Virus record (IMG/VR): IMGVR_UViG_3300043410_001471
Coordinates: 62,001-126,000 of that record
Direction: 5' to 3' (one strand)
DNA: 64,000 nt
A program made the translations under genes and the position numbers. How positions within the stretch are numbered: position 1 is the stretch's first letter; the number at the start of each line of letters is the position of its first letter. The notes beneath the pieces were generated by a model. That model saw only the letters and a program-made list of their open reading frames with translations, ran no database searches and was not told where the DNA came from. This document shows, in pieces, positions 1-64,000 of the stretch.

Positions 1-1
1 G

Positions 2-700
2 GGTGATATTGCTAAATTTGGATTTTCTCAAATTAGCAATTTTCAATATGCGGATAGAATTACAACGGAATACGATAAAGCAATACAAGGTGGTAAAACT
101 ATATTAGGTGGTGTACCCATTAAGATAGGAAATACTGCGGCGATGAGAGCTGTTTTATTTACCATAATGTTAAAAACATCTCAAGACCCAAAAGGCGATT
201 TATTGAGAGATATTGGACCAGCTATACAAGCGTATTGGGTTGGCGCCCAAACCGATAAAATGGCTGTTCCAAATATTCCATGCGTTGGTGCATTGAAAAA
301 CATAAATACAATATTTGGCGTAAACTTATCACCTGGTGTATGGACTCCATTGCCAGTACCCGCAGTTGGTAGTGTTGACCCATTTTTGTTAAGTTTTATA
401 GCTTCAGCATCATTACACTTACTAACAGTTGGTGGAATCATAACATGCAACTGTCAATACCCACCACCAGCACCACCTGCTCCAGGAATATTACCATGGG
501 GTGGTTATTTTGTTAAACCATTCACAGGTACACAAAATTCTATGAAACCGGCATTAAATGATTTAAAAACATTGGGTAAAGCAGCTGCATTGAATATTGG
601 TAAACCATTATTGGGAGATGCATTAACTGCCATATTTAATGAAGATAGCAATGCATTGGAAAATATAACAAAAGAATTAAAAAACAACAATAAAGGATAA
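2..700 (+). CDS. Hypothetical protein, 5'-truncated by the window edge (baseplate-region gene)
   Basis: The frame of the 143..700 ORF stays open back to base 2 (GDIAKFGFSQ...), so the ATG at 143 is probably internal; contains a Pro-rich stretch YPPPAPPAPG. Confidence 0.6.
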   Translation, partial: GDIAKFGFSQISNFQYADRITTEYDKAIQGGKTILGGVPIKIGNTAAMRAVLFTIMLKTSQDPKGDLLRDIGPAIQAYWVGAQTDKMAVPNIPCVGALKNINTIFGVNLSPGVWTPLPVPAVGSVDPFLLSFIASASLHLLTVGGIITCNCQYPPPAPPAPGILPWGGYFVKPFTGTQNSMKPALNDLKTLGKAAALNIGKPLLGDALTAIFNEDSNALENITKELKNNNKG

Positions 701-712
701 TTATTAAATTAA

Positions 713-720
713 ATATTTAT
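713..720 (+). promoter_or_regulatory. Putative phage late-promoter motif ATATTTAT
   Basis: Intergenic, 23 nt before ATG 744; the same motif recurs before about 10 structural or head genes. Confidence 0.55.
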
Positions 721-743
721 TACTAAACATATATACAATTACT

Positions 744-1244
744 ATGGATTCAAAATTATTAGTCGGATTAATTAAGGAAGTTGTTAAAAATGAAGTTAAA
801 CAACAAGTTAAAGAAGAATTAGCAAAGCTAATCAAATCCGGTGCGGTTACATTAAACTCACAAAGAAAACCATCTACTCCATCATTGAGAGAGATGACAG
901 AAGTTGCTCCTACGCCTGTTAGAAAGCAACAACCGGTTCAACAACAAAGACCTCAAATTCAAAAGGAATTTTCAAAAGACCCTATGATTAATGAGATTCT
1001 TAATATGACTCAACCATTCACAGCAGAACAAAGAAAAGAAGGTGCAAGTGCGGTTAGTAGTGTATTAGATATGATTAAGCCTGAATTAAGAGTTGATGAA
1101 AGTGAATGGGAAACTATGGATTTTAGAGATGTAAATGTACCTGCTGGAACACCTCAATTCGAATCAACAGGTGATGGATTACAAGATGCTACTATAAAAG
1201 CATTGACAAGAGATTATTCAGAATTAGTAAAGAGATTTAAATAA
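744..1244 (+). CDS. Hypothetical protein
   Basis: 166-aa ORF with N-terminal amphipathic helix (LIKEVVKNEVKQQVKEEL); its stop abuts the gp25-like gene. Confidence 0.7.
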   Translation: MDSKLLVGLIKEVVKNEVKQQVKEELAKLIKSGAVTLNSQRKPSTPSLREMTEVAPTPVRKQQPVQQQRPQIQKEFSKDPMINEILNMTQPFTAEQRKEGASAVSSVLDMIKPELRVDESEWETMDFRDVNVPAGTPQFESTGDGLQDATIKALTRDYSELVKRFK

Positions 1245-1681
1245 TGGCAATAGAGCTTGGTAAAGTTAATGTAACTGATTTAGCTGCAAATGATTATAAA
1301 GTATTGGGAATTGGTGTTAATACTACATCCGATTCTAATGGTGTATTTGCTGTAAATTTCACTACAATTTCTCAAGCTAAAAGTAATTTAAAAAATTTAA
1401 TATTAACTCATAAGGGAGAACGAGTAATGCAGCCTGATTTTGGTTGTGATATTTGGTTGATTTTATTTGAACCAATTATTGAGGGAACAATTGAAACGAA
1501 TATAGAAAGAACTATTTTGGAAGCAGTTGATAGATGGTTGCCATATTTGAATATAGATGAAATAATATTTGATTATGATGATAATGATATTGATACTAAT
1601 AAAATTATGTTAGATATAAAGTTCTCATTAAAATCAAATAAAAATATAAGAGATTCAGTACAAATAAATGTAAATAATTAA
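1244..1681 (+). CDS. gp25: Baseplate wedge subunit, gp25/GPW-like
   Basis: Motif LKNLILTHKGERVMQPDFGCDI..ILFEP and typical size (145 aa). Confidence 0.9.
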   Translation: MAIELGKVNVTDLAANDYKVLGIGVNTTSDSNGVFAVNFTTISQAKSNLKNLILTHKGERVMQPDFGCDIWLILFEPIIEGTIETNIERTILEAVDRWLPYLNIDEIIFDYDDNDIDTNKIMLDIKFSLKSNKNIRDSVQINVNN

Positions 1682-1683
1682 TA

Positions 1684-3696
1684 ATGGCAATAAAATCATT
1701 AGATAAAAGTTTTGGTAGTGGTAAGAATATAAATTATGTTGGTAAAGATTTTACAACATTTAAAGAAAATCTTATAGAGTATGCCAAAACTTATTTTCCA
1801 AACACATATTCGGATTTCAATGAATCATCACCTGGTATGGTTTTCATTGAACAAGCAGCTGCAATAGGTGATATACTCGCGTTTTATCAAGATACGCAAT
1901 TAAAAGAATCTATGATATCACATGCAACTGAACGAAAAAATGTAGTTGCATTAGCTCAATCAATGGGGTATAAACCAAAAGTAACATCTCCTGCTGTTAC
2001 TACTATAACTATTTATCAATTATTACCGGCGGTTGGTAGTGGTGCAAGTAATGTTCCAGATGAAACATATTGTGTGAAAATAAAAGAAGGTATGGAAGTT
2101 TCTTCTACTACCAACTCTAACATAATTTTTAGAACAATTGATTCGGTTGATTTTGGATTAATCGATGGTAGAGAAGTTGATGTATATGAAAGGGATTCCA
2201 ATGGTGAACCAACTTTTTATTTATTAACTAAAAAGGTAAAAGCAATATCTGCTGTTCAAAAAGAAACTTCATTTACATTTGGTTCATATGAAGAATATCC
2301 TAAAGTAGAATTAACTGATGAAAATATAATTTCAATAGTATCTGTTACGGATTCTAATAATAACAAATATTATGAAGTTCCATATCTAGCTCAAGAGAGT
2401 ATTTTTATAGAGCAACCAAATATACAATCAAATTCGGATTTATATACAAATTCATCCGATGTTCCATATATTTTAGAAGTACAAAAAGTACCTCGTAGAT
2501 TTTCTATAAAAGTAAATTCAGATAATACAATGGATTTACAATTTGGTAGTGGTGATACATCTATGAATGATGAGATAATTTTACCAAATCCAAAGAATGT
2601 AGGATTGGGATTAGCAAATTCAATTAATAGATTGAATGATGGTATTGACCCATCTAATTTCTTAAAAACAAATACATTTGGAGTAGTACCAACAAATACA
2701 ACATTGACTGTAAAATATTTAGTAGGTGGTGGGGTTAGTTCAAATGTGAATACGGGTGATTTAATTAAAATCAACAAAATAGAATTTGAAGAAGATTTGG
2801 TTTCTATTACAAATCAAGCCTTATATGAATCTATGAAGCAATCTATTGCAGTTGAAAATTTAGAACCAGCAATAGGAGGTAGAGGTAGTGAATCAATCGA
2901 AGAAATCAGACAAAATGCTTTAGCAATGTTTGGTTCTCAAAATAGAGCAGTAACGAGACAAGATTATGTTGTAAGAGCATTATCAATGCCAGAACGATAT
3001 GGTAGTGTTGCAAAAGTATATGTTTCACCTGATGGCGAAATAGATAATAATTCTCCTGCATCGATTCTTGCAAATCCTAAAAATATATCTGAATTTGTTG
3101 GTATAGTTGAATCATTAAAAGATAAATCTAAACAAGACATTCAAAAAGAATTAGTTAAATATCTTACTGAAAAGAAAACGGCAATTGCGGAGGTGAATAA
3201 TCCATTTGCGATAAATATGTATATATTGGGATACGATTCTAATAAGAATTTAACAAATATAAATGATGCTGTAAAGCAAAACCTTAAAACATATTTAGGG
3301 GAATATCGTATGATTACGGATGCAGTGAATATTATTAACGGATTTATTGTTAATATTGGGGTTGATTTTGATATCATATGTTATTCAAACTATAATAAAA
3401 ACGAAGTACTTGCAAATTGTTTAATAGAATTACAATCGTATTTCGATATAGATAATTGGACATTCAATAAACCAATCAATATTTCAGAAATAGAATTGAT
3501 ATTAGCAAATGTAGAAGGTGTAATGAGTGTTCCATCGGTTAAGATACACAATTTGTGTGGAGGGGATGGTAATTATTCAACAAATAAATATAACATAGAA
3601 CAGGCTACTAAAGGTAAGATTGTATATCCATCTTTAGACCCATCTATATTTGAAGTAAAATATCCAAACAAAGACATAAAAGGGAGGGCTTTATAA
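1684..3696 (+). CDS. gp6: Baseplate wedge subunit, T4 gp6 / baseplate J-like
   Basis: KDF...KENLIEYAK.YFP.TYSDFNESSPGM, LAQSMGYKPK, GGRGSESIEEIRQNA..MF.SQNRAVT.QDY; follows gp25. Confidence 0.9.
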   Translation: MAIKSLDKSFGSGKNINYVGKDFTTFKENLIEYAKTYFPNTYSDFNESSPGMVFIEQAAAIGDILAFYQDTQLKESMISHATERKNVVALAQSMGYKPKVTSPAVTTITIYQLLPAVGSGASNVPDETYCVKIKEGMEVSSTTNSNIIFRTIDSVDFGLIDGREVDVYERDSNGEPTFYLLTKKVKAISAVQKETSFTFGSYEEYPKVELTDENIISIVSVTDSNNNKYYEVPYLAQESIFIEQPNIQSNSDLYTNSSDVPYILEVQKVPRRFSIKVNSDNTMDLQFGSGDTSMNDEIILPNPKNVGLGLANSINRLNDGIDPSNFLKTNTFGVVPTNTTLTVKYLVGGGVSSNVNTGDLIKINKIEFEEDLVSITNQALYESMKQSIAVENLEPAIGGRGSESIEEIRQNALAMFGSQNRAVTRQDYVVRALSMPERYGSVAKVYVSPDGEIDNNSPASILANPKNISEFVGIVESLKDKSKQDIQKELVKYLTEKKTAIAEVNNPFAINMYILGYDSNKNLTNINDAVKQNLKTYLGEYRMITDAVNIINGFIVNIGVDFDIICYSNYNKNEVLANCLIELQSYFDIDNWTFNKPINISEIELILANVEGVMSVPSVKIHNLCGGDGNYSTNKYNIEQATKGKIVYPSLDPSIFEVKYPNKDIKGRAL

Positions 3697-4772
3697 TGCA
3701 TAAATTTTATACATCATCATACGATGCAAGTATCTACTTACAACAACCTGACCAGAATGCTGGTAGAGATGAAATATTGGAAGTAGGTAAATTATATTAT
3801 GGAGATATCAAAGATATATACAGAACTTTAATTAAGTTTGATGTATCATCCATATCATCATCAATAGCTAGTGGGGAGATAACAGGAAGTTGGAAAGCTT
3901 TCTTAAATCTTAAATCCGCAAATTCTGAAGAAATTCCTTTGGAATATACAATTTATGCAAACGCAGTTTCTCAAAGTTGGACTATGGGAACTGGTACTAA
4001 ATTTGATAATATTAGTACAGATGGTATTAGTTGGAAATATAGAAATGGTATAGATAAATGGGTTTCATATGATACTACGGGAGGAACGGCAGTTTATACA
4101 TCAAATACAACGGGTTCTGCTAACGCAGAAGGTGGTGTTTGGTATTTGAGTGGTTCTGCTTCACAATCATACTCATATGAGCCGGATGATGTTAGAATGG
4201 ATGTTACCGATATGGTTTCATTGTGGGTTAGTGGGTCTGTATTAAATAATGGTATGATTGTACATCATAGTTTAAATGCTGAAAATGATACAATCGATTA
4301 TGGTGTACTTAAATTTTTCTCAAAAGAAACACATACTATATATGAACCAAAATTAGAAATAGTTTGGGATGATTCATCATTTATCACAGGTTCTTTAACG
4401 GAAATACCATCTGAAAATTTTAAAATTGCTTTAACAAATTTAAAAGCAAAATACCAAAAAGATACAAAAGTAAAAATAAGAGTTAAGGGTAGAGAATTAT
4501 ATCCATTGAGAACTTTCTCCGGAACATTTGATTACGATAATACAAACTATTTACCTACTACATCTTATTATCAATTGGAAGATTATATAACAAATGAAAT
4601 TATATATCCATTTGGTGAATACACAAAATTAAGTTGTGATTCTTCTGGTAGTTATTTTATATTAGATTTGAATACTTTACCATCAAATAGAGTGTACAAA
4701 ATAAAAATAAAAGTAATTCAATCGGGTATCACATATATAATAGATGATAAATCAACATTTGAAATAGTATAA
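3696..4772 (+). CDS. Virion structural protein with N-terminal DNRLRE/CBM96-like domain
   Basis: DASIYLQQPDQNAG.DE.LEV...RTLIKFDVS...LNL...IYANAVSQSWTMGTG pattern, then F.SKE....EPKLEI.WDD. Confidence 0.55.
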   Translation: MHKFYTSSYDASIYLQQPDQNAGRDEILEVGKLYYGDIKDIYRTLIKFDVSSISSSIASGEITGSWKAFLNLKSANSEEIPLEYTIYANAVSQSWTMGTGTKFDNISTDGISWKYRNGIDKWVSYDTTGGTAVYTSNTTGSANAEGGVWYLSGSASQSYSYEPDDVRMDVTDMVSLWVSGSVLNNGMIVHHSLNAENDTIDYGVLKFFSKETHTIYEPKLEIVWDDSSFITGSLTEIPSENFKIALTNLKAKYQKDTKVKIRVKGRELYPLRTFSGTFDYDNTNYLPTTSYYQLEDYITNEIIYPFGEYTKLSCDSSGSYFILDLNTLPSNRVYKIKIKVIQSGITYIIDDKSTFEIV

Positions 4773-4774
4773 TA

Positions 4775-5917
4775 ATGACTAATTTAGAAGCAATAGCATT
4801 AAAGTTAGAAGAAGAAAAGAAAGCAAAATTAGAATCGATATTAAGTATATCGGGTTCATCAGCTATTGCCAAAAATGAATATGGTGTAACTGTTGTAGAT
4901 GAAACAAATGCAGCATCTTCTTTACTATTCAAGCCATTAACTAAAACTAAATTAGATGATGTTGAATTAGTAAAAGCTATCGATGTTGAAGTAAAGGAAT
5001 TGAAGCCAGATATTCCTGCTATTAATCGTAATCTAGTTCCAAAACCATTATATGATGAAAAGGTAACCGAAAACGAAGATTTAAGAAAAGAGGTAGAGAA
5101 ACTTACAAATGATGTTGAAACTTTGACAAATGAGATATCATCTTTAAATAGTAAATTACTAAGTGAGATAAATCAAAAGTTAAATATAGAGCAAACAAAT
5201 GATTTATTAGTAAATCAGTTAGATACATTAGGTGGTACATTGGGAGATATAAGTGGGCAGATATCAACATCTTTACAAAAATCAGTTGATGAATCCATTT
5301 TAAGAGCATCTTTGCAATCACAAAATACGGGTTTCAAAGCTCAAATTAATGCTTTAATTAAACAAATTGATTCATTAAATGCAATTATCCGTGGTTTACA
5401 AGCACAATTAGGAGCAGTTCAACAACAACAAGCAATTCAACAATCAACTGTAAATTCGGCAGCAGCTAGTGGTGGTGATGTGATAAATAAAGTGGTGGTA
5501 TTAACATTTGAAGGACCTAAAGAAGAACCAAATTTTAAATTAGTTGGTAAATTAAATCCAGATAATGGTGATACCAAATTTGTAACAGGTGGTACTTTAA
5601 GATTTGTAAACAACGATACACAACCTGTTACGATTGAGTTAGCGGCACCTGTTGGTGGTGGAATGCAAAAGCCTTGGTTGATATTTCCAAAGTCAAATTT
5701 CCAAATAGAAGGTGGTAAAGATGATAGTTTGAAATTATCAATAAGTAAAAGTGCCGGGGATGGTATAGAACCTTCATACGGCGGATGGCTTAGTGGGTGG
5801 GGAAAAAGTAAAGGATACGATACAACTATGACTGTTAATGTTAAACGAACTGATGGTAGTACTGAATCAAAATCATATACGATTCATTTTGTAAAAAATC
5901 ATCCAAAATCATTTTAA
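4775..5917 (+). CDS. Coiled-coil structural protein with C-terminal beta-sandwich (Ig-like) domain
   Basis: Long heptad-like L/Q/N-rich central region; beta-rich C-terminal about 140 aa. Confidence 0.55.
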   Translation: MTNLEAIALKLEEEKKAKLESILSISGSSAIAKNEYGVTVVDETNAASSLLFKPLTKTKLDDVELVKAIDVEVKELKPDIPAINRNLVPKPLYDEKVTENEDLRKEVEKLTNDVETLTNEISSLNSKLLSEINQKLNIEQTNDLLVNQLDTLGGTLGDISGQISTSLQKSVDESILRASLQSQNTGFKAQINALIKQIDSLNAIIRGLQAQLGAVQQQQAIQQSTVNSAAASGGDVINKVVVLTFEGPKEEPNFKLVGKLNPDNGDTKFVTGGTLRFVNNDTQPVTIELAAPVGGGMQKPWLIFPKSNFQIEGGKDDSLKLSISKSAGDGIEPSYGGWLSGWGKSKGYDTTMTVNVKRTDGSTESKSYTIHFVKNHPKSF

Positions 5918-5923
5918 TAAATT

Positions 5924-7192
5924 ATGAGTATTAAAAAATATACAAACTTCGAAGCAGTAAATGCTAAGATAGATAATGAAGGTCGTTTTTTACAACCAGA
6001 AGATTTCTTTATTGTTTCTAAAAATGAGATAGAAGATACTGATTTTGGTGATTGTAAGTATGATGTTATGGAAGTATCTGTTTACGATATTAATAGTAAT
6101 TTATTACCACAAAAATCGGGAAACAATGTTGCTTATATAAAAAAGCAAGATATTAAAAATTATATGTATAGTTTAGTTAATGCAGGTGGTCAAAAGGAAA
6201 TTGCCATCAACATTGAAAAACTATTAAATGATTTAGGATTTAAAAATGGCATTCTTAAAGTTAATATAAATTTTGTTAGAAATAAAGTTGGTTCAGATAA
6301 TGAATTACAAAGAGTTTGGATACAAGAAATTTCTCCTTCAAGAGAGGAAGTTCGTATTATACCATTAAAAACAAAAGATGAAAATATAAATAATATTACA
6401 AAATCAGAATTTAAAAAAATTAATAATTTAAGTAAAGATTTTAAATATTACAAAAAAAATATATTAGATGCATTAGATAAATTTGAAGTTAATTCATTAT
6501 CAGTAATTGATGATGCATTAGTTGCTAAATTTGGAAATGATTTTAGAGCAACAATTAGAAAAGATTTTGGTTTAAGAGATTTAGATACTTTTAATAAGAG
6601 AGTATTCGAAAATTTCAGAGATAGTATTAAGCATTGGGTAAATAATAGATACTACGATATATCTCAATCCAATTTTGGAAAACCATCCGAAACTAGATTT
6701 GAAGATTGTGAACAATATGAATTTAATATGTTATTAACATCTATACAATCTATTTTAAATAACTGTATTTCATTTAATATAAAAACATTAAAAAGAAGAA
6801 GTGTAAATTATAACCAAGTTCCAAAAGAATTTGCAATAGTTGAATTGAGAAAACAAATACAAAATAATTTGGAATCATTCCAAACAAAGATTGATATTAA
6901 AAGAAATATTTATTCGCCTGATAGGGCAAATGTTGTAGTTGGTGGTACTAAGGAATTACCTCCAATAACAACTGTAATAGAGAAGGAAGTAGTAATTGAA
7001 ACTCCAAAGCCAGAACCTACTCCTATACCCGAACCTAAGCCTGAGCCGGTTATTGAACCGCCCAAAACTGCACCAGAACCATCTATACCATCTTATGGTG
7101 GAGGTGGCGGCGGAGGCGGTAGAGTTATGGATGATTATAGAAACTATAATGGTGGAATAATCGATAGACCTAATGTGCAAGAGTATACATAA
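5924..7192 (+). CDS. Hypothetical structural protein with Pro/Glu-rich C-terminal tail
   Basis: 422-aa ORF in the baseplate operon; tail PKPEPTPIPEPKPEPVIEPPKTAPEP followed by a Gly run. Confidence 0.6.
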   Translation: MSIKKYTNFEAVNAKIDNEGRFLQPEDFFIVSKNEIEDTDFGDCKYDVMEVSVYDINSNLLPQKSGNNVAYIKKQDIKNYMYSLVNAGGQKEIAINIEKLLNDLGFKNGILKVNINFVRNKVGSDNELQRVWIQEISPSREEVRIIPLKTKDENINNITKSEFKKINNLSKDFKYYKKNILDALDKFEVNSLSVIDDALVAKFGNDFRATIRKDFGLRDLDTFNKRVFENFRDSIKHWVNNRYYDISQSNFGKPSETRFEDCEQYEFNMLLTSIQSILNNCISFNIKTLKRRSVNYNQVPKEFAIVELRKQIQNNLESFQTKIDIKRNIYSPDRANVVVGGTKELPPITTVIEKEVVIETPKPEPTPIPEPKPEPVIEPPKTAPEPSIPSYGGGGGGGGRVMDDYRNYNGGIIDRPNVQEYT

Positions 7193-7205
7193 AATTATCA
7201 TTAAG

Positions 7206-7214
7206 ATATTTATA
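7206..7214 (+). promoter_or_regulatory. Putative late-promoter motif ATATTTATA
   Basis: Intergenic, 13 nt before the TTG at 7228. Confidence 0.55.
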
Positions 7215-7227
7215 ATAAACAATTACT

Positions 7228-10200
7228 TTGGAAAAACCAATAGAACAACTTTTTGATTATCCTACATTCGATAGTAATAATGGAATTCCACTAGCTGTAT
7301 TAAACGATGCGGCTTCTGGATTTGATTATGGATTTCCAGCGCCATCACCGGCGCCGCCATATGTACCACCAGTTCCAACTAATCCAATGACTATTCATCT
7401 TATTGGTGAAGATTCTGTTGCATTAGAATTTTTAGAAGATGGTGCTTCAAAGGGATTTGGAAATGTAGTAGATGTAATCTATTCGAGTAATCTACAATTT
7501 AATGGACCAAAAACATATACGGCAAATTTAGCCAATGGTAAGGTATTATCTAAATTCGTAGTTGCTACAAAAAAATTACAATATATCAATGGTGAAATAG
7601 ATGGTATAGGTGTTACCGAATATAGATTGGTAAACGATAATTGGGAAGAGCAGGCAACTCAAAATTTTAATTTCGGAAGTATTGCATTACGATTTAAATC
7701 ATCAGTTTCTATACCAGTAAAACCAATAGAAACTATACAAATTGTACCAACTGTTATTTCAACTGCCAATCCCAATTCTCAAATTGAAATGGGATTCTTT
7801 TCAAATTTAGAAAATGAATTAAATAACAGTCTTAGATTATATTATCAAATTGTATACAACTCATCTATAATAGATTCGGGAGATGTTACATTGGGTAATA
7901 ATATATTTAAAGAGTTTTCAAATCAAATTTTAGATAATGCTTCTGTAAATTTTGAAGTTAGGGGTAATACGCCTGATGGAATTTTTGTAGAACAAATTTA
8001 TAGTGGTATTTCATCACAATATAATGGTGATTTTAGTAGATTAAATAAAGTACCATACGCATTTAGTGTACCGGCTTCTCAATTAAAAAATTCATTTTTA
8101 GTAATAGTAGATGCTGGTAAAGAAGTAAAATATGCAGAACCTAAGATAACATTAGGACAAACTCAATACAATGTTGCAGTAAAAGAATCCGATACCGAAA
8201 AACCTATTGCCATTTCATTTAATACTGAAAATGCAGATAGAGTTTTGGTTTATGTAGATTCTACTACAATAATAGAAGTACCTGCTTCCGATAAAAGTGT
8301 TACACTATATTTCCAAAAAGATTTTAAAGAAATTTACGGAACTAAAAAATTAATATTAGTAGCAGAAGGTAATAATTATGGAACTGGCCAAAAAGCAGAA
8401 GTATTAGTTACATTTACTGCTATAAACGATTTTCCATCAATAACCGAAACAACCTTTGCAGATGTGATTGATGTTCCTTCGTTTTCGGATTTCAACATCG
8501 AATATGAAATTAAATATTCTACATTTGCAGCAACTTCTGTAGATGTTTGGTTAAAACAAAAAGATGGTTCTAAGATTGGATTGTTAAGTAATCAATCTTC
8601 AAATGGAAGTATAAAAATAAATCTTAAAAAATTAAGAGAAACTTATCCAAATTGGGTTGGTAGTGATAATGTAACATTAGTATTAAAACCATACAATAGA
8701 GGAGGAGCTGAAGAATTAATTGGTAATGAATATGAAGTTGTTACTAAATTAATTTTACCAACTTTACAATTGGATGAAGATATTATATCTACTGCATTAT
8801 TTCAAGCATTTGCTGAAAAAATAAGTGTAGTAGAACCTGAACCAGATAGTAAATATTTAACACATCTTGCCAATTTTGGGAATGATGAACAAATTATAAT
8901 TTCTTCTTGGGAAAATGATAATTGGACATTATCTAAAAAATCAGAAGATGAATTGGGTAACATATTTGTTAAAGATTCCGATGTAGTTGAATCTATAATA
9001 TTAAAATTATATTCACCAATACCATCTAACATTGTAAACAATTCTACATTTTGGATTACAAAGTTAATGACGAATCCATTAATAGAAACTGTTATATTAA
9101 ATGAGCAAGATGAATTAACATGTCCTCCATTAAAAGGACCAAATTTTAATATAGATGTTGATTTTGTTAGTGGGCAATCTACTAATTATGAATCTTTAGA
9201 TAATTTAATTTTAAGTGGTTCTACATCATCTAATCAATTAGTAACTACATATTTAAGTTCATCTTTAATAGATACAACCGAACTTAATATAGAATATGTA
9301 AGTGGTTCTACATATGTATGGAATAATTTTGTACATTTTAGTTCTGCTAAAGAAAGAGTTGATAATTTTGTTTATAAAGTACAATTAATAGAAAGATACG
9401 AATCATTATATACATCGGCATCTACAAATAATACATATAACAATAGTATTTCAGCTGCAAACGAAAGAGAAAGACAGCTTATAAAAAAGAATCAAGTATT
9501 GCAAGGATTTGATGGATTTGAAAATTTCTTATATACATCATCTTCTCTAAGTTGGCCTTACAATGGTAATGATAGAAAATTAAGTACTTCATCCGAAGTA
9601 AGTGATTGGTATGATAATATAATTGATTTAGCTGAAACATTTGATATAGAAAATCCAAACTGGGTTCAAAACAATATACCACAATATATTGTTAATGATG
9701 AAAATAATGATAGTTTGTTGTTATTCTTCTCAATGATTGGACAGCATTTTGATAACATATATTATCACACAAAAGCAATTGAAAGAAGTAGAGGATTGGG
9801 ATACAAATCTAAAGATGGTATTTCTGATAAGTTATTATTTGATGTATTACAATCATTTGGTTGGGATGCAAAGAATTTAGCAACTGATACTCAATTATGG
9901 AATTATGTGTTCGGTTTGGATAAGGATGGTAATATAAAAAATGAAAATCCTGCAAAAGCTAGAACATATGAAGTTTGGAGAAGAATTGTAAACAACTTAC
10001 CTTATTTGTTAAAACACAAAGGTACGAGAAGAGGTGTGTATGCATTATTAAGTTGTTATGGTATTCCATCATCTAATCTTTCAATTTTGGAGTTTGGTGG
10101 ACCAGAAGTAACTGAAACTACTAAGAGTAAATTAGTAATGGATAACATTACAACTGCTCTTAAAATGAATAGTGGTTCATCTATTGAAATGGATTGGAAC

Positions 10201-12207
10201 ATAACTGACAAAGGTACTAAACCAAATACGATTGAATTATTTATAAAACCATCAAACTATACAAATTATCAAACTATAATTTCTGGTAGTGATTGGAGTT
10301 TACAATTGAGTGGTTCTACTAATAGTGAATATGGTAAAGTGGCTTTCAATTATTCGGGTTCAACGGCATTATCATCATCATTACTTCCAATATTCAATGG
10401 TGGATTTTTTGGTATAGCTATAAGTAGTGGTTCTAATGGGGTACAATTAAATGTAAGACAATCAGATAAAGAAAGAACTTTATTTGAAGAATCAATATCA
10501 TCGTCTGTATCTACAAATTGGAATAATGGTTCTACTATTAAATTAGGAGGAACTTATAGTGGTAGCGTTGATGAATTCCGTTTATGGTCTGATGTATTGG
10601 ATGCGCAAATATTTTATGAGCATGTTTCATTTCCTGAAATGATTAATGGTAATCATACATCATCTTCAACTGATGATTTATATTTCCGTTTAGATTTTGA
10701 ATATCCAAAGAATTTAGCAGAAACATCATCATTAATAAATGTTGATACTAATGTGTACTTTGAAAACGGATTGACACGAAACGATTATGAAAATGGAACA
10801 ACGGCATCTTTATATTCAATAAACGCATCACCATTATTGTCAGCATCGGCTAGTGGATTTAATTCAATCGGAGTATATCCATTTCAATTTGAACCAATAG
10901 ATAGAACTATTGTATTATCAATGCCAGATGCTGGTGTAGGTAGATATTCTACAAATAAAGTTAGATTTGAAGAACAAACATTGGTTTCAGATTTATCTTC
11001 AAAAAGTAGAGCAACTAAAAAAGCATACGACCAATCGCCGGTTGATTCAAACAGAGTTGGATTATTCTTCTCTCCTACAAAAGAGTTGAATATTGATATT
11101 GCAAAATCATTTGGTGGAATTAATTTGGATGATTACATTGGTGACCCATCTGATAACTACAAATCAAATTATAGTAGATTGGATTCATTGAGAAATTACT
11201 ATTTCCAAAGATTCGATGGTAGAGATATTTACGCATACATTAACTTAATCAAACTATATGAGAAATCTATGTTTGAAGATATTAAGAAAATGTTGCCGGC
11301 TAGAGTTAAAGCAACTACTGGTTTATTAATCGAACCGCATATTTTAGAAAGAAGTAAAATTGCTCAAAAGAAACCAACGGGCGAAGATTATCAAAAAGAA
11401 AGTGCTATCCATTATAGTGATACTACAATATTAAATTCTGAAAATATTCAAAAAGAAGTAACATTAGATACTACATTAGAATATAATTTAGTTTCAGAAA
11501 ATAATCAATATGATGCAACAATTTATTCATCATCTGTTGATAGAACCATTGGTGAAAATTATCAATATGAATCTACATACGATTATGTAGCTGATACTGA
11601 TACTTTTGGTGAAAGTTATCAAAAAGAAGTTGATATAAATGTAAGATTAGAAGAGCCAACGATACTTACTGAAATTGATATTATTAATAGTAATCAAATA
11701 GTTGGTCAAACTGATTATGAAAATATTGGATTTGGCATTTATGCACAAAGTGGTTCTGCAATTAGAACTTATTTTGATAAAGATGGTAGACGAGTTAAAG
11801 AAAGAGTTAGAGTTCAATTGGTAACGGAACAAAAGGAAAGAGAAGTTTCTAAGTTCAAAGTAGTAATTGATGGTAAGGGTGACCCACGTGGTGGTTATGA
11901 ATTGACATCATCGGTTTATACTGAAACTAAATTGAATATACAGCCATTTAGTGGTTCAACTCCGCCAGTTGTTGGTGGTGATATAATTGATGTAAAACCA
12001 TTAAACGGATATTTACCTACACATAATAAATTTACTTCGGATTTAACAACCGGATTAAAAAATTCTTATTATTTGGGAAGTAAAAATACAGCCGCAACAA
12101 CATTGGATGGTAGTTCTCCAATTGAAACATTTGTATCTAATCCAAATACATTGAAAGTAAATAAAGCAGGTAGAGCAGCTAACGAACCAATTTTGGAAGT
12201 AGAGTAA
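7228..12207 (+). CDS. Large baseplate wedge-like protein (gp7/P2 gpI-like segment plus LamG-like domain), TTG start
   Basis: LPYLLKHKGTRRGVYALLSCYG resembles the P2 gpI/gp7 motif; TIELFIKP...YSGSVDEFRLWS is a LamG-like signature; 1659 aa. Confidence 0.65.
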   Translation: MEKPIEQLFDYPTFDSNNGIPLAVLNDAASGFDYGFPAPSPAPPYVPPVPTNPMTIHLIGEDSVALEFLEDGASKGFGNVVDVIYSSNLQFNGPKTYTANLANGKVLSKFVVATKKLQYINGEIDGIGVTEYRLVNDNWEEQATQNFNFGSIALRFKSSVSIPVKPIETIQIVPTVISTANPNSQIEMGFFSNLENELNNSLRLYYQIVYNSSIIDSGDVTLGNNIFKEFSNQILDNASVNFEVRGNTPDGIFVEQIYSGISSQYNGDFSRLNKVPYAFSVPASQLKNSFLVIVDAGKEVKYAEPKITLGQTQYNVAVKESDTEKPIAISFNTENADRVLVYVDSTTIIEVPASDKSVTLYFQKDFKEIYGTKKLILVAEGNNYGTGQKAEVLVTFTAINDFPSITETTFADVIDVPSFSDFNIEYEIKYSTFAATSVDVWLKQKDGSKIGLLSNQSSNGSIKINLKKLRETYPNWVGSDNVTLVLKPYNRGGAEELIGNEYEVVTKLILPTLQLDEDIISTALFQAFAEKISVVEPEPDSKYLTHLANFGNDEQIIISSWENDNWTLSKKSEDELGNIFVKDSDVVESIILKLYSPIPSNIVNNSTFWITKLMTNPLIETVILNEQDELTCPPLKGPNFNIDVDFVSGQSTNYESLDNLILSGSTSSNQLVTTYLSSSLIDTTELNIEYVSGSTYVWNNFVHFSSAKERVDNFVYKVQLIERYESLYTSASTNNTYNNSISAANERERQLIKKNQVLQGFDGFENFLYTSSSLSWPYNGNDRKLSTSSEVSDWYDNIIDLAETFDIENPNWVQNNIPQYIVNDENNDSLLLFFSMIGQHFDNIYYHTKAIERSRGLGYKSKDGISDKLLFDVLQSFGWDAKNLATDTQLWNYVFGLDKDGNIKNENPAKARTYEVWRRIVNNLPYLLKHKGTRRGVYALLSCYGIPSSNLSILEFGGPEVTETTKSKLVMDNITTALKMNSGSSIEMDWNITDKGTKPNTIELFIKPSNYTNYQTIISGSDWSLQLSGSTNSEYGKVAFNYSGSTALSSSLLPIFNGGFFGIAISSGSNGVQLNVRQSDKERTLFEESISSSVSTNWNNGSTIKLGGTYSGSVDEFRLWSDVLDAQIFYEHVSFPEMINGNHTSSSTDDLYFRLDFEYPKNLAETSSLINVDTNVYFENGLTRNDYENGTTASLYSINASPLLSASASGFNSIGVYPFQFEPIDRTIVLSMPDAGVGRYSTNKVRFEEQTLVSDLSSKSRATKKAYDQSPVDSNRVGLFFSPTKELNIDIAKSFGGINLDDYIGDPSDNYKSNYSRLDSLRNYYFQRFDGRDIYAYINLIKLYEKSMFEDIKKMLPARVKATTGLLIEPHILERSKIAQKKPTGEDYQKESAIHYSDTTILNSENIQKEVTLDTTLEYNLVSENNQYDATIYSSSVDRTIGENYQYESTYDYVADTDTFGESYQKEVDINVRLEEPTILTEIDIINSNQIVGQTDYENIGFGIYAQSGSAIRTYFDKDGRRVKERVRVQLVTEQKEREVSKFKVVIDGKGDPRGGYELTSSVYTETKLNIQPFSGSTPPVVGGDIIDVKPLNGYLPTHNKFTSDLTTGLKNSYYLGSKNTAATTLDGSSPIETFVSNPNTLKVNKAGRAANEPILEVE

Positions 12208-12225
12208 CGGATTTTTAAAATAATT

Positions 12226-12234
12226 ATATTTATA
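12226..12234 (+). promoter_or_regulatory. Putative late-promoter motif ATATTTATA
   Basis: Intergenic, 21 nt before ATG 12256. Confidence 0.55.
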
Positions 12235-12255
12235 AACAAAGAATAATAATATACT

Positions 12256-12879
12256 ATGGGATATTTAAGTAATACCGAATTAACAGTTGATGCTATCTTA
12301 ACTAAAAAAGGTAGAGAAAAATTGGCAGCTGGACAAGGATTAAACATCACTCAATTTGCATTAGCAGATGATGAGATTGATTATACTCTTTATGAACCAG
12401 CACATCCACTTGGTTCTGCATATTATGATGCAGCAATTAAGAATATGCCAGTTTTAGAAGCTAACCCTGATGAAACGCAGGTGATGAAATATAAATTAGT
12501 AACACTTCCTAAGAATACAACTCGTATTCCTGTGGTTGAATTTGGTGTTCCTAATGTTTCAGTTAATCAAAAAAGTGGTGAGGTAGCATTATCTCCAACA
12601 ACATCTCCAGCCGGAAATAGAAGTTTAGGATACACTATTGTGTTATCTAACAAAAATGCCGGTGATATCGTAGGTGAAGGTGTAACATCCGATGTAGGTT
12701 CAGTACCTGTATTTATTGGTGATGATGTATCTGCAACAGCAGCAATTGCTAAAGGATTAACATTTAAGTTTATTCCAAACCCATCTTTAACTTCGACTAT
12801 CAGAACAACTATAACTGTTTATGGTAACGAAACGGGTGGTTCTCAAACTATTCCTGTAACCGTAACATATGTACAATAA
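12256..12879 (+). CDS. Tail/baseplate structural protein resembling the N-half of tail-collar-fibre (DUF3751-like) domains
   Basis: ILTKKGREKLAAGQGLNITQFALADDEIDY motif. Confidence 0.55.
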   Translation: MGYLSNTELTVDAILTKKGREKLAAGQGLNITQFALADDEIDYTLYEPAHPLGSAYYDAAIKNMPVLEANPDETQVMKYKLVTLPKNTTRIPVVEFGVPNVSVNQKSGEVALSPTTSPAGNRSLGYTIVLSNKNAGDIVGEGVTSDVGSVPVFIGDDVSATAAIAKGLTFKFIPNPSLTSTIRTTITVYGNETGGSQTIPVTVTYVQ

Positions 12880-12886
12880 TTAAACT

Positions 12887-14104
12887 ATGGCATTAATAAG
12901 AGATAATAGAGGAGCCCTTTTAGCAAGTAATATATCACAATACTTAGCAGGCGCAGCGAATACCGCTGGTACTCCCGTTGATACTAACGAATTAGTTAGA
13001 ATAATGAACCAATTTTTGGGAACTGGTGAACAAATCAGTTCTGATTTAACTACCATTACAAATGGTATTTATAAGAAATTTGGGGCAATTGATAAAGTAA
13101 CTAATAGAACTGAAATAGTAACTTCAGGTATTTGGAGTGGTGATACAGGTTCGTTAAACGCATTTTATACTTCAGCCGTACAACTTAATGGTACGACTGG
13201 TAAGTATTACTTAGATGTTTATAACGCAGTAACATCATCTGATACAGCAGAGGTTCAGTTTTCAATCGCATATGGTGATGTAAACGGATATGGTGCACCA
13301 ACATTAACACAAGATGATTCATCTACACTTCCAACGAAGGCAGTATATAATCAATTAAAAAATGTATTATTGGATTCAGCTGATACATATTTTACTGATT
13401 ATGCTGGAAATGAAATGACATCTTTCTACGCAATTAATGTAAATAGAGCAAGATACAAAGAAAGATTAGACCCAGGTAATATTTCAATTAACTTATCAGG
13501 TTCAGTTGGAATGGTAACTTTGATTGATAATAGTGGTGGAACTGATGAAAATGTAACAACTGCTGGTAGAGTTTACTATTTAGCAAGTGGTTCACTAAAC
13601 ATTGGTTCAGCATTAACTGCATCAATCAATACATATACGGCATCAAACGGACAAGGTTTTGGATTATTCTATCCAGATATGGGTGTTATTTTATTAAACC
13701 CATCCGCATTATCAGCATCCGTTGGTGGTAATTTGATGGCAGCTGGTGGTTCAACTACTGCACAATATCATCAATCGGGTTCAGCATCTGGTTCATTGAA
13801 ATTATTTGATGCATTGGCTAAGGGAGCTGATTTCCAAGCGAGAAGAACTGAAAATGTTTCTACATCACATTATTTCGTAAGAGCAAACAATAGAGAATTC
13901 AACTTCTCAAATAACCCAACATTCGTAACGGGTTCAGTTGGAGCATTTGTAAATTCATCATTCGAAAAAGACCCACATGTTTATATTACAACTGTTGGTT
14001 TATACAATGATGCAAATGAATTATTAGCAGTAGCTAAAACTTCAAAACCAATTGAAAAATCATTCGATAAAGAAGTAGCAATAAAAGTAAAGTTAGATTT
14101 TTAA
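12887..14104 (+). CDS. Tail/baseplate structural protein with C-terminal collar-fibre-like segment
   Basis: C-terminus YITTVGLYNDANELLAVAKTSKPI; paralogous to 14177..15361. Confidence 0.6.
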   Translation: MALIRDNRGALLASNISQYLAGAANTAGTPVDTNELVRIMNQFLGTGEQISSDLTTITNGIYKKFGAIDKVTNRTEIVTSGIWSGDTGSLNAFYTSAVQLNGTTGKYYLDVYNAVTSSDTAEVQFSIAYGDVNGYGAPTLTQDDSSTLPTKAVYNQLKNVLLDSADTYFTDYAGNEMTSFYAINVNRARYKERLDPGNISINLSGSVGMVTLIDNSGGTDENVTTAGRVYYLASGSLNIGSALTASINTYTASNGQGFGLFYPDMGVILLNPSALSASVGGNLMAAGGSTTAQYHQSGSASGSLKLFDALAKGADFQARRTENVSTSHYFVRANNREFNFSNNPTFVTGSVGAFVNSSFEKDPHVYITTVGLYNDANELLAVAKTSKPIEKSFDKEVAIKVKLDF

Positions 14105-14128
14105 GAGAGAGTAACTAATTAAACTAAC

Positions 14129-14151
14129 GGCCCACCTTTCGGTGGGTTTTT
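14129..14151 (+). terminator. Rho-independent terminator
   Basis: CCCACC-tttc-GGTGGG hairpin (14131-14146) followed by TTTTT, just after the stop at 14104. Confidence 0.9.
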
Positions 14152-14161
14152 AGTTTCAAAG

Positions 14162-14170
14162 ATATTTATA
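14162..14170 (+). promoter_or_regulatory. Putative late-promoter motif ATATTTATA
   Basis: Lies directly after the terminator and 6 nt before ATG 14177, where a new transcript would have to start. Confidence 0.65.
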
Positions 14171-14176
14171 TACGAT

Positions 14177-15361
14177 ATGTTAAAAAGAATACCAAAATCG
14201 GATATTAGTATTAGGCCGTTTAAGGCATATAAAGAGTGGAACTTTTCAAGTGGTTCTACTCAAATAGATATATTGGAAGCATCTGATGTTTCATCATCCT
14301 TATCTATTGGAAATATTACATCTTTTGCAAAAAAATCAATATACGGACAACTTAGAGCACAATTTTATAATGGATATGAAGATAATCCATTTTTAAGATT
14401 TGGTGATAAAGAAAATATATACGAACCATCCGAAGGTGGTAGGGATAGATTTTTAAGTGGAAGTGCTAAAGTAATTTCTATTCCACAAATATATGTTGGT
14501 GAAGGAATTAAGAAAGGGTCTGTAACATTTTTAGATAATGGTAAAACATATATCGATGATACGCATGGTAACTTAATTGATGCGGATGGTGATACTATTA
14601 GTGTTGTATCAATCGATGTTGAAGCCAATAAAATAATATTTACCGATATCCTATCAAATGATTATACAGCTTCTTTTCAAACTGCGATAGGGGATTTTGA
14701 TATTGAATTAGAAACATTCAATTTGAGATATGAGGGGGTGAATTATGATATGAATATTCTTTCATTCGATATTGAATCGGGTGTGATGGTAGTTGATAAT
14801 ATACCATTCTTAGAAGGAGCAGCTGGTGTTAGTAGAATTGGTAATGTATTTTATACACAAGGATTGATAGTAATCACTAGGAATGTCAATGATTTATTAT
14901 TAGCAAATTGGGATTTAACATATAAATCTACAAAAACAATATATGAACACGAATATCTTCTTATAGTAAATCAAGATGAATTCAATGTTTCACAAAATCC
15001 ATCGGCAATAGTAGAAGTTGGTAAAGAAGTAGAATTTGTAAAAGGTTCGGATGGTAAGATATATAAAGCAATTACTAATGCAGGAACTAAATATATTCGT
15101 AAAAAAACTACATTAGATAATGGTGATGTTTTAGATTTCAGATTTACATCATCTGTAAGTTCATCTACACATTTTGCTGGATTTGAACATTATGATTTAA
15201 GTGGTTCAGTAGATTCAACTGGTTCATTCCTTTTACCATTTATTACAACAATTGGTTTATATGATGATGATATGGATTTAGTGGCAGTAGCAAAATTACC
15301 ACAACCAATTAAATCGGAACCAGATATTCCTATTAACTTTATTGTTCGATTTGATTTATAA
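14177..15361 (+). CDS. Tail/baseplate structural protein, paralog of 12887..14104
   Basis: Shares EFN.S.NP and FITTIGLYDD..DLVAVAKL.QPIK motifs with the upstream gene. Confidence 0.6.
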   Translation: MLKRIPKSDISIRPFKAYKEWNFSSGSTQIDILEASDVSSSLSIGNITSFAKKSIYGQLRAQFYNGYEDNPFLRFGDKENIYEPSEGGRDRFLSGSAKVISIPQIYVGEGIKKGSVTFLDNGKTYIDDTHGNLIDADGDTISVVSIDVEANKIIFTDILSNDYTASFQTAIGDFDIELETFNLRYEGVNYDMNILSFDIESGVMVVDNIPFLEGAAGVSRIGNVFYTQGLIVITRNVNDLLLANWDLTYKSTKTIYEHEYLLIVNQDEFNVSQNPSAIVEVGKEVEFVKGSDGKIYKAITNAGTKYIRKKTTLDNGDVLDFRFTSSVSSSTHFAGFEHYDLSGSVDSTGSFLLPFITTIGLYDDDMDLVAVAKLPQPIKSEPDIPINFIVRFDL

Positions 15362-15364
15362 TTT

Positions 15365-15373
15365 ATATTTATA
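15365..15373 (+). promoter_or_regulatory. Putative late-promoter motif ATATTTATA
   Basis: Intergenic, 16 nt before ATG 15390. Confidence 0.55.
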
Positions 15374-15389
15374 GTAAACAATAGATAAC

Positions 15390-15599
15390 ATGTCAAAGAT
15401 TTTAGAATTATACAAAGCTGCTCAATCGGCATTAGGTGTTGATAAAATTGGATTTGATGCAGGTGTTGCAGCAAAAACTCCATACACTACAAATGATTTA
15501 AAAAAAGTAGATGAGCAAGTATTAACAGCTGCAAAATATAAAGCAGGTAGAGGTGGTGAATTAAAAGCAGAAAAATATTCTGATAAAGCAAAAAAATAA
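15390..15599 (+). CDS. Small hypothetical protein (69 aa)
   Basis: Fills the gap between genes, has its own upstream motif and typical codon usage. Confidence 0.65.
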   Translation: MSKILELYKAAQSALGVDKIGFDAGVAAKTPYTTNDLKKVDEQVLTAAKYKAGRGGELKAEKYSDKAKK

Positions 15600-15608
15600 A
15601 CCAATTTA

Positions 15609-16013
15609 ATGGCTAAAAAAGTTACAAAGAAATCTAGCAGCTGGGTTGCTAGAAAATACGGGTTTAAATCTGGTCTTGAAGAGAATATATCAATACAAAT
15701 CGAAAGTAAAGGGATTGAGGTTAAATATGAGTCCGAAAAAGTGGATTATATTATACCTGCTTCTAAACATACTTACAATCCTGATTTTAAGTTGCCTAAT
15801 GGTATTTTCGTAGAAACGAAAGGAAGATTCCTTGCAGCAGATAGAAAAAAACACCTGTTAGTTAAACAACAAAACCCCAATTTGGATATACGATTCGTAT
15901 TTTCCAACTCAAAGAACAAAATAAGTAAAACTTCAAAAACTACTTACGCAGATTGGTGCGATAAGAACGGATTTAAGTATGCCGATAAGGTAATACCCGA
16001 AGATTGGTTCTAA
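15609..16013 (+). CDS. Endonuclease I / Holliday-junction resolvase, T7 gp3 family
   Basis: FKSGLEE...YE.EKV.Y..P...HTYNPDF.LPNGIFVETKGRF...DRKKHLLVKQQ.P.LDIRFVFSNS..KI.K.SKTTYADWC.K.GF is the gp3 signature. Confidence 0.92.
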   Translation: MAKKVTKKSSSWVARKYGFKSGLEENISIQIESKGIEVKYESEKVDYIIPASKHTYNPDFKLPNGIFVETKGRFLAADRKKHLLVKQQNPNLDIRFVFSNSKNKISKTSKTTYADWCDKNGFKYADKVIPEDWF

Positions 16014-16017
16014 AATA

Positions 16018-16049
16018 TTTGGAAATATAAAATATTTGTCGTATCTTTG
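16018..16049 (+). promoter_or_regulatory. Bacteroidota primary-sigma promoter
   Basis: TTTG (16018-21), 20-nt spacer, TATCTTTG (16042-49) matches the -33 TTTG / -7 TAnnTTTG consensus. Confidence 0.8.
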
Positions 16050-16053
16050 TTTT

Positions 16054-16995
16054 GTGTTGAAAAGTACTGACAAAAATATCGTAGTATCTACGCTTTCTAA
16101 TGCGTTGGGTAGTTATTCCAATTTAAGGGGTAACGAATTAGCATTTTATTGTCCATTTTGTAATCACCACAAACAAAAACTACAAGTTAATACCGAAACT
16201 CAAAAATGGCATTGTTGGACTTGTAATAGTGGTGGTAAGAAATTGACTTCTTTATTAAAGAGATTAGATGTTGATAGAAAAACTATATCCATCATTAGAG
16301 AAATATATGGAGATTCCCATTATAATCCTCAAAACGAAGATGAAGGTACAAAAGTATTCATTCAGTTACCAAAAGAATTTATTTCATTGATAGATGAACC
16401 AAAAGGATTTAACCCAGAATACAAACACGCTATTCATTACTTAAATGAAAGAGGTATCACACAAAAAGATATTGTAAAATATAATATAGGTTATTGTAAA
16501 GATGGATTGTATGCCAGAAGGGTTATAATCCCATCATACACTTCAGATGGACAATTAAACTATTTTGTTTCTCGTTCATATTATGCTGAAGAGAAAATGA
16601 AATACAAAAACCCACCAATCAGTAAGAATGTAATATGTTTGGAATCTCAAGTTAATTGGAACGAACCAATTATTCTTTGTGAGGGTGTATTTGATGCGAT
16701 TACAATTAAAAGAAATGCTATTCCACTTTTAGGTAAGTTTCCATCCAAACAATTGGTTGAGAAAATCTTTATGAGTGGAGTTAGTGATATCATCATTTCA
16801 TTGGATAATGATGCAATCAATGAAGCATTAAAAGCAGCTGAATATTTTAGAAAAAATGGTATCCATGTAAAAATGATGTATCTTAAAGATAAAGATGCAG
16901 CTGATATGGGATACGAAAAGTTTTATGAAGAACTAAAGAAAACTAAAGAGTTTTCATCGGAAGAGTTATTATTAAATAAGATTATGAGTCTATGA
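16054..16995 (+). CDS. DNA primase (Zn-ribbon plus TOPRIM)
   Basis: CPFC..H...WHCWTC zinc finger; CEGVFDAI and SLDNDA TOPRIM motifs. The start is more likely GTG 16054 or TTG 16057 than the track's TTG 16036, which lies inside the promoter. Confidence 0.9.
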   Translation: MLKSTDKNIVVSTLSNALGSYSNLRGNELAFYCPFCNHHKQKLQVNTETQKWHCWTCNSGGKKLTSLLKRLDVDRKTISIIREIYGDSHYNPQNEDEGTKVFIQLPKEFISLIDEPKGFNPEYKHAIHYLNERGITQKDIVKYNIGYCKDGLYARRVIIPSYTSDGQLNYFVSRSYYAEEKMKYKNPPISKNVICLESQVNWNEPIILCEGVFDAITIKRNAIPLLGKFPSKQLVEKIFMSGVSDIIISLDNDAINEALKAAEYFRKNGIHVKMMYLKDKDAADMGYEKFYEELKKTKEFSSEELLLNKIMSL

Positions 16996-19900
16996 GTTTA
17001 AAAAAGATTTACCACATCGCAGACGTCCATATTCGTAATGTTAAAAGGCATACTGAATATAGGCAAGTATTTGAAAAGATGTTTGAGGAAATCCGTAAAA
17101 GAGGTACGGAAGATTCAATCATTTATTTAGCAGGAGATATTGCTCATGCTAAATTAGAACTTTCGCCTGAATTGGTTAGAGAGATTAGTTGGTTATTTAC
17201 GGAATGTTCTAAGCATTGTGAAACTATCCTTATTACGGGTAATCACGATTGTAATATGAACAATTCTGATAGATTGGATGTACTTACTCCAATTGTAGAA
17301 GCCTTAAATCTACCAAACTTTACATATTTGAGAGATACGCAAGTTTATTCCATTGGTGGAGTAGATTTCGGTGTATTCAGTATTTTTGATGATAAATCAA
17401 ATTGGCCTAAAGCAGAAACTTTAAGTGGAAACAAAAAGATTGCTTTATTTCACGGACCAGTTGATAACTCACAAACCGATATTGGATATGTAGTATCTTC
17501 TCGTCATTTCACAACCGAAATGTTTGATGGATATGATTTAGCCTTATTAGGTGATATCCATAAAAGACAAGAGATGATTTCTCCAAAAGGATGTAAAGTA
17601 GTTTATGCCGGTTCATTGGTTCAACAAAACTTTGGTGAAACTTTGGATAAGCACGGATTCCTTGTTTGGGATTTAGATACTTTAACTTATGAAGCAATTG
17701 ATATTCCAAATGATTATGGATATTACACTATGGATATTGATAATGGAAAAGTTCCTATTGTAAGTGATATGCCAAAGAAACCTCGTTTGAGAGTTCGCTT
17801 ATCTAATACCGATTCTGCTGATACTAAAAGAGTAATGGCTGAAATTAAGATGAGATATGGTGTTGAGGATTTCACAATTATCAGAACTGATTCATTGGCT
17901 AAATCAAAGACAGGTAATCGATTAAACAAATTAGATTTTGAAGATATTACGGATGTAAACTATCAGAACTCACTTATCAATGAATATGTTGAGAGAATGA
18001 TGCCTTTCGTAGCAAAGGAAGATTTAGATAAATTACAAACAATCAATAGAGATATAAATAGTAGAATTGTAAATGAAGATGTTCAAAGAAATATTCAATG
18101 GAAACCAATTAAGTTTGAGTTTTCAAATATGTTTAGTTATGGAGAGGATAACAAAATTGATTTCACAAAGTTAGGTGGATTAATGGGATTATTTGCACCA
18201 AACGCAACGGGTAAATCATCCTTATTCGATTCAATTTCATTTTGTTTATACGATAAGAGTAGTAGAGCATTCAAAGCAGCTAACATTCTAAACAATCGTA
18301 AATCAGAATTCGCTTGTCATTTACACTTTCAAATCGATGGGTTAGATTATCACATCGAAAGAACTGCTAAGACAATTAACAAAGGTAAGAATGTTAAAGT
18401 TGATGTACAATTCTGGAGACAAGATGGTGATGAGAAAACATCTTTAAATGGAACGGAGAGAAGGGATACAAATCAAATTATCGAACAATATGTTGGTAAA
18501 TATGAGGATTTCGTATTAACCGCTTTATCTTTACAAGGTAACAATGCACTATTCATTGATAAATCTCAATCAGAAAGAAAGGATTTATTAGCACAATTTA
18601 TGGGATTAAATGTATTCGATAAATTGTATGAAACTGCAACCGAAGATATCAAAGAGGTATCCGTTTTAATTAAGAATTTTAAGAAAACCGATTTCACTAG
18701 TGAATTGGCTGATAAAGCAATTGAATTAAAGGATAAGAAGGTTGAATTAAAAGATTTAGAAAAAGAGTTGGGTAGATTGAATGGTGATTCTACCGATTTG
18801 AGTAATAGAATCGTTGGATTGAGTGCAGAACTTACTCCAATGGATGGTAATTTGGATTTAGATAGTTTAACTCAACAACAAAATAAAATTGGTAGAGATA
18901 TTTTACATATTCTTGCAGAAAAGAAAGCAAAGGTAGAAACTATTGAAACATATACAACTACTATTAATGAATTATCTGCATCTATGGAAGATAAAAAGAA
19001 ATTTTATCTTTCAGAAACGGAATACATTGATATCGATAAAGCAAATGAATCATATGTTCAAGCGGAAAAGGATTATAATGTAGCAAACAATATTTACTAT
19101 GTTGCTAAAAAACAATTGGAAGCAGCAGAAGAAAAGATTAAACATTTGGATTCACATCAATACGACCCTAATTGTAAATTTTGTTGTGATAATGTATTCG
19201 TAAAGGATGCGATGAAAGCAAAAGAAGATTTGCAATCATTGGAAGTTAATGTGGATGAAGCTATGAATGATGTGAGTGGTTTTTCTAATATTATGGGTAT
19301 GTTTGAAGATGCCAAATCTCAATATGATACTATGTTGGATTTGAGAGGTAAGTATAGTAAGGCAATTGTTATCAAAGAGAAAGCAGAAGCTGAATTAGAA
19401 GGATTGGATACTAAAGAAGAATTATTAGAACACCAATTGGAAGTAGTTAAGGGTAACATTCAAAAATATCACGATAATGAAGCAACTATTAAAAAGAATG
19501 CACAAATTAACGAAGCGATTGTTGGATTAAAAAGAACTAAATCAGAAATTGAAGAAGAGATTAAGAAAGTTACAAAGGATATAGCCGGTGTAAATGGTTC
19601 TATTTCTTCCATATCTTCGTTTATAGAGGGGATAAAGAGTAGGATGGATGAAGTTAAGGATTTAGAAGAAAAAAACCGATTATACACCTATTATTTAGAT
19701 GCAGTTAAGAGAGATGGTATTCCTTATGAGTTGATTTCCAAAGCATTGCCAGTAATTGAAAATGAAATAAATAATATTCTTTCACAAGTTGTTGATTTTG
19801 GAATTGTAATGGAAGTGGATGGTAAATCAATTAATGCAAAAATCGTTTACGATGACCAAGAATGGCCATTGGAAATGTGTAGTGGTATGGAGAAATTTGT

Positions 19901-20150
19901 AAGTGGATTAGCAATCAGAGTTGCACTTATTAATGTATGTAATTTACCTCGTCCAAACTTCTTAGTAATTGATGAAGGATTTGGTACATTAGATAGCGAT
20001 AATTTATCATCTTTATTTATGATGATGCAGTATCTTAAAACTCAATTTGATTTCATTTGGATGATTTCTCACTTAGATGCAATGAGAGATATCGTAGATG
20101 GATTAATAGAAATTAAAAAAGAAAATGGATTTAGTAAGATTGACTTCTAA
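16992..20150 (+). CDS. Fused Mre11/SbcD (gp47-like) nuclease and Rad50/SbcC (gp46-like) ATPase
   Basis: Phosphoesterase motifs HIADVH, GDIAH, GNHD, FHG, GDIH, YAGS; Walker A APNATGKSS; Zn-hook CKFC; signature CSGMEKF; Walker B VIDEGFG; H-loop ISH. Confidence 0.93.
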   Translation: MSLKKIYHIADVHIRNVKRHTEYRQVFEKMFEEIRKRGTEDSIIYLAGDIAHAKLELSPELVREISWLFTECSKHCETILITGNHDCNMNNSDRLDVLTPIVEALNLPNFTYLRDTQVYSIGGVDFGVFSIFDDKSNWPKAETLSGNKKIALFHGPVDNSQTDIGYVVSSRHFTTEMFDGYDLALLGDIHKRQEMISPKGCKVVYAGSLVQQNFGETLDKHGFLVWDLDTLTYEAIDIPNDYGYYTMDIDNGKVPIVSDMPKKPRLRVRLSNTDSADTKRVMAEIKMRYGVEDFTIIRTDSLAKSKTGNRLNKLDFEDITDVNYQNSLINEYVERMMPFVAKEDLDKLQTINRDINSRIVNEDVQRNIQWKPIKFEFSNMFSYGEDNKIDFTKLGGLMGLFAPNATGKSSLFDSISFCLYDKSSRAFKAANILNNRKSEFACHLHFQIDGLDYHIERTAKTINKGKNVKVDVQFWRQDGDEKTSLNGTERRDTNQIIEQYVGKYEDFVLTALSLQGNNALFIDKSQSERKDLLAQFMGLNVFDKLYETATEDIKEVSVLIKNFKKTDFTSELADKAIELKDKKVELKDLEKELGRLNGDSTDLSNRIVGLSAELTPMDGNLDLDSLTQQQNKIGRDILHILAEKKAKVETIETYTTTINELSASMEDKKKFYLSETEYIDIDKANESYVQAEKDYNVANNIYYVAKKQLEAAEEKIKHLDSHQYDPNCKFCCDNVFVKDAMKAKEDLQSLEVNVDEAMNDVSGFSNIMGMFEDAKSQYDTMLDLRGKYSKAIVIKEKAEAELEGLDTKEELLEHQLEVVKGNIQKYHDNEATIKKNAQINEAIVGLKRTKSEIEEEIKKVTKDIAGVNGSISSISSFIEGIKSRMDEVKDLEEKNRLYTYYLDAVKRDGIPYELISKALPVIENEINNILSQVVDFGIVMEVDGKSINAKIVYDDQEWPLEMCSGMEKFVSGLAIRVALINVCNLPRPNFLVIDEGFGTLDSDNLSSLFMMMQYLKTQFDFIWMISHLDAMRDIVDGLIEIKKENGFSKIDF

Positions 20151-20310
20151 CCTTGTCAACTTTCAACACACTCGATTGAGGTTTGGTTACACCAACGTGT
20201 TTCTTAATTAAGTTTTCTACTAAACTTCCCATTTTGAACCCGTGTTCTTCGCAATAATTTTTGAGAAGTTCATGGGTTTCTTTTTTGATTTGTAACATTG
20301 CGTATTTCAT
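20131..20310 (-). CDS. Ribbon-helix-helix DNA-binding protein (59 aa, below the ORF-track cutoff)
   Basis: Manual translation MKYAMLQIKKETHELLKNYCEEHGFKMGSLVENLIKKHVGVTKPQSSVLKVDKVRSQSY*; strand-helix-G-helix pattern of CopG/Arc/MetJ proteins. Confidence 0.7.
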   Translation of the reverse strand: MKYAMLQIKKETHELLKNYCEEHGFKMGSLVENLIKKHVGVTKPQSSVLKVDKVRSQSY

Positions 20311-20359
20311 AACTCTTTAGTTTTCTTTAGTTTAATAAAGGAATCATTAGTTTTCTAAA

Positions 20360-20397
20360 TATAAATATGATATATTTATTTTTTTAAGAATATTTAT
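20360..20397. promoter_or_regulatory. Divergent cluster of ATATTTAT motifs
   Basis: Minus-strand ATATTTATA at 20360-68 facing the RHH gene; plus-strand copies at 20372-79 and 20390-97 facing the tail fibre gene. Confidence 0.5.
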
Positions 20398-20411
20398 TTA
20401 AAAAGAGAATA

Positions 20412-23400
20412 ATGGCCGTAATACAAAAAACTTTATTTGCTGAAAATTTAGATAGATATCAAACTCTTATAACTGATACAAATCCAAATAGTGAATATTT
20501 TAAAATAACAGAACTATCCGATACTCTAACGGGTGGTAAAAATGCATTTTTGATTCAAGGTTCAGAGTATTTAGTGCCTGATACTTTAATTAAAATTGAA
20601 ATTAAAGATGCAAATGGAGATATTATATATCACGAGCCAGGAGAAGGTATCGTTTCATCTTCAGTAAATGGTGAACCGATTGTAACCGAATATTATGAAG
20701 GTACATCAAAAGTAGTCGCGGTTCACATATACCCCGATACGGCATATGGACCTGCTACAATTACGATATTAGGAGAATTATCATCTTACAATAGTAACGG
20801 ATTAAATACACCAATACCAATTGATTGGGAAGGTAAGTATAATGTTAAATGGCAGAAGCAGGTAAATGTAAATCCATCTTTAGCCAATACTACAAAAATT
20901 CGTTTTTATCAAAGACCGGTTGCAAGTATTTCTGAAACACTTTCTCCAATTTATACAATTGTAGATGGAGTTAAAGTTGAGTCAAATGTAGTATCATCTT
21001 TTGCAAATGTTAGAATATCAAAAATGGAAACATTTGCAGGTGATGTTAAAAGAATAAAGGTATTTAGAACATCGTTGGGCGATATTTCCGATTCTGATTT
21101 GATACAAGATATATTGGTAGAATCTAAAGAATTGCTCACATCATATGAATTAAGTGGTAGCGTTGTTGGTAATAGTGGATTATTTACATCTGAAACTTTA
21201 AGTAAACTATGGAACGCTGATGGAGTTACTACTGAATTGACATCTAGTCGAATAGATAATGGGGTTAAATTAAATGGTAGTGGGTATTTTAGATATACTT
21301 CATCTTTGAATTTATCGGATGTAAGTGTTTATGAATTAGGTATTGATGCATTTTATTCATCTTCAACTGCAAGTAATTTAGGAATTTATATAAGTGGTTC
21401 TAATAATGGTGAATATTTAATTGGTACATTGAATGGTATAGTTCCTACGAAAAACTTAAAAGACCAAACAATTCAATTCACTTTACCTTTGACAGAGCCA
21501 ACCGCATCTTTATATTTTTCACAATCTCAAAGTGAATGGCATGTTGGTAATATTAGTTTAAAATTAACGCAAGATACAGCATTCTCTCCATCGGAAATTG
21601 AATTTGTAACATCAATGCCAACTGTAATTGGTAATGAGACTTATGAATTTAATTTTGAATTTTATGATGTAAATAATAACTATGTGCCGGTTGCAGTTAC
21701 TCAATCAGCATTATTTACGGGCGGTAATAATAATTTGGGTGGAACGATAACATTAATCAGTTCATCGGCATCTTCTTCGTTATCTCAATTATATGCAGTA
21801 TCATCTTCTATTAGTGGAACGATGACTGTATATAGTTCATCGGCAAGTAGTTCGGTTGGCATAGTCAGTAGTTCAATTTATACATTAAGTGGTTCGGTTA
21901 GTTCATCGATAGCAGCTGTAAGTTCATCTGTAAGCCAGAGTGTGTATAATGGATTATTAACCGCATTTACAAAAGTACAAGATTTAGCAGATGGAAATTA
22001 TAGTGGTTCATTTATAAGTGGTAATATAATGTATTCACCGGTTATAGGTGGGCAGACTGGATACTTTAGTACCTTATTTAAAGTGGGGGCTAGTAATTCA
22101 ATTTATTTAGATGCAAGAGCTAGTACTAAAAAAATATATATTGGAGGTGTAAATGATACTGGTTCATATAATAGTGGAAGTACTCCGGTTTATATGGATA
22201 GTGATGGTAAATTTTCATTAAAAGACCAATTAACTTGGGATGGTAGTTCTTTATCCGTAAATGGTACAATAAATGTTACAGGTGGAAATGCGGCAACTCA
22301 AACTTATGCAAATGGAGTTGGATTAAACGCAGCATTATCAGCATCGGCAGCATATACAAATGCAAAAGCAGTTGCGGATAGTATTGCAAACGGAAGTTAT
22401 AATGGTGGTACTTTAATAAGTAATGGTAGTATAATTTCACCAGTTATTGCTGGAGCTGATGGGTATATTTCAAATGTATTGAAAGTTGGCAGTGGTGGTA
22501 TCACATTGGATGGTACTAATAAAAAAATATATGTTGGCGTTGGTAGTTACAATAATGCAAATACTCCATTTTATTTTGCATCCGGCTCTTCGAATATATT
22601 CTCATTGGGAGATAAATTAACATTCGATGGTACTACATTGGGAATAAATGGTGGTATAACTGCAACATCATTAACATTAGCAAGTGGTGTTACTATTGCA
22701 AATACAAAAATTACGGGATTAGGTACATTATCTACATTGAATAGTGTAAACGCAACTTATATAGATGATAATTCAATTACGACTGGTAAAGTTGTTGCTA
22801 ATACATTGGATGCATCCCATATTTCTGCATTAAACTTTACAGGTAAAAATGCGGTATTTACAACTGGAACTATTGGTGGATGGACTATAAATCCCGATAA
22901 ATTATCTTCACCACCGGATGGTAGTGGATATAGTAGATTAACATTCTCACCATCGCCATTGATAGCAGTAAATGATACATCAGGTAATCCAAAACTAACC
23001 ATTAGAGCTGGTGATTTAACAAACTTAGGCGCTGGTACTAGTGTATCATTGAATTTTGGTAGCTATAATGTTAATTCTTGGTCTGATGCAATATATCAGG
23101 GTTCAACTACAATTAATGGTACTGCTTTTACATTTTCACCAAGCGCAGCTGGAACATATAGTGGTACGATATCAATGAGTGCCGTAGGCGGTATTGCAAC
23201 TACACCCGGCGGATGGAGTGGATATTTGTATGTGGGGGTAAGATGGGAAGTGGCATCTGATGCTGGATTTTCAAATATAATTGGCAATGGTACGATTGGT
23301 AGTGGTGGTATTAGTAGTGCAGGTACTGTTTCAATTTCAGCAGCAACGCAATCGATATCAATTTCAATACCATCGGCTGGAACATATTATGCGAGATTAT

Positions 23401-23960
23401 GTTGGACTAGAACACTTTATAGTAATACAACATCTACTACACAATTTTATCAAAAAAGTAGTAGTGTTTCCAATGTTTCATTGGGTTCATCAGTTGAAGC
23501 AACTGAATTAACTGATAAAGGTTTCCAAGTAGTAAACGCAACTGATACATATTTAAGAATTGATAGAAGTTCATTTTCCGGAGCATATGTTAAAGTTGGT
23601 GGCTCAATATCAGCAACGGGTAATATAACCGCATATGCATCATCGGATAAAAGATTAAAGGAAAACATTATTCCAATCGAAAATGCTTTAGATAAAATAG
23701 ATAAAATAGATGGAGTTGAATTTGATTGGACTGATGCTTATATGGAGAAAGAAGTTGGTGATGATAAAGATGCACAAAGTTTAATTAAAAAGCACGATAT
23801 TGGAGTTATTGCACAACAAATAGAAGAAGTTTTGCCAGAAGTTGTTATGAAAAGAGAAGATGGGTATTTGGCAGTTAGATATGAAAAAATAATTCCTTTA
23901 TTAATAGAATCTATAAAAGAATTGAAGAAAGAAATTATTGAATTAAAAAATAATAAATAA
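20412..23960 (+). CDS. Tail fibre/spike protein with C-terminal intramolecular chaperone (peptidase S74)
   Basis: SDKRLKENI.PIENALDKI..IDGVEFDW...IGVIAQ.IEEVLPEVV...DGYLAV.YEKIIPLLIESIKEL; G/S/T-rich beta-repeat body. Confidence 0.88.
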   Translation: MAVIQKTLFAENLDRYQTLITDTNPNSEYFKITELSDTLTGGKNAFLIQGSEYLVPDTLIKIEIKDANGDIIYHEPGEGIVSSSVNGEPIVTEYYEGTSKVVAVHIYPDTAYGPATITILGELSSYNSNGLNTPIPIDWEGKYNVKWQKQVNVNPSLANTTKIRFYQRPVASISETLSPIYTIVDGVKVESNVVSSFANVRISKMETFAGDVKRIKVFRTSLGDISDSDLIQDILVESKELLTSYELSGSVVGNSGLFTSETLSKLWNADGVTTELTSSRIDNGVKLNGSGYFRYTSSLNLSDVSVYELGIDAFYSSSTASNLGIYISGSNNGEYLIGTLNGIVPTKNLKDQTIQFTLPLTEPTASLYFSQSQSEWHVGNISLKLTQDTAFSPSEIEFVTSMPTVIGNETYEFNFEFYDVNNNYVPVAVTQSALFTGGNNNLGGTITLISSSASSSLSQLYAVSSSISGTMTVYSSSASSSVGIVSSSIYTLSGSVSSSIAAVSSSVSQSVYNGLLTAFTKVQDLADGNYSGSFISGNIMYSPVIGGQTGYFSTLFKVGASNSIYLDARASTKKIYIGGVNDTGSYNSGSTPVYMDSDGKFSLKDQLTWDGSSLSVNGTINVTGGNAATQTYANGVGLNAALSASAAYTNAKAVADSIANGSYNGGTLISNGSIISPVIAGADGYISNVLKVGSGGITLDGTNKKIYVGVGSYNNANTPFYFASGSSNIFSLGDKLTFDGTTLGINGGITATSLTLASGVTIANTKITGLGTLSTLNSVNATYIDDNSITTGKVVANTLDASHISALNFTGKNAVFTTGTIGGWTINPDKLSSPPDGSGYSRLTFSPSPLIAVNDTSGNPKLTIRAGDLTNLGAGTSVSLNFGSYNVNSWSDAIYQGSTTINGTAFTFSPSAAGTYSGTISMSAVGGIATTPGGWSGYLYVGVRWEVASDAGFSNIIGNGTIGSGGISSAGTVSISAATQSISISIPSAGTYYARLCWTRTLYSNTTSTTQFYQKSSSVSNVSLGSSVEATELTDKGFQVVNATDTYLRIDRSSFSGAYVKVGGSISATGNITAYASSDKRLKENIIPIENALDKIDKIDGVEFDWTDAYMEKEVGDDKDAQSLIKKHDIGVIAQQIEEVLPEVVMKREDGYLAVRYEKIIPLLIESIKELKKEIIELKNNK

Positions 23961-25504
23961 TGGCTATACCCTCAAGTGGTGAATTATCAATGAATTTATT
24001 TAATACCGATAGAGGAATCTCATCGGGTACTCAAATAGATTTAGCTGCAGCAGGAACTGCATATGCTATTTCCTATACAACGGATGGTTCAAATGATTTA
24101 CAAATGTATGAATTTTATGGTAAATCATCCCTATATTGGACAGCAACTCGAAGTGGTAATTTTACAAGAAACAATTGTTCAGCAGGATATGTAGCTAGTA
24201 CTGTTACTTATTCAAAAACATATACATCGTATATTTCTCAAGCAAATGCAAACGCTTTAGCAAGTGGTGATGCAAATTTTAATAGTGAAGGACAAACATA
24301 TGCAAATACATATGGAACTTGTACATTAACATTAAATGCGGCCGCTACTTATGGTTGCGAATCAAACGCACCAAATAAAGGATATATAAATGTATCAAGT
24401 TATAGTGGTGGAACGGGTACTGGATATGGATTTAGATATAAATTAGAATCGGCCGATGATTCAACCTATTCTGCTTGGATAAATGGTACAGGAACTACGG
24501 GTGGTATTTTAGCTAATGGAAATTGGATGTTACAAATCAGAGATAGTGCCAATAATTATATGTACAAATATAATTATGTTATCAATTGTAATTATCCATC
24601 ATTGACCGGAACAGTCACATCAGGTGGTTCATATAATGGAAACGCTTATATTAGAGTTACATCAATATCAGGAGGTAGTGGTTCAGGATATTATTGGTAT
24701 TTGAATACAGACCCAACCCATAGAGCAGTTAATGATTATGCATTAAATTTATCAAATGGAGAATACATCGTATTTATAGCAGATGGTGCTGGAAATGTTT
24801 CATCGTTTAATCCGATAACATTTAGTTACCCAGAACCACCAAATTATTTATCAGTTAGATTTAAAAGTGTTAATGATGGTTCGGCGCCATCGGGAACAAA
24901 TGGTGGATGTGATATAGGAACGAATATAACAGTAGAAATGCCATCGGGCGCAACTTTTGAAAACGCGAGTTCATTTATTAATACGATATTTGGTGGATAT
25001 CCATCTGGAAATGTTGGATGGTTATCATACAATGGAAGATATGTTCCGATTGGTAAATATACTTCCGGTAATTCTGTAGCACCATTTGGTTCTAGAGCAA
25101 ATTGCCCGGTGGCATGTACGGGATATAGTGCTGTTTCACCTGCTGAATATCAATGTGTTGGATATACTAAACAACAAAAATATCATGATGGTAATTGTGG
25201 ATATACTTGGGTAGATGTTGAAACCAATTCTTCTTATTGTGGATATTCTGCACCAACTTATGCATCTATATATTTATCAAGCGGATACGATGCTGCATCA
25301 GCGTGTGATGGATTTGGTGGATATTATACATACTACATACCATATGGGGATTCTTGGTCATATGCAACGGCATTATATAGTGATAATTCGGGAACAGTTG
25401 CTTCGGCTGGATTTTATTCGGATGGTACTATTGTTAAAGAATGGGATGGAGTTTCTGATTTTTATAGTACACAAATGTGTGGCGGTGGAGGAGGTATCGC
25501 ATAA
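23960..25504 (+). CDS. Tail-fibre-associated adhesin-like protein (DUF5977-like segment, SprB-like repeats, Cys-rich C-terminus)
   Basis: RSGNFTRNNC.AG....VTY...YTS.ISQA.A......GQ.YAN.YGTC resembles DUF5977; two I.V...SGG.G.GY...L.NG.Y...I.D units. Confidence 0.6.
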   Translation: MAIPSSGELSMNLFNTDRGISSGTQIDLAAAGTAYAISYTTDGSNDLQMYEFYGKSSLYWTATRSGNFTRNNCSAGYVASTVTYSKTYTSYISQANANALASGDANFNSEGQTYANTYGTCTLTLNAAATYGCESNAPNKGYINVSSYSGGTGTGYGFRYKLESADDSTYSAWINGTGTTGGILANGNWMLQIRDSANNYMYKYNYVINCNYPSLTGTVTSGGSYNGNAYIRVTSISGGSGSGYYWYLNTDPTHRAVNDYALNLSNGEYIVFIADGAGNVSSFNPITFSYPEPPNYLSVRFKSVNDGSAPSGTNGGCDIGTNITVEMPSGATFENASSFINTIFGGYPSGNVGWLSYNGRYVPIGKYTSGNSVAPFGSRANCPVACTGYSAVSPAEYQCVGYTKQQKYHDGNCGYTWVDVETNSSYCGYSAPTYASIYLSSGYDAASACDGFGGYYTYYIPYGDSWSYATALYSDNSGTVASAGFYSDGTIVKEWDGVSDFYSTQMCGGGGGIA

Positions 25505-25517
25505 ATAAAATAAAAAT

Positions 25518-26492
25518 ATGATAGTATTCATAACAACGGGTTACGGGAAAAATATAGTGGGAGGTTCTGATATATGGTGTAATAACTTTATGGAGAATAT
25601 TTTACCATTAGTTACAGAGGATTACAAAATTGTAGTTGATGGTAGACCTTTATTGCCAGAAAAAGATGCAATATATACTTTCCAAAACGATGAAGAAATA
25701 GATAGGATATTAGATGAGTGTGATAAGATAGTTTTTCTACACCACGCATACAAACCAAATCCTATAATAAAAAAGTATATTCACAAAACTCACACAACTT
25801 TTGTTCATGCGTTTATTCCTGATATGTTAGGATTAAATGATGAGTACGAAAACTTAATGACACGATTGGATTGGCATTGGCAAAAGGATATTTTAGATAA
25901 TTCGGATAATATAGTATGGATAGGATATGAAAGGGATACAATACACACATACTTTCCAAATACAATAACAATACCAAATTATTACGAATGGAAAAATAAT
26001 AAACCATTTGAAGATGTTCGTAGTAATAAAATAGGATATGCGGCAAGATGTGAAACGAGAAAGAACGCACATTATTTAGATGCAATACCTGCTTTTATAT
26101 TCTCAAACAAATACGATTACAAACGAATGTTAGAAGGTAGTAAGATAAATGCAGATGTTCACCAATTTATAGAATTCGATTATCGTTTCCATAATAAATT
26201 CTTTCAAAAAGATTTTAAAATATTTCACGGATGTTATACTAAAGAACCATTTGGATATGCAATATTTGATGCAATTGATAATGGTAAATTACCTATAATA
26301 CATTCGGACTGGATGAGAGATATTAAATATCGATATAGAGCAATGAATAAAAAGCAATTTAATTATCAGTATCTAAGAATATTAGAAGATGGTTATGAAA
26401 AAAATAAAAAACAATTCGATAGATTGAAATTGGGTTTACAAAAATATACAAATAAAGAAAAATGGATTCAGCAAATATTGGAAATACTATAA
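25518..26492 (+). CDS. GT-B fold glycosyltransferase (GT4-like)
   Basis: N-terminal FITT...GGSD; IGYAARCETRKN; EPFGYAIFDAIDNGKLPII resembles the GT4 E-x7-(E/D) donor motif. Confidence 0.7.
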   Translation: MIVFITTGYGKNIVGGSDIWCNNFMENILPLVTEDYKIVVDGRPLLPEKDAIYTFQNDEEIDRILDECDKIVFLHHAYKPNPIIKKYIHKTHTTFVHAFIPDMLGLNDEYENLMTRLDWHWQKDILDNSDNIVWIGYERDTIHTYFPNTITIPNYYEWKNNKPFEDVRSNKIGYAARCETRKNAHYLDAIPAFIFSNKYDYKRMLEGSKINADVHQFIEFDYRFHNKFFQKDFKIFHGCYTKEPFGYAIFDAIDNGKLPIIHSDWMRDIKYRYRAMNKKQFNYQYLRILEDGYEKNKKQFDRLKLGLQKYTNKEKWIQQILEIL

Positions 26493-27634
26493 AAATACAT
26501 TGCGATTATACAGAATTAAAAGGAATATTTTATGATTGTGATATATCGAATTTTGAAATAATAGAGAATTCATATTTCAATACTCAAAAAAATGCGATTG
26601 TTTTATTGGATAGAACTCAATTAGAATATTTTTACAATTCATATAAAAATAATCAAAATGAATTTGATAGAATATGCCATATGTGGAAAAAAAATAATAA
26701 TTTAATTGTTTTTTGGAGATGTCACTTTGAACCAATGATATATAATTTGGAAAAGAAATTTATTTTAAATAAATGGGATTTTAAACATATATCAATAACC
26801 GATTCAGAAATATTTAAAAATGTAGAAGGATTTTATTTTGACCATTTTTCAAATTTAATTCATATGGTGGGTTGTGATAAAAATGGATTATATGAATGCT
26901 TAGAAGATACTATTGAACATACATTTGAAAAAAAATATGATTATTCTTTTTCATTTTTCACACCTAGAATTCAAAAAATTCATTTATTAAATAAAATAAT
27001 TGATAATAAATTGACTGAAAGATGTTTGATAAGAATGAACAAACCATTTTATGATAATGAACAAATATTAACTAATCCAGAATATATTGGATTGGTAAAA
27101 CCATCTATTAAAAAATTTTACAAAGAAAATATAATATTCAGAAATTTTGATGAATATAGACCGTATGTTAAGTTTAATAACGCTGAAATGAAAATGCATG
27201 AAACACATAGTAGTGCTTATATAAAAATAAAGGAATATGATACATCGTATATAGATTTAAACGCAGAAACACATTGTATATTCAATATTCCACCTGTAAA
27301 TACCGAAAAAGTCTATAAATCATTATTTACCGAAAAACCATTTATATGTATTGGTTCTCAAAAGGTTTACGAAGAGTTGGAAAAAATTGGAATAAATACA
27401 TATGTAGATGTATTCGATTTGCATATATTGAGAGATACGAATGAACCAATAGAACATATAGATGCTATAATAGAATTTCAGAAAAAAAACATTAACAATA
27501 TTCCCAAACTATTCAATGAGTTGGAGAGTATTAGAAAACAAAATAGAAAATTATTTTTAGAACATTATAAAAAGATAACGAGAGAGGTTTACGATTTCGT
27601 AATGGGTTATTATGCAGAGCTTATTAAATCTTAA
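26462..27634 (+). CDS. Putative glycosyltransferase, distant GT10-like family (paralog 1 of 3)
   Basis: NAETH...VNTEKVYKSLFTEKPFICIG...LEKIGI.TY; same motif as 40785 and 49987. Confidence 0.45.
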   Translation: MDSANIGNTIKIHCDYTELKGIFYDCDISNFEIIENSYFNTQKNAIVLLDRTQLEYFYNSYKNNQNEFDRICHMWKKNNNLIVFWRCHFEPMIYNLEKKFILNKWDFKHISITDSEIFKNVEGFYFDHFSNLIHMVGCDKNGLYECLEDTIEHTFEKKYDYSFSFFTPRIQKIHLLNKIIDNKLTERCLIRMNKPFYDNEQILTNPEYIGLVKPSIKKFYKENIIFRNFDEYRPYVKFNNAEMKMHETHSSAYIKIKEYDTSYIDLNAETHCIFNIPPVNTEKVYKSLFTEKPFICIGSQKVYEELEKIGINTYVDVFDLHILRDTNEPIEHIDAIIEFQKKNINNIPKLFNELESIRKQNRKLFLEHYKKITREVYDFVMGYYAELIKS

Positions 27635-28376
27635 CATTATAAAAGATTATTTAACTAATAATCATACCATTGATGAAAATGGTAATTTAATTTATACACC
27701 TATAAATTATCGTTGGACTCATGGTGCAACTGATTTGCATTTGGGTGATGGATTAATGATATATTCACTCATTCAATTTAACAGAGCTAAAACATGCGTT
27801 TGTATTGGAACAGGTGGAGGATTTATTCCACGCCTTATGACTCAATCAAGAGTTGATTTGTGGCATCAAAAAATATTTGAAGGAAATCCATCGAATGAAT
27901 GGGGTGATATTGGAACTACCATAATAGTTGATGCTTCAAACGGAGTTGGCGGATTTACCGATTGGACTGAAGAAGATTCATTTTTAAGAAAACATTTTTC
28001 ACCACAAATTATATTGGAAACATCGGAAAAAGCATTTTATGATTATTTTGTAAGACAAGATATTAAAATAGATTACTTACATATTGATGGAGACCACTCA
28101 TACGAAGGTGTTAAAAAAGATTTTGAATTATATTCAACTATAATGTCTGAAAATGGAATTATTACAATTCACGATACAGACCAACTATATCACGATACAT
28201 TCGTTGTAACTGAAAATTCTAAAAAAGATTTTGCAACATTCGATGGACCTGCAAAATTTGTAAAAGAATTGCAAAATAATACCGAATGGGACTTGGTAAA
28301 TTTGAAAAATTTTCGTATATTTGAATCAAAAAGACCAACAACAACAGGATTGACACTACTAACAAGAAAAAGTTAA
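27612..28376 (+). CDS. Class I SAM-dependent methyltransferase (Methyltransf_24-like)
   Basis: CVCIGTGGG motif I; IDYLHIDGDHSYEGVKKDF...GIITIHD. Confidence 0.85.
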   Translation: MQSLLNLNIIKDYLTNNHTIDENGNLIYTPINYRWTHGATDLHLGDGLMIYSLIQFNRAKTCVCIGTGGGFIPRLMTQSRVDLWHQKIFEGNPSNEWGDIGTTIIVDASNGVGGFTDWTEEDSFLRKHFSPQIILETSEKAFYDYFVRQDIKIDYLHIDGDHSYEGVKKDFELYSTIMSENGIITIHDTDQLYHDTFVVTENSKKDFATFDGPAKFVKELQNNTEWDLVNLKNFRIFESKRPTTTGLTLLTRKS

Positions 28377-28387
28377 AAATAAAGTTA

Positions 28388-29230
28388 ATGAAAAAAGTAA
28401 GATTAGTAACAGTGACAGGAAGTAGAACAAACACTCTCTGGCATATGTTAAATCACTACAAACACATAGTTGATGAAATTTATGTAGTAGTTTATGAATG
28501 GGAAGGTATGTCTACCTTAAAAGAAGTTGGAGATATACTTAAAAACTTTCCAACTGCAAAAATAGTTAGAGTTGAGAGTAAAGAAAAATTTAATTGGGAA
28601 TATGTTACTCAATTATATAATGAAACTAAATTAATGCATCCCGATGATTGGTGGGTAGTTTCAGATGATGATGAATTTCATATATACTCTATGCCATTAC
28701 CATTTATGATAGAAGATTGTGAAGAAAATGGATGGGATATAGTAAGAGGTGGGTTTTTGGATAGAATAGGTACATTTGGAAGTTTTCCTGAAATACAACC
28801 ATATAAAAATATATTTGAGCAATTCCCATTAGCAGGATTCTTTAGATATCCATTGAGTGGTGCTTGTCCTAATAAAGTATGTGTTATGAAAGGATATGTA
28901 GAAGTTACTTCAGGGCAACATTATGCAAAAATTAATGGAGAAGTTTTATGGGGAACGCAATCTGAAAATAAATTAATAGCACCAATAGATAAATATTATA
29001 CACAGGTTCATCATTTTAAATGGGATAGTACTTGTGTAGAAAGAATTAAAGCAGTAGCAGATATTAGAAAGGATTATGCATATTCTTCAGAATACTTAAA
29101 AATGTATCAAGCTATTAGAAGAAATAATTTTGAAATTGATATTGCTAATCCAGAATTCAATATGGAATTTATTGAGCAAGGTGAGTATTCAAAATGGTCG
29201 GAATTAATGCAAAAAATAATTACAATATAA
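28388..29230 (+). CDS. GT-A fold glycosyltransferase (GT2-like)
   Basis: N-terminal strand, MLNHY..IVDEIYV, DxD-type motif WWVVSDDDEF, late HHFKW. Confidence 0.7.
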   Translation: MKKVRLVTVTGSRTNTLWHMLNHYKHIVDEIYVVVYEWEGMSTLKEVGDILKNFPTAKIVRVESKEKFNWEYVTQLYNETKLMHPDDWWVVSDDDEFHIYSMPLPFMIEDCEENGWDIVRGGFLDRIGTFGSFPEIQPYKNIFEQFPLAGFFRYPLSGACPNKVCVMKGYVEVTSGQHYAKINGEVLWGTQSENKLIAPIDKYYTQVHHFKWDSTCVERIKAVADIRKDYAYSSEYLKMYQAIRRNNFEIDIANPEFNMEFIEQGEYSKWSELMQKIITI

Positions 29231-29262
29231 TTTGGAATTTTAAATAAAATATATTATCTTTA
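29231..29262 (+). promoter_or_regulatory. Bacteroidota-type promoter
   Basis: TTTG (29231-34), 20-nt spacer, TATCTTTA (29255-62). Confidence 0.7.
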
Positions 29263-29278
29263 TAAAAATAATAGAGTT

Positions 29279-29491
29279 ATGGCTACATCAAAAAAACAAG
29301 AAGAAACGCAAGAAACATCCGAATTATTACTATTAGAAGCTAAGAAAGTTAAAGCATTGGAAAAAATTGCAAACTCTTTAGATGCACTTACTGTTTGGTT
29401 TGAAGAAATCGATAAAGAAGAGTGGGGAGAGAGATTGCAATGGTATTTAGCAGAATTTCATAAGAAGATAGTGGAGGAGGATGCAAACTAA
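29279..29491 (+). CDS. Small helical hypothetical protein (70 aa)
   Basis: Directly downstream of the promoter; overlaps the next start. Confidence 0.65.
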   Translation: MATSKKQEETQETSELLLLEAKKVKALEKIANSLDALTVWFEEIDKEEWGERLQWYLAEFHKKIVEEDAN

Positions 29492-30893
29492 TCACAAATT
29501 AGGAATCATTGTACCTTATAGAAATCGATACGAACATTTAGAAACATTTAAACAATCAATTGTTAATTATTTCAATAATGGTCGTATCGATTATGAATTG
29601 ATAATAATTGAGCAAGATGATGCTAAATTATTCAATCGTGGTATGCTACTTAATATTGGATTCACATACGCAAAAAAATTAAAATGCGATTATGTAGTAT
29701 TTCACGATGTAGATATGATTCCTTTGAGTGTTGATTACTCATATTCGGATATTCCACTACATTTAGCAACCGATTTTCAATATTCTACTGATGAGAAAAA
29801 ACGTGAAGTATTTGATACATACTTTGGTGGTGTAACAATATTCCCAGTTAAAATGTTTGAATCAATTGATGGTTATTCAAACAAATATTGGGGATGGGGA
29901 TATGAAGATGATGATTTATTATTAAGATGTAAACATCACAATATACCACTTGATAGTAAAAATTTTAAAAATATAGGAAATCGAAAATATTTAAAATTAA
30001 ATGGAATTGATTCATACATTAAATTAAAAAATGTTATAGATTTTAATTATCATTTTACATTATCACTAACTTTTTGTCCAGATGATTTAAAATTAGACCA
30101 TAATAGAGAATCGGATGAGTTCACCATATTCAGTATACCTGGATATGATTTTGCTATTTCATATACATCTTTCCATCGTTATAATTTTTGTGCATTTGAT
30201 TACAAATTAAATTCACACTTTATAAATTCTGAAATAAAGCCAAACTATTTAACAAATATTACAATAACATACGATTGTGATGAGAAAGTTATAAGTGTTT
30301 ATCAGGATGGAATTCTTATAGGAAAAACCGATACTATTAGAAAGTTTTTAGTAGATTATAAAACAGCTAAAACAATTTATATAGGTGTTGGAAACCCTGA
30401 TAGAGAAGTTATACCCAATTGGTTTAAAGGATATTTCAAATCTTTTGCGTATTATGATGAAGTATTAGATGGTGATACTTTGTATAAATTGGGAACTGAA
30501 TTGGATACCATATTACCTAAATCAGAATCGTTATTAATGTACTATGATGCATCTAAAATATATGATTATAAATTAAAAGATTTATCAGGAAATAGAAATT
30601 ATGCTGAAATAGTTGCTTGTGAGATGGTAGATGTAAATGATTCGGAAGAAATTACTCATTTGATTCCATATAGAAGAAAAAGTAAATTCAAATCATTGAA
30701 GCATGATGAGAATGGATTTTTAGGAAACAAATGGAAAAATGAATGCACACGATGGAATCAATTGAGATTTATAAATGAAATTATTGATAATGAAGAATTA
30801 TTAAAAAATGATGGATTATCTACATTAGAATTCGTAGAGCATGGTGTAAAAAGAATTGATAAAAATATTAGAATAATAAATGTTGGTATATAA
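29481..30893 (+). CDS. GT7 (beta-1,4-galactosyltransferase-family) glycosyltransferase with inserted LamG-like domain
   Basis: IIVPYRNR, FNRGMLLNIG, FHDVD, YFGGV, GYSNKYWGWGYEDDD are GT7 hallmarks; a LamG-like insert follows. Confidence 0.88.
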   Translation: MQTNHKLGIIVPYRNRYEHLETFKQSIVNYFNNGRIDYELIIIEQDDAKLFNRGMLLNIGFTYAKKLKCDYVVFHDVDMIPLSVDYSYSDIPLHLATDFQYSTDEKKREVFDTYFGGVTIFPVKMFESIDGYSNKYWGWGYEDDDLLLRCKHHNIPLDSKNFKNIGNRKYLKLNGIDSYIKLKNVIDFNYHFTLSLTFCPDDLKLDHNRESDEFTIFSIPGYDFAISYTSFHRYNFCAFDYKLNSHFINSEIKPNYLTNITITYDCDEKVISVYQDGILIGKTDTIRKFLVDYKTAKTIYIGVGNPDREVIPNWFKGYFKSFAYYDEVLDGDTLYKLGTELDTILPKSESLLMYYDASKIYDYKLKDLSGNRNYAEIVACEMVDVNDSEEITHLIPYRRKSKFKSLKHDENGFLGNKWKNECTRWNQLRFINEIIDNEELLKNDGLSTLEFVEHGVKRIDKNIRIINVGI

Positions 30894-32299
30894 TGAAATT
30901 AGGAGTTTGCGTACCATATAGAAATAGAGAAGAACATATGAAAGTGTTCGTTCCTCATGTTTCAAAGTTTTTAGAAGAAAGAGGTATTGAACATACTATT
31001 TATCTTGCACATCAATGCGATGATAAACTTTTCAATAGAGGATTAATGAAGAACATTGCTGCAAAGCATGCATTTGATGATGGATGCGATTATATAGTTT
31101 GGCATGATATTGATATGGTGCCCGAAGATGATAGTTGTGATTATTCATTTCCAGAAGTAAACCCACAACATATCGCTGTTCGTATCTCACAATCGGATTA
31201 TCAGTTAAAGTATGAGGAATACTTTGGTGGAGCAGTAATATTTTCAAAAGAACAAGTTGAAAGAACCAATGGGTACTCAAATGATTATTGGGATTGGGGA
31301 ATGGAAGATGATGATTTATTTTGGAGATGTGTAATGGAGGGATATGCTGAAAAAACTCAATTAGAATATAATAAAGAACAAATTGTAGCATATTTCAATG
31401 GTGTGGATTCTAAAATAGAATTTAGACCTTCAAGAGAACAAAAAAATTGTTTATCTAATTCACATACTGTTTCCATATTAGTTAAAGCTGAACAGCAAAT
31501 AGAGAAAGTTCCCATTTGGTTGATTGGTGATAACAATAGACAATTTATGGAATATCCAATTTTCAGAAAACCTGGATACGATTGGGGATTATCTTTTAAT
31601 AATAGTAGAGCATATACAATGCAACTTTGGGATAGAATGAAAGGACATTTGTATCAATGGATTAAACGATATGAGAATCAATGGAGTTGGATTACTATGG
31701 CAGTTGATGCTGAAAATAAAAAAATACATTTTTATTTGAATGGAAAAGAATCTGATGCACGATTAGGAACGGGAACTCAATCTCCATTGTTATACAATGA
31801 ACCATTAAAAAGATATGGTATGGAGCCATTTTATGTTGGGTATTCCAAATCCCCCGTTGAATCATATTTTAAAGGAGCGATTGCATCGATAGTAATGTGG
31901 GATAGATGTTTAAACCCTAAAGAAATTAAAAATATACACACTAAATTTCCAGAAGATGGATTAGTATTGGATTTATTTACAATGGCATTGGATTTTGGGG
32001 AATCTACAAATGTTGAAACTAAAAAGGAATTAATAGAAATTCCACATACGATTTTACCATATAGAAGAGATGGTAAGTTTAAATGTTTACCACATCAGAC
32101 AGAAGGATTAATCAAAGAAGGTGGAATTGATAAATGGGCCAAAGGAGAAACAACTGCACAAAATGAAAGAAGATATGTTTTACAAATGCAGCAAGGAAAT
32201 ATTGATTATAAATCCGATGGTATTAATTCTATGAAATACGAATTATTATCAATTGATACTATATATAATAAACATAAACTTATAAATGTTAAAGCATAG
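30893..32299 (+). CDS. GT7 glycosyltransferase paralog with inserted LamG-like domain
   Basis: VCVPYRNR, FNRGLMKNI, WHDID, YFGGA, GYSNDYWDWGMEDDD; C-terminal SDGINSMKYEL. Confidence 0.88.
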   Translation: MKLGVCVPYRNREEHMKVFVPHVSKFLEERGIEHTIYLAHQCDDKLFNRGLMKNIAAKHAFDDGCDYIVWHDIDMVPEDDSCDYSFPEVNPQHIAVRISQSDYQLKYEEYFGGAVIFSKEQVERTNGYSNDYWDWGMEDDDLFWRCVMEGYAEKTQLEYNKEQIVAYFNGVDSKIEFRPSREQKNCLSNSHTVSILVKAEQQIEKVPIWLIGDNNRQFMEYPIFRKPGYDWGLSFNNSRAYTMQLWDRMKGHLYQWIKRYENQWSWITMAVDAENKKIHFYLNGKESDARLGTGTQSPLLYNEPLKRYGMEPFYVGYSKSPVESYFKGAIASIVMWDRCLNPKEIKNIHTKFPEDGLVLDLFTMALDFGESTNVETKKELIEIPHTILPYRRDGKFKCLPHQTEGLIKEGGIDKWAKGETTAQNERRYVLQMQQGNIDYKSDGINSMKYELLSIDTIYNKHKLINVKA

Positions 32300-32301
32300 T
32301 T

Positions 32302-33702
32302 ATGGCATATAAAAAACCACTTTACGAAGAAGTAAAGAATACATTGGATAATGTTGGTAAAGGAATGTGTTTGGCAAAATGGACACAGGTTACAACTCAC
32401 TTACATACGGGTCACAACCATTCTTGTCACCACCCTAATACACATAAAGTTTCCGAACAAGAAATTAAACGAAACCCATCGGCACTTCATAATACTTTGT
32501 TTAAAAAGCAGAGAAGAAAAGAAATGATGAATGGAGCTAGACCTACCGAATGTGATTATTGTTGGGGAGTTGAGGATAATTCGGATTTATATTCGGATAG
32601 AGTTTTTAAATCATCCGAAGATTGGAGTTGGCCATTGGCAGACCAAATCATTAATTCAAATTGGAGAGATGACTTTAACCCACGTTATGTAGAAGTTGCA
32701 TTCTCAAATGCTTGTAATTTCGCATGTTCATATTGTTCACCAACCTTTTCAACAAAATGGATGGAAGAAATACAACAATATGGAGCATATAATACTACCG
32801 ATAGTTTCAATGATTTAAAACATTTGGCAGCTGAACAAAAAATGCCAATACCATTAAGAGAACATAATCCATATGTTGAAGCATTTTGGAAGTGGTGGCC
32901 TGATTTATATAGAGATTTGCATACATTCCGTATTACAGGTGGTGAACCATTGATGCATAAAGATACTTGGAAGGTATTGGATTATATTATAGATGAACCA
33001 AACCCAAATAAGAATTTAGATTTCTCTATTAACTCTAATTTAGGTGTACCTGATGAATTAATCACCAAATTGATTGAAAAATTAAAAAGAATTACGGAAG
33101 AAGATAAGGTAAAGGGATTTGTACTATTTACATCTTGTGATGGATGGGGTGAACAAGCCGAATATATTCGTAATGGTTTGGAATTTAATCGTTTTTGGAA
33201 CAATGTGAATAGAATTTTGAGAGAAGTTCCTAGAATTACTATAACATTTATGGTAACATATAATATGTTATCAGTATTTAGTTTTGATAAATTAATTAAA
33301 GGTGTTTATGATTTAAAAAGAGAATATGCCGGGGATGATAGATATTGGTTATCACCCGTATTATTGGATACATCGTATTTAAGACACCCAAGACATCAAA
33401 CTGTTCAAATACTTCCACATCAATTTAAGCAAAACATATTTGACCAAGCTCAATTAGCATTTTATTATGGAATTCCATACTATTCAAAGGGATATGTTGG
33501 GTATTCTGACTTGGAAATTCAAAAATTAAAGAGAACATATGATTGGGCAATATCACCAATAGATAATGGTGAATTATTCAAAGCAAGATATAACTTTTAT
33601 CAGTTCTTTAGTGAGCATGATAAGAGAAGGGGAACTGATTTTTGTAAAACATTCCCAGAATTAGAAGAATTTTATCACTTTACAAAAGAAATTAAGTTAT
33701 AA
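32302..33702 (+). CDS. Radical SAM protein with N-terminal Twitch-like Fe-S domain
   Basis: CxxxCxxC (NACNFACSYC), ITGGEP, N-terminal CLAKW...HSCHH...C.YCW..E. Confidence 0.85.
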   Translation: MAYKKPLYEEVKNTLDNVGKGMCLAKWTQVTTHLHTGHNHSCHHPNTHKVSEQEIKRNPSALHNTLFKKQRRKEMMNGARPTECDYCWGVEDNSDLYSDRVFKSSEDWSWPLADQIINSNWRDDFNPRYVEVAFSNACNFACSYCSPTFSTKWMEEIQQYGAYNTTDSFNDLKHLAAEQKMPIPLREHNPYVEAFWKWWPDLYRDLHTFRITGGEPLMHKDTWKVLDYIIDEPNPNKNLDFSINSNLGVPDELITKLIEKLKRITEEDKVKGFVLFTSCDGWGEQAEYIRNGLEFNRFWNNVNRILREVPRITITFMVTYNMLSVFSFDKLIKGVYDLKREYAGDDRYWLSPVLLDTSYLRHPRHQTVQILPHQFKQNIFDQAQLAFYYGIPYYSKGYVGYSDLEIQKLKRTYDWAISPIDNGELFKARYNFYQFFSEHDKRRGTDFCKTFPELEEFYHFTKEIKL

Positions 33703-34436
33703 TGTATAAAGTATCACACAAAGCACCATTAATTTTAGCAGATTTGCCATGGTGGCCTCATAATGCATATGGTATCATAGATACATCGGCATTTTATGTA
33801 ATGAATGAATCAAGTTGGACAATAAGTGGAACTTGGAAACGAAGTGAAGATGATTCCAAAATAGATGATATGGCTGGAATCTTTATGAGAAGAGGACTTC
33901 ATACGGGCATTGTTTATAGAAAGCCTGATATGTTGATGCTTAATTTTTGGTATGTTGAAAATGAAGAAGAAAAATATGCAGATAAGATTCTTTTTTATAA
34001 AGATGAAGCATTTTGGAACGAACCACACTTATTTACATTAAATTGGGATGGTGAAACATTTACTTATGAATTTTGGATAGATGATGAGTTGGTATATTCA
34101 GAAACATTGGCTGGAAAATTAAGAGATTATATAAACGCACCTTATTTCATTGGGGCTGCCGATACGAAAGGTGATTTTAGTTGGGCGCAAGAATGTTATA
34201 CGGATTTTTTTATAGTTTCTAATAAAAAATTAGATGGTTCTACTATAAATGATTTTAGAAAAAACATAGATGAATATGTTGAAGAAAATAAACATGGATT
34301 CAGATGTTTAACAAAAAATGAATTGGGATTATTATGTTGTTTTGATTTTAAAACCGAAACTGATTATAAGTTTTGGGATATGACTGGAAATAATAATCAT
34401 TTAATGAAACATTGTAAGGATTTAGAAAAATTATAA
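33702..34436 (+). CDS. LamG/concanavalin-like beta-sandwich protein
   Basis: WTISGTW...HLFTLNWDG...FWIDDELV...YFIGAAD pattern. Confidence 0.55.
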   Translation: MYKVSHKAPLILADLPWWPHNAYGIIDTSAFYVMNESSWTISGTWKRSEDDSKIDDMAGIFMRRGLHTGIVYRKPDMLMLNFWYVENEEEKYADKILFYKDEAFWNEPHLFTLNWDGETFTYEFWIDDELVYSETLAGKLRDYINAPYFIGAADTKGDFSWAQECYTDFFIVSNKKLDGSTINDFRKNIDEYVEENKHGFRCLTKNELGLLCCFDFKTETDYKFWDMTGNNNHLMKHCKDLEKL

Positions 34437-34437
34437 T

Positions 34438-35403
34438 ATGAAAATATTAGTTACAGGAGGAGCAGGTTATTTAGGCTCTGTTATAGTTGATAAAATGTTA
34501 AACGCCGGTTATGAAGTTGTTGTATTGGATAAGTTATTATTTAATCAAACTTCATTATTACAATATACATCCAATCCAAAGTTCAAATTTATTTATGGAG
34601 ATGTTCGTAATGTAACAGAATTGGAAAGATTATGTAATGAATCGGATGTGATTATTCCATTAGCTGCAATTGTAGGATTTCCTGCATGTGCGGCAGACCC
34701 AAAGTTAGCAAAAGAAATTAACTTTGACCAAATTGTCAATATAGTAAGATTTGGTAAAGGTAAAAAGATTTTATATCCTAATACAAATAGTGGGTATGGA
34801 ATTGGTGAGGGACAAACGGAATGTACCGAAGATTCACCATTAACCCCTATTTCGGTATATGGGCAAACCAAATGTGATGCTGAAAACTTTTTAAGAACGA
34901 TGACTGATGCTATTACATTCAGATTGGCAACTGTATTTGGAGTATCACCGAGAATGAGAACGGATTTATTAGTAAACGATTTTACTTATAAAGCAATTAC
35001 GGATAAATACATAGTAGTATTTGAAAAGAATTTTAAAAGAAACTTTATTCATGTCGAAGATGTGGCATCCGCATTTCTTTTTATGTTACAAAATTACGAT
35101 ACATACAAAGGTGAAGTATTCAATGTAGGATTGAGTTCGGCAAACCTTTCAAAGCAAGAATTATTAGAAAAGATTCAATCGCATGTAAAGGATTTTGCGG
35201 TATCATACAACGACTTTTATGAGGACCCTGATAAAAGAGATTACATTGTATCAAACGCTAAAATAGAAGCGACTGGATGGATGCCAGAGTGGGATTTGGA
35301 TAGAGGTATTAAACAACTTATGATGGGATACCAAATGGTAGTTCCAAAAATGGGTTCTGAATTTAGAAACGGATTTCCTTTAGGTTACGCACAAAACTTT
35401 TAA
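34438..35403 (+). CDS. NAD-dependent sugar epimerase/dehydratase (extended SDR)
   Basis: TGGAGYLG; YGQTK catalytic YxxxK; RLATVFG, RNFIHVED. Confidence 0.92.
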   Translation: MKILVTGGAGYLGSVIVDKMLNAGYEVVVLDKLLFNQTSLLQYTSNPKFKFIYGDVRNVTELERLCNESDVIIPLAAIVGFPACAADPKLAKEINFDQIVNIVRFGKGKKILYPNTNSGYGIGEGQTECTEDSPLTPISVYGQTKCDAENFLRTMTDAITFRLATVFGVSPRMRTDLLVNDFTYKAITDKYIVVFEKNFKRNFIHVEDVASAFLFMLQNYDTYKGEVFNVGLSSANLSKQELLEKIQSHVKDFAVSYNDFYEDPDKRDYIVSNAKIEATGWMPEWDLDRGIKQLMMGYQMVVPKMGSEFRNGFPLGYAQNF

Positions 35404-35404
35404 T

Positions 35405-35950
35405 ATGAGTAATAAGTGGGATGAATTTATAGAAACACCATCTAAGAAATTTGGATATCAAGTTCCATCATTTCAACCATCAGTATTCAGAGAATATAGA
35501 GGTGAAATATTTACAACTTTCCATTCGGAAGAACATCCGGTAATGAGACACATTCATTATGATAAAAGTGAGATATCAATTCACGGAAGATTTTCTCGTT
35601 CATACAAAGGAGTATTGAGAGGATTACATTGGGATAAAAAAACATGGAAGTTAGTTCAAGCAGTAGTAGGTGATATCTACTTAGTTGTATTGGATATGAG
35701 AGAAACTTCACCAACTTATGGAGATTGGGAATCGTACATCATATCCGAAAGATTAAGAAATCAAGTACTGATTCCACCGGGATTTGCAAATGGACATTAT
35801 GCATTAACTGATTGTATGTTTCACTATAACCTATTTTACAAAGATGGTTATGTAGATGCAGATGAGCAAGGTGTAGTTAAATGGAATGACCCGGAGTTTC
35901 AAATGGAATGGCCAACCGATAAACCTATATTACAAAAAAGAGATAGATAA
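35405..35950 (+). CDS. rmlC: dTDP-4-dehydrorhamnose 3,5-epimerase family (cupin)
   Basis: FREYRGEI, SYKGVLRGLH, GDIYLVVLDMR..SPTYG.W, IPPGFANG, WNDP...EWP. Confidence 0.92.
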   Translation: MSNKWDEFIETPSKKFGYQVPSFQPSVFREYRGEIFTTFHSEEHPVMRHIHYDKSEISIHGRFSRSYKGVLRGLHWDKKTWKLVQAVVGDIYLVVLDMRETSPTYGDWESYIISERLRNQVLIPPGFANGHYALTDCMFHYNLFYKDGYVDADEQGVVKWNDPEFQMEWPTDKPILQKRDR

Positions 35951-36783
35951 TGCCTACACTTTGGACATTTGGTGATTCGTTTACAGCGGGGCATGGTATG
36001 AATGGTGAGATACCAGAATATGAACATGCTGACAAGAATTACAAATGGACAAAATTATTATCAAATGAGTTACAATATGACTTAAAAGATTTCAGCCAAA
36101 ACGGAATTCCTAATGAAAGAATATTATTTAAACTTTTAGAAAATTTAGAAAATTTTGAGAAAGATGATATTGTAATTATACAAAGTAGTACAATAACGAG
36201 ATATGAATTTCCATTTTATGAAAAAAAGAAAAAATTAAAAGAACCCACCGATGGTTATATGTATTTTTTAAACGAAATGGATTCAATAACATATGATATG
36301 GTAAAAGATGATTATGAAACTTATGATGGGAACATAATAAGTGAAATGGAATATAAAGCCAGTAAAGATTTCATGCAATATATCGTACCATCCACATATT
36401 ATTATAGAAGAAATATAGTAAATCTTTCAAATATAGCAAAATATTTATACAATAAAAAATTAATAAAAAATGTTATATTTTGGAATTTGGAATCAATTAG
36501 AACCGATTCCATACCAAATAAACAGCCATTAGTATTTAATATATTTGATGATTATTCCGATATGTATGATTATTCTTTGTACGATATGAGTTATACTGGA
36601 ATCGATACATTTGATTATGGCTGGTTAAATATATTTCGTAAACTTAAATTGACAATATGGGATGATAGTCAGAAATCTATATATGATTTTCATTTATCAA
36701 AAAAAGGACATATATGGTTTACAAATGTTATTTTAGATAAATTAAATATTTCTAAACGAATTAAACCATTGAGTATATTATGA
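35950..36783 (+). CDS. SGNH/GDSL-like protein (paralog 1 of 5)
   Basis: WTFGDSFT block I, NG..N..I, C-terminal DFHLSKKGH. Confidence 0.65.
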   Translation: MPTLWTFGDSFTAGHGMNGEIPEYEHADKNYKWTKLLSNELQYDLKDFSQNGIPNERILFKLLENLENFEKDDIVIIQSSTITRYEFPFYEKKKKLKEPTDGYMYFLNEMDSITYDMVKDDYETYDGNIISEMEYKASKDFMQYIVPSTYYYRRNIVNLSNIAKYLYNKKLIKNVIFWNLESIRTDSIPNKQPLVFNIFDDYSDMYDYSLYDMSYTGIDTFDYGWLNIFRKLKLTIWDDSQKSIYDFHLSKKGHIWFTNVILDKLNISKRIKPLSIL

Positions 36784-37535
36784 AATACGATTTAATAGTA
36801 GGATTCGGATGTAGTTTTACAGAAGGAGGTGGTTTGGATAATCCAAATGTTTATAAGTTTATCAATAATATTGAAGATAGCACTATTGGATTTTTACACC
36901 CCGATATAATACAATTTAAATATGATAATAATTTTATATCGTATTTATCTGAATTGTATAAATGTGATTATATAAATTTTGGAGAATCGATGTCATCAAA
37001 TGATTTAATATTTCAAAAAATATATGATTATTTTAAAGAAAAAATTATAAACAAACGAATTCTATGTATTGGACAAGTCACAATGTTTACAAGACAAAAT
37101 GTTTATTATGATTTTACTAAGGAAACTTTAAAATTAAATAGAGTAGAATTTAGTGACCCACCATTTAATAATGATGATAAATACAAACCACTATATCAGT
37201 ATTATGAAAATTACTTATCATTTATTTATAATGAAGATGTAGTAGTTTCTAATTTAGAAAAAAATATTGAATTATATGATAATTGGTTAAGATATAAAGG
37301 CGTAGATACATTGTGGTTATCATATGATGGTAATCCAAATCAATTCATAGAATCGGATAAATTTATTAAATTTGATGGTGATAATTTGGGAGCATGGGCT
37401 GAAAAAAATAAATTGAGAATTATGGATATACCCAATTGCCCGGTGCCAGACCCACATCTGAATTTAGAAGGTCATATGGAAGTTGCAAAATTAATTTATC
37501 AAAAAGTAAAAAATAGAAAAACAAAAGTTATATGA
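36780..37535 (+). CDS. SGNH-like protein (paralog 2 of 5)
   Basis: GFGCSFTEG, SSNDLI, DPHLNLEGH. Confidence 0.65.
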   Translation: MKYDLIVGFGCSFTEGGGLDNPNVYKFINNIEDSTIGFLHPDIIQFKYDNNFISYLSELYKCDYINFGESMSSNDLIFQKIYDYFKEKIINKRILCIGQVTMFTRQNVYYDFTKETLKLNRVEFSDPPFNNDDKYKPLYQYYENYLSFIYNEDVVVSNLEKNIELYDNWLRYKGVDTLWLSYDGNPNQFIESDKFIKFDGDNLGAWAEKNKLRIMDIPNCPVPDPHLNLEGHMEVAKLIYQKVKNRKTKVI

Positions 37536-38167
37536 TACGAAATTTAGAAAACTACAATAAGGTAGAAAATGTGCATGAATCCTTTACACCACAAGATTTA
37601 ATTGATTTTGAAAATCTAATAGTAAAACATTGGGAAGATGCAAAAATCAGAGGACCTATACATTTATCGAATGGAAATGAAGAACAATTAATTGAAATAT
37701 TTAAAAGAATTTCAAAAAATGATTGGGTATTTAGTACATGGCGTTCTCATTATCATGCATTATTAAAAGGGGTATGTCCTGTTTGGATTGAAGAAGAAAT
37801 TCTAAAAGGTAAATCTATTACATTATGTAATTTAGATGAAAAATTTTATTCATCTGCTATTGTGGGAGGTACTCTATCAATTGCATTAGGAGTTGCAATG
37901 GGAATTAAAGCAAAAGGTAGTGATGAAAAGGTTTGGTGTTTTATTGGAGATATGTCTTTTGAAAGTGGTATATTCTACGAAGTTCATAAATATGCAAGAA
38001 ATTTTGATTTACCATTATATTTTGTAGTAGAAGATAATGGTGTTTCTACATATACACCAACCGCAGTAACTTGGAATACTAAAAGAGATATCCCATCGGA
38101 TGTTATACATTATAAGTATGATTCAAAATTTCCACATTACGGAACTGGTAAATGGATAGCATTTTAA
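37532..38167 (+). CDS. TPP-dependent enzyme, E1-alpha-like subunit (shortened)
   Basis: STWRSHYH, SAIVGG, GDMSFESG...VVEDNG (GDG-x-N TPP motif). Confidence 0.88.
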   Translation: MIRNLENYNKVENVHESFTPQDLIDFENLIVKHWEDAKIRGPIHLSNGNEEQLIEIFKRISKNDWVFSTWRSHYHALLKGVCPVWIEEEILKGKSITLCNLDEKFYSSAIVGGTLSIALGVAMGIKAKGSDEKVWCFIGDMSFESGIFYEVHKYARNFDLPLYFVVEDNGVSTYTPTAVTWNTKRDIPSDVIHYKYDSKFPHYGTGKWIAF

Positions 38168-38168
38168 T

Positions 38169-39389
38169 ATGTTGTATAACAATAATTTGCACGGATTTGA
38201 TAAGTTTATTTCAGAATGGGACTTAAATACTGAATATGTTTTATTTGGTGCCAGTAAAGAGTGCGTACAATTTATTCGTAGTATGGATATTTTAATGGGA
38301 GAAGGTGTATTGAAAATAAAATACATAGTTGACCATTCTATAAAAGATAACGATACATTAGATAACATAAAAGAAATAAGTTCAGCATATCACGAATCAA
38401 AAGTAATTCAATCAAATAGAAATAATTTAAAGTTGGTTAATATGGATGAATATGATTTCAATCAAAACCAACAAATTATTATTACAACGGATGTATTTAA
38501 AAACAAATACAAAAAGTTGTTAGATGAAAAAAATATAAAATGGACTTGGTATAAACATATTGCTTCAATCTGGCCTTTTAAACATAAAAACAAAACTCAC
38601 ATATTTCAAACAGATGTGTTGGTTACTGAAAAATGTACATTGAATTGTTCACATTGTAATATGTTCATGCCACATTTTGAACAACCAATTCATAGAGAAG
38701 TTGATACAATAAAAAACGATATTGATTCATTTTTTAACAAAGTGGATTATGTTAGTATATTTCATTTAGTTGGTGGTGAACCAGTTTTATATCCAAATAT
38801 TGAAGATGTAGTTAGATATGTTATTACAAATTATATACACAAAATTGATAAATTAATAATTACAACCAACGGAACAATTTTACCAAAAGATAGTATGCTT
38901 AATTTATTAAAAGTAAATGATGTTATTTTGAGTGTAAGTGATTATACCGATAAGTTAGAAAATATAAAAAAGAAAGTTGTAAAGGTATTAGAAAAATATA
39001 AACAATTTGGAATCAATCATTATGTAAGAAATGAAATTGAATGGTATGATTTTGGTGATTTAAGAATAAAAGGTGGTAGAACAACGGAACAATTAATAAA
39101 TCATTTTGATAGTTGTACTGCACCATTTAGAGGATTAAATGATGGCAAATTTTATTATTGTCATTTAAACACATCGGCAGTTAGAACAAATTTATTTCCA
39201 TTAAATGAAAATGATTATGTTGATATAAACTCTATTTCGAAGGAAGAATTATTGAAGTTTGATTTGGGATATACCGATTTAGGATATATTACATTTTGTG
39301 ATAATTGTAACGGATGTAATACTGGAATTAAAATATCAGTTAGTTATGAAAAACAGGGTGTTAGAGATTTAAATTACGATGTACTATGA
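38169..39389 (+). CDS. Radical SAM protein with N-terminal Rossmann-like domain
   Basis: EKCTLNCSHC, LVGGEP, ITTNG; N-terminal LFGAS...IVD; C-terminal C...FYYCH...CDNCNGC cluster. Confidence 0.85.
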   Translation: MLYNNNLHGFDKFISEWDLNTEYVLFGASKECVQFIRSMDILMGEGVLKIKYIVDHSIKDNDTLDNIKEISSAYHESKVIQSNRNNLKLVNMDEYDFNQNQQIIITTDVFKNKYKKLLDEKNIKWTWYKHIASIWPFKHKNKTHIFQTDVLVTEKCTLNCSHCNMFMPHFEQPIHREVDTIKNDIDSFFNKVDYVSIFHLVGGEPVLYPNIEDVVRYVITNYIHKIDKLIITTNGTILPKDSMLNLLKVNDVILSVSDYTDKLENIKKKVVKVLEKYKQFGINHYVRNEIEWYDFGDLRIKGGRTTEQLINHFDSCTAPFRGLNDGKFYYCHLNTSAVRTNLFPLNENDYVDINSISKEELLKFDLGYTDLGYITFCDNCNGCNTGIKISVSYEKQGVRDLNYDVL

Positions 39390-39826
39390 AAGTAATAATT
39401 GATATAGATAATACATTATGTAATAGTAATGTAAGATTTGCTTTAGCAACAAAACCAAATGGAAAAATAGATTGGGAAGTAGCACATATTCCTAATAATA
39501 TTTTGATGGATGACCCATTTTATCCTATGATTGATTTAGCAAAAAGATATAAGAAAGATGGATTTGAGGTTATACTACTTACAGGTCGACCGGAATCGGT
39601 TAGAGGAGTTACAATTGAGTGGTTAAAAAAATATGATATAGAATATGACCAATTAATTATGAGAAGTTGGGAAGATAACTTTTTAAAGGCACCAATTTAT
39701 AAAAAGAAAATGTATGAAACTTATATCAAAGAAGGAGTATTTTGTGCATATGATGATGACCAACGAATAATTGATATGTGGGTTGAATTGGGAATACCTT
39801 GTTTTAAAGTTTATGTTATTGATTAA
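39386..39826 (+). CDS. HAD-superfamily phosphatase (PNKP/PseT-like)
   Basis: IIDIDNTL motif I, LLTGRP motif II, K, AYDDD motif IV. Confidence 0.88.
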   Translation: MKVIIDIDNTLCNSNVRFALATKPNGKIDWEVAHIPNNILMDDPFYPMIDLAKRYKKDGFEVILLTGRPESVRGVTIEWLKKYDIEYDQLIMRSWEDNFLKAPIYKKKMYETYIKEGVFCAYDDDQRIIDMWVELGIPCFKVYVID

Positions 39827-40769
39827 TAGAAATCCGCAAACATTAGAAGAGTTGGGCTCAACTTATATTGGTCCTTTGGTATTCAATTACTTTAAATGGT
39901 TAATTGATAATCTAAATGATGCTGATTTAGTTTTATTTAATTCACGAGAAGGATATTTTCTAAAAGATATTTGGGAAATTTATAGAGATACATATAATCT
40001 ACCCAAAAGTGTATATTTTAAAACATCTCGTAAGTTGGCATCGATGGTTGCATTTACAAATGAAACCGAAATATATGAATCATTCAAATTACATAGATAT
40101 GAAGGTGATATTAATGATTTATTATTTGATAGATTTGGTATTAAAGTAAACACTGCAAATAAATGGGTAGATACTACGAAAGAACTACCAGATTTGAGTA
40201 AGTGGATTGAAATGATTGTAAGAAAATCAAATGAATTACGAATTGAGTATAAAAAATACATAGATGAAATAATTGGTTCAGCTAAAAACATTATAATGGT
40301 AGATAGTGGATATCAGGGTACTACTCAATACTATTTAGAAAAGGTTTATGGATATCAATTTAGAGGAATGTATTTTACATACAAAGGTAATTTAAATATA
40401 AAAAATGCTGAAGGGTTGTATCCATTCTATGAATCAAATTTAAAAGATAATTTAATATTTTTCGAATCCCTTTTTGTAGATAAGGTTGGTACATATACTG
40501 ATTTAATAAATGGTGAGTTTGTAAATAGTGATTGGGAAATGACTGAAGCTGATTTTAAAGATAAACAAGCTATAATAGCTGGAATAAAGCAATATATAAA
40601 ATCAAACATTTCGCTTCCACATTTATATTCACCGCAAATCCAATTTGGCGATTATATATTTGATAAAATGTGTCAATGGGGATATATAGAAAACGAATCC
40701 CTATTCGATAGTTTTAAGCACGATAATAAATTTGTTAGAAACAATATTAAAAAAGTAGATAGAAGATAG
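39813..40769 (+). CDS. Putative glycan phosphoribosyltransferase (gPRT/CriT-like)
   Basis: G.TYIGPLV..YF.WL...DLVLFNSREGYFLK...Y..TSR...MVDSGYQGTTQ matches the C-terminal domain of polysaccharide-locus HAD fusion proteins. ATG 39813 is preferred over the track's 39771 start. Confidence 0.6.
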   Translation: MLLINRNPQTLEELGSTYIGPLVFNYFKWLIDNLNDADLVLFNSREGYFLKDIWEIYRDTYNLPKSVYFKTSRKLASMVAFTNETEIYESFKLHRYEGDINDLLFDRFGIKVNTANKWVDTTKELPDLSKWIEMIVRKSNELRIEYKKYIDEIIGSAKNIIMVDSGYQGTTQYYLEKVYGYQFRGMYFTYKGNLNIKNAEGLYPFYESNLKDNLIFFESLFVDKVGTYTDLINGEFVNSDWEMTEADFKDKQAIIAGIKQYIKSNISLPHLYSPQIQFGDYIFDKMCQWGYIENESLFDSFKHDNKFVRNNIKKVDRR

Positions 40770-40784
40770 TTATATAAAAGATAT

Positions 40785-42107
40785 TTGGTTATGCTACAAA
40801 GTGATGACACTTTATTTAATTTTTATTTTGAAAATGTTGATAAATTTGGAAGAATATTACCAAATAATTTATCAAAAGAAGAATTAAATCACTTTAATAG
40901 ATTATGTTCCGATAACTACGATTGGCAATCATTTGTTTCCGATGGATATTCTACAAAACTTTTAAGTTCATTTTACATAGCATATTGTAAGAATAAAAAA
41001 TTATCAACTACTAATATAAACGATGATAATTTAATTTATTTATGCGAAAGTTTTGAACCATCCCCATACATTAACTCATTTATAGAAAATATGAGTTCCG
41101 ATGTTTTCACTAAATTAAAAAATGGAAACATACGAATCGTATTTAATTGGGCTGGAGAAGCTTTATATGATGAACGAATTAATTCTAGTTTGGAATTGGA
41201 ATTTGCAAAATATAATTTGAATGTAAATTCAATTTTTATATTAACAAGTGCAAATAATATAAAAAATACATCTAATATAAATTATATATCAGACCATTTT
41301 TTCCTACAAAATTCAGCAAATTCTTTAAAATTATTTTTAACACAAACTAGTGCTAAAAATATGAATAATGATTTTGATTGGAATTCGGAAATTGTCAGTT
41401 ATGATATTTTTACAAAGTATAAATCTAAGCATTTCATTTCTTTAAATAGGCAAATAAGTAGACCTCATAGATATGCATTTGGATTATTTGTAGAAAAACA
41501 TAATTTATGGGATAAGGGGTATTTTAGTTTTTTACATATGATGGATAATGTTACACAATGTTTTGAAACGCTTTCTATGAATGATTTCAATTCATATGGA
41601 GATATACATGATTCATTTAAATCGAAGATACCAATACATTTGGATACGATACATCTTTTGGATAAAACTAAAATGCATAATTTTAGAGTATCTGAAATTT
41701 ACTATAAACCAGCTTACGAAGATTCTGTTATAAACATTGTTACGGAAACGGCATTTTCTAATAATAAAGTATTCATGTCAGAAAAAACATTTCATCCGAT
41801 TATTAATTTACAACCATTTATTATATTTTCATCAAATGGTCATTTAGCAGAATTAAAAAGATTGGGATTTAAAACATTCGATGGATTCATAGATGAAAGT
41901 TATGATATGGAGGAAAACTCACAAAAAAGATTTAAAATGGTATGTGATGAAATATTAAGATTATCTCAAATGGATATTTCAGAACTAAATAAATTATACT
42001 TATCTTATAAAGAAATTTACATTCATAATAGACAACATTTATTAAAATTTACCAATTATGATTATTACTACAATTGTTTACAAAAAATAAAAAAATATGG
42101 AATTTAA
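40785..42107 (+). CDS. Putative glycosyltransferase, distant GT10-like family (paralog 2 of 3)
   Basis: FISLNR..RPHR; INIVTET...FMSEKTFHPI.NLQPFII...LKRLGFKTF..IDESYD. Confidence 0.5.
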   Translation: MVMLQSDDTLFNFYFENVDKFGRILPNNLSKEELNHFNRLCSDNYDWQSFVSDGYSTKLLSSFYIAYCKNKKLSTTNINDDNLIYLCESFEPSPYINSFIENMSSDVFTKLKNGNIRIVFNWAGEALYDERINSSLELEFAKYNLNVNSIFILTSANNIKNTSNINYISDHFFLQNSANSLKLFLTQTSAKNMNNDFDWNSEIVSYDIFTKYKSKHFISLNRQISRPHRYAFGLFVEKHNLWDKGYFSFLHMMDNVTQCFETLSMNDFNSYGDIHDSFKSKIPIHLDTIHLLDKTKMHNFRVSEIYYKPAYEDSVINIVTETAFSNNKVFMSEKTFHPIINLQPFIIFSSNGHLAELKRLGFKTFDGFIDESYDMEENSQKRFKMVCDEILRLSQMDISELNKLYLSYKEIYIHNRQHLLKFTNYDYYYNCLQKIKKYGI

Positions 42108-43095
42108 CGGAAAAAAAGTTTTAGTTACTGGAGCAAATGGATTAGTAGGATTACCAGCAGTTAAGAAATGTTTAGAAGAGGGTGCTGAAAAAGTATATGC
42201 GGTAGACCTTAAATTTGGTGATAATCTTAAATTATTACAATCACAATATAGTGATAAAATAGTTTTAGTACAAAGTGATTTAACATATCTTTCCCATTGT
42301 GAAAATTTATTCACATTGGATAAAATTGATATTGTACTACACATTGCAGGAGTCAAAGGTTCACCGGCTCGTTCATCTACACAACCTGCGGATTATCTAT
42401 TCCCAATGTTGATGTTCAATACCAATATGATTAAAGCATCATTTGATGCGAAGGTTGATTGGTTTGTATATCTTTCATCGGTTGGAGTTTATAAACCAGC
42501 AGATGTAATGAACGAAGAAGATATTTGGTCACAAGAAGAAACTTGGGCATCAACTCCATCTCGTTTAGATTGGCATCCAGGTTGGACAAAAAGAATGGGA
42601 GAACTTACTTTGGATTCATTACGAGTTCAATATGGTTGGGATAATTGGACTGTAATTAGACCTTCTAACATATATGGAACAAACGATAATTTTGCGCAAG
42701 ATGCAACGGTAATCTCTTCTAACATTTGGAAGTTATTCAATGTAGAGGGGGATGATATGATATGTTGGGGCGATGGTTCATCCAAAAGAGATTTTGTATT
42801 TGGTGATGATGTGGCACAAGCATCAATTGATGTAGTTAAAAAAGAAGTTAGAGATATTATCAACTTTGGATGTGCAGAAGCAGTATCAATCAAAGATACA
42901 ATTGAAACTATTGTTGAATGTTATACTGAAATTACGGGTAAAACTAAAAACATAGTTTGGGATTCTACAAAAACAAACGGAGACCCTATTAGATGTTTAG
43001 GTTCTAAAAAACAAAAACAATATGGTATTTTACCACAAACTACATTAAAAGAAGGATTAACAAAATCAATTTTAGAATATAAAAGTAGATTATAA
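42097..43095 (+). CDS. GDP-fucose-synthase-like extended SDR lacking the canonical catalytic Tyr
   Basis: TGANGLVG, LSSVGVY, RPSNIYG.NDNF, WGDGSSKRDF; PGWTK stands where YxxxK is expected. Confidence 0.85.
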   Translation: MEFNGKKVLVTGANGLVGLPAVKKCLEEGAEKVYAVDLKFGDNLKLLQSQYSDKIVLVQSDLTYLSHCENLFTLDKIDIVLHIAGVKGSPARSSTQPADYLFPMLMFNTNMIKASFDAKVDWFVYLSSVGVYKPADVMNEEDIWSQEETWASTPSRLDWHPGWTKRMGELTLDSLRVQYGWDNWTVIRPSNIYGTNDNFAQDATVISSNIWKLFNVEGDDMICWGDGSSKRDFVFGDDVAQASIDVVKKEVRDIINFGCAEAVSIKDTIETIVECYTEITGKTKNIVWDSTKTNGDPIRCLGSKKQKQYGILPQTTLKEGLTKSILEYKSRL

Positions 43096-44111
43096 TGAAA
43101 CATTTAGTAGCAGCTGGTTGTTCGTTTTCATCGTTGGTAAAGCCAAATGTGGATATGCCAACCGAATACGATATACTTAAAAAAGATAAAACTACATGGA
43201 CTTGGATTGAATGGATACAATATTACGAAGGAGATTCTTATCAAATTCACAATTATGGATGCCCTACAAACGATAATGATACCATTGTAGAGAGTGTATT
43301 GTATGGTATTAATAAACTTATAAAGCAAGGAGTAGATAAATCCGATATAGAGGTGATAATTCAATGGTCTGCTGTGAGTAGAAATTCATTTTTTATACCA
43401 AAAGGAATGGTTGATAGAGCAAAACTGAATGTAACTACTCATACAAACGATTTTATTTCAGAAAAACGATATAAATACGAACATGGGTTCAAATATTTAA
43501 CGGGTGGGTATAATAGAACAAATAATTTAGATGAATTAAATGATATCGTATTTAATTATTTGGGGTTAGAATACTCAAATGAAGAAAGAATAATAAGTTT
43601 TCTAAAAAATATAATTTTTATATCAAGTTTTTGTAAATCAACTGGTATAAAGTATAAATTCTTTACTATGGGTAATAACTTTTCATCAAATATATTTACA
43701 AAATACGAAGATATAAATAAAACACTTAAAAGTCAGCAAGAACCACATATGGATATCAGACCTGATATTTTAGAGAAAAGACTTGTCGGAGAAAATTGGA
43801 ATGCATCTACATTAATCGATATCCCATATATTAATTACTTATTTGAATTAATTGATTTAAATGATTTTTGGTTTTATGAAATAGAAAATTATCATAAATT
43901 TGGAGGTGCAATTGAGTGGTCTGTTGGCGAATGGGGAAGTGGTGTTAAAGATGATTCTGGACTTGGATTAAGCGAATTGGTATATTTTGAAATGGAAGGA
44001 TTATCTGATGAAGAAAAAGCTGATTATTTTAAACATCGTTCTTATGGACATCCATCATCTTTAATGTGGAGGAAGTTTTATTTTGAAGTATTAAAACCAA
44101 ATTTTCTATGA
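43095..44111 (+). CDS. SGNH-like protein (paralog 3 of 5)
   Basis: AAGCSFS, TNDNDTI, IIQWS, GHPS; close paralog of the next gene. Confidence 0.6.
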   Translation: MKHLVAAGCSFSSLVKPNVDMPTEYDILKKDKTTWTWIEWIQYYEGDSYQIHNYGCPTNDNDTIVESVLYGINKLIKQGVDKSDIEVIIQWSAVSRNSFFIPKGMVDRAKLNVTTHTNDFISEKRYKYEHGFKYLTGGYNRTNNLDELNDIVFNYLGLEYSNEERIISFLKNIIFISSFCKSTGIKYKFFTMGNNFSSNIFTKYEDINKTLKSQQEPHMDIRPDILEKRLVGENWNASTLIDIPYINYLFELIDLNDFWFYEIENYHKFGGAIEWSVGEWGSGVKDDSGLGLSELVYFEMEGLSDEEKADYFKHRSYGHPSSLMWRKFYFEVLKPNFL

Positions 44112-45193
44112 AATATATAATTACAAATGGTTGTTCTTTTACTAGAGCTGGTAGAATAAACATTGATGTAACCGATGATAATTTTATAAAGGAAGATGAT
44201 ATGTCTAATAATGGGGATTCATCGGAATTTAACTATTATCCGCATTGGATACAATTATTAAACCCTGAATTGAAAGTTATAAATTTGGGTAATGTTACTA
44301 ATGATAATCAAGTTATCGCTAGAAACATAATATACAAAATTGAAAAAATGAAAAAGGATGGAATCGAACCATCCGATATATCAGTTGTAGTACAATGGTC
44401 ATCTTTTTATAGAAATGCATATTTTGTATCACCATCCAAACAATTAGAAAATACAAAATTAAAATTACCACAACATCGTAAAAGATGGGATGATGATTAT
44501 GCACACATTAATGATTTTGTAGAAGAAAAGAATGAGGTGGGTGAATACGGATACTATTTCTTATCAGGGGGATTTGGGATGGACCATGTAAAAAATCCAA
44601 TGAAAGAATTCGCATATTTAAATTTAGGACATCTACATTCATATGAAGAAAGATTACTTATATTTTTGGAAGCAATAGTGATGTTACAAATGTATTTTAA
44701 ATCAAATGGTATAAAATATAAAATGTTTAATATAGCTAATAATTTTTCAGATGAATATGTTTTGAATTGTGTGAATGGTGGTGGATTTCCAATGTTTAAA
44801 CCTGATAATTCTAAAAACAATGAAATGTATGAAGTTATCAAAAACAAATACATACCAAACACTTGGAATTCTCAAATGCTATATTTTAAAAATCCACATT
44901 TATCCTATTATTATGATATGATTGACTGGAGTGGATTTTGGTTCTATGAAGAAGAAAATTTACATAAATTTGGTGGTGTAATTGAGTGGGGGATACGAAA
45001 TTTTGATATAAATTATAGAGATGGTATAAATGCAAACATATTATTTATGGAACAATATAGAAGAGATGTTATTCATACGGAAGAAAGTTTGATTGATATT
45101 TATCAAGACGGTCATTGTCCATTGGGGCACATATCATCTGCATTATATAGAAAATTTGTAAAAGAAATCGTATCAACATGGAATCTTTATTAA
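44108..45193 (+). CDS. SGNH-like protein (paralog 4 of 5)
   Basis: TNGCSFT, TNDNQVI, VVQWS, GHIS; shares FWFYE.EN.HKFGG.IEW with 43095. Confidence 0.6.
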   Translation: MKYIITNGCSFTRAGRINIDVTDDNFIKEDDMSNNGDSSEFNYYPHWIQLLNPELKVINLGNVTNDNQVIARNIIYKIEKMKKDGIEPSDISVVVQWSSFYRNAYFVSPSKQLENTKLKLPQHRKRWDDDYAHINDFVEEKNEVGEYGYYFLSGGFGMDHVKNPMKEFAYLNLGHLHSYEERLLIFLEAIVMLQMYFKSNGIKYKMFNIANNFSDEYVLNCVNGGGFPMFKPDNSKNNEMYEVIKNKYIPNTWNSQMLYFKNPHLSYYYDMIDWSGFWFYEEENLHKFGGVIEWGIRNFDINYRDGINANILFMEQYRRDVIHTEESLIDIYQDGHCPLGHISSALYRKFVKEIVSTWNLY

Positions 45194-45843
45194 AAAAAGA
45201 ATTATTTGAAAACGGATATGTATCATTTCATTTAAAAGATTTAGATGAAACTATTTATGAAAATCTTAAAAGTATATTTCCAATTGGTAATTTAAAGCCG
45301 GAAATGTTTAAAAACCTCAAACATGCTATACCAATGGATGTTGGATATGAATACGATAACAAATCATTGATGGATGTTTCATTCCAAAAACTTAATACTA
45401 TAAAGAGGAATATTTTAGATAAATTGGAAGAACATAATAATCAGTTGTGGTTTTATGGTTGGTTATATGAAGTCAATACTGAAAATAATCCATTTGATAA
45501 ACTTATAAAACCAATATTTAATAAATTTTACGATACAACGATAACAACAGCTAATTCACAAGTTACAATGTATAATGATGGGTGTTATCTTAGAAATCAT
45601 CGTGATGGTAATTATGAGTTTGATGGTGGTACTAGAAATTGTGTAATATTGATTTATCTATCTACCGATTATGAAAACGGAAAAGGTGGAGAGTTGGTAC
45701 TATCATCCGATAATGATAATGAATTAGTAGTAGAACCCATATATGGTAATGTTGCTGTAATGGATTTTACAAAACATGATGCCTGGCATAGAGTTGAAAA
45801 GGTTATAGATTACAATCGATATTGTTTTATAAATTTTTGCTAA
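45178..45843 (+). CDS. 2OG-Fe(II) oxygenase (prolyl-4-hydroxylase-like)
   Basis: TMYNDGCYL..HRDG (HxD), ILIYL, GGEL, WHRV, R. Confidence 0.85.
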   Translation: MESLLKKELFENGYVSFHLKDLDETIYENLKSIFPIGNLKPEMFKNLKHAIPMDVGYEYDNKSLMDVSFQKLNTIKRNILDKLEEHNNQLWFYGWLYEVNTENNPFDKLIKPIFNKFYDTTITTANSQVTMYNDGCYLRNHRDGNYEFDGGTRNCVILIYLSTDYENGKGGELVLSSDNDNELVVEPIYGNVAVMDFTKHDAWHRVEKVIDYNRYCFINFC

Positions 45844-45844
45844 T

Positions 45845-46462
45845 ATGAATGAATCGCATAAAATTCAATTATTTAAAGAAGGTTATACTACATTTAATTT
45901 ATACGAATTAAATGATTCAGAAATCAATCAATCTTTAAATGAATTGCAAACATTATCTAAAAAAGAATTTAAAAATTTAAGATATAAAACCATAAATAAT
46001 ACAAATGATGGTGTCTTTATAAAAGATTCTTTTGAAAATTTGGAAGAAATAAAAAATTCTATAAAAAAAACCAATCTTTACGAAATGTGGTATTATAACG
46101 ATGTAATACCAAAAAACAAATATAATAAGCAATTATTGAATAAAATAAAGCAATTTTTTTATAATGAAGATGTGAATGATTTTAATCATGCAACATATAT
46201 TACAATGTATAATGATGGGTGTGTTTTAATAGAGCATAATGATGGGTTTAATCCTAATTCAAAATATAAATGCGTAATACTAATTTATTTAAATGATGAA
46301 TCGGAAATTCAAACCGGTGGAGAATTGATATTAGATGGTAATATATTGATTAAACCTGTTATAGGAAATGTTGCTATAATGGATTTTACAAAGAATGATA
46401 TCAAACATGGTGTAAAAGAAGTTAGTGGATATCATAGAAAATGTTATCTAAATTTTTGTTAA
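45845..46462 (+). CDS. 2OG-Fe(II) oxygenase paralog
   Basis: TMYNDGC.L.EHNDG, ILIYLN, GGEL, HGV, RKC. Confidence 0.85.
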   Translation: MNESHKIQLFKEGYTTFNLYELNDSEINQSLNELQTLSKKEFKNLRYKTINNTNDGVFIKDSFENLEEIKNSIKKTNLYEMWYYNDVIPKNKYNKQLLNKIKQFFYNEDVNDFNHATYITMYNDGCVLIEHNDGFNPNSKYKCVILIYLNDESEIQTGGELILDGNILIKPVIGNVAIMDFTKNDIKHGVKEVSGYHRKCYLNFC

Positions 46463-46486
46463 TATCAAAAAAAATTAGTATCTTTA
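46455..46486 (+). promoter_or_regulatory. Bacteroidota-type promoter
   Basis: TTTG (46455-58), 20-nt spacer, TATCTTTA (46479-86), 16 nt before ATG 46503. Confidence 0.7.
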
Positions 46487-46502
46487 TAAATTAATATAAC
46501 AT

Positions 46503-48110
46503 ATGCAACAACCATTTAAAATATACACATTAGAATCAAATGACCAAAAGGTTTTAAAGAAAGTTTTGGAATCGTCTGTTAATATCGAAAATATACGAGC
46601 TTCATCAGAAGGAGTTGGTAATAGAAGTTATGAACTTCCAACCGATATGGTGAAAACATTGGAAAATTGTGAATTAGAAAAAACCAATATCATATCAAAT
46701 GATTCTAAATTAAGTCAAATTTGGTATACATTAAATAAGCCTGAAAATAAGATAGAAGTTGAAAAAATGTTAGAAAAGCATTTTAAACAATTATATCCCA
46801 ATATAACTTATCCTTTGGAAATTTTATGGAATGTTACAATGTATACAGAGGGGTGTTTTATTGAAGAACATATAGATGGTAGAGATGCCGATAGAATGGC
46901 TGGATTTTTATTTTATTTAAATGAAAGTTATGATAGTGATAATGGTGGTCTATTAAGAGTTATAGACCCAAATACAAATGAAATAACAAATATTGTTCCG
47001 GAATTCGGACAAGCAATATGTATAGATTATATAAACAATGAGGTATCACACGAAGTGACACCTGTTAAACAAGGAAAAAGATTAGCAATTTGCGCATTCA
47101 TTCATAAAAGAAATCATATGGGAAAAAGTTACAAAATTTTAGTTACTGGAGCAAGTGGATTTATAGGTTCACAATTGGTTAAAAGTTTAAAAGAAAGAGG
47201 ATATTGGAATTTACGAACAACTTCATTTAGTAGAGACTTACCAAATACAATCAAAGATAAGGAATCAATTGAACATTTTAAAGGAGATTTACAAGATGCA
47301 AACTTTTGTAAGGAAGTTTCCGAAGGTGTAGATGTAGTATTTCATTGTGCAGCAAATACATCAAACGCATTAGATACAAAACAAAATCCTTTATTACATG
47401 TTACTCCAAATGTAGAAATGAATGTAAATTTGATGGAACAAAGTTGGAGAAATGGAGTTAAGAAGTTTATGTTTATTTCATCTAATACTGTATACCCAGA
47501 TATGAAGGACGCATTTTGTACCGAAGATATAAATATCCATGCAACTCCTACATTTCCAATATATGGGGCGGTTGGTAATATGAAAAGATATGGTGAATTA
47601 CTTTGTGAATATTTTTCAAAACAAATCCATAATCCAATGCAATGTGTAATTATTAGACCATCAAATGCATTTGGACCAAATGATAAATTTGATTTCGAAA
47701 AGTGTCATGTTACACCTGCAAACATTCGTAAAGTTGCAGATGGTTTAAATCCAATTCCGGTATGGGGTGATGGTAGTGAGGTAAGAGATTTACTTCATGT
47801 TGAAGATATGGCGGATGGTATGATATTTTTAGCAGAAATGGTAGATAAATATTCTATTTACAATGTTTGTTATGGAGAAGGATTTAGTGTAAATGAAGTA
47901 TTAGGATGGATTAAAGAAGCTGATAATAATGATAATCCTGTCGAATATGTAAATAATAAAGCTCCAATGATTCCTGTTAGATTAATGTCATCTAAAAAAA
48001 TAAATGAGTTGGGGTGGAAACCAAAAAGAGATTTAAAGCAAGCTCTTAAAGAAACATTGGAATGGTATAAAGAACATAAACACTTATATAATCCAAACTC
48101 AAAACCATAA
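46503..48110 (+). CDS. In-frame fusion of a 2OG-Fe(II) oxygenase and a GDP-fucose-synthase-like SDR
   Basis: N-half EHIDG, FLFYLN, GGLL, HEV, R; C-half (from Met at 47118) TGASGFIG, FISSNTVY, VGNMK in place of YxxxK, RPSNAFG, WGDGSEVRD. Confidence 0.85.
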   Translation: MQQPFKIYTLESNDQKVLKKVLESSVNIENIRASSEGVGNRSYELPTDMVKTLENCELEKTNIISNDSKLSQIWYTLNKPENKIEVEKMLEKHFKQLYPNITYPLEILWNVTMYTEGCFIEEHIDGRDADRMAGFLFYLNESYDSDNGGLLRVIDPNTNEITNIVPEFGQAICIDYINNEVSHEVTPVKQGKRLAICAFIHKRNHMGKSYKILVTGASGFIGSQLVKSLKERGYWNLRTTSFSRDLPNTIKDKESIEHFKGDLQDANFCKEVSEGVDVVFHCAANTSNALDTKQNPLLHVTPNVEMNVNLMEQSWRNGVKKFMFISSNTVYPDMKDAFCTEDINIHATPTFPIYGAVGNMKRYGELLCEYFSKQIHNPMQCVIIRPSNAFGPNDKFDFEKCHVTPANIRKVADGLNPIPVWGDGSEVRDLLHVEDMADGMIFLAEMVDKYSIYNVCYGEGFSVNEVLGWIKEADNNDNPVEYVNNKAPMIPVRLMSSKKINELGWKPKRDLKQALKETLEWYKEHKHLYNPNSKP

Positions 48111-48829
48111 TGGATAGTATATTATTTTCAGGTTGTTCTTACACATATGGAGAGGGATTGTGGAGAGAAACAGGTGATACACATCAAAATTCTGAAAATC
48201 AAAAATATCTTTTAGAAAATAGATGGACAACAAAAGTTTCAAATCATTTTAATCTCAATCAAATTTCAAAAGGGTACAATGGTGGAAGTAACATTGGTTC
48301 TATTAAATTTGTAAGAGAAGAATTTGATGCAACTACTTGGAATGGGAATGATATTAAATTGATATTATTTCAAACTACGCAATTCAATAGACACAAATTT
48401 AGTATAGATGAACAAATATCCGAATTAGAAAAATTTGTAAAAGAATTTGAAAATAAAAATATACCTGTAAGATTTATACATTGGCAATGGGTTGATATAA
48501 CGGATGAAGAGATGGAAATATTCTTAAATAGAAAGCATGATTTTTTAGGAAAATTAAATCCATCATTTTTTCCAGATAAAACAATTCCACCATATGATGG
48601 TAATAAATTAACTTCTAAAATAATAAGAGATAGAACAATCAGAATTTTAGATAAATTTAATTTTCACGAAATGGTGTATCATAACGATGCACATAAAAAA
48701 GGAACATTATCTAACAAATATACATTGGCTGGAAAATTAAGATGTGAAGATTTCCATATGAATCAAGAAGGGCATGATATTTTAACAAATGAAATAATTA
48801 ATTATATAGAAAAAAATAAGTTATTATGA
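48110..48829 (+). CDS. SGNH-like protein (paralog 5 of 5)
   Basis: FSGCSYTYG, GGSNIGS, DFHMNQEGH. Confidence 0.65.
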   Translation: MDSILFSGCSYTYGEGLWRETGDTHQNSENQKYLLENRWTTKVSNHFNLNQISKGYNGGSNIGSIKFVREEFDATTWNGNDIKLILFQTTQFNRHKFSIDEQISELEKFVKEFENKNIPVRFIHWQWVDITDEEMEIFLNRKHDFLGKLNPSFFPDKTIPPYDGNKLTSKIIRDRTIRILDKFNFHEMVYHNDAHKKGTLSNKYTLAGKLRCEDFHMNQEGHDILTNEIINYIEKNKLL

Positions 48830-49365
48830 ATACACCTCAATATTCTCCTTACAAAGATGCACTAACAAATGCTATGACTGAATTAGCAAAATTAGATGAT
48901 AGTATCTTTATTGGACAACAAATAGTTTATGCTGGAAATCCTATGTCTACAACATTAGGAGAAGTTCCAAAAGAAAAAATGATTGAAGTTCCTGTTATGG
49001 AAGAAACTCAAATGGGAATGAGTTTAGGATTGGCAATGACTGGTAAACGAGTAATAACATTTTATCCTCGTTGGGATTTTATTATTTCAGCAACCAATCA
49101 ATTAGTAAATCATTTGGATAAGTTTGAAATAATGACTGGTAAAAAGCCAAATGTAATAATTCGTTTAGGTAAAGGTTCTGATAAACCATTAGACCCTGGT
49201 CATCAACATAAAGGAAATTATTTTGAAGAGTTTAAATCTTTATGCAAGAACATAGAATTTCACGATTTAAAAACTCCTTCGGATATCGAATCGGCATATA
49301 AATATGCTACAAAAGAAGGTGGTGTGCATTTATTAGTAGAATACCCCGAATTATATTATAGTTAA
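48826..49365 (+). CDS. TPP-dependent enzyme, E1-beta/transketolase pyrimidine-binding subunit (no C-terminal domain)
   Basis: FIGQ...IE.PV.EETQMG...GLAM.G, NQLVNHLDK, GHQH; only 179 aa. Confidence 0.85.
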   Translation: MNTPQYSPYKDALTNAMTELAKLDDSIFIGQQIVYAGNPMSTTLGEVPKEKMIEVPVMEETQMGMSLGLAMTGKRVITFYPRWDFIISATNQLVNHLDKFEIMTGKKPNVIIRLGKGSDKPLDPGHQHKGNYFEEFKSLCKNIEFHDLKTPSDIESAYKYATKEGGVHLLVEYPELYYS

Positions 49366-49994
49366 TGAAAGAATTGATATTAGAAAATGGTAAAGTCGTT
49401 TATGATGAGATATACGATGGTGGTGGTAGCTCTTTTGGTGTAAATGCACTTAGAGATGAGAGAGTAAAATCCGTAATAAAAAGAGGAAACATATTGGAAA
49501 TGTGTTCTGGTCCAGGCTTTATGGGGTTTTTTTTAAATTTTGAAGGATTTGCAGATTATTTGGTTTTATCTGATATAAATGATGTACATGAATCATACAT
49601 TAGAGAAACTATTCTACAAAATAATTTGATGAATACTAAATTCATTCAATCAGATGGATTTAAATCATTCTATATACATAATGTGTTTGATACGATTGTT
49701 ATGAATGCACCACATTATGCATCTCCTAGAAATGGAGGATATGTTAGTAAAGAGGAAGAACTTATTTGTTTAGACCAAGATTTAGAATTCCACAAACATT
49801 TTTTTAAAACGGCAAAAAATTATTTAAAAAAAGATGGAGTTATCATATTAATTGGTAATATGGGCGGAATCCAACCACAAGAAATAATTGATATGGCTGG
49901 CGATGAATATTTATGTAATCTAATAGCATGTGAAAGATATGGTTGGATTAGAGATTCTAGGTTTTATGTTTTAGAAATAAAAGTAAATGGGTAG
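49365..49994 (+). CDS. Class I SAM methyltransferase (HemK/PrmC-like, probable N-methyltransferase)
   Basis: LEMCSGPG motif I, SDIN, SDGF, IVMNAPHY (NPPY-like motif IV). Confidence 0.8.
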   Translation: MKELILENGKVVYDEIYDGGGSSFGVNALRDERVKSVIKRGNILEMCSGPGFMGFFLNFEGFADYLVLSDINDVHESYIRETILQNNLMNTKFIQSDGFKSFYIHNVFDTIVMNAPHYASPRNGGYVSKEEELICLDQDLEFHKHFFKTAKNYLKKDGVIILIGNMGGIQPQEIIDMAGDEYLCNLIACERYGWIRDSRFYVLEIKVNG

Positions 49995-51426
49995 TAAAGA
50001 AAAAATAGTAGTTGGGTATGATATATTGTTTCCATACAATGAAGTTCCCAATTGTCTAAATCCAAAATATTTAGAATTTGCATATCATACCGATTGGACC
50101 TTCGATACATCGGAACATTATTTTAAAAATAAATTAAAAGCCATATGGCCGGTATTCAATGCAAGATTCAATGTACAATTAAATGATGAAGATGGCAACC
50201 CTGGTTATTTTGGAATAGAAACCCGCTCGGTTCATAGTATTATCAGAGAAAGAGAAAGAGGTAATTGTTATGATTGGTATTATTTAATTGAACCATATGG
50301 TGATATTGCTAATTTTTTAGGATTGGATAAATTTTCAAATAATATACCATTTAGTAAATTAATTCCATCAAAAACATTAGAAGAAATACGAGATTGGGGT
50401 GGAAAATTAGTTATTAACTATGTAATAGATGGTAATATAAATAAATTTCAATTAATAAAATTGTATAAATGTTTATTAGATTTAAATATTCCATTTAATA
50501 AGATTATCATATGTCATAATGATTTTAATTTAGAAAAAATGATGAAGCCAATATTTGGTGAAGATTTTCCAAAATTGATTCATTTTTGTTGGTCATTAAA
50601 TTCGAAAGCTGAAGAATACTTTAAGAAATTAAATCAAGATGATTATAATTTTTGGCAAGATGAAAATAAAAAAGCATCTTATAACTTTCTAACAACTGAA
50701 GAAGTATCCAATTTTGATAATAAAATTTACAAATTCAATAATTTCAATAGAAGAATTAGATTTCATAGAGCTGAAGTTTTATATTTTTTATGGAAAAATA
50801 ATATGATTGAAAATAATTTAATTAGTTATGATATGAATTTGTTTTTGGATGGTCCATTGGATGATATGAAATCTAGATTGAATGAAAATGAGTATAATGA
50901 ATTCATAAATTATATTCAACAAACATCTCCAAGAATAATAGATTATGATAATTTGGATAATGTATGGGGGTACGGATTTGAAAATAAAGAAGTATATTTG
51001 AATTCATTGATATCAATTGTTTCAGAAACTTTATTTTATGAAGAGAGTGGATATCTATCCGAAAAGATATGGAAACCAATAGTTCATGGACATCCTTTCA
51101 TATTAATAGGACCTGCAAATTCTTTGAAATTTTTGAAAGAAGAATTTGGATTCAAAACATTTGAACCAATAATAAATGAAAATTATGATTCCGAAGAAAA
51201 TCCTAAAAAAAGATTAGAATTAGTTTTGAATGAAATAGCTAGATTAAATAGTTATTCAATAGATGAATTGAAGGAAATGATAAAAGAATTAATACCTATT
51301 ATAAAGCATAATAAAAAACTTATGTATGATATTGGTAGTAAACATATATCATTAGACCATTATCATTTTTTAAAATTAACAGGTAGAGAAAAGTTAATAC
51401 CAAAACCAAAAATATCAATATTATGA
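49987..51426 (+). CDS. Putative glycosyltransferase, distant GT10-like family (paralog 3 of 3)
   Basis: FNNFNRR.RFHR; ISIVSET...YLSEKIWKPI..GHPFILIG...LKFLK..FGFKTF..INENYD. Confidence 0.5.
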   Translation: MGSKEKIVVGYDILFPYNEVPNCLNPKYLEFAYHTDWTFDTSEHYFKNKLKAIWPVFNARFNVQLNDEDGNPGYFGIETRSVHSIIRERERGNCYDWYYLIEPYGDIANFLGLDKFSNNIPFSKLIPSKTLEEIRDWGGKLVINYVIDGNINKFQLIKLYKCLLDLNIPFNKIIICHNDFNLEKMMKPIFGEDFPKLIHFCWSLNSKAEEYFKKLNQDDYNFWQDENKKASYNFLTTEEVSNFDNKIYKFNNFNRRIRFHRAEVLYFLWKNNMIENNLISYDMNLFLDGPLDDMKSRLNENEYNEFINYIQQTSPRIIDYDNLDNVWGYGFENKEVYLNSLISIVSETLFYEESGYLSEKIWKPIVHGHPFILIGPANSLKFLKEEFGFKTFEPIINENYDSEENPKKRLELVLNEIARLNSYSIDELKEMIKELIPIIKHNKKLMYDIGSKHISLDHYHFLKLTGREKLIPKPKISIL

Positions 51427-51542
51427 TGAATCCATTCAAATATTTAAAAGAGTTGTACGAAAAGTACAAAATGAAGAAAAGAATTGCAAAAAAATTAGCA
51501 GAGCTTAAAAAAAGAGACCCATTTGTTTATAAAAACTTCTAA
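51423..51542 (+). CDS. Small basic protein (39 aa, not in the ORF track)
   Basis: Manual translation MMNPFKYLKELYEKYKMKKRIAKKLAELKKRDPFVYKNF*; ATGA overlap with the upstream stop; fills the gap exactly. Confidence 0.6.
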   Translation: MMNPFKYLKELYEKYKMKKRIAKKLAELKKRDPFVYKNF

Positions 51543-51556
51543 AGTTAAGTTTTGGA

Positions 51557-51565
51557 ATATTTATA
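51557..51565 (+). promoter_or_regulatory. Putative late-promoter motif ATATTTATA
   Basis: Intergenic, 3 nt before ATG 51569. Confidence 0.5.
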
Positions 51566-51568
51566 TGT

Positions 51569-54500
51569 ATGAATTTAAGCGAAGTAGATAAACCAGAAGT
51601 TAAAAAGACCATAGTAGTATATTCAGGTCGTTTTCAACCATTTCACAAAGGGCATTATGTTTCTTATTTAAAACTTTGTAGTAAGTTTGGTAAGAATAAT
51701 GTCTATATTGGTACATCTAATGATACTTCCGGTCCAAAATCTCCATTTAACTTTAACGAAAAAGTTAAAATAATGAACACTATGTTCGGTATTCCATCGG
51801 ACAAGATAGTTCAGGTGAAAAATCCATATGCTCCAAAAGAAATTTTACAACAATTTGATGGTAAAACAACTCAATACATTGCAGCAGTTGGAGAAAAGGA
51901 TGCAAATAGATTACAAGGTAAATATTTTAAGCCATATAAAGGTAAAGCTGGATATGGTTACGATGAAATTGGTTATGTTTATCCCGTTCCTGCTGAAACT
52001 AACGCAATTAGTGGAACTGATGTTCGAAGTTGGTTAGGTAGTGATAGTAAAGATAAAGAAAAAGGATTTTTAAAAGCATATCCAAAATTTGATAAAGAAA
52101 TTTTTAAAATGATAACAGGTAAATTAAACGAATCGGTAAATACAAATCCATCATATACGATGAGGCCAGAACCACATCCAACTAGACATGAAACGGAACA
52201 CCCAACCGATGAACCTGATTGGCATAAAAAGGATGAACCATATGACCCTATTTCGGAATTAATAGGTAAAACTATGATGGAAGAAATGTTTCAAGACTTT
52301 TTAAGAGAATATTTGGATGAAGAATCCGAAGCTCAGAAAATGGGATTGATACACTTAGGTGGTGGGTATTATGGTAAGGAGCAAGGTAAACCAGCTACTC
52401 ATAAATCGGAAGATGGTAAAATTAGAGCATTAACACCCGCTGAAGTAGCTGCGGAAAAGCAAAAACAAATGGCTAAAGGTCCTTCGGATGCACCTGCAAA
52501 CGAACCTAAACCATCTCAACCAGGTCAACCTGTTAATAAAGGAGCAACTGCTCAAGGTAAAGTTGATAAAGCAAAGGAAGAACCAACTAATAAAAAAGTA
52601 GGTGGAGAACAGCCTGGTCAACAAGCGCCTCCGCCTGAACAAAAGTTAAGTGGAGCAGAATTGAAATCATCTGCCGAAATGTCTCCAGATGAAAAGAAAC
52701 AAGCCGAAGTAAAAGAAAAATTACATCATGCAATGGCTGATTTATCAGATGATGATAAAAAAGTAGTAGATGATGTTAATAACCCGGATTCAGAAATGAG
52801 AAAGGGTTGGTATGAAAAATTAAATGATTGGACTGGAGATAAACTACATAAAGTTGGTAAAGCAGTTGGGCATGTAATTGCACATAAAGTAGACCAATAT
52901 AAAGAATTTGGTAAGGGTATGTACTCATTAGCAACTTCAGGTAAATTGGGTACAATTACAGATGAAGAAACTGGTAAAAAAGTACATTGGTCTGATTATA
53001 CACAGGGAGGTTCATCCAAAGAAGGATGGGGAGATAAAATGAAAGATGTGCCTGTTTATAAAAAAGATAGTCATGGACATCCTATACATGATGAAGAAGG
53101 TAATCCGGTTCAAGATAAAGATTGGAGGGGTAGACCTAAAACACAAAAAGAACCTGTATTTAGAGAAGATTTATCACCAAGAGAATTGGCATTAGCAAAG
53201 AAATCTTGGTATGAAAGAAATGAACAAATAAAAGGTTTAAAAGGAACTGCTATGGATGCCGCTCTTATTGCTGGTAGTATGATGACAGCAGGGGCTGCAA
53301 CTGGGGCATTAGCTGCAAAGGGTATCGGTACTACTGCAAATGTTGCATCGTATGCGGGGCAAACATTGGGACATGCAATTCAACATGGAGCTGTTCACTC
53401 ATTCACATCGGGGGCGAGTTATTTTGGAATTCACTTAGGAAAGGATATGGCTAAACACGTTGCAATTGAAGCAACGGGATTAGGTGCGATGGGAACAACT
53501 ACTGCTGGAACTGTTTTAAGTGTTGCAACGGGTGGTATTTTGGAAGGAATTGGTAATGATTCAAATCAGCCAAATCCACAAGATATGATGATGAACCTAA
53601 TAAAGAAAATAGGTGAAAGAATGCAAACATTTAAAATGAGTGATGAACAAATGTTGGCATCTATTGAATCATATAAAAAAAATAAACCAGAATCCGATTT
53701 AGCAAACGCTGCAAAGGATTTAATGAAAGAAGATTTATCAGATTCTAAAAAAGCAAATATACAACACTTTGTAGAATTTGCAACTAAGAGATTAAAACTA
53801 CAAGAAACTCCAAAAGTAACTTTGGTAGGTGGAAAAGAATATGGTAATGTAAAATCTTCATTAGGTGGATACAGCCCAGAAGATAAAACAATATATGTTG
53901 CAACTGAAGGTAGATTGACAGCAGATATCCTAAGAACTCTTGCGCATGAGATGGTTCATAGAAAGCAAGATGAGATGGGATACATCAAAGATTCGGTACA
54001 AGATGGTGCGGATGGTTCTCCAATAGAAAACCAAGCACATTCAATTGCTGGAATCTTAATGAGAGAATATGGTAGAATCAACAAACAAATTTACAACGAA
54101 GATGTTAATGTAGATGTTGATAAAGGTGATGAAGTTTTAATGGGTAAATTTAAAAACAAAAAAGTTACCGTTAAAGATATTGGAACTGATGACCATGGGA
54201 TGCCAACAATCAATGGTAAGCAAGCAACTACATTCAGAATTCCACGAGGTGAAAGTGTAAACGAAGTTGGTTCAAATGATTGGAGATTCAAAGCAATTAT
54301 GAAATTGTGGGATAAAGCATCTACATTTGGTAGAAAGAAAATTGCAGCAGCAGTTTGTAAAGACCCAAATGCGGATAGAAATGATGTTGCAAGAGAATTG
54401 AGAAGTTTTGGATATAGAGATATAACATCGGTTGGTGACCAATTAGGATTAGACGAAAAAAAAAATCTTAAAGAAAAATTATCACACTCCAATTTAGATA

Positions 54501-56257
54501 GTGTAGAGAAATATGCGGATAGAGAATTATCTCCTGCTGATATTGAATTTAGTAATCATTTCTTTGATAGATTAAATGACCCAAGAAATGGTAAAGAAAT
54601 TTCAGAACCAGAATTAACTGGGTTTTTCAAAAGATTAGCAAGACACAAAAAAGAATTTTTAGATTTTTTAGATAAGTACAATCAAATCGTAGTTAAAGAT
54701 ACGAGAAGTGATATCAATATCCCATTTGTAAAAATGGCAAATAAAGTTATCGCTAAGACTGTAATGAGAAAGGGCGAATTTCAAACATCATCTCATACAA
54801 TCGTAAATGAAGCACAGGCCGTTAGTGGTGGCAAGGTTCATAAATTCATTACTGGTAAAAATTTAGGATTCAAAGGTAAAAAGTATTCTGAAATTGAATT
54901 TGAAACATTAGGAATCGATAATAGAAATCAGACTGTTAGATTGAAAATTATAGCACCAAAAGAAATTGGTGGTAATGAAATGAGTTTAGATTTCAGAACA
55001 ATTAGAAGAGGTCCTTTTTTCAAAACCGATACTCATTCTCACTCAATACATGAAGGATTGATATTAGAAGGTGGTGCATACGGGCACATGTCACATCCAT
55101 TTGATGATATGGATTTAACTTTTGGTGATTTGAAAAAGATTATCAAAGGAGCATTGACGGGTAATTTAGAATTGACAAGAGAGAAAACTGATGGGCAAGC
55201 ATTGGCAATCAGTTGGAAGAATGGTAGATTAATTGCAGCAAGAAATAAATCACATTTAGCTAATGGTGGAGCCGGTGCAATGGGTATCGAAGATGTAGCA
55301 AATAAGTTTGGTGGTAGAGGTGGTTTAACCGATGCATACAATTTCGCAATGAAGGATTTGACAGCAGCAATCCAATCATTATCAGAAGCACAAAGAAAAA
55401 AGATATTTAACGAAGGACAATGTTTTATGAATTTGGAAGTAATATGGCCAACTTCAGTAAATGTTATTCCTTACGGACAGGCTTTATTAGTATTCCACAA
55501 TACAACTTGTTATGATGAAAAGGGTGTAGCAGTTGGAGCAAATCAGGGAGCAGCAACAATGTTAGCAGGAATGATTAAGCAAGTAAACGCTGATGTTCAA
55601 TCAAAGTATACAATACAAGGTCCACCTGTAACAGAACTACCTAAAAATGAGGAGTTAAGTTCGAAGCAAACAAAATACCTAACTCAATTACAAAAGATTC
55701 AATTTCAATTCCAATTATCCGATAAGGATGGTGTTTCTGAATATCATCAAGCATGGTGGGAAGATTTTGTGAACAAAGGTGGAGTTAAATTACAAAAATT
55801 AGAAAAGGAAGCATTAGTAAGAAGATGGGCATTTGGCGATAAATCATTTCGTTTAAACACTATCGCTGATAAAGATGCTCAAAAATGGGCAATCGATAAT
55901 GATAAAGTAAATGTAGCTAAACAACAAAAAGAAAATGTTAGACAATTTGAAGAAATATTTTTGGGGGTTGGTGCAGACGTTCTCTCATTTATGGGTTCAG
56001 TTTTAACAGCAAACCCAGATGCAGCAGTTCGTAATATGAAAGATAGATTAAAATCAACTGCGGAGAAAGTTAGAGGAAGTGGTGACCCATCTAAAATAGC
56101 TAAATTGAAAATGGAATTAAGTAGATTGGCTAGTATTGGTGGTAAAGACAAGATAGTTCCAAACGAAGGTATTGTATTTGTTTATAAAGGAAACACTTAC
56201 AAACTTACAGGTACATTCGCACCATTAAATCAAATTTTAGGTATATTTTACGAATAA
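51569..56257 (+). CDS. Multidomain protein: HxGH nucleotidyltransferase, low-complexity/hydrophobic region, HExxH zincin, small domains, and C-terminal ligase-like KxDG domain (DUF6267-like)
   Basis: GRFQPFHKGH (51644-55); RTLAHEMVH (53945-59); GGAYGHMSHPFD, EKTDG (55181-95), ARNK, NLEVI, EGIVF, YKLTG at the C-terminus. Confidence 0.75.
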   Translation: MNLSEVDKPEVKKTIVVYSGRFQPFHKGHYVSYLKLCSKFGKNNVYIGTSNDTSGPKSPFNFNEKVKIMNTMFGIPSDKIVQVKNPYAPKEILQQFDGKTTQYIAAVGEKDANRLQGKYFKPYKGKAGYGYDEIGYVYPVPAETNAISGTDVRSWLGSDSKDKEKGFLKAYPKFDKEIFKMITGKLNESVNTNPSYTMRPEPHPTRHETEHPTDEPDWHKKDEPYDPISELIGKTMMEEMFQDFLREYLDEESEAQKMGLIHLGGGYYGKEQGKPATHKSEDGKIRALTPAEVAAEKQKQMAKGPSDAPANEPKPSQPGQPVNKGATAQGKVDKAKEEPTNKKVGGEQPGQQAPPPEQKLSGAELKSSAEMSPDEKKQAEVKEKLHHAMADLSDDDKKVVDDVNNPDSEMRKGWYEKLNDWTGDKLHKVGKAVGHVIAHKVDQYKEFGKGMYSLATSGKLGTITDEETGKKVHWSDYTQGGSSKEGWGDKMKDVPVYKKDSHGHPIHDEEGNPVQDKDWRGRPKTQKEPVFREDLSPRELALAKKSWYERNEQIKGLKGTAMDAALIAGSMMTAGAATGALAAKGIGTTANVASYAGQTLGHAIQHGAVHSFTSGASYFGIHLGKDMAKHVAIEATGLGAMGTTTAGTVLSVATGGILEGIGNDSNQPNPQDMMMNLIKKIGERMQTFKMSDEQMLASIESYKKNKPESDLANAAKDLMKEDLSDSKKANIQHFVEFATKRLKLQETPKVTLVGGKEYGNVKSSLGGYSPEDKTIYVATEGRLTADILRTLAHEMVHRKQDEMGYIKDSVQDGADGSPIENQAHSIAGILMREYGRINKQIYNEDVNVDVDKGDEVLMGKFKNKKVTVKDIGTDDHGMPTINGKQATTFRIPRGESVNEVGSNDWRFKAIMKLWDKASTFGRKKIAAAVCKDPNADRNDVARELRSFGYRDITSVGDQLGLDEKKNLKEKLSHSNLDSVEKYADRELSPADIEFSNHFFDRLNDPRNGKEISEPELTGFFKRLARHKKEFLDFLDKYNQIVVKDTRSDINIPFVKMANKVIAKTVMRKGEFQTSSHTIVNEAQAVSGGKVHKFITGKNLGFKGKKYSEIEFETLGIDNRNQTVRLKIIAPKEIGGNEMSLDFRTIRRGPFFKTDTHSHSIHEGLILEGGAYGHMSHPFDDMDLTFGDLKKIIKGALTGNLELTREKTDGQALAISWKNGRLIAARNKSHLANGGAGAMGIEDVANKFGGRGGLTDAYNFAMKDLTAAIQSLSEAQRKKIFNEGQCFMNLEVIWPTSVNVIPYGQALLVFHNTTCYDEKGVAVGANQGAATMLAGMIKQVNADVQSKYTIQGPPVTELPKNEELSSKQTKYLTQLQKIQFQFQLSDKDGVSEYHQAWWEDFVNKGGVKLQKLEKEALVRRWAFGDKSFRLNTIADKDAQKWAIDNDKVNVAKQQKENVRQFEEIFLGVGADVLSFMGSVLTANPDAAVRNMKDRLKSTAEKVRGSGDPSKIAKLKMELSRLASIGGKDKIVPNEGIVFVYKGNTYKLTGTFAPLNQILGIFYE

Positions 56258-56303
56258 AAAATAATATATATACATATATACAAAGGTTATTAATAAAAGA
56301 ATT

Positions 56304-56972
56304 ATGGTAAAAAGAACAAGTTTTGAACAAAAAAATAAACACATTCACAAATCTCGTAAACTAATTATCGATACGGTATTTGGTAGAACCGATGATAATC
56401 AAAATGTGTTTGGTTATGAAAAAGAAGCAGAACAAAAAAGAGAAGTAGGTGAGAAGTGGGTTGATAAAGATGGTAAGGAGTGGGAACAAAAAGAAGGATT
56501 TAAAATCAACACTACTAAAATGGATGAGGTTAGAGAATATCTAAAAAAGATAACAACTTGCTCATCCGATGATTGTAAAACAATTCAATATAGTACTGCT
56601 GATAAGAAGTTAATTGCTAAAACGGGGTTATGTACAACTTGTTTGGCAAAGCAAGAAAGTATATTGAGAGGTGATGGAACTTGGCCTTTTTATGAAGATT
56701 ATAAAATAACTTTAAACAAGTTAGATTATGTTAGAGATGTTAAAGCACAATTAGAAGAGGCTTTAGAAGGTGTCAAGCAGCAAGTTGAAATGATTAATGA
56801 AGATGGTACTATAAGCAAATGGCAATGGGATATTGATATTCAAAAAGTAAAATCTGATTTAAAAAATGATATTGCTGGAGCTTACAACGCAATTGAAGAA
56901 TTGTTAGAGCGTAAGTTGGCATTAGAAAATAAGTTACAGGAATTAAATCATTCAGAATTAATAAAAAACTAA
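56304..56972 (+). CDS. Hypothetical protein with Cys cluster and coiled coil, upstream of terminase
   Basis: CSSDDC...CTTC; C-terminal heptads. A small-terminase role is possible but unsupported. Confidence 0.55.
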   Translation: MVKRTSFEQKNKHIHKSRKLIIDTVFGRTDDNQNVFGYEKEAEQKREVGEKWVDKDGKEWEQKEGFKINTTKMDEVREYLKKITTCSSDDCKTIQYSTADKKLIAKTGLCTTCLAKQESILRGDGTWPFYEDYKITLNKLDYVRDVKAQLEEALEGVKQQVEMINEDGTISKWQWDIDIQKVKSDLKNDIAGAYNAIEELLERKLALENKLQELNHSELIKN

Positions 56973-56975
56973 ATT

Positions 56976-57623
56976 ATGAAAAAATTCTTAAACATTAAGA
57001 ACATTGCAATTGCAGTATTAGTTGTAATTGTATTATTAGAACTTTGGAACCCAGGTGGAGTTATGCCAGGTAAAACTATCAGAATCGATGGTAAAAAATA
57101 CGAAGTTATCAAACATGAAATTGATACAATCGATGTAATCAAAACAAAAGTAGTTACTAAAAAAGGTGAAGATATCTATCACGAAACAATTGTTGAAAAG
57201 GAAGTACAAATTCCAGCAGTAGTAGATACTATGGCTTTATTGAAAGATTACTATTCAAAAGTATTATACAAAGATGTATTAGTATTGCCTGATTCATTGG
57301 GAACAGTAGCTGTAACTGATACAATTTCACAAAATAAAATCTTAGGTAGAACTTTCAATGCAAATGTTAAACAAAGAACTATTAAAGAAACTACAATTGT
57401 AAAAGAATTACCTAAAACAAAAGTATTCTACGGATTCGAAGGTGGATTCAATAAATCAGATGTTGTATCTCATATTGGAGCAGGTGTTATCTTAAATACT
57501 AAAAAGGATAAATTATATCACTTAGGTATTGGAGTAGCTAATAGAGTAGTAGATGGTACAAATGGTTCTCTTTCTCCTTACATCAATGGTGGTGTATATT
57601 GGAAGATTAGATTAAAAAAATAA
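56976..57623 (+). CDS. Membrane-anchored protein with C-terminal beta-strands (possible lysis accessory)
   Basis: N-terminal TM helix IAIAVLVVIVLLELW; alternating beta pattern ending YINGGVYWKI. Confidence 0.5.
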   Translation: MKKFLNIKNIAIAVLVVIVLLELWNPGGVMPGKTIRIDGKKYEVIKHEIDTIDVIKTKVVTKKGEDIYHETIVEKEVQIPAVVDTMALLKDYYSKVLYKDVLVLPDSLGTVAVTDTISQNKILGRTFNANVKQRTIKETTIVKELPKTKVFYGFEGGFNKSDVVSHIGAGVILNTKKDKLYHLGIGVANRVVDGTNGSLSPYINGGVYWKIRLKK

Positions 57624-57624
57624 T

Positions 57625-59235
57625 ATGGCAGTTCAAGGGAAACCAACGAAAAGTCTAAAAGAAATAATTGCTGAAGAATATCGTAAATGTGCGGCTGACC
57701 CCATTTACTTTATGAAGAAGTATTGTGTTATTCAACATCCGGTGAGAGGGAAAATTCCCTTTCACCTTTATCCTTTCCAGGAAGATTGTTTAACGGATTT
57801 TAAAGACCATCGGTTTAACATCATCCTTAAATCTCGTCAATTGGGTTTATCAACTCTTTCGGCAGGATTTATTCTTTGGAAAATGATTTTCAATCAGGAC
57901 TTTAATGCATTGGTTATCGCAACAAAAGTTACGGTAGCAAAAAACCTTGTAGAGAAAGTAAGGGTTATGCACGATTTACTTCCTATATGGTTGAGAGATG
58001 GTGGAACTGCGGCAGCAGAAGATAACAAACTCTCACTTAAATTAAAAAATGGTTCGCAAGTAAAAGCAATCGCATCTTCTCCAGATGCAGGTCGTTCAGA
58101 AGCCTTATCACTATTAGTTGTGGATGAGGCAGCTTTCATTAGAGATATTGATGAGATTTGGTTATCAGCGCAATCTACCTTATCAACGGGTGGTAGTGCT
58201 ATTGTATTATCTACACCAAATGGTATTGGTAACTGGTTTCATAAAATGTGGGTTGAAGGTGAAAGTGGAACAAATGGTTTTAATTGTATAAATCTCCATT
58301 GGACTGTACACCCTGAAAGAAATCAGGCTTGGAGAGATGAACAAACTCGTATCTTAGGAGTTAAGGGAGCAGCACAAGAATGTGATTGTGACTTTATCGG
58401 TTCAGGAGATACTGTATTTGAACCAGCTCTACTGACTTGGTATAAAGATACCTATGTAATGGAGCCGGTTGAGAAAAGAGGATTTGATAACAATCTATGG
58501 GTATGGGAATATCCAAATTATAATAAACAATATATTGTTGTAGCGGACGTTGCCCGTGGAGATGGTTCTGACTACTCTACGGCTCATATTATTGATATAG
58601 AAGATTGTGTTCAAGTTGCAGAATATAGAGGTAAAGTTGATACAAAGGATTTTGGAAACTTTTTAACCTCATTGGCAACTGAATATAATACGGCACTTTT
58701 GATTATTGAAAATGCAAATGTGGGATGGGCTTGTATTCAGCAAGTAATCGATAGAAATTATAGTAATTTATTCTATATGAGTAATGATTTGAAATATATC
58801 GATGTTGAAAGACAAATGTCAAACAAATATTATAGAGATGAAAGACAAATGGTTGCTGGATTCTCTACTACATCTAAAACTCGTCCTTTAATCATATCAG
58901 CATTGGATACTTATATGAATGATAAAGATATCATTATTCGTTCTCAAAGAACAATTGATGAGATGTTTACATTTATCTGGAGTGGAGGTAGAGCTGAAGC
59001 GATGAAAGGGTATAATGATGACTTGATTATGGCATTGGGTATTGGACTTTGGGTTCGTAATACCGCACTTCGTTTAAGACAAGAAGGTATAGACTTAACA
59101 AAAAGTATGTTGAATTCAACTACTATCCAAAATAACACCGGAGTATATGCTACAAACTGGCAGCAAGGTAGAAATCCGTATGAAATGGAGGTAGGAAAAG
59201 GTCAAACCGAAAATTTAACTTGGTTACTTCAATAA
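57625..59235 (+). CDS. terL: Terminase large subunit (T4 gp17-like)
   Basis: CAADPIYF...Y..IQHP, LKSRQLGLST, VVDEAAFI, STPNG, VADVARGDGSDYS, IIENANVG, DDLIMAL. Confidence 0.95.
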   Translation: MAVQGKPTKSLKEIIAEEYRKCAADPIYFMKKYCVIQHPVRGKIPFHLYPFQEDCLTDFKDHRFNIILKSRQLGLSTLSAGFILWKMIFNQDFNALVIATKVTVAKNLVEKVRVMHDLLPIWLRDGGTAAAEDNKLSLKLKNGSQVKAIASSPDAGRSEALSLLVVDEAAFIRDIDEIWLSAQSTLSTGGSAIVLSTPNGIGNWFHKMWVEGESGTNGFNCINLHWTVHPERNQAWRDEQTRILGVKGAAQECDCDFIGSGDTVFEPALLTWYKDTYVMEPVEKRGFDNNLWVWEYPNYNKQYIVVADVARGDGSDYSTAHIIDIEDCVQVAEYRGKVDTKDFGNFLTSLATEYNTALLIIENANVGWACIQQVIDRNYSNLFYMSNDLKYIDVERQMSNKYYRDERQMVAGFSTTSKTRPLIISALDTYMNDKDIIIRSQRTIDEMFTFIWSGGRAEAMKGYNDDLIMALGIGLWVRNTALRLRQEGIDLTKSMLNSTTIQNNTGVYATNWQQGRNPYEMEVGKGQTENLTWLLQ

Positions 59236-59242
59236 ATTTTAT

Positions 59243-59251
59243 ATATTTATA
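59243..59251 (+). promoter_or_regulatory. Putative late-promoter motif ATATTTATA
   Basis: Intergenic, 25 nt before ATG 59277. Confidence 0.55.
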
Positions 59252-59276
59252 TGTTGAAACTATTAAAAATACAAAA

Positions 59277-59780
59277 ATGAGATTATTAGACTTAATTCCT
59301 TTGAAAGAAATGGAAAATCCTTGTTGGAAAGGATATGAAATGGTAGGAACTAAAACAAAAGATGGTAAAGAAGTACCAAATTGTGTACCCGTAAGTGAAG
59401 ATATCGATTCGGATGATGATGTAAACTATGGTTTAGTTGAACCAGAAGAATACGATGTTGAAGATGAGGATATGGAAGATTTTATCTCATTTATGCGAGG
59501 ATATGATAAATCTTTAAATGAAGGATGTCAATGTTTAAGAGAAGCTGAATATCAAGGTAGACAAGTTCAGTTGGGTAAACCAATGGCTGGGGATGTTAAA
59601 AAATTCAAAGTGTATGTTAAAAACCCAGCTGGTAATGTAGTTAAGGTAAATTTTGGACAGAAGGGAGTTAAAATTAAAAAGAACAATCCAGATAGAAGAA
59701 GAAGTTTCAGAGCAAGACATAATTGTGACCAACCCGGCCCAAGACATAAAGCTAGATACTGGTCTTGTAGAAAGTGGTAA
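59277..59780 (+). CDS. Small head-region protein with CWKGY...VPNCVP and FRARHNC...RYWSC..W modules
   Basis: Two short Cys/Trp modules I recognise from large-phage head regions. ATG 59277 follows the motif; the track's 59220 start overlaps terL. Confidence 0.7.
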   Translation: MRLLDLIPLKEMENPCWKGYEMVGTKTKDGKEVPNCVPVSEDIDSDDDVNYGLVEPEEYDVEDEDMEDFISFMRGYDKSLNEGCQCLREAEYQGRQVQLGKPMAGDVKKFKVYVKNPAGNVVKVNFGQKGVKIKKNNPDRRRSFRARHNCDQPGPRHKARYWSCRKW

Positions 59781-59782
59781 AA

Positions 59783-59814
59783 TTTGGAAATACAAAAAAT
59801 TTTACTTATCTTTG
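59783..59814 (+). promoter_or_regulatory. Bacteroidota primary-sigma promoter upstream of portal
   Basis: TTTG (59783-86), 20-nt spacer, TATCTTTG (59807-14). Confidence 0.8.
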
Positions 59815-59835
59815 TAAATTAATATAAATTAAAAA

Positions 59836-61578
59836 ATGGCAGATAAATCAATATTCGGTAGGTTACAAAAATTATTTTCAACGAATACTATAATTCGTAA
59901 AACGCAGCAAGGTGTTAAAGTAATTGATACAGATGAGTATCAAAATATGACAACTAATCTTGTAGACCGTTATATGAAATTAAAGATTAGTAATTATGGA
60001 GTTGGTTCATTGGAATCATCTTTGGCATATCAACAAGTTAGAATTGATTTGTTCAGAGATTATGATTCAATGGATATGGACCCGATTTTAGCATCTGCAT
60101 TGGATATTTACGCTGATGAATGTACACCTACAAACGAACATGGTAATGTTTTGAAAATACATCACGAAGATGATAATATCAAACAAATATTAGAAAATTT
60201 ATTCTACGATATTCTTAATGTGGAATTTAATTTATGGCCTTGGACTAGAAATTTAGTTAAATATGGTGATTTCTTTTTACAATTAGAAATTTCACCTGAA
60301 TTGGGTATTATTAATGTAATGCCAATGTCTACTTATGAAATGAGTAGAGTTGAGGGATTTGACCCTGAAAATCCTCAAAGAGTAAAATTTGTATATTCAC
60401 CATATCAGAATCCATATACAACTGGATTACAATCTACAAAAACTGAATATGAAAACTATGAAATTGCACATTTTCGTTTAAATGGTGATGCAAACTTCTT
60501 ACCTTATGGAAAATCTATGATTGAAGGTGGTAGAAGAGTTTGGAAGCAATTACAATTGATGGAAGATGCTATGTTAATTCATAGAGTGATGAGAGCTCCC
60601 GAAAAAAGAATCTTTAAAGTGGATGTGGGTAATATTCCACCAAACGAAGTAGATAACTACATGCAAAAGATTATCAACGCATCGAAGAAAGTTCCATTCG
60701 TTGATGAAAGAACAGGTGAATATAATTTAAAATACAATATTCAAAACTTAATAGAAGATTATTATATGCCAGTTCGTGGTAGCGATAATGGTACTTCTAT
60801 TGATACATTAAAAGGTTTAGAATATAATATGATTGATGACCTTAACTACTTAAAAGGTAAGTTAATGGCAGCATTGAAAATTCCAAAAGCATATTTAGGA
60901 TTTGAAGAAGATACCAATGGTAAAGCAACATTGGCATCGATGGATATCCGTTTCGCAAAGACAATCGAAAGAATTCAAAAAGTATTAATTTCAGAATTAA
61001 CAAAGATAGGAATCATTCACTTATATGCGCAAGGTATAGATGATGATAGATTGACTAACTTTACATTGGAACTTACAATCCCATCTAAAATCTACGAACA
61101 AGAGCAAGTTGAATTATATACTTCTAAAGTAGCATTGATTCAACAAATGCAACAAACAAAGATGTTCTCTAAAGAATGGATGTATGATTCAGTAATGAAG
61201 ATGGCTAAAGATGAGCAAGATGAATTGACATTGCAAGTATTGGAAGATACTAAGCAAATGTTTAGATTGACATCAATTGAAACGCAAGGTGTAGACCCTG
61301 CTAAGGAAACGGGAGTAGAAGGCGGCCCAACCAATGTAGAAGAAGAATTAAATAAATTAAAATTGGAATTGGATGGCGATGTTGGTAGACCAAAAGACCC
61401 GGTTAGATATGGTAAAGATGACCATCCGGAAGGAAGAGACCCGTTGGGAATAAAGACTCTAAAGCAAAGAGAAGGTTCTGTGGCTTATAAACCGAGAAAA
61501 AATTCATATTTGGAGATATTTAAGGATATGAATGGTAATAAAAAGACTATTTTGACAGAAGATTTAACAAAAGAGTAA
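59836..61578 (+). CDS. gp20: Portal protein (T4 gp20-like)
   Basis: YDSMD.DPI...ALDIYADE, MEDAMLIHRV.RAPEKRIFK.DVGNIPP, EDYYMPVRG, IDTL.G, LMAALKIPKAYLG. Confidence 0.95.
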   Translation: MADKSIFGRLQKLFSTNTIIRKTQQGVKVIDTDEYQNMTTNLVDRYMKLKISNYGVGSLESSLAYQQVRIDLFRDYDSMDMDPILASALDIYADECTPTNEHGNVLKIHHEDDNIKQILENLFYDILNVEFNLWPWTRNLVKYGDFFLQLEISPELGIINVMPMSTYEMSRVEGFDPENPQRVKFVYSPYQNPYTTGLQSTKTEYENYEIAHFRLNGDANFLPYGKSMIEGGRRVWKQLQLMEDAMLIHRVMRAPEKRIFKVDVGNIPPNEVDNYMQKIINASKKVPFVDERTGEYNLKYNIQNLIEDYYMPVRGSDNGTSIDTLKGLEYNMIDDLNYLKGKLMAALKIPKAYLGFEEDTNGKATLASMDIRFAKTIERIQKVLISELTKIGIIHLYAQGIDDDRLTNFTLELTIPSKIYEQEQVELYTSKVALIQQMQQTKMFSKEWMYDSVMKMAKDEQDELTLQVLEDTKQMFRLTSIETQGVDPAKETGVEGGPTNVEEELNKLKLELDGDVGRPKDPVRYGKDDHPEGRDPLGIKTLKQREGSVAYKPRKNSYLEIFKDMNGNKKTILTEDLTKE

Positions 61579-61595
61579 TAAACCAATATAAAAAT

Positions 61596-61604
61596 ATATT
61601 TATA
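61596..61604 (+). promoter_or_regulatory. Putative late-promoter motif ATATTTATA
   Basis: Intergenic, 21 nt before ATG 61626. Confidence 0.55.
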
Positions 61605-61625
61605 TCTGACAAATTATAAAAATTG

Positions 61626-62498
61626 ATGAAAAAAATAAAACATTCAAAGTTTAAAAATACGGGATTTATATTCGAATTATTAGTAAGACAAATTACATCT
61701 GAAATAATGTCTGCTAACAAATCAATAGCAGAAGGTATTTTAAAAGAACATTTCAATTCGAAAAAAGAATTGTCAAAAGAATTAAAGTTATATCAGTATT
61801 TGATAAATGAGAAATACAATTCAGAAGCAAAAGCTGAGAAATTTATTGATACTATCTTAGAAGCTCGTAAAAGATTAGATGAGAAAAAACTTACAAAAGA
61901 AAAGTATAATCTTATCAAACAAATTAAAGAAACTTACGGATTGGATGAATTTATTAAATCTCCAATTTCGAATTATAAAACATTAGCATCTATTTATAAA
62001 ATATTTGAAGTAGTAACAACCGAAGAACAATACGAACCAACTGATATCGTAAATTCTCGTTTTACTATTGCAGAAAGTATTATAAATTCTTCTATTCAAA
62101 ATAAAGAAGCAAAAGTTAAAGATGCAGTTTTAGAAGAATATAGAAAACAAGATGAAGATTTAAGAGCTATTTCTTACAAAATATTAGTAGAGAATTTTAA
62201 TTCAAAATATAAAAATTTATCTAAAGAACAAAAGGGATTATTGAAAGAATATATCAATAATATCAATAATACAGGTAAATTAAATGAATATGTTTCAAAC
62301 GAAGTAACTGATTTAGTAAATTCTTTAAAAGAAATCGGTTCTAAAATTTCAGATAAAGTTACTAAGATTAAATTGGCTGAAACTATATCTAACATACGAA
62401 AAATAAAATCAGTTAAGAAAGTTAGAGAGCAACACTTATCAGCGATGATGATGAGTTATGAATTATTAAAGGAATTAAAAGATAGTTTAAATAAATAA
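61626..62498 (+). CDS. Hypothetical head-assembly-region protein
   Basis: KHSKFKNTGFIFELLVRQI N-terminus, all-helical; immediately after portal, where prohead core genes lie in T4. Confidence 0.6.
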   Translation: MKKIKHSKFKNTGFIFELLVRQITSEIMSANKSIAEGILKEHFNSKKELSKELKLYQYLINEKYNSEAKAEKFIDTILEARKRLDEKKLTKEKYNLIKQIKETYGLDEFIKSPISNYKTLASIYKIFEVVTTEEQYEPTDIVNSRFTIAESIINSSIQNKEAKVKDAVLEEYRKQDEDLRAISYKILVENFNSKYKNLSKEQKGLLKEYINNINNTGKLNEYVSNEVTDLVNSLKEIGSKISDKVTKIKLAETISNIRKIKSVKKVREQHLSAMMMSYELLKELKDSLNK

Positions 62499-62501
62499 AA
62501 A

Positions 62502-62747
62502 ATGGTAAATTATAGAGCATTTAATGCAAAATTGGTAACATCTGGTTCTACCGCATTAGTAGATAGAGCATGGGGTGTATTGCCTGTAAGTGGGGTAACT
62601 GGTACAATTACATTGGAAGGGTTTGGAACAGGTAGTACTGTTCATCCAACTATTGCATTGGAACATTTAGTAGCAGGACAACCATTTCCTTGTCACCTTA
62701 GAAATATATCAGTAACCAATGGTGGTTCTGTTTATGTATTAGCTTAA
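62502..62747 (+). CDS. Small beta-rich hypothetical protein (possible head decoration)
   Basis: 81 aa, G/T/V-rich, ending LVAGQPFPCHLRNISVT.GG.VYVL. Confidence 0.5.
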   Translation: MVNYRAFNAKLVTSGSTALVDRAWGVLPVSGVTGTITLEGFGTGSTVHPTIALEHLVAGQPFPCHLRNISVTNGGSVYVLA

Positions 62748-62759
62748 ATCATATAACAA

Positions 62760-63302
62760 ATGCCAGCAGTATCAAAAGCACAACAACGATTTATGGGCAT
62801 GGTTCATGCAGCTGATAAAGGAGAAACTCCTGCATCACCTGAAGTAGCAAAAGTAGCAGCTTCTATGGATGATAAAGATGCTAAAGATTTTGCATCAACA
62901 TCTCATAAAGGATTGCCTGATAAAATCAAAGAATTTATAGTAAGAGAAGCTAGAGGTGTTAAATCAATCCAAAATGATTATATGAAAACAGTTAATGCTA
63001 TTGCACAAACTTTGGAATCATATAAGCAGGCTAAAGGAACTTCAAATGAAAAGAAATTTGTTGAAAGATTGAAACAACTACAAACTTTAAAAAAGAAATT
63101 TGCTAAAGAATTGGATGATAAGGTTAGTGGATTGTATAAAGATGTTGAGTTAAAAGCCGATGTGGATGAAATGAACACAAGTGGTGCAGCTGGAGAATAC
63201 AATACTCCATTTGCATTTGGTAAAAAAGAAGATGAGAAATCCAAAGGTAAAAGACAAGCAGATTTGACTGGATATTCGGTAGTTAAGGAAATTAAAAAAT
63301 AA
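62760..63302 (+). CDS. Head-region protein with DUF3008-like N-terminus
   Basis: MPAVSKAQQRFMG.V.A...FAST.HKGLP.K; C-terminal EMN.S...GEY.TPFAF module. Confidence 0.55.
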   Translation: MPAVSKAQQRFMGMVHAADKGETPASPEVAKVAASMDDKDAKDFASTSHKGLPDKIKEFIVREARGVKSIQNDYMKTVNAIAQTLESYKQAKGTSNEKKFVERLKQLQTLKKKFAKELDDKVSGLYKDVELKADVDEMNTSGAAGEYNTPFAFGKKEDEKSKGKRQADLTGYSVVKEIKK

Positions 63303-63304
63303 TC

Positions 63305-63313
63305 ATATTTATA
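63305..63313 (+). promoter_or_regulatory. Putative late-promoter motif ATATTTATA
   Basis: Intergenic, 20 nt before ATG 63334. Confidence 0.55.
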
Positions 63314-63333
63314 CAATATAAAGTATATTATAA

Positions 63334-63648
63334 ATGAAATTACATCAATTAAGAGAATTTGTTAAGCAAGTTGTAAAAGAAGAGCAAGATTATCAGCAAT
63401 TATTCAAACATATGTTGGATAAGACTGGTAAAGATATCAACTCTATGAGTGATGAAGATAAAAAGAAATTCTTCAGTGCCGTAGATACTGCTTACAAAGC
63501 AAAATCGGAGGGTAGATTAAGAGGGTATAACGAAGCTGAATTAACTGCTGGACAAAAGAAAATTGATGTGGATAATGATGGTGAGATTGAAGGTTCGGAT
63601 TTAGCAGCATTGAGAGCCAAAAATGAAGGGGCTCAAAAAAAAAAGTAA
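63334..63648 (+). CDS. Head-region protein with EF-hand/dockerin-like DxDxDG loop; ends on a slippery site
   Basis: QKKIDVDNDGEIEGSDLAAL; ends CAA AAA AAA AAG TAA. Confidence 0.7.
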   Translation: MKLHQLREFVKQVVKEEQDYQQLFKHMLDKTGKDINSMSDEDKKKFFSAVDTAYKAKSEGRLRGYNEAELTAGQKKIDVDNDGEIEGSDLAALRAKNEGAQKKK

Positions 63649-63707
63649 ATGAAAATTTAGCAATTGATATAGTAGCTACATTAGGTACTATTATGGTTGC
63701 TAAAATT
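63639..63707 (+). other. Putative programmed -1 ribosomal frameshift signal
   Basis: A AAA AAG heptamer (63639-45), 7-nt spacer, imperfect hairpin 63653-63707. Confidence 0.6.
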
Positions 63708-64000
63708 ATATTTTATTATTTAGTGGATTTGGCAATTAAAGGAATGAAATATTTCCAAGGAAAGTCGGAACACAAAAAAGAAGTTAAAAAGATTTTAGAT
63801 TATATATCGGATGATACAAAAGTAATATCAGATATAGCTAAAATGGTAGACCCGAAAAAAGGAATTGATAACACAACGGCTGATAAAATTGTAAATTTAC
63901 CAAGAGTAAAAACTCAAATAATAAAAGTGAGTGATTCTACAAATGGTGAATTGAGTGAAACCGAATTAGAAAATGAATTAAAGACAATTATAATTAAGTC
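63645..64000 (+). CDS. -1-frame extension ORF running off the window end (contains a hydrophobic helix)
   Basis: VNENLAIDIVATLGTIMVAKIIFYYLVDLAIKG...; no stop to 64000; frame closed upstream by TGA at 63624. Confidence 0.65.

What the first reader, a model, noticed from the sequence alone, without database searches (positions are those of the whole stretch)
51569..56257. HxGH nucleotidyltransferase coupled to a KxDG ligase-fold domain: an uncharacterised two-enzyme nucleotide system
Seen: an N-terminal RFQPFHKGH domain (NMNAT/PPAT/cytidylyltransferase superfamily) and a C-terminal domain (from 55070) with EKTDG, an ARNK motif, NLEV, EGIVF and YKLTG, the motif order of covalent-lysine nucleotidyltransferases (ligases and capping enzymes). 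Inference: the pair may make and use an activated nucleotide, for example NAD restoration, RNA repair/capping or protein nucleotidylation against host defence.
Basis: inference. Interest (0 to 1): 0.6.

Follow-up and report, generated by a model that had tools for sequence, protein, structure and literature searches.

The report
Phage nucleotidyltransferase–RNA ligase fusion protein
One 1562-residue gene of an uncultivated 245-kb T4-like phage joins an NMN-adenylyltransferase-like enzyme to a very divergent RNA-ligase-like enzyme, a pairing conserved across a large uncharacterised phage family that most likely repairs RNA cut by host defences.

Summary
ORF 51569-56257 (+) is one 1562-aa protein. 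Its N-terminus has GRFQPFHKGH and ISGTDVR and folds like NMN/NaMN adenylyltransferases. Its last 413 aa carry EKTDG, ARNK, NLEV, EGIVF and YKLTG; K, D, G, R, G, F and the last K are invariant in 52 relatives, and the E residues of NLEV and EGIVF are near-invariant. The model of this domain (pLDDT 91) matches only ATP-dependent RNA ligases at the top of the list (Z 8-9).

This is a 'polyvalent' phage protein.

The ligase-like domain defines a family of at least 1848 clusters at 50% identity. 103 of 150 representatives also carry the NT domain, in either order. Some relatives insert P-loop kinase, HD, 2H and CCA-adding domains. One relative has an intein exactly between the K and TDG of motif I.

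The gene sits just upstream of the terminase-portal module in 80 related loci.

Best reading: an RNA-repair ligase with an NMNAT-like partner whose acceptor substrate is unknown. Enzymatic coupling of the two is inferred, not shown. A sister family (Pfam DUF6267, fused to a cytidylyltransferase-like domain) is a T4-like cyanophage gene.

The parts
51569..56257 (+). Whole ORF, 1562 aa (P0001): a modular 'polyvalent' phage protein
   Evidence: a single open frame under table 11
51593..52192 (+). N-terminal HIGH-superfamily nucleotidyltransferase domain, NMNAT-like (aa 9-208). HxGH at nt 51641-51655; ISGTDVR at nt 52007-52027
   Evidence: Pfam PF01467 E 8e-5. PHROG 395 E 8e-13. Family profile vs PDB: MJ0541 NMNAT E 3.4e-9. 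Model pLDDT 91. Foldseek top hits are NadM, archaeal NMNAT, NadD and PPAT at E about 1e-6
52193..53233 (+). K/E/G/P-rich low-complexity linker (aa 209-555)
   Evidence: Composition. Shared only with the closest relatives
53234..53563 (+). Gly/Ala-rich, weakly hydrophobic segment (aa 556-665); not a clear transmembrane helix
   Evidence: Kyte-Doolittle maximum 1.42. Present in 12/150 representatives
53666..54148 (+). HExxH metallopeptidase-like module (aa 700-860); HEMVH at nt 53945-53959
   Evidence: H793, E794 and H797 are invariant in 18 sequences. No significant PDB or Pfam match. One relative hits SprT-like
54134..54268 (+). Small, apparently beta-rich module by sequence (no fold was predicted), about 45 aa (aa 856-900); recurs in 50/150 representatives; distinct from DUF5661
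54446..54838 (+). RegB/BECR-like putative RNase module (aa 960-1090), with an invariant HFFDR...RN...K-T..R set
   Evidence: phrog_23027 E 3e-9. Pfam REGB_T4 E 0.04. Conservation. hhalign vs T4 RegB not significant. Present in 23/150 representatives
55016..56254 (+). C-terminal RNA-ligase-like covalent nucleotidyltransferase domain (aa 1150-1562). Motif I EKTDG nt 55181-55195 (K1206). Motif Ia ARNK nt 55238-55249. Motif III NLEV nt 55430-55441. Motif IIIa LVFH nt 55487-55498. Helical insert about aa 1355-1525. Motif IV EGIVF nt 56165-56179. Motif V YKLTG nt 56198-56212. Conserved upstream GHMSHPFD nt 55082-55105
   Evidence: Alignment A1. Model pLDDT 91, pTM 0.86. Foldseek: the top 50 hits are all ligases. 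VIA-align: the top 11 are RNA ligases, Z 7.2-8.9 over 181-205 aligned residues. Intein inside motif I in relative P0249
56304..56972 (+). Conserved downstream neighbour (P0271, 222 aa; CxxxxC...CxxC plus a coiled coil). Possibly the small terminase. Not shown to belong to the system
   Evidence: Conserved next to the gene in Mel-JY01, LR756508 and L005 and in 79 of 80 IMG/VR loci. No family match

Best explanation
The ORF encodes a modular phage protein with two conserved catalytic ends and variable cargo between them.

The C-terminal domain is a very divergent ATP-dependent RNA-ligase-type enzyme. The inferred mechanism has three steps:
1. K1206 in EKTDG attacks the alpha-phosphate of ATP, giving a Lys-AMP adduct.
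2. AMP passes to a 5'-phosphate RNA end.
3. The 3'-OH end attacks and seals the break.

Its job is most likely to reseal tRNA or other RNA cut by host ribonuclease defences. This would be equivalent to T4 Rnl1.

The N-terminal domain is an NMNAT-like HIGH nucleotidyltransferase. It transfers AMP from ATP to a phosphorylated acceptor. NMN, giving NAD+, is the nearest precedent, but the acceptor pocket is not conserved with NMNATs. Its link to the ligase domain is evolutionary (persistent fusion), and enzymatic coupling is an inference.

The HExxH module may cut the polyprotein into its parts. The protein may be made late and carried in the virion, because the gene always lies directly upstream of the terminase-portal module.

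Shown: the motifs, their conservation, both folds, the architecture statistics and the synteny. Inferred: every catalytic activity, the substrates, processing and packaging.
For: Fold:
- The C-domain model (pLDDT 91) matches NgrRnl (Z 8.9), REL1 (8.8), Trl1 (8.5/8.3), T4 Rnl1 (8.2) and T4 Rnl2 (8.1). DNA ligases score 5.6-7.3 and capping enzymes 5.3-5.4.
- All 50 top Foldseek rows are ligases.

Motifs:
- Motifs I, Ia, III, IIIa, IV and V are present in order and are invariant or nearly so.
- The protein ends 14 aa after motif V, so there is no OB domain.
- Two of 52 family members weakly hit Pfam RNA_ligase.
- Relative P0249 has an intein between the K and the TDG of motif I. Inteins favour catalytic motifs (established knowledge).

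Partner domains in relatives:
- P0169 reads NT, RegB-like, DUF5661, AAA_33 kinase, HD, CCA-adding enzyme, ligase-like.
- Across 120 inter-domain segments the census found PolyA_pol/CCA 5, AAA_33 5, Zeta-type kinase 5, HD 4 and 2H 1.
- 13 of 150 representatives carry such modules. These are the classic partners of RNA ligases in RNA repair (PMC7824862).

N-terminal domain.

Coupling:
- 103/150 representatives carry both domains; 97 have NT first and 5 have the ligase-like domain first.
- 49 of 52 complete IMG/VR loci are fused.
- The sister family DUF6267 is also fused to the NT domain in S-PM2.

Context: the order NT..LIG, P0271-like, TerL, portal holds in 80 loci. A cytidylyltransferase was found in a cyanophage virion proteome (PMC10665884).
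Against: - No significant sequence match to any named RNA ligase family. P0001 has no Pfam or NCBIfam hit in the C-domain. hhalign vs T4 Rnl1 and Rnl2 gave E 0.12 and 0.04.
- Z scores of 8-9 are only moderately above the tool's stated background. Residue-level superposition of K1206 on a ligase lysine could not be done.
- P0001 itself carries no kinase or phosphatase for end healing. The genome has only two unassigned AAA_33-like ORFs elsewhere, and no CCA-adding enzyme or Tpt1.
- RNA repair has no known need for an NMNAT-like enzyme, so the most conserved feature of the family, the NT partner, is not explained.
- A putative RNase (the RegB-like module) in the same chain is odd for a repair protein.
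- The virion-proteome hit in S-CREM2 is a separate 340-aa NT protein, not a fusion.
Confidence: 0.5

Rival explanations
1. Nucleotide relay. The NT domain makes NAD+ or another AMP-containing dinucleotide. The ligase-like domain is charged from that compound, as LigA is charged from NAD+, and releases NMN that the NT domain recycles. Alternatively, the pair builds a cap-like 5' end (NAD- or App-RNA).
For: The fusion persists in both domain orders and across two sister families. The NT domain is nearest to NMNAT. A Nudix gene lies two genes from a stand-alone ligase-like gene in L006.
Against: No LigA-type NMN-binding domain is present, and NAD-dependent ligases are not among the listed structural matches. 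The NMN-binding middle region of NMNATs does not align. NCBIfam NMNAT scores are far below the cut-offs. Complex prediction gave no verdict. The relay offers no obvious energetic gain over direct use of ATP.
Confidence: 0.12
2. The two ends are independent effectors that travel together by descent. The NT domain supplies NAD+ against NAD-depleting defences. The ligase-like domain acts separately. There is no enzymatic coupling.
For: The protein has a polyvalent architecture: disparate modules shuffled between the ends, plus an HExxH module that could release them (PMC5512222). Phage NMNATs are known counter-defence enzymes (NARP2: 10.1101/2024.02.11.579819; NARP3: PMC13464706). In S-CREM2 the NT and DUF6267 genes are unlinked.
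Against: Known NAD+ pathways pair the NMNAT with an NMN source (Nampt, or RNK plus PnuC). This genome has no NAPRTase-family gene and no Nudix. Chance co-travel does not easily explain re-fusion in the opposite order.
Confidence: 0.2
3. The C-domain is the phage's DNA ligase. It would seal nicks or Okazaki fragments, or act on the incoming genome.
For: The 245-kb genome has no ATP- or NAD-dependent DNA ligase detectable with Pfam models. The S-PM2 homologue lies in the replication module beside the DNA polymerase, UvsX, the primase-helicase and MazG.
Against: RNA ligases outrank DNA ligases in both structure searches. There is no OB domain. The co-fused domains are RNA-directed: CCA-adding enzyme, 2H and the RegB-like module.
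Confidence: 0.13
4. A mainly morphogenetic role, like the second function of T4 Rnl1 (gp63) in tail-fibre attachment, with catalysis secondary.
For: T4 rnlA is annotated as an RNA ligase and tail-fibre attachment catalyst. The gene lies among late genes, between the tail-fibre/baseplate genes and the terminase-portal module.
Against: The catalytic motifs are invariant. An intein sits in motif I. Catalytic partner domains are fused in relatives.
Confidence: 0.05

Closest known systems
ATP-dependent RNA ligases (T4 Rnl1, fungal Trl1 ligase domain, T4 Rnl2/REL1, Naegleria NgrRnl)
   Same: Same nucleotidyltransferase fold (Z 8-9, 181-205 aligned residues). Motifs I, Ia, III, IIIa, IV and V occur in the same order with conserved K, R, E, E and K. 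No OB domain. Associated in relatives with a kinase, phosphoesterases and a CCA-adding enzyme.
   Different: No significant sequence similarity. A helical insert of about 170 aa lies between motifs IIIa and IV, rather than a domain appended at the C-terminus. There is a conserved GHMxHPFD element upstream of motif I. The domain cannot be assigned to any Rnl clade because the scores are tied. It has a near-obligate NMNAT-like partner.
Archaeal/NadM-type NMN adenylyltransferase
   Same: GRFQPFHKGH and SGTxxR motifs, and a Rossmann-like HIGH fold.
   Different: Only about 55 N-terminal residues plus the SGTxxR piece align. The region that binds NMN in NMNATs, as I recall it (from memory, not checked here), is unrelated in sequence. 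Scores are 26 bits against cut-offs of 127-181. In about 28% of family members HxGH reads GxHH.
Pfam DUF6267 fused to CTP_transf_like (T4-like cyanophage 'cytitidyltransferase', e.g. S-PM2 p138/p139, T4-like GC 190)
   Same: An uncharacterised phage domain with a similar predicted structure (Atlas TM 0.64-0.69; BFVD S-PM2 E 4e-6). It is fused to an NT domain that our NT profile detects (E 1e-9).
   Different: The DUF6267 HMM does not match this genome. The domain order is reversed in S-PM2, where the gene lies in the replication module rather than beside the terminase.
Polyvalent proteins of phages and conjugative elements (Iyer et al. 2017, PMC5512222)
   Same: Many unrelated catalytic modules in one chain, an HExxH peptidase-like module, a BECR/RegB-like module, a portal-terminase-type phage, and module shuffling among relatives.
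   Different: A text search of that paper found no NMNAT, adenylyltransferase or cytidylyltransferase domain. 'RNA ligase' appears only where the authors note that 2H domains were never associated with RNA ligases. Here two fixed 'bookend' domains bracket the variable cargo. Packaging into the virion is untested.
Phage NAD+ reconstitution pathways NARP2 and NARP3
   Same: They contain a phage NMNAT-type adenylyltransferase (10.1101/2024.02.11.579819; PMC13464706).
   Different: Their partners (Nampt, or a PnuC transporter plus an RNK domain) are absent. Here the partner is a ligase-like domain.

Membership tests
Covalent nucleotidyltransferases: ATP-dependent RNA ligases | Motif I KxDG with a nucleophilic lysine | tested here: met
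   EKTDG at aa 1205-1209. K, D and G are invariant in 52 sequences. An intein splits K|TDG in P0249.
Covalent nucleotidyltransferases: ATP-dependent RNA ligases | Motifs Ia, III, IIIa, IV and V in order | tested here: met
   ARNK, NLEV, LVFH, EGIVF and YKLTG are conserved and lie on the expected strands of the model. Equivalence was judged from order and secondary structure, not from residue-level superposition.
Covalent nucleotidyltransferases: ATP-dependent RNA ligases | Nucleotidyltransferase fold | tested here: met
   VIA-align: the top 11 hits are RNA ligases, Z 7.2-8.9. Foldseek: the top 50 are all ligases, but none has E<1e-3 and TM is 0.2-0.27.
Covalent nucleotidyltransferases: ATP-dependent RNA ligases | Significant sequence match to a curated RNA ligase family | tested here: not met
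   No Pfam or NCBIfam hit for P0001. 2/52 relatives hit PF09414 at E 0.003. hhalign was not significant.
Covalent nucleotidyltransferases: ATP-dependent RNA ligases | Lys-AMP formation and strand joining | not testable with these tools
   Needs biochemistry.
DNA ligases / mRNA capping enzymes | OB-fold domain after motif V | tested here: not met
   The chain ends 14 aa after YKLTG. The model shows only one short helix there.
NMN adenylyltransferase (archaeal/NadM type) | HxGH and ISxTxxR ATP-binding motifs on a HIGH Rossmann-like fold | tested here: met
NMN adenylyltransferase (archaeal/NadM type) | Score above the curated family cut-off; conserved NMN-binding region | tested here: not met
   26-27 bits against cut-offs of 127-181. 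The profile aligns only to the N-terminal 55 aa and the SGTxxR piece.
Pfam DUF6267 (PF19782) | Match to the family HMM | tested here: not met
   No match in the whole genome at E<=1. The same model finds S-PM2 and S-CREM2 at E 1e-64. Structural kinship only.
Polyvalent proteins (PMC5512222) | Several disparate catalytic domains in one polypeptide of a portal-terminase phage | tested here: met
   NT, HExxH, RegB-like and ligase-like modules. TerL and a T4-type portal lie downstream.
Polyvalent proteins (PMC5512222) | Zincin-like MPTase domain | tested here: inconclusive
   HExxH and a downstream E are invariant. No significant profile match to a solved zincin.
Polyvalent proteins (PMC5512222) | Packaged in the virion and injected | not testable with these tools
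   Only indirect evidence: the gene's position beside the packaging genes and a cytidylyltransferase in the S-CREM2 virion proteome (PMC10665884).
NARP2-type NAD+ reconstitution | Nampt partner encoded by the phage | tested here: not met
   PF04095 is absent from the 245-kb genome while the control genomes gave hits.
T4-type tRNA repair (Pnkp plus Rnl) | 5'-kinase and 3'-phosphoesterase alongside the ligase | tested here: inconclusive
   Absent from P0001. Present inside relatives. The genome has two AAA_33-like ORFs of unknown role.

The most novel reading that the evidence does not exclude
The NMNAT-like and ligase-like domains form an obligate two-step nucleotide relay acting on nucleic-acid ends. 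Either the ligase is charged from a dinucleotide made on the spot, or the pair adds NAD- or App-type caps to RNA after transcription. Phages would deliver this as part of an injected polyprotein. That would be a new class of end-modifying or repair chemistry, present in thousands of uncultivated phages and in T4-like cyanophages.
Probability: 0.12. Interest if true: 0.8.

Novelty: new variant of a known kind. Interest (0 to 1): 0.6.

Why it matters
The ligase-like domain defines a very large phage family: at least 1848 clusters at 50% identity and 548 IMG/VR stretches. It is almost absent from cultured phages (3 of 50,697 records) and has no name. Its nearest Pfam relative is a DUF found in T4-like cyanophages.

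If it is an RNA ligase, RNA repair is far more widespread in aquatic phages than ligase annotations suggest. Its near-obligate NMNAT-like partner also points to a step in RNA repair or NAD metabolism that no known pathway accounts for.

The architecture of two fixed ends with swappable cargo (kinase, HD, CCA-adding enzyme, RNase-like and peptidase-like modules) gives a natural catalogue of functions that phages use together. The intein in motif I independently marks the active site.

Tried and rejected
- blastn of the ORF against 50,697 phage records: no match.
- phmmer and a family profile of the C-domain against PDB sequences: only low-complexity eS6 hits, rejected.
- hhalign of the family profile against T4 Rnl1 and Rnl2: not significant, although motif I and, for Rnl1, motif III fall in register.
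- DUF6267 HMM on the genome: no match.
- Complex prediction with the NT and ligase-like domains as two chains: score 0.00, 'no answer'. This is no evidence either way.
- Profiles of the HExxH module and the RegB-like module against PDB: nothing significant. RegB-like profile against T4 RegB: E 0.32.
- T4 late-promoter motif TATAAATA: 22 sites against 22.6 expected, and none usefully placed upstream.
- tRNA genes in the window: none.
- Gly/Ala-rich segment as a transmembrane helix: hydropathy too weak to say.
- The apparently stand-alone 424-aa ligase-like protein P0172 is a contig-cut fragment of a fusion.
- The alignment-based scan of genome contigs failed for lack of a conserved block. The single-protein scan gave one locus.
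- Burroughs and Aravind 2016 (RNA repair systems) is not held, so I could not check whether the family is described there.

Full report
**Observation.**
- The window is bases 62001-126000 of a 245,436-bp IMG/VR virus record with direct terminal repeats. It has about 30% G+C, and the long ORFs lie almost entirely on the + strand.
- ORF 51569-56257 (+) is one uninterrupted frame of 1562 aa, P0001.

**N-terminal domain.**
- Pfam finds CTP_transf_like (aa 17-153, E 8e-5, above its cut-off). PHROGs finds 'cytidyltransferase' (E 8e-13).
- NCBIfam's best models are archaeal and NadM-type NMN adenylyltransferases. They match only the first ~55 residues, at 26-27 bits against cut-offs of 127-181.
- A 58-sequence family profile (A2) reaches M. 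jannaschii NMNAT at E 3.4e-9. It aligns GRFQPFHKGH...PF and, separately, the SGTxxR piece. The middle of the domain does not align.
- The model (pLDDT 91) matches NadM, archaeal NMNAT, NadD and PPAT at E about 1e-6 and TM 0.5-0.6.
- H29, K110, R114 and R153 are invariant. In about 28% of members HxGH reads GxHH.
- Conclusion: a probably active HIGH-superfamily adenylyl/cytidylyltransferase. NMNAT is its nearest relative, but its acceptor substrate is not established.

**C-terminal domain.**
- No family library names it.
- An exhaustive search of 1.84 billion representatives finds 1848 clusters at E<=1e-3 and 566 at E<=1e-30. The domain lies at or near the C-terminus of nearly all listed proteins, which range from about 280 to 1930 aa.
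- The word-based search found more than 1606 proteins. IMG/VR holds at least 548 stretches. Only 3 of 50,697 phage records carry it: Microcystis phage Mel-JY01 and two uncultured huge phages.
- In a 52-sequence alignment, K1206, D1208, G1209, R1225, G1534, F1537 and K1545 are invariant. E1205, N1226, K1227, E1290, H1310 and E1533 are at least 90% conserved. So is an upstream G-G-x-x-G-H-x-x-H element.
- The model is confident (pLDDT 91, pTM 0.86).
- Foldseek against the PDB returns only ligases in its top 50 (T4 Rnl1 first, E 2e-3). None passes E 1e-3, and TM scores are low.
- The Foldseek-independent search ranks eleven ATP-dependent RNA ligases first: NgrRnl Z 8.9, REL1 8.8, Trl1 8.5 and 8.3, T4 Rnl1 8.2, T4 Rnl2 8.1. 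Each has 181-205 aligned residues spanning model residues ~19-409. DNA ligases score 5.6-7.3 and capping enzymes 5.3-5.4.
- The match therefore bridges a helical insert of about 170 residues between motif IIIa and motif IV. This explains the low TM scores.
- The chain ends 14 residues after motif V, so there is no OB domain.
- Sequence-level links to known ligases are not significant.
- Independent support for motif I as an active site comes from relative P0249. An intein (Pfam Hint/Intein_splicing) sits exactly between ...AQEK and TDGQN.... Inteins characteristically occupy catalytic motifs (established knowledge).

- a K/E/G/P-rich linker;
- a Gly/Ala-rich, weakly hydrophobic segment;
- a module with invariant HExxH and a downstream Glu, which has no significant structural-sequence match;
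- a ~45-aa module that recurs in 50/150 representatives and is distinct from DUF5661;
- a module with an invariant HFFDR...RN...K-T..R set. It hits phrog_23027 (E 3e-9) and, weakly, T4 RegB (Pfam E 0.04; hhalign not significant).
This matches the 'polyvalent protein' pattern of Iyer et al. (PMC5512222). A text search of that paper found no NMNAT-type or RNA-ligase domain among its modules.

**Are the two ends linked?**
- Among 150 representatives, 103 carry the NT domain. 97 have the NT domain first, 5 have the ligase-like domain first and 47 have the ligase-like domain only.
- Many 'ligase-only' entries are contig-cut fragments, for example P0172.
- In 80 IMG/VR loci, 52 have a complete 5' end. 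Of these, 49 are fusions (774-1945 aa, median 1162), one has a separate NT ORF upstream and two have none.
- Mel-JY01 carries a direct 639-aa fusion. In LR756500 the gene after a stand-alone ligase-like ORF contains NT-like pieces.
- A more distant structural relative, Pfam DUF6267, is also fused to CTP_transf_like. In Synechococcus phage S-PM2, DUF6267 (p138 plus the start of p139, 'Cytitidyltransferase', T4-like GC 190) is followed by an NT domain that our profile detects at E 1e-9.
- The association is old and has formed in both orders. A physical interaction could not be assessed.

**What the family does.**
- The variable cargo is informative. P0169 reads NT, RegB-like, DUF5661, AAA_33 P-loop kinase, HD, CCA-adding enzyme (PolyA_pol plus its RNA-binding domain), ligase-like.
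- Across 120 inter-domain segments the recurrent Pfam families are DUF5661 (15), PolyA_pol (5), AAA_33 (5), Zeta-type kinase (5), HD (4), ROS/MucR (3) and 2H (1). 13 of 150 representatives carry at least one of these healing modules.
- Kinase, phosphoesterase and nucleotide-adding enzymes are the standard companions of ATP-dependent RNA ligases in phage RNA repair (PMC7824862). In T4, Rnl1 works with PseT to repair tRNA in prr hosts (annotation).
- This makes RNA, probably tRNA, the most likely substrate.
- The window's own protein has no healing module. The genome has two AAA_33-like ORFs elsewhere but no CCA-adding enzyme or Tpt1.
- It also lacks any recognisable DNA ligase, NAPRTase/Nampt and Nudix.
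- The role of the NMNAT-like partner remains the unexplained core of the family.

**Context.**
- Upstream lie a 2OG-oxygenase/epimerase fusion, a transketolase-like protein and a methyltransferase. Further upstream are baseplate, tail-fibre and SbcCD-like genes.
- Downstream, the order is P0271-like, (a 215-aa ORF), TerL, a 186-aa ORF, then a T4-type portal. This order holds in essentially all 80 related loci, and partly in Mel-JY01, LR756508 and L005.
- P0271 has a Zn-ribbon-like CxxxxC...CxxC and a coiled coil. It may simply be the small terminase.
- A cytidylyltransferase was detected in the S-CREM2 virion proteome (PMC10665884). That protein is a separate 340-aa NT protein, and S-CREM2's DUF6267 gene lies elsewhere. 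Virion delivery therefore remains a hypothesis.

**Verdict.** The 'make and use an activated nucleotide' idea is neither supported nor excluded. I class this as a new variant of a known kind: a distinct, unnamed clade of RNA-ligase-like enzymes with a fixed NMNAT-like partner, embedded in polyvalent proteins.

**Limits.**
- No residue-level superposition was possible, and there is no biochemistry.
- One relevant review could not be read.

Noticed in passing
window 56304-56972 (+), P0271: This 222-aa protein has CxxxxC...CxxC and a C-terminal coiled coil. It lies directly downstream of the NT..ligase gene in 79 of 80 related IMG/VR loci, and also in Mel-JY01, LR756508 and L005. It has no family match. 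It could be the small terminase or a partner of the system.
   Followed up: partly
P0249 aa 737-878 (relative); also double ligase-domain hits in L025, L026, L027, L029 and L037: An intein is inserted exactly between the Lys and TDG of motif I of the ligase-like domain. Several related loci show the domain split into two hits and may carry the same insertion.
   Followed up: partly
window 46503-49994 (+): A cluster resembling sugar-nucleotide or modification enzymes: a 2OG-Fe(II) oxygenase fused to an NAD-dependent epimerase/dehydratase (46503-48110), a transketolase pyrimidine-binding-like protein (48826-49365) and a methyltransferase (49365-49994). Parts of the cluster recur upstream of the gene in several related loci.
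   Followed up: partly
window 7228-12207 (+): A 1659-aa ORF with a TTG start has no PHROG match at E<=1e-5.
   Followed up: no
window 16992-20150 (+): A single 1052-aa ORF combines SbcD-like (N-terminal) and SbcC-like (C-terminal) nuclease subunits, which are usually two genes.
   Followed up: no
window 32302-33702 (+): A radical-SAM-domain protein (466 aa) lies in a run of ORFs, most of which have not been assigned to any family.
   Followed up: no
L103 (SHWS01000026.1, 10-kb contig of a Lake Baikal Pelagibacteraceae MAG): This is the only hit in 185,579 species genomes (68% identity in the ligase-like domain). It is probably a phage contig binned with a low-GC SAR11-type genome. Together with the window's ~30% G+C, it hints at a Pelagibacterales-like host.
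   Followed up: no
L006 586-4752: A stand-alone ligase-like gene is followed by a Nudix gene and, further on, a ribosomal protein S21 gene on a phage-like contig.
   Followed up: no
NT domain, alignment A2 positions 26-29: About 28% of family members have G-x-H-H in place of H-x-G-H in the signature motif, while the last His stays invariant.
   Followed up: partly
G000 1692-2012 and 237023-237463 (outside the window): Two AAA_33 P-loop kinase-like ORFs lie elsewhere in the genome. They are possible polynucleotide kinases but were not examined.
   Followed up: no

Follow-up and report, generated by a model that had tools for sequence, protein, structure and literature searches.

The internal head proteins of T4 (IPI, IPII, IPIII and Alt) come with a T4-like head module and an S77 protease, carry N-terminal leaders that end in hydrophobic-x-Glu (Φ-x-E), form an enzyme or effector cargo that varies among relatives, and are cleaved after Glu, never with Asp at P1. 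Asp at P1 stops processing in T4 (PMC9026906). The 'polyvalent proteins' of phages and conjugative elements (Iyer, Burroughs, Anand, de Souza and Aravind 2017, PMC5512222) are multi-enzyme chains with a zincin-like metallopeptidase proposed as their processor; they are expected to accompany the DNA and to act early in infection, and the authors note never having seen their 2H domains together with RNA ligases (PMC5512222). In phiKZ, 201phi2-1 and SPN3US, gp21-related proteases cut many packaged proteins at (A/S/G)-x-Glu and some substrates are multiply cut; removal of N-terminal propeptides accounts for 13 of the 14 cuts mapped in SPN3US, and most of these propeptides leave the head (PMC10052503). 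Proteomics of T4-like cyanophage virions has repeatedly turned up cytidyltransferases (PMC10665884).

The locus analyzed here lies in a window of 64,000 nucleotides, the whole stretch of DNA studied, within a 245 kb contig from an uncultured freshwater T4-like phage, a distant T4-like jumbo phage. It encodes a modular polyprotein, of which more than 1,900 homologs 1300-2100 aa long were found. The protein resembles a string of enzymes joined by head-maturation protease sites, so that packing into the capsid, cutting and injection together with the DNA are its probable fate. We give a probability of about 0.62 to the reading that it is a head-packaged, protease-processed effector polyprotein of the internal-head or ejection type; packaging, cleavage, the choice of sites, delivery and what each module does biochemically we infer. 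This reading joins two known ideas, that of the T4 internal proteins and that of the polyvalent proteins.

The polyprotein shares the traits of the T4 internal head proteins listed above, its cleavage after Glu being predicted. However, those proteins have one leader per gene, whereas the polyprotein is a single 172-kDa chain with a site at each joint; its P2 residue is often Asn, at some sites P4 carries the hydrophobic residue, and none of its modules is homologous to the T4 internal proteins or Alt. Polyvalent proteins are likewise multi-enzyme phage chains with a zincin-like metallopeptidase, but here the evidence favors the capsid maturation protease and a zincin-independent junction code, and the repertoire of NMNAT-like nucleotidyltransferase, RNA-ligase-like and RegB-like modules differs from their catalogue. 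With the ejection or inner-body proteins of phiKZ, 201phi2-1 and SPN3US the polyprotein shares a diverged gp21-type protease and, as predicted here, cutting after Glu in a three-residue motif, at several sites of one substrate. In those phages P3 is a small residue, whereas here it is hydrophobic, and cuts that separate enzyme modules, predicted here, are absent from the description of SPN3US (PMC10052503).

Modules of the polyprotein

The open reading frame and its parts are as follows (a slash marks a proposed cut):

51558..51565, plus strand: TATTTATA octamer, 4 nt 5' of the polyprotein start codon
51569..56257, plus strand: modular polyprotein, whole ORF, 1562 aa, 172 kDa
51569..51583, plus strand: N-terminal leader MNLSE/, five residues (1-5) that may serve as a short propeptide or in targeting
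51584..52132, plus strand: NMNAT/cytidylyltransferase-like nucleotidyltransferase, residues 6-188, with HxGH (FHKGH) and ISGTDVR, ending KLNE188/
52133..52321, plus strand: His/Pro/acidic linker (189-251) holding two conserved islands, YDPISE230/ and YLDE251/
52322..53203, plus strand: Lys/Glu/Pro/Gly/Gln-rich low-complexity region, residues 252-545
53204..53545, plus strand: Gly/Ala/Thr-rich, moderately hydrophobic segment, residues 546-659, ending GILE659/
53546..53731, plus strand: helical spacer, residues 660-721, ending LMKE721/, AlphaFold pLDDT 42-63
53732..54100, plus strand: zincin metallopeptidase, residues 722-844, with HEMVH (793-797) and Glu820, ending IYNE844/
54101..54265, plus strand: small beta module, residues 845-899, ending SVNE899/
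54266..54475, plus strand: small helical module, residues 900-969, with ends GLDE963/ and NLKE969/, pLDDT 79-95
54476..54811, plus strand: weakly T4 RegB-like module of about 112 aa, residues 970-1081, ending IVNE1081/
54812..55069, plus strand: poorly ordered small module or linker, residues 1082-1167, with KYSE1108/ inside, ending LILE1167/GG
55070..56257, plus strand: RNA-ligase-like covalent nucleotidyltransferase, residues 1168-1562 and stop, with KTDG, Lys1206

Glu5 of the leader is kept in 96% of 120 relatives. Leaders in the wider family are 10-16 aa long, of the type MNELSKFLVE/SILLE/, and Φ-x-E falls within the first 22 residues of 86% of family N-termini, compared with 24-55% in later 22-residue windows. 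At 5 residues the polyprotein leader falls short of both the T4 capsid-targeting sequence (10 aa) and the Alt propeptide (7 aa), which weakens the case for its targeting to the head. The nucleotidyltransferase matches Pfam PF01467 at 23.2 bits (cutoff 21) and PHROG 395, with weak NCBIfam NMNAT matches. It is followed by K[LIF]xE in most of 96 aligned divergent relatives, irrespective of the next module, and the sequences diverge beyond this motif.

In the linker, Glu230 and Glu251 are kept in 87-98% of relatives within a region of 40-45% identity. The low-complexity region has no family match in Pfam or PHROG, and conservation of its residues 300-370 is unexpectedly high. On the Kyte-Doolittle scale (19-residue windows) the hydrophobic segment peaks at 1.42, at residues 564-583, and GILE659 is kept in 97% of relatives in a region of around 25% identity. 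The domain calls of the first-pass annotation hold for the nucleotidyltransferase, the HExxH peptidase, the small modules and the ligase-like enzyme, while its hydrophobic segment is a borderline membrane helix.

The zincin residues H134, E135, H138 and E161 (alignment A1 numbering) are invariant in 70 sequences and the domain is modeled by AlphaFold at pLDDT 85-94; its top Foldseek matches are weak and are to IrrE/PprI-type zincins. The small beta module occurs at other positions and copy numbers among relatives. The module at 970-1081 has invariant H, R, D, R and N residues, matches phrog_23027 and phrog_14518, and is a separate gene in Flavobacterium phage immuto, Melnitz and phiM12-type phages. 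Aligned over 28 contexts (alignment A3), it shows a near-invariant Glu at both ends with variable flanks, and the standalone Melnitz protein ends at the position of the module's terminal Glu. The REGB_T4 family is matched by 10 of the 28 members, all below threshold, and the module is possibly an RNase of the RegB kind.

The C-terminal domain is predicted to be divergent RNA-ligase-like, with an invariant KxDG. Its AlphaFold model (pLDDT 90.8, pTM 0.86) is ordered from about residue 1170, just past LILE/GG, and RNA/DNA ligases or capping enzymes make up most of its top Foldseek matches in the PDB, led by T4 Rnl1 (E=0.016). Sequence-level searches of Pfam, NCBIfam and PDB gave no match to ligase families. 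The domain's family comprises 1,848 clusters at 50% identity, with K57, D59, G60, E141, E384, G385 and K396 invariant (alignment A2). As in T4 RNA ligase 1/2 and other covalent nucleotidyltransferases, the lysine motif KxDG is invariant, and a downstream EG...K pair is spaced like motifs IV and V. The domain differs from these in a helical insertion of about 220 aa between putative motifs IIIa and IV, before EGIVF...YKLTG, and the structural E-values to them are weak (0.016 or worse).

Placement of the glutamate sites

The first-pass annotation had placed nine Glu sites in this ORF, NLSE5, KLNE188 (nt 52132), YLDE251, LMKE721 (53731), IYNE844 (54100), SVNE899 (54265), NLKE969 (54475), IVNE1081 (54811) and LILE1167/GG (55069), and the ORF and every one of these sites are real. 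The form (L/I/V/Y)-x-E given for them fits most; LMKE does not conform, having Met at P3 and Leu at P4. A hydrophobic residue at P4 rather than P3 is found at some junctions, suggesting that the exact specificity differs from that of T4.

The site signal in the polyprotein is one of placement, not number. Over the whole chain neither [LIVY]xE (25 versus 22.1±4.1 in shuffles) nor [LI]xE (14 versus 12.6) is enriched, and Φ-x-E also occurs inside folded domains (746, 833, 1273, 1317, 1356 and 1391). The claim that the sites lie at domain boundaries is nonetheless borne out by AlphaFold, which sets the sites inside disordered linkers or at their C-terminal edge, by BLAST breakpoints and by a tenfold excess at the ends of homology blocks. 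Residues 660-1170 were modeled with AlphaFold, and the linkers of low confidence in that model (706-720, with pLDDT below 50 and followed by the invariant Glu721; 840-850; 888-899; 964-996; 1067-1108; 1130-1170) hold or adjoin LMKE721, IYNE844, SVNE899, GLDE963/NLKE969, IVNE1081, KYSE1108 and LILE1167. BLAST breakpoints in 119 relatives cluster at 969, the commonest, and at 844, 895-897, 1081, 1108 and 1157-1168, with a further one at 1128 within module 1082-1167. Among 151 divergent relatives drawn from 50%-identity clusters, homology blocks end exactly on the Glu of Φ-x-E in 22.0% of cases versus 2.2% at shifted positions, and Glu is the last residue of 27.8% of blocks versus a background of 6.2%, counts that are inflated by the non-independence of relatives even in the 50%-cluster set. 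Φ-x-D shows no enrichment at block ends in the same relatives (1.5% versus 2.7% shifted).

The individual domains are also found as separate genes in relatives, a check that the earlier reading had suggested, each with a leader ending in Φ-x-E. Standalone ligase-like versions have leaders of 10-20 aa that end at Φ-x-E/GG, and one begins MGGAYGH. On one contig (L011) separate genes for the nucleotidyltransferase, a peptidase and the ligase-like protein stand side by side, and the leader xIGPYxIxE/ is common to the nucleotidyltransferase, the ligase-like protein and a nearby 128-aa protein, the peptidase being without it. Leaders ending in Φ-x-E are also present on Flavobacterium phage immuto gp079 and gp080 and on a standalone zincin homolog, Synechococcus phage B23 gp332 (MNYKQFLRE/).

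Head genes and the proposed pathway

The same contig carries a T4-like portal, a gp23 capsid protein and, about 1.1 kb past the window end, a Peptidase_S77 gene (T4 gp21-type prohead protease), so that the T4-type protease previously assumed is present. Three head-region genes inside the window bear on its substrates:

59277..59780, plus strand: small head-region protein; its leader is MRLLDLIPLKE/, and LVE, LNE and LRE sites lie inside it
61626..62498, plus strand: 290-aa protein after the portal, putative core or scaffold, with 17 [LI]xE sites
63334..63648, plus strand: 104-aa protein with the T4 capsid-targeting-like leader MKLHQLRE/

The 290-aa protein has 17 [LI]xE sites where 6.5 are expected, a count that no shuffle reached, and would putatively be degraded by the prohead protease. 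The motif is also above expectation in the S77 protease itself (9 versus 3.7), a scaffold-like protein (13 versus 7.6) and the 59277 protein (4 versus 1.4, p=0.03). The capsid protein N-terminus contains GLLE/ and LLDE/A, and several small head proteins have T4 capsid-targeting-like leaders with LxE at the end (MKLHQLRE/, MIRLKDLLSE/, MANSKLLKE/ and MSKGLLIE/). The sites reported earlier in neighboring ORFs likewise exist (PLKE, SLNE and CLRE at 59277; IVRE at 62760; VVKE and GYNE at 63334).

The octamer TATTTATA is a candidate control element of late or structural genes. In 73.6 kb scanned, 10 of its 17 occurrences lie in short gaps 5' of genes, all of them in baseplate/tail-fibre or head/neck regions; copies stand 26 nt 5' of the 59277 gene and 21 nt 5' of the 63334 gene, and none precedes a gene between 15609 and 51426. 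A nucleotide-sugar epimerase-like gene at 46503, upstream of the polyprotein, is metabolic, not structural.

We propose that the polyprotein would be made alongside late or structural genes and then built into the prohead scaffolding core. There the gp21-type serine protease (Peptidase_S77) may cut it after the Glu of hydrophobic-x-Glu in flexible connectors, the proposed sites being 5, 188, 230/251, 659, 721, 844, 899, 963/969, 1081, 1108 and 1167. The pieces thus freed would comprise the NMNAT-like nucleotidyltransferase, the low-complexity region, the Gly/Ala-rich hydrophobic piece, the HExxH zincin, three to four small modules, among them the possible RegB-like RNase, and the RNA-ligase-like enzyme, and would remain in the capsid with the DNA and pass into the host at infection. 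As far as sequence can speak to it, the first-pass annotation of a packaged, prohead-protease-cut polyprotein appears supported, all of its computationally testable parts being in favor.

Alternative readings

The polyprotein might instead be packaged mostly whole in the manner of Alt, losing its leader to the prohead protease and possibly being cut by it at one or two exposed places, and injected as one chain, the other junction Glu residues being relics of leader ends from once-separate genes. T4 Alt sheds only short terminal propeptides (PMC9026906), and the total site count of the polyprotein is unenriched. Of 135 relatives, 108 have Φ-x-E/GG ahead of the ligase-like domain, in favor of cutting there; the other 27 have M, C, A, S or N in front of GG, suggesting that this junction is not always cut or that LLxEGG has a structural role. 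However, the junction Glu residues are near-invariant over deep divergence while their flanks are free, and Asp never takes their place at P1, which points to selection still acting on P1 at many junctions rather than to relics, and we regard a mostly intact chain as unlikely. Much the same motif could arise if the embedded HExxH zincin cut its own chain, before packaging or after injection, at sites of its own. Its catalytic residues are invariant, its fold is confidently predicted by AlphaFold, and Iyer et al. 2017 propose such a processing role (PMC5512222). Yet only 18 of 150 divergent members contain the zincin, while the junction motif and leaders are found throughout, which indicates that the motif is independent of it; standalone zincin homologs have their own leader, and scaffold, core, capsid and protease, the classical gp21 substrates, bear the same motif. 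Self-processing is thus very improbable.

A cytoplasmic multi-enzyme protein that is never packaged, acting for example in nucleotide/NAD or RNA-repair chemistry, seems to us distinctly unlikely as well. Φ-x-E would then be a generic helix-end or linker trait of a proteome rich in Glu, Lys, Ile, Leu and Asn, and the proximity to head genes would be due to chance. The genome is indeed AT-rich, 17 of 39 unrelated window ORFs have Φ-x-E in their first 22 residues, and upstream neighbors such as the epimerase-like gene are metabolic. Linker composition, however, is a poor explanation for a tenfold excess at block ends that is specific to Glu and absent for Asp. Moreover, unrelated proteins have N-terminal leaders in common, and the upstream TATTTATA motif is common to the polyprotein and structural genes.

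The polyprotein gene and its modules

The uncultured phage is represented by a 245,436-bp freshwater metagenome contig, and its window is strand-uniform throughout with about 30% G+C. The polyprotein gene lies next to a T4-like head module that extends past the window end into the adjoining locus of the same contig (L005):

51569-56257 (+): polyprotein ORF, 1562 aa, two genes before the large terminase
57625-59235: large terminase (TerL), downstream of the polyprotein ORF
59836-61578: T4-type portal, PF07230 (Portal_T4)
L005 10730-11320: Peptidase_S77 (gp21 family prohead protease), PF03420, about 1.1 kb past the window end

A T4-like protease, which the first-pass annotation had assumed, is therefore present on the same contig; its gene is followed by those of a scaffold-like protein and the Gp23 capsid protein. 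Judged by its portal, the phage belongs to a distant T4-like lineage, with Microcystis phage Mel-JY01, Flavobacterium phage immuto and Rhodothermus phage RM378 as its closest deposited relatives. Megablast of the gene and of the surrounding 24 kb gave no match to deposited phages, no RNA runs holding the sequence were found, and a literature search found no virion proteomes of Mel-JY01 or immuto. The chain can be divided into the following modules (residue numbers; a slash here and below marks the predicted cut after Glu):

6-188: nucleotidyltransferase, cytidylyltransferase/NMNAT-like; PF01467, HxGH and ISGTxxR
189-251: His/Pro/acidic linker with conserved islands YDPISE/ and YLDE/
252-545: low-complexity charged region; residues 300-370 oddly well conserved
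546-659: Gly/Ala/Thr-rich segment, maximum hydropathy 1.42
722-844: zincin; HExxH and downstream Glu
845-899, 900-969 and 1082-1167: small modules without assigned function
970-1081: widespread phage module; weak, sub-threshold likeness to T4 RegB
1168-1562: ligase-like domain; confident fold, KxDG

The nucleotidyltransferase matches PF01467 over residues 17-153 just above threshold (23.2 bits, cutoff 21), and its motifs read FHKGH and ISGTDVR. NMNAT equivalog models score far below threshold against this domain, and a PDB sequence search with the whole protein returns only weak NMNAT matches. A 'cytitidyltransferase' of Synechococcus phage S-CAM7 was set aside as evidence, being a remote match to the N-terminal domain (E=4e-3) encoded outside the head region. 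Within the charged region, residues 300-370 (52466-52678) are Pro/Gln/Lys/Gly-rich and 80-95% conserved in 120 relatives, above their flanks, which would be unusual for a mere spacer; the block 52001-54000 has 36.7% G+C versus 26-30% nearby. The segment 546-659 appears hydrophobic without being clearly transmembrane. In the zincin, HEMVH (793-797) and Glu820 show no variation across 70 sequences, and the domain is modeled with a pLDDT of 85-94; its best Foldseek matches, which are weak, are IrrE/PprI-type peptidases.

The likeness of module 970-1081 to T4 RegB may serve as a lead only: the PF10715 score is 19.5 bits (below the cutoff of 27), 10 of 28 copies of the module match this family weakly (best E=7e-4), and a PDB profile search with the module gives no match. 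In the ESM Atlas, residues 540-721 and 970-1081 retrieve only unnamed viral clusters, below a reliable score. A Pfam scan of the extra modules in ten longer relatives yields one ROS/MucR zinc-finger match, the remainder being sub-threshold noise.

The C-terminal domain contains the motif I lysine (Lys1206 in EKTDG), and the corresponding K57, D59 and G60 are invariant in an alignment of the domain; E141, E384-G385 and K396, likewise invariant in this alignment, agree with motifs III, IV and V in their spacing alone. The top 50 Foldseek matches in the PDB are mostly RNA/DNA ligases or capping enzymes; T4 Rnl1 ranks first (E=0.016), and the scores are weak (E no better than this, TM about 0.2-0.25). 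No curated ligase family matches the domain in Pfam, NCBIfam or a PDB profile search (spurious matches or none in the PDB). Its close relatives in a viral structure library are fusion proteins from uncultured phages that are labelled 'cytidyltransferase-like', and one more remote relative comes from cyanophage S-PM2. The domain family comprises 1,848 clusters at 50% identity and is nearly always C-terminal, and the curated annotation of the polyprotein family goes no further than 'cytidyltransferase-like'.

Motif sites at module boundaries and in leaders

The nine hydrophobic-x-Glu (Φ-x-E) sites listed in the first-pass annotation all occur where it placed them, and they follow its (L/I/V/Y)-x-E pattern except that LMKE has Met at P3. 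Over the whole protein the pattern is not enriched ([LIVY]xE 25 versus 22.1±4.1 in shuffles). Since the site count alone gives no support, we used tests specific to boundaries, with the boundaries defined without reference to the motif. In three such tests, based on structure, close relatives and the family at large, Φ-x-E sites coincide with the independently defined boundaries.

In the AlphaFold model of residues 660-1170 the folded blocks are 721-839 (pLDDT 85-94), 851-887, 900-963 (79-95) and about 997-1066, together with a hairpin (1109-1130). The linkers that separate them (706-720, 840-850, 888-899, 964-996, 1067-1108 and 1130-1170) have pLDDT values below 50. LMKE721, SVNE899, KYSE1108 and LILE1167 fall at the C-terminal edge of a linker, directly before the next fold, and IYNE844, NLKE969 and IVNE1081 fall within linkers. 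In the model of the C-terminal domain (pLDDT 90.8), disorder extends to residue 1169 and the ordered part begins at about 1170.

The homologs of 1300-2100 aa number more than 1,900, and in BLAST alignments of relatives with the query the breakpoints fall at 969 (in dozens of cases), 844, 895-897, 1081, 1108 and 1157-1168. Among the 120 closest members, homology blocks end exactly on the Glu of a Φ-x-E site in 141/617 peaks (23%), compared with 2.7% at random positions; the joints typically read SSAFKES[LIV]NE/ and are followed by quite different modules. The junction test was repeated on 151 representatives of 50%-identity clusters, and the claim that sites are commoner at boundaries than elsewhere holds there too, with Φ-x-E at 22.0% of block ends versus 2.2% of shifted positions. 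This ten-fold enrichment is specific for Glu: Φ-x-D is not enriched (1.5% versus 2.7%), and neither are Q, N, S, T, A or G at the position before the cut (P1). Metagenome contigs confirm only rearranged versions in related strains, some with joints near the proposed sites. The joints observed, with noisy placement (54090>54468, 54239>55118 and 55032>54098), would represent module loss or permutation within 54090-55120, with ends near IYNE844 and NLKE969.

The N-terminus of the query carries only MNLSE/, a five-residue form that is conserved in 96% and is a shortened version typical of its subgroup; a T4-type leader would be expected to have about 7-10 residues. Leaders in the wider family are typically 10-16 aa, 76% having [LIVMF]xE ending at residues 4-16; the usual form is MNELSKFLVE/SILLE/, and leader starts in the family include MNLSE and MNELSKFLVESILLE. 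A Φ-x-E site occurs within the first 22 residues in 86% of 137 distinct family N-termini; the share is 24-55% for 22-residue windows further along the chain and 44% among unrelated ORFs of the window. After the nucleotidyltransferase, K[LIF]xE is found in most of 96 aligned divergent relatives, whichever module comes next. Module 970-1081, aligned from 28 contexts, has a near-invariant Glu at both ends, and a standalone Melnitz protein ends at the position of its C-terminal Glu.

Ahead of the ligase-like domain, Φ-x-E/GG is found in 108/135 relatives. In the other 27 the place of Glu at this junction is taken by M, C, A, S or N, never by D; P0132, P0176, P0181, P0203 and other relatives have LLLM, LLLC, LLQC or LLQA before GG, and their N-terminal leaders still end in Glu. 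Such junctions imply that the site is not always cleavable or that LLxxGG is also structural. In these lineages either the GG joint would stay uncut or the protease would have another P1 preference. Standalone ligase-like proteins have leaders of 10-20 aa ending at GG, such as MRNIGPYLIE/GGAAGH, and one begins MGGAYGH.

The separate or shuffled genes envisaged in the first-pass annotation are indeed seen in immuto, Synechococcus phage B23 and an 89-kb ENA scaffold (L011), mostly with leaders of their own. The standalone zincin of B23 begins MNYKQFLRE/S. In L011 (7710-11260) three neighboring genes separately encode the nucleotidyltransferase, a C92 peptidase and the ligase-like protein. The first and third of these proteins, and a 128-aa protein encoded nearby, share the leader xIGPYxIxE/, which the peptidase lacks and which would be a lineage-specific capsid-targeting peptide. 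In Mel-JY01 the same place upstream of the terminase is taken by a minimal fusion of nucleotidyltransferase and ligase-like domain (WWT39297, 639 aa). In immuto, gp080, just upstream of the terminase, begins MKKSQLRQIIKE/A. A hypothetical protein of 841 aa in immuto, gp079 (L004 10007-12532, also just upstream of the terminase), starts MKKLIRIVE/A and has repeated internal xLNE-type sites (KELNE, GKLNE, SVNE, SLNE and ALNE). As immuto is in culture, gp079 may offer a second case, unrelated to the first, of a head protein segmented by the protease in a phage that can be grown.

The motif also recurs in other head proteins of the query phage. [LI]xE is found 9 times versus 3.7 expected in the Peptidase_S77 protein (N-terminus MSKGLLIE/), 13 versus 7.6 in the scaffold-like protein (MANSKLLKE/) and 17 versus 6.5 in a 290-aa protein encoded after the portal (61626-62498), which matches no family and resembles a core or scaffold protein designed to be degraded by the prohead protease. 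The capsid protein has GLLE/ and QLLDE/A near its N-terminus, an arrangement common to immuto, and small head-region proteins have the leaders MKLHQLRE/, MIRLKDLLSE/ and MRLLDLIPLKE/. The T4 capsid-targeting sequence is 10 residues long, with residues 8 and 10 directing processing and Asp at 10 blocking it, and T4 gp21 itself carries LIE-9 (PMC9026906). The leaders of the protease, scaffold-like and small head-region proteins resemble this sequence, and the motif in the protease, scaffold-like, core and capsid proteins appears to behave as in T4.

Proposed packaging and processing of the polyprotein

Taken together, the sequence comparisons and structure models best support a polyprotein that is packaged in the capsid and cut at its module joints, to which we assign a probability of about 0.62. 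The Peptidase_S77 prohead protease would cleave the packaged chain after Glu at each joint, for which the ten-fold Glu enrichment at module ends and the disordered setting of the sites are indirect evidence. The polyprotein would work as the T4 internal proteins and Alt do, through a leader, a gp21 site and cargo that is injected, except that many cargo modules are strung in one chain with a site at each joint; processing as limited as that of Alt seems unlikely here. Proteases of giant phages also cut packaged proteins after Glu, mainly removing propeptides (PMC10052503). As a published precedent, cytidyltransferases that may or may not be homologous to the query protein have been detected in virion proteomes of T4-like cyanophages (PMC10665884).

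The chain is similar in appearance to the polyvalent proteins (Iyer et al. 2017): it joins several unrelated enzymatic domains in a phage with TerL and portal genes downstream, and it includes a zincin-like HExxH domain with a downstream Glu. It differs from them in domain repertoire and in the likely cutting enzyme. Polyvalent proteins have been proposed to be processed by their own zincin, but self-processing of this kind is very improbable here on indirect evidence: of 150 relatives, the 132 that lack the zincin keep the junction motif and the leaders. A non-packaged cytoplasmic enzyme, with linkers that merely resemble sites, is also quite unlikely, because it would account neither for the specificity for Glu and not Asp at joints nor for leaders shared among proteins.

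If the polyprotein is indeed packaged and cut at its joints, a single late gene supplies a whole set of proteins that enter the host together with the DNA, ahead of phage gene expression, and the capsid maturation protease doubles as the enzyme that releases them from one chain. A leader plus hydrophobic-x-Glu at module joints would then be a sequence rule for injected proteins in uncultured T4-like phages, and would explain the reshuffling of such cargo between phages; the NMNAT-like transferase and the divergent ligase-like domain, both conserved enzyme families, would be likely early counter-defence or takeover functions. More tentatively, and at somewhat less than even odds, prohead-protease sites could be universal connectors by which aquatic phages of the T4-like kind build up, exchange and duplicate modules for injected effectors within a single gene, a very widespread and undescribed 'cassette' system of capsid-delivered enzymes in which the protease turns one late product into an early-acting cocktail. 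The proposed cassette family, anchored by its NMNAT-like nucleotidyltransferase and new RNA-ligase-like domain, has more than 1,800 clusters at 50% identity; the size of the unannotated family and the simple, testable junction rule make the polyprotein notable.

An octamer upstream of structural genes

Four nucleotides before the start codon of the polyprotein ORF lies the octamer TATTTATA, which also occurs elsewhere on the contig:

TATTTATA, window (+): 7207, 12227, 14163, 15366, 51558, 59244, 61597, 63306
TATTTATA, beyond the window (L005): 15546/15552 and 16508

Ten of its 17 occurrences in 73.6 kb are in short gaps upstream of baseplate/tail-fibre, head and neck genes. It stands 7-37 nt upstream of genes 7228, 12256 and 14177 in the baseplate/tail-fibre region and of head/neck genes 59277, 61626, 63334 and two beyond the window, and no copy precedes the non-structural block 15609-51426. 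The second of these regions includes an ORF that was called mechanically from a TTG (59220-59780); its true start is likely the ATG at 59277, 26 nt beyond the octamer, from which the protein would begin with the leader MRLLDLIPLKE/.

The shared octamer suggests that the polyprotein gene is co-regulated with structural genes, and it may be the late promoter of this lineage or another control element. Only 4-7 nt separate it from the start codon at 51569 and 14177, and the 4 nt at the polyprotein gene leave too little room for an ordinary leader. The canonical T4 late promoter TATAAATA was rejected as a candidate, being neither enriched (22 versus 22.6 expected) nor found ahead of the polyprotein gene on the + strand. 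Its sole intergenic + strand copy is at 20360-20367, 45 nt upstream of a tail-fibre gene at 20412. Elsewhere in the window, a single 1052-aa ORF (16992-20150) joins two nuclease subunits that usually have a gene each; its N-terminal part is SbcD-like and its C-terminal part SbcC-like.

What the first reader, a model, noticed from the sequence alone, without database searches (positions are those of the whole stretch)
63627..64000. Canonical programmed -1 frameshift cassette extending a head-region protein
Seen: the 104-aa ORF ends ...CAA AAA AAA AAG TAA, so A_AAA_AAG (63639-45) lies immediately before the stop. After a 7-nt spacer comes a long imperfect hairpin: TTTAGCAA 63656-63 with TTGCTAAA 63697-704, ATAGTA 63669-74 with TACTAT 63686-91, and CTA-cat-TAG. 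The -1 frame is open from 63627 to the window end (TGA at 63624), has no ATG/GTG/TTG before a mid-helix ATG at 63693, and begins KKVNE|, another protease-like site. Established: A AAA AAG plus a 3' hairpin is the dnaX/IS-type -1 PRF signal. Inference: two protein forms are made at a set ratio, the long one carrying a hydrophobic helix.
Basis: partly seen in the sequence, partly recalled or inferred. Interest (0 to 1): 0.75.

Follow-up and report, generated by a model that had tools for sequence, protein, structure and literature searches.

The report
Conserved frameshift site in phage head gene
A run of ten A's, a stop codon and an RNA hairpin, conserved in dozens of related freshwater phages, very probably let ribosomes slip back one base so that a small head-module protein is also made as a longer fusion; it is a new example of a well-known trick.

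Summary
The 104-aa ORF ends CAA AAA AAA AAG TAA. The -1 frame is open from 63627 to a stop 61 nt past the window and has no canonical start before ATG 63693. A hairpin of -18.6 kcal/mol follows.

Comparative evidence supports programmed recoding. Of 59 distinct metagenomic relatives whose downstream ORF lacks a start, 58 have the -1 arrangement: an A run of 9-12, then a stop 0-5 nt later. Run length never differs between close relatives. Elsewhere this genome avoids such runs. The hairpin is more stable than synonymous recoding predicts and shows compensatory changes. It is absent where the downstream protein has its own start or is fused in frame. Distant relatives encode the same two parts as one continuous 210-aa protein in the same slot beside the T4-type prohead protease, so the fusion is a real protein.

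A sequencing error is very unlikely: contigs from two other studies cross the run without gaps.

Unresolved:
- Ribosomal -1 slippage (favoured by the hairpin) versus RNA-polymerase slippage on the A run. Both give the same 242-aa product.
- The function of the proteins.
- Whether the conserved [LIVM]-x-E at the junction is a protease site.

This is a new member of a known kind.

The parts
63334..63648 (+). Zero-frame ORF, 104 aa. It comprises a helical N-domain (residues 1-66), an EF-hand-like loop (DVDNDGEIEGSDL) and a Lys tail, and ends AAG TAA.
   Evidence: 227 relatives were found in IMG/VR. The alignment A3 shows the Asp/Gly loop to be invariant. The AF2 model has only moderate confidence, pLDDT 64. 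No Pfam or PHROG family matches.
63635..63644 (+). A10 run, the slippery tract.
   Evidence: The run is 9-12 long in all 61 distinct junctions whose downstream ORF lacks a start. It is one of only two A10 runs in the genome. A conserved KKK elsewhere in the same gene is never all-AAA in 49 distinct sequences.
63639..63645 (+). Heptamer A AAA AAG in zero-frame phase. A second in-phase heptamer, A AAA AAA, lies at 63636-63642.
   Evidence: Every relative has an in-phase heptamer of A's ending in A or G. The shiftiness of A AAA AAG with a single tRNA-Lys(UUU) is described in the review PMC5009743. The phage carries tRNA-Lys(UUU) and no Lys(CUU).
63646..63648 (+). TAA stop of the 104-aa ORF, directly 3' of the heptamer.
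   Evidence: In relatives the stop lies 0-5 nt after the run and is always embedded in the first codons of the -1 frame.
63624..63626 (+). TGA that closes the -1 frame upstream. Entry into the -1 frame must therefore occur between here and the stop.
   Evidence: In many relatives a stop lies only 9 nt before the Val codon, which confines the shift to the A run itself.
63645..64000 (+). -1 frame ORF of 138 codons from GTA 63645. It continues past the window to a stop at window-equivalent 64059-64061. It encodes V-N-E, a hydrophobic helix, then a helical bundle.
   Evidence: The AF2 model has pLDDT 87.6 and is all-helical. The profile search finds 70 relatives, including in-frame fusions.
63645..63653 (+). 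Codons GTA AAT GAA (V-N-E), a candidate cleavage site for the prohead protease. The assignment is inferred.
   Evidence: V1 and E3 are invariant in A2. The motif is [LIVM]-x-E in all in-frame and stand-alone relatives. The protease gene immediately downstream is Pfam Peptidase_S77. T4 gp21 cleaves after L/I-x-E (PMC9026906).
63653..63707 (+). 3' hairpin. Pairs are 63653-54/63706-07, 63656-65/63695-704, 63669-74/63686-91 and 63676-78/63682-84. Weak outer pairs are 63647-51/63709-13.
   Evidence: Synonymous-codon null. Covariation. The hairpin is absent in own-start and in-frame relatives.
63693..63695 (+). First canonical start in the -1 frame. It lies inside the helix and inside the hairpin's 3' side. 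Automatic annotation starts the gene here.
   Evidence: The ESM Atlas holds the protein only from this Met. The first start is at variable positions, 12-183 nt after the run, in relatives.
63626..63631 (+). AAGGGG, a Shine-Dalgarno-like stretch 7 nt 5' of the heptamer. It is not conserved and probably not part of the signal.
   Evidence: Relatives have GAATCGG, GAAGTGG, or GAAGA followed directly by the run.

Best explanation
This is a programmed -1 recoding site in the head-assembly module of a T4-like freshwater phage. The genome is 245 kb and metagenome-assembled.

Most ribosomes translating the 104-aa ORF stop at TAA. A fraction slip back one base on the A run (A AAA AAG, read by tRNA-Lys UUU). 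The adjacent stop codon and a hairpin whose base lies 7-10 nt downstream probably help the slip. Those ribosomes continue in the -1 frame and make a 242-aa fusion.

Shown by comparison:
- the signal is conserved;
- the -1 ORF is coding from the run onward without a start of its own;
- the fusion exists as an ordinary single gene in distant relatives;
- the hairpin is selected only where a shift is needed.

Inferred:
- the slip is mainly ribosomal, though polymerase slippage on the A run may add to it;
- the short and long forms are made at a fixed ratio;
- both forms are prohead-core or internal proteins;
- the T4-type protease encoded next door cuts after the invariant V-N-E and releases the hydrophobic C-terminal protein inside the head.
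For: (1) Of 59 distinct junctions with a resolvable upstream frame, 58 have the downstream ORF in the -1 frame, an A run of 9-12 and a stop 0-5 nt after it. The first canonical start is at variable positions.

(2) Close relatives differ by substitution within the run (A11G versus A10GG; A12G versus A11GG), never by length.

(3) The run is selected. A conserved KKK in the same gene always contains AAG (0 of 49 all-AAA). Genome-wide, 0 of 24 KKK are all-AAA against 10.7 expected. Relatives that lack the downstream gene lack the run.

(4) Hairpin. The median z is -3.07 against a synonymous-codon null in the 61 start-less junctions, versus about -0.2 in 8 own-start or in-frame relatives (Mann-Whitney p = 1.5e-6, not corrected for phylogeny). 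On alignment A4, 81.6% of cells are paired versus 38-55% for slid controls, and compensatory states occur such as AATCTT/AAGATT, AATTT/AAATT, AACTTT/AAAGTT and AACCTT/AAGGTT.

(5) About ten cluster representatives of roughly 210 aa (185-217 aa) join the N-domain, a K-rich linker, [LIVM]-x-E, the hydrophobic helix and the C-domain in frame. Where context was retrieved, they sit between the DUF3008 gene and the Peptidase_S77 protease.

(6) Contigs from two other studies cross the run with 0 gaps.

(7) The phage encodes tRNA-Lys(UUU).
Against: - No RNA or protein data exist. No RNA run holding this stretch could be listed, and only assembled contigs, not raw reads, could be laid.
- A run that is never shorter than 9 is more than a heptamer needs, and it matches the length at which bacterial RNA polymerase slips.
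- Two -1 relatives (L159/L067 and L153/L027) have no stable hairpin. The hairpin is weaker and shows no covariation in the VV-x-E subfamily.
- One contig (L096/L082) has an internal deletion that puts the downstream ORF in the +1 frame.
- The upstream SD-like element of dnaX is not conserved.
- In the likely source sample, the assembler's contigs break at the run.
- The group comparison is not corrected for shared ancestry.
Confidence: 0.62

Rival explanations
1. Transcriptional slippage is the main route. RNA polymerase stutters on the A10 tract and adds one A to a fraction of the mRNAs. These then encode the same 242-aa fusion in a single frame. The ribosome plays no special part.
For: The run is 9-12 in all 61 start-less junctions and never 7-8, although a heptamer would suffice for ribosomal slippage. 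Long A runs are purged elsewhere in the genome, as expected if they are slippery in general. Several in-frame and own-start relatives keep A9-A12 without a hairpin. The +1 exception L096 could be rescued by loss of one A but not by a -1 ribosomal slip. Precedents on A9/T9 runs are reviewed in PMC5009743.
Against: This route does not explain a conserved, covarying hairpin 3' of the run that is present only where a shift is needed. It also does not explain why the stop always sits within 0-5 nt of the run, although the overlap with the Val codon could account for that.
Confidence: 0.27
2. The two ORFs are separate genes. The downstream protein starts at ATG 63693 or at a non-canonical codon, as automatic annotation has it, and no fusion is made.
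For: ATG 63693 exists, and gene callers use such starts. One lineage does express the downstream protein from its own ATG.
Against: The 16 codons before ATG 63693 are conserved as protein, including invariant V and E and half of the hydrophobic helix. The first start codon is at different positions and of different kinds in relatives. ATG 63693 lies inside the helix. In-frame fusions exist.
Confidence: 0.05
3. A homopolymer sequencing or assembly error, or a recent frameshift mutation, has broken a single gene.
For: Distant relatives have one continuous gene. A10 tracts are error-prone. The source sample's contigs break at the run.
Against: The same frame relation is found in 58 distinct sequences from many samples that differ in the bases flanking the run. 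Two other studies' contigs cross the run with no gap. The hairpin co-occurs with the split state.
Confidence: 0.03
4. Phase variation at the DNA level. The A tract changes length during replication, switching the population between split and fused states.
For: Both in-frame (A10, A12) and -1 (A9-A12) states occur in the family.
Against: The two states belong to different, deeply diverged clades. No pair of close relatives differs in run length.
Confidence: 0.03

Closest known systems
E. coli dnaX tau/gamma -1 frameshift cassette (A AAA AAG, upstream SD-like element, 3' stem-loop)
   Same: The heptamer is the same and is read by tRNA-Lys(UUU). A 3' hairpin lies a few nucleotides downstream. Two products share an N-terminus.
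   Different: In dnaX the shift leads to early termination, so the frameshift product is the shorter one; here it extends the protein by 138 aa. The upstream SD-like element is not conserved here. The zero-frame stop is directly adjacent. The A run is 9-12 rather than 6. There is no match to any Rfam frameshift element.
IS3-family (IS911, IS150) orfA-orfB -1 frameshift fusion
   Same: A AAA AAG lies near the end of the upstream ORF, and the shift fuses two ORFs into a transframe protein. The downstream ORF lacks an efficient start. A 3' structure is present.
   Different: The context is a phage head module, not a transposase. The products are unrelated.
Tail assembly chaperone G/GT -1 frameshift of tailed phages
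   Same: It is a conserved -1 shift in a phage structural module that gives a short and a C-terminally extended form at a fixed ratio.
   Different: That site is in the tail module and uses other heptamers (lambda G GGA AAG). The proteins are unrelated. The present site lies between portal and prohead protease.
Capsid-gene frameshifts: T7/T3 gene 10A/10B and Lactobacillus phage A2 major head protein (reviewed in PMC5009743; reference list of PMC10885494)
   Same: A -1 frameshift adds a C-terminal extension to a head protein of a tailed phage.
   Different: Those extend the major capsid protein with a surface domain. Here the carrier is a small helical protein next to the protease, and the extension begins with a putative cleavage site and a hydrophobic helix.
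Retroviral and totiviral Gag-Pol (frameshift fusion to a capsid component, then proteolytic release)
   Same: The proposed logic is the same: a minority fusion carries a cargo into the assembling capsid and is then cut free (PMC5009743).
   Different: The resemblance is in logic only. Packaging and cleavage are inferred here, not shown.
T4 prohead core and internal proteins with capsid-targeting propeptides cut by gp21 after L/I-x-E
   Same: The genes are small and lie beside a Peptidase_S77 protease. An invariant [LIVM]-x-E sits at the start of the C-terminal protein. Stand-alone relatives carry a short N-terminal propeptide before that motif. The module is accessory and often absent, as T4 internal proteins are.
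   Different: There is no sequence or fold similarity to T4 gp67, gp68 or the internal proteins. T4 uses no frameshift here.
Transcriptional slippage sites (Thermus dnaX A9, Shigella mxiE, IS elements)
   Same: The homopolymer has 9 or more bases and yields two products.
   Different: Known stimulatory hairpins for polymerase slippage lie 5' of the run. Here the conserved hairpin is 3'.

Membership tests
-1 programmed ribosomal frameshift cassette (dnaX / IS3 type) | Slippery heptamer X XXY YYZ in the phase of the upstream frame | tested here: met
   A AAA AAG lies at 63639-45 in phase. All 58 -1 relatives have an in-phase heptamer of A's.
-1 programmed ribosomal frameshift cassette (dnaX / IS3 type) | Overlapping -1 ORF that is coding from the shift site and has no conserved start of its own | tested here: met
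   Protein-level conservation begins at the run. V1 and E3 are invariant. The first start codon is variable in position.
-1 programmed ribosomal frameshift cassette (dnaX / IS3 type) | Stimulatory RNA structure 5-9 nt 3' of the heptamer, under selection | tested here: met
   The hairpin is -18.6 kcal/mol, with its base 7-10 nt after the heptamer. It is more stable than the synonymous null in most -1 relatives and not in own-start or in-frame ones. It shows covariation. It is weak or absent in a minority (L159, L153 and part of the VV-x-E group).
-1 programmed ribosomal frameshift cassette (dnaX / IS3 type) | Upstream Shine-Dalgarno-like stimulator (specific to dnaX) | tested here: not met
   AAGGGG at 63626-31 is present here but not conserved. 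This feature is not required for the general class.
-1 programmed ribosomal frameshift cassette (dnaX / IS3 type) | Transframe protein demonstrated, and dependent on the heptamer and structure | not testable with these tools
   No RNA or proteome data exist.
Rfam curated frameshift elements | Match to a covariance model at the gathering score | tested here: not met
   Only chance-level matches were found, with E of 1.4 or more.
Transcriptional slippage site | Homopolymer of about 9 or more A or T | tested here: met
   A10 here and 9-12 in relatives.
Transcriptional slippage site | mRNA population heterogeneous in run length while DNA is not | not testable with these tools
   No RNA run could be listed for the stretch. 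Contigs drop rare variants.
T4-type prohead core / internal protein processed by the prohead protease | Gene in the head module beside a gp21-family protease | tested here: met
   Gene order is portal (Portal_T4), small ORFs, this pair, Peptidase_S77 (E = 2.7e-29), an acidic scaffold-like ORF, then Gp23 major capsid protein.
T4-type prohead core / internal protein processed by the prohead protease | Conserved L/I-x-E cleavage motif at a domain boundary | tested here: inconclusive
   [LIVM]-x-E is invariant directly before the hydrophobic helix in split, fused and stand-alone forms. The motif is short and cleavage has not been shown.
T4-type prohead core / internal protein processed by the prohead protease | Sequence or fold homology to gp67, gp68, IPI-III or Alt | tested here: not met
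   There are no Pfam or PHROG hits. There is no PDB match, and the single BFVD match is an uncharacterised family member.
T4-type prohead core / internal protein processed by the prohead protease | Presence in proheads or virions, and processing | not testable with these tools
   The phage is known only from metagenomes.

The most novel reading that the evidence does not exclude
The site is the control point of a Gag-Pol-like packaging device in a tailed phage. The small N-domain protein is a prohead-core component. The frameshift sets how many copies carry an accessory hydrophobic cargo protein into the head. The prohead protease cuts at the invariant V-N-E placed exactly at the frame junction, freeing the cargo for ejection with the DNA or releasing the prohead from a membrane anchor. 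The family has toggled during evolution between four wirings of the same module: in-frame fusion, -1 frameshift with hairpin, separate gene with its own propeptide, and loss. The A run may act at both the transcription and translation levels.
Probability: 0.3. Interest if true: 0.75.

Novelty: new member of a known kind. Interest (0 to 1): 0.58.

Why it matters
Programmed frameshifts in tailed phages are well documented for tail chaperones and a few major capsid genes, but I found none reported for the prohead-core region of T4-like phages.

This case comes with a natural experiment. The same two-part protein occurs as an in-frame fusion, as a -1 split with a hairpin, as a separate gene, or is missing. 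That makes the roles of the A run and the hairpin directly testable. It also offers a compact system for separating ribosomal from polymerase slippage.

It corrects annotation too. Public gene calls start the downstream protein at internal codons and miss the fusion in a widespread group of freshwater phages. If the cleavage and packaging model holds, it would be a phage analogue of Gag-Pol stoichiometry control.

Tried and rejected
- Family searches. Pfam and PHROG scans of both ORFs gave nothing above threshold. The only hints were sub-threshold EF-hand and dockerin hits on the DVDNDG loop.
- Cultured phages. A tblastn search of both ORFs against 50,697 cultured-phage records gave no real homologue. 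The nearest cultured phages by major capsid protein (Microcystis phage Mel-JY01 and Flavobacterium phage immuto, about 54%) have a different gene in this slot with no similarity.
- Structure. A fold search with the confident C-domain model found no PDB match and only one uncharacterised 204-aa viral protein. The ESM Atlas gave no lead. The N-domain model was too weak to search.
- Rfam. No match.
- RNAalifold. On a MAFFT alignment it kept only the outer pairs, because the helix register shifts by one base between Ala (GCT) and Gly (GGT) lineages. A gapless codon alignment and per-sequence folding were used instead.
- Reads. Only assembler contigs were available, no raw reads and no RNA, so per-read run length and mRNA heterogeneity could not be measured.
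- Upstream SD-like stimulator. Considered and rejected as not conserved.
- Re-initiation after the stop. Rejected, because there is no start codon in the -1 frame near the stop in most relatives.

Full report
**Setting.** The window is bases 62001-126000 of a 245,436-bp virus record with direct terminal repeats, rated complete, with 31.7% G+C. The finding lies in a T4-like head module. In order, the genes are:
- large terminase (57625-59235);
- portal (59836-61578; Pfam Portal_T4, E = 6e-72);
- three small ORFs, including a DUF3008 protein (62760-63302);
- the 104-aa ORF (63334-63648);
- the -1 ORF.

Just beyond the window come a prohead protease (Pfam Peptidase_S77, E = 2.7e-29), small ORFs, an acidic scaffold-like protein and a Gp23-family major capsid protein. 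The nearest cultured phages by capsid protein are only about 54% identical.

**The observation.**
- The zero frame reads CAA AAA AAA AAG TAA, and the A10 run is 63635-63644.
- The heptamer A AAA AAG is in phase.
- TGA at 63624 closes the -1 frame upstream.
- The first ATG/GTG/TTG in the -1 frame is ATG 63693.
- The -1 ORF ends 61 nt beyond the window, so a -1 shift on the run gives a 242-aa protein.
- The hairpin folds at -18.6 kcal/mol, with z = -3.8 against dinucleotide shuffles.

**Is it an error?**
- Assembler contigs from two other studies cross the run without a gap: a 1210-nt contig with 3 mismatches and a 549-nt contig with 17.
- In the probable source sample the contigs break at the run, which says nothing either way.
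- No raw reads and no RNA runs were available.
- The stronger argument is comparative, as follows.

**Relatives.** IMG/VR holds 227 relatives of the 104-aa protein and dozens of the downstream protein. I examined 69 distinct junction sequences.

- **Start-less junctions.** In 61 the downstream ORF has no start of its own. Of the 59 in which the upstream frame could be traced, 58 have the downstream ORF in the -1 frame.
  - The A run is 9 (1 case), 10 (35), 11 (24) or 12 (1). The stop lies 0-5 nt after it.
  - The bases before the run vary (C, T, G). The last sense codon is AAG (most), AGG, AAA or, once, AAT.
  - Close relatives differ by substitution only (A11G versus A10GG; A12G versus A11GG).
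  - In many, a stop in the -1 frame lies 9 nt before the Val codon, so the frame change has to happen inside the run.
  - The first canonical start in the -1 frame lies 12 to 183 nt after the run and is of varying kind. The peptide from the run onward is nevertheless conserved, with V1 and E3 invariant.
- **The exception.** One contig (L096/L082) has an internal deletion that puts the downstream ORF at +1.
- **Own-start lineage.** Here the downstream protein starts independently, through an ATGA overlap and a second ATG directly before an in-frame A10.
- **No downstream gene.** About a quarter of the first 80 loci lack the downstream gene. In these, the 104-aa homologue ends without a long A run and the protease gene follows at once.

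**The run is selected.** AAA makes up 76% of Lys codons in this genome. Even so, none of 24 Lys-Lys-Lys tripeptides in long ORFs is AAA AAA AAA, against 10.7 expected, and runs of 9 or more A's are several-fold depleted. A conserved KKK in the same gene (the DKKKFF motif) always contains at least one AAG in 49 distinct sequences. The junction is therefore a maintained exception in genomes that otherwise purge such runs.

**The hairpin is selected where it is needed.** I tested against a null that keeps the peptide and draws synonymous codons from the genome's usage.
- The 75 nt after the run are more stable than expected in most -1 relatives: median z = -3.07, down to -7.6.
- They are not more stable in the three own-start sequences (z about -1) or the five in-frame fusions (z from -1.5 to +1.4).
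- Mann-Whitney p = 1.5e-6, uncorrected for shared ancestry.
- On a gapless alignment of 39 sequences of the V-N-E-N subfamily, which includes the window, 81.6% of cells pair, versus 38-55% when partners are slid. Both-side changes exceed all 500 shuffles.
- The outer helix takes four complementary forms: AATCTT/AAGATT, AATTT/AAATT, AACTTT/AAAGTT and AACCTT/AAGGTT. These involve synonymous, Leu/Phe and Ile/Val changes.
- Support is weaker in the VV-x-E subfamily, where a GTAGTT/AACTAT stem is conserved but invariant. Two -1 relatives have no stable hairpin.

**The fusion is a real protein.** A profile search of 1.8 billion representatives found 70 relatives. About ten cluster representatives of roughly 210 aa (185-217 aa) join the following in one frame: residues 1-66 of the 104-aa protein, a short K-rich linker, [LIVM]-x-E, the hydrophobic helix and the C-domain.
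- In the four fusion genes whose retrieved contigs include both flanks (five loci: L161/L162, L165, L166, L167), the fusion gene sits between the DUF3008 gene and the Peptidase_S77 gene.
- Three of the six in-frame fusion genes examined keep an in-frame A9-A12 at the linker and three do not. None has the hairpin.
- One contig (L144) has the short architecture but needs a -1 shift at GTA AAA AAA AAG AAT TAA. It has the strongest hairpin of all.
- The window's clade differs by an insert with an invariant EF-hand-like loop before the slip site.

**Mechanism.** The heptamer, the adjacent stop, the 3' hairpin at 7-10 nt and a phage-encoded tRNA-Lys(UUU) fit ribosomal -1 slippage as described for dnaX and IS3 elements (PMC5009743). 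The hairpin's restriction to the shift-dependent wiring is the best evidence for a ribosomal component.

The run never falls below 9, which a heptamer does not require. That length matches the threshold for slippage by bacterial RNA polymerase, so a transcriptional contribution is likely and could even dominate. Both routes give the identical protein, so only RNA data or reporter assays can separate them.

**Function.** This part is inference.
- The C-domain model is confident (pLDDT 87.6) and all-helical, with no known fold relative.
- T4 gp21-family proteases cut after L/I-x-E, and T4 loads accessory internal proteins into the prohead through cleavable N-terminal sequences (PMC9026906).
- The invariant [LIVM]-x-E sits exactly at the frame junction.
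- Stand-alone relatives carry short propeptides before the same motif.
- The module is frequently lost.

Together these suggest an accessory head-internal cargo, delivered here as a minority C-terminal extension of a core protein and released by the protease. Nothing here tests that directly.

**Verdict.** This is a new, well-conserved example of a known recoding mechanism in a gene family and genomic position where I found none reported. Public gene calls start the downstream protein at internal codons and miss it.

Noticed in passing
window 54456-54465: This is the only other A10 run in the genome. It lies in frame inside the 1562-aa ORF 51569-56257 (GAC GAA AAA AAA AAT CTT). Slippage there would truncate the protein. 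I did not check whether the run is conserved.
   Followed up: no
whole genome (G000), including the window: Long A runs are strongly depleted. There are 2 runs of 10 or more against about 12 expected, and 5 of 9 or more against about 31. Lys-Lys-Lys is never encoded AAA AAA AAA in long ORFs (0 of 24; 10.7 expected).
   Followed up: yes
genome 239707-245317 and 55-5158 (outside the window): The genome has 25 tRNA genes, 23 in a cluster at 239707-245317 and two near the other end of the record, including tRNA-Lys(UUU), Arg(UCU) and Leu(UAA). None reads Lys with CUU.
   Followed up: partly
window 63541-63600 (residues 70-90 of the 104-aa ORF): An invariant EF-hand or dockerin-like calcium-binding loop (D-x-D-x-D-G-E-I-E-x-S-D-L) lies in the insert that distinguishes the frameshifting clade. 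The Pfam hits are below threshold.
   Followed up: partly
L096 / L082 (IMGVR_UViG_3300008113_002210), L096:2440-2510: One relative has a deletion inside the EF-hand-like region that puts the downstream ORF in the +1 frame rather than -1, while keeping A11 and the hairpin. It may be a defective genome, a misassembly, or a hint that run-length changes in RNA matter.
   Followed up: partly
L001:3353-3724 (window-equivalent 65353-65724, just past the window): A Dps/ferritin-like gene (DUF5856, phrog_858) lies inside the head module. Relatives carry a Pfam Ferritin gene in the same place, and one also has a ribosomal protein S21 gene (L161:7296-7475). S21 is absent from this genome.
   Followed up: partly
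window 62502-62747: A small Gly/Thr/Val-rich 81-aa ORF is conserved in size (80-82 aa) and position in all relatives. It has no family match.
   Followed up: no
L016, L018-L020, L023, L025, L065, L155-L158: In the own-start lineage the downstream gene begins at an ATGA overlap with the upstream stop. It keeps an in-frame A10 run four codons before V-N-E, and a -1 slip there would terminate after a few codons.
   Followed up: partly
L001:3728-3736 (window-equivalent 65728-65736): An intergenic A9 run directly after the Dps-like gene is followed by a G+C-rich inverted repeat and a T run, which looks like a terminator.
   Followed up: no
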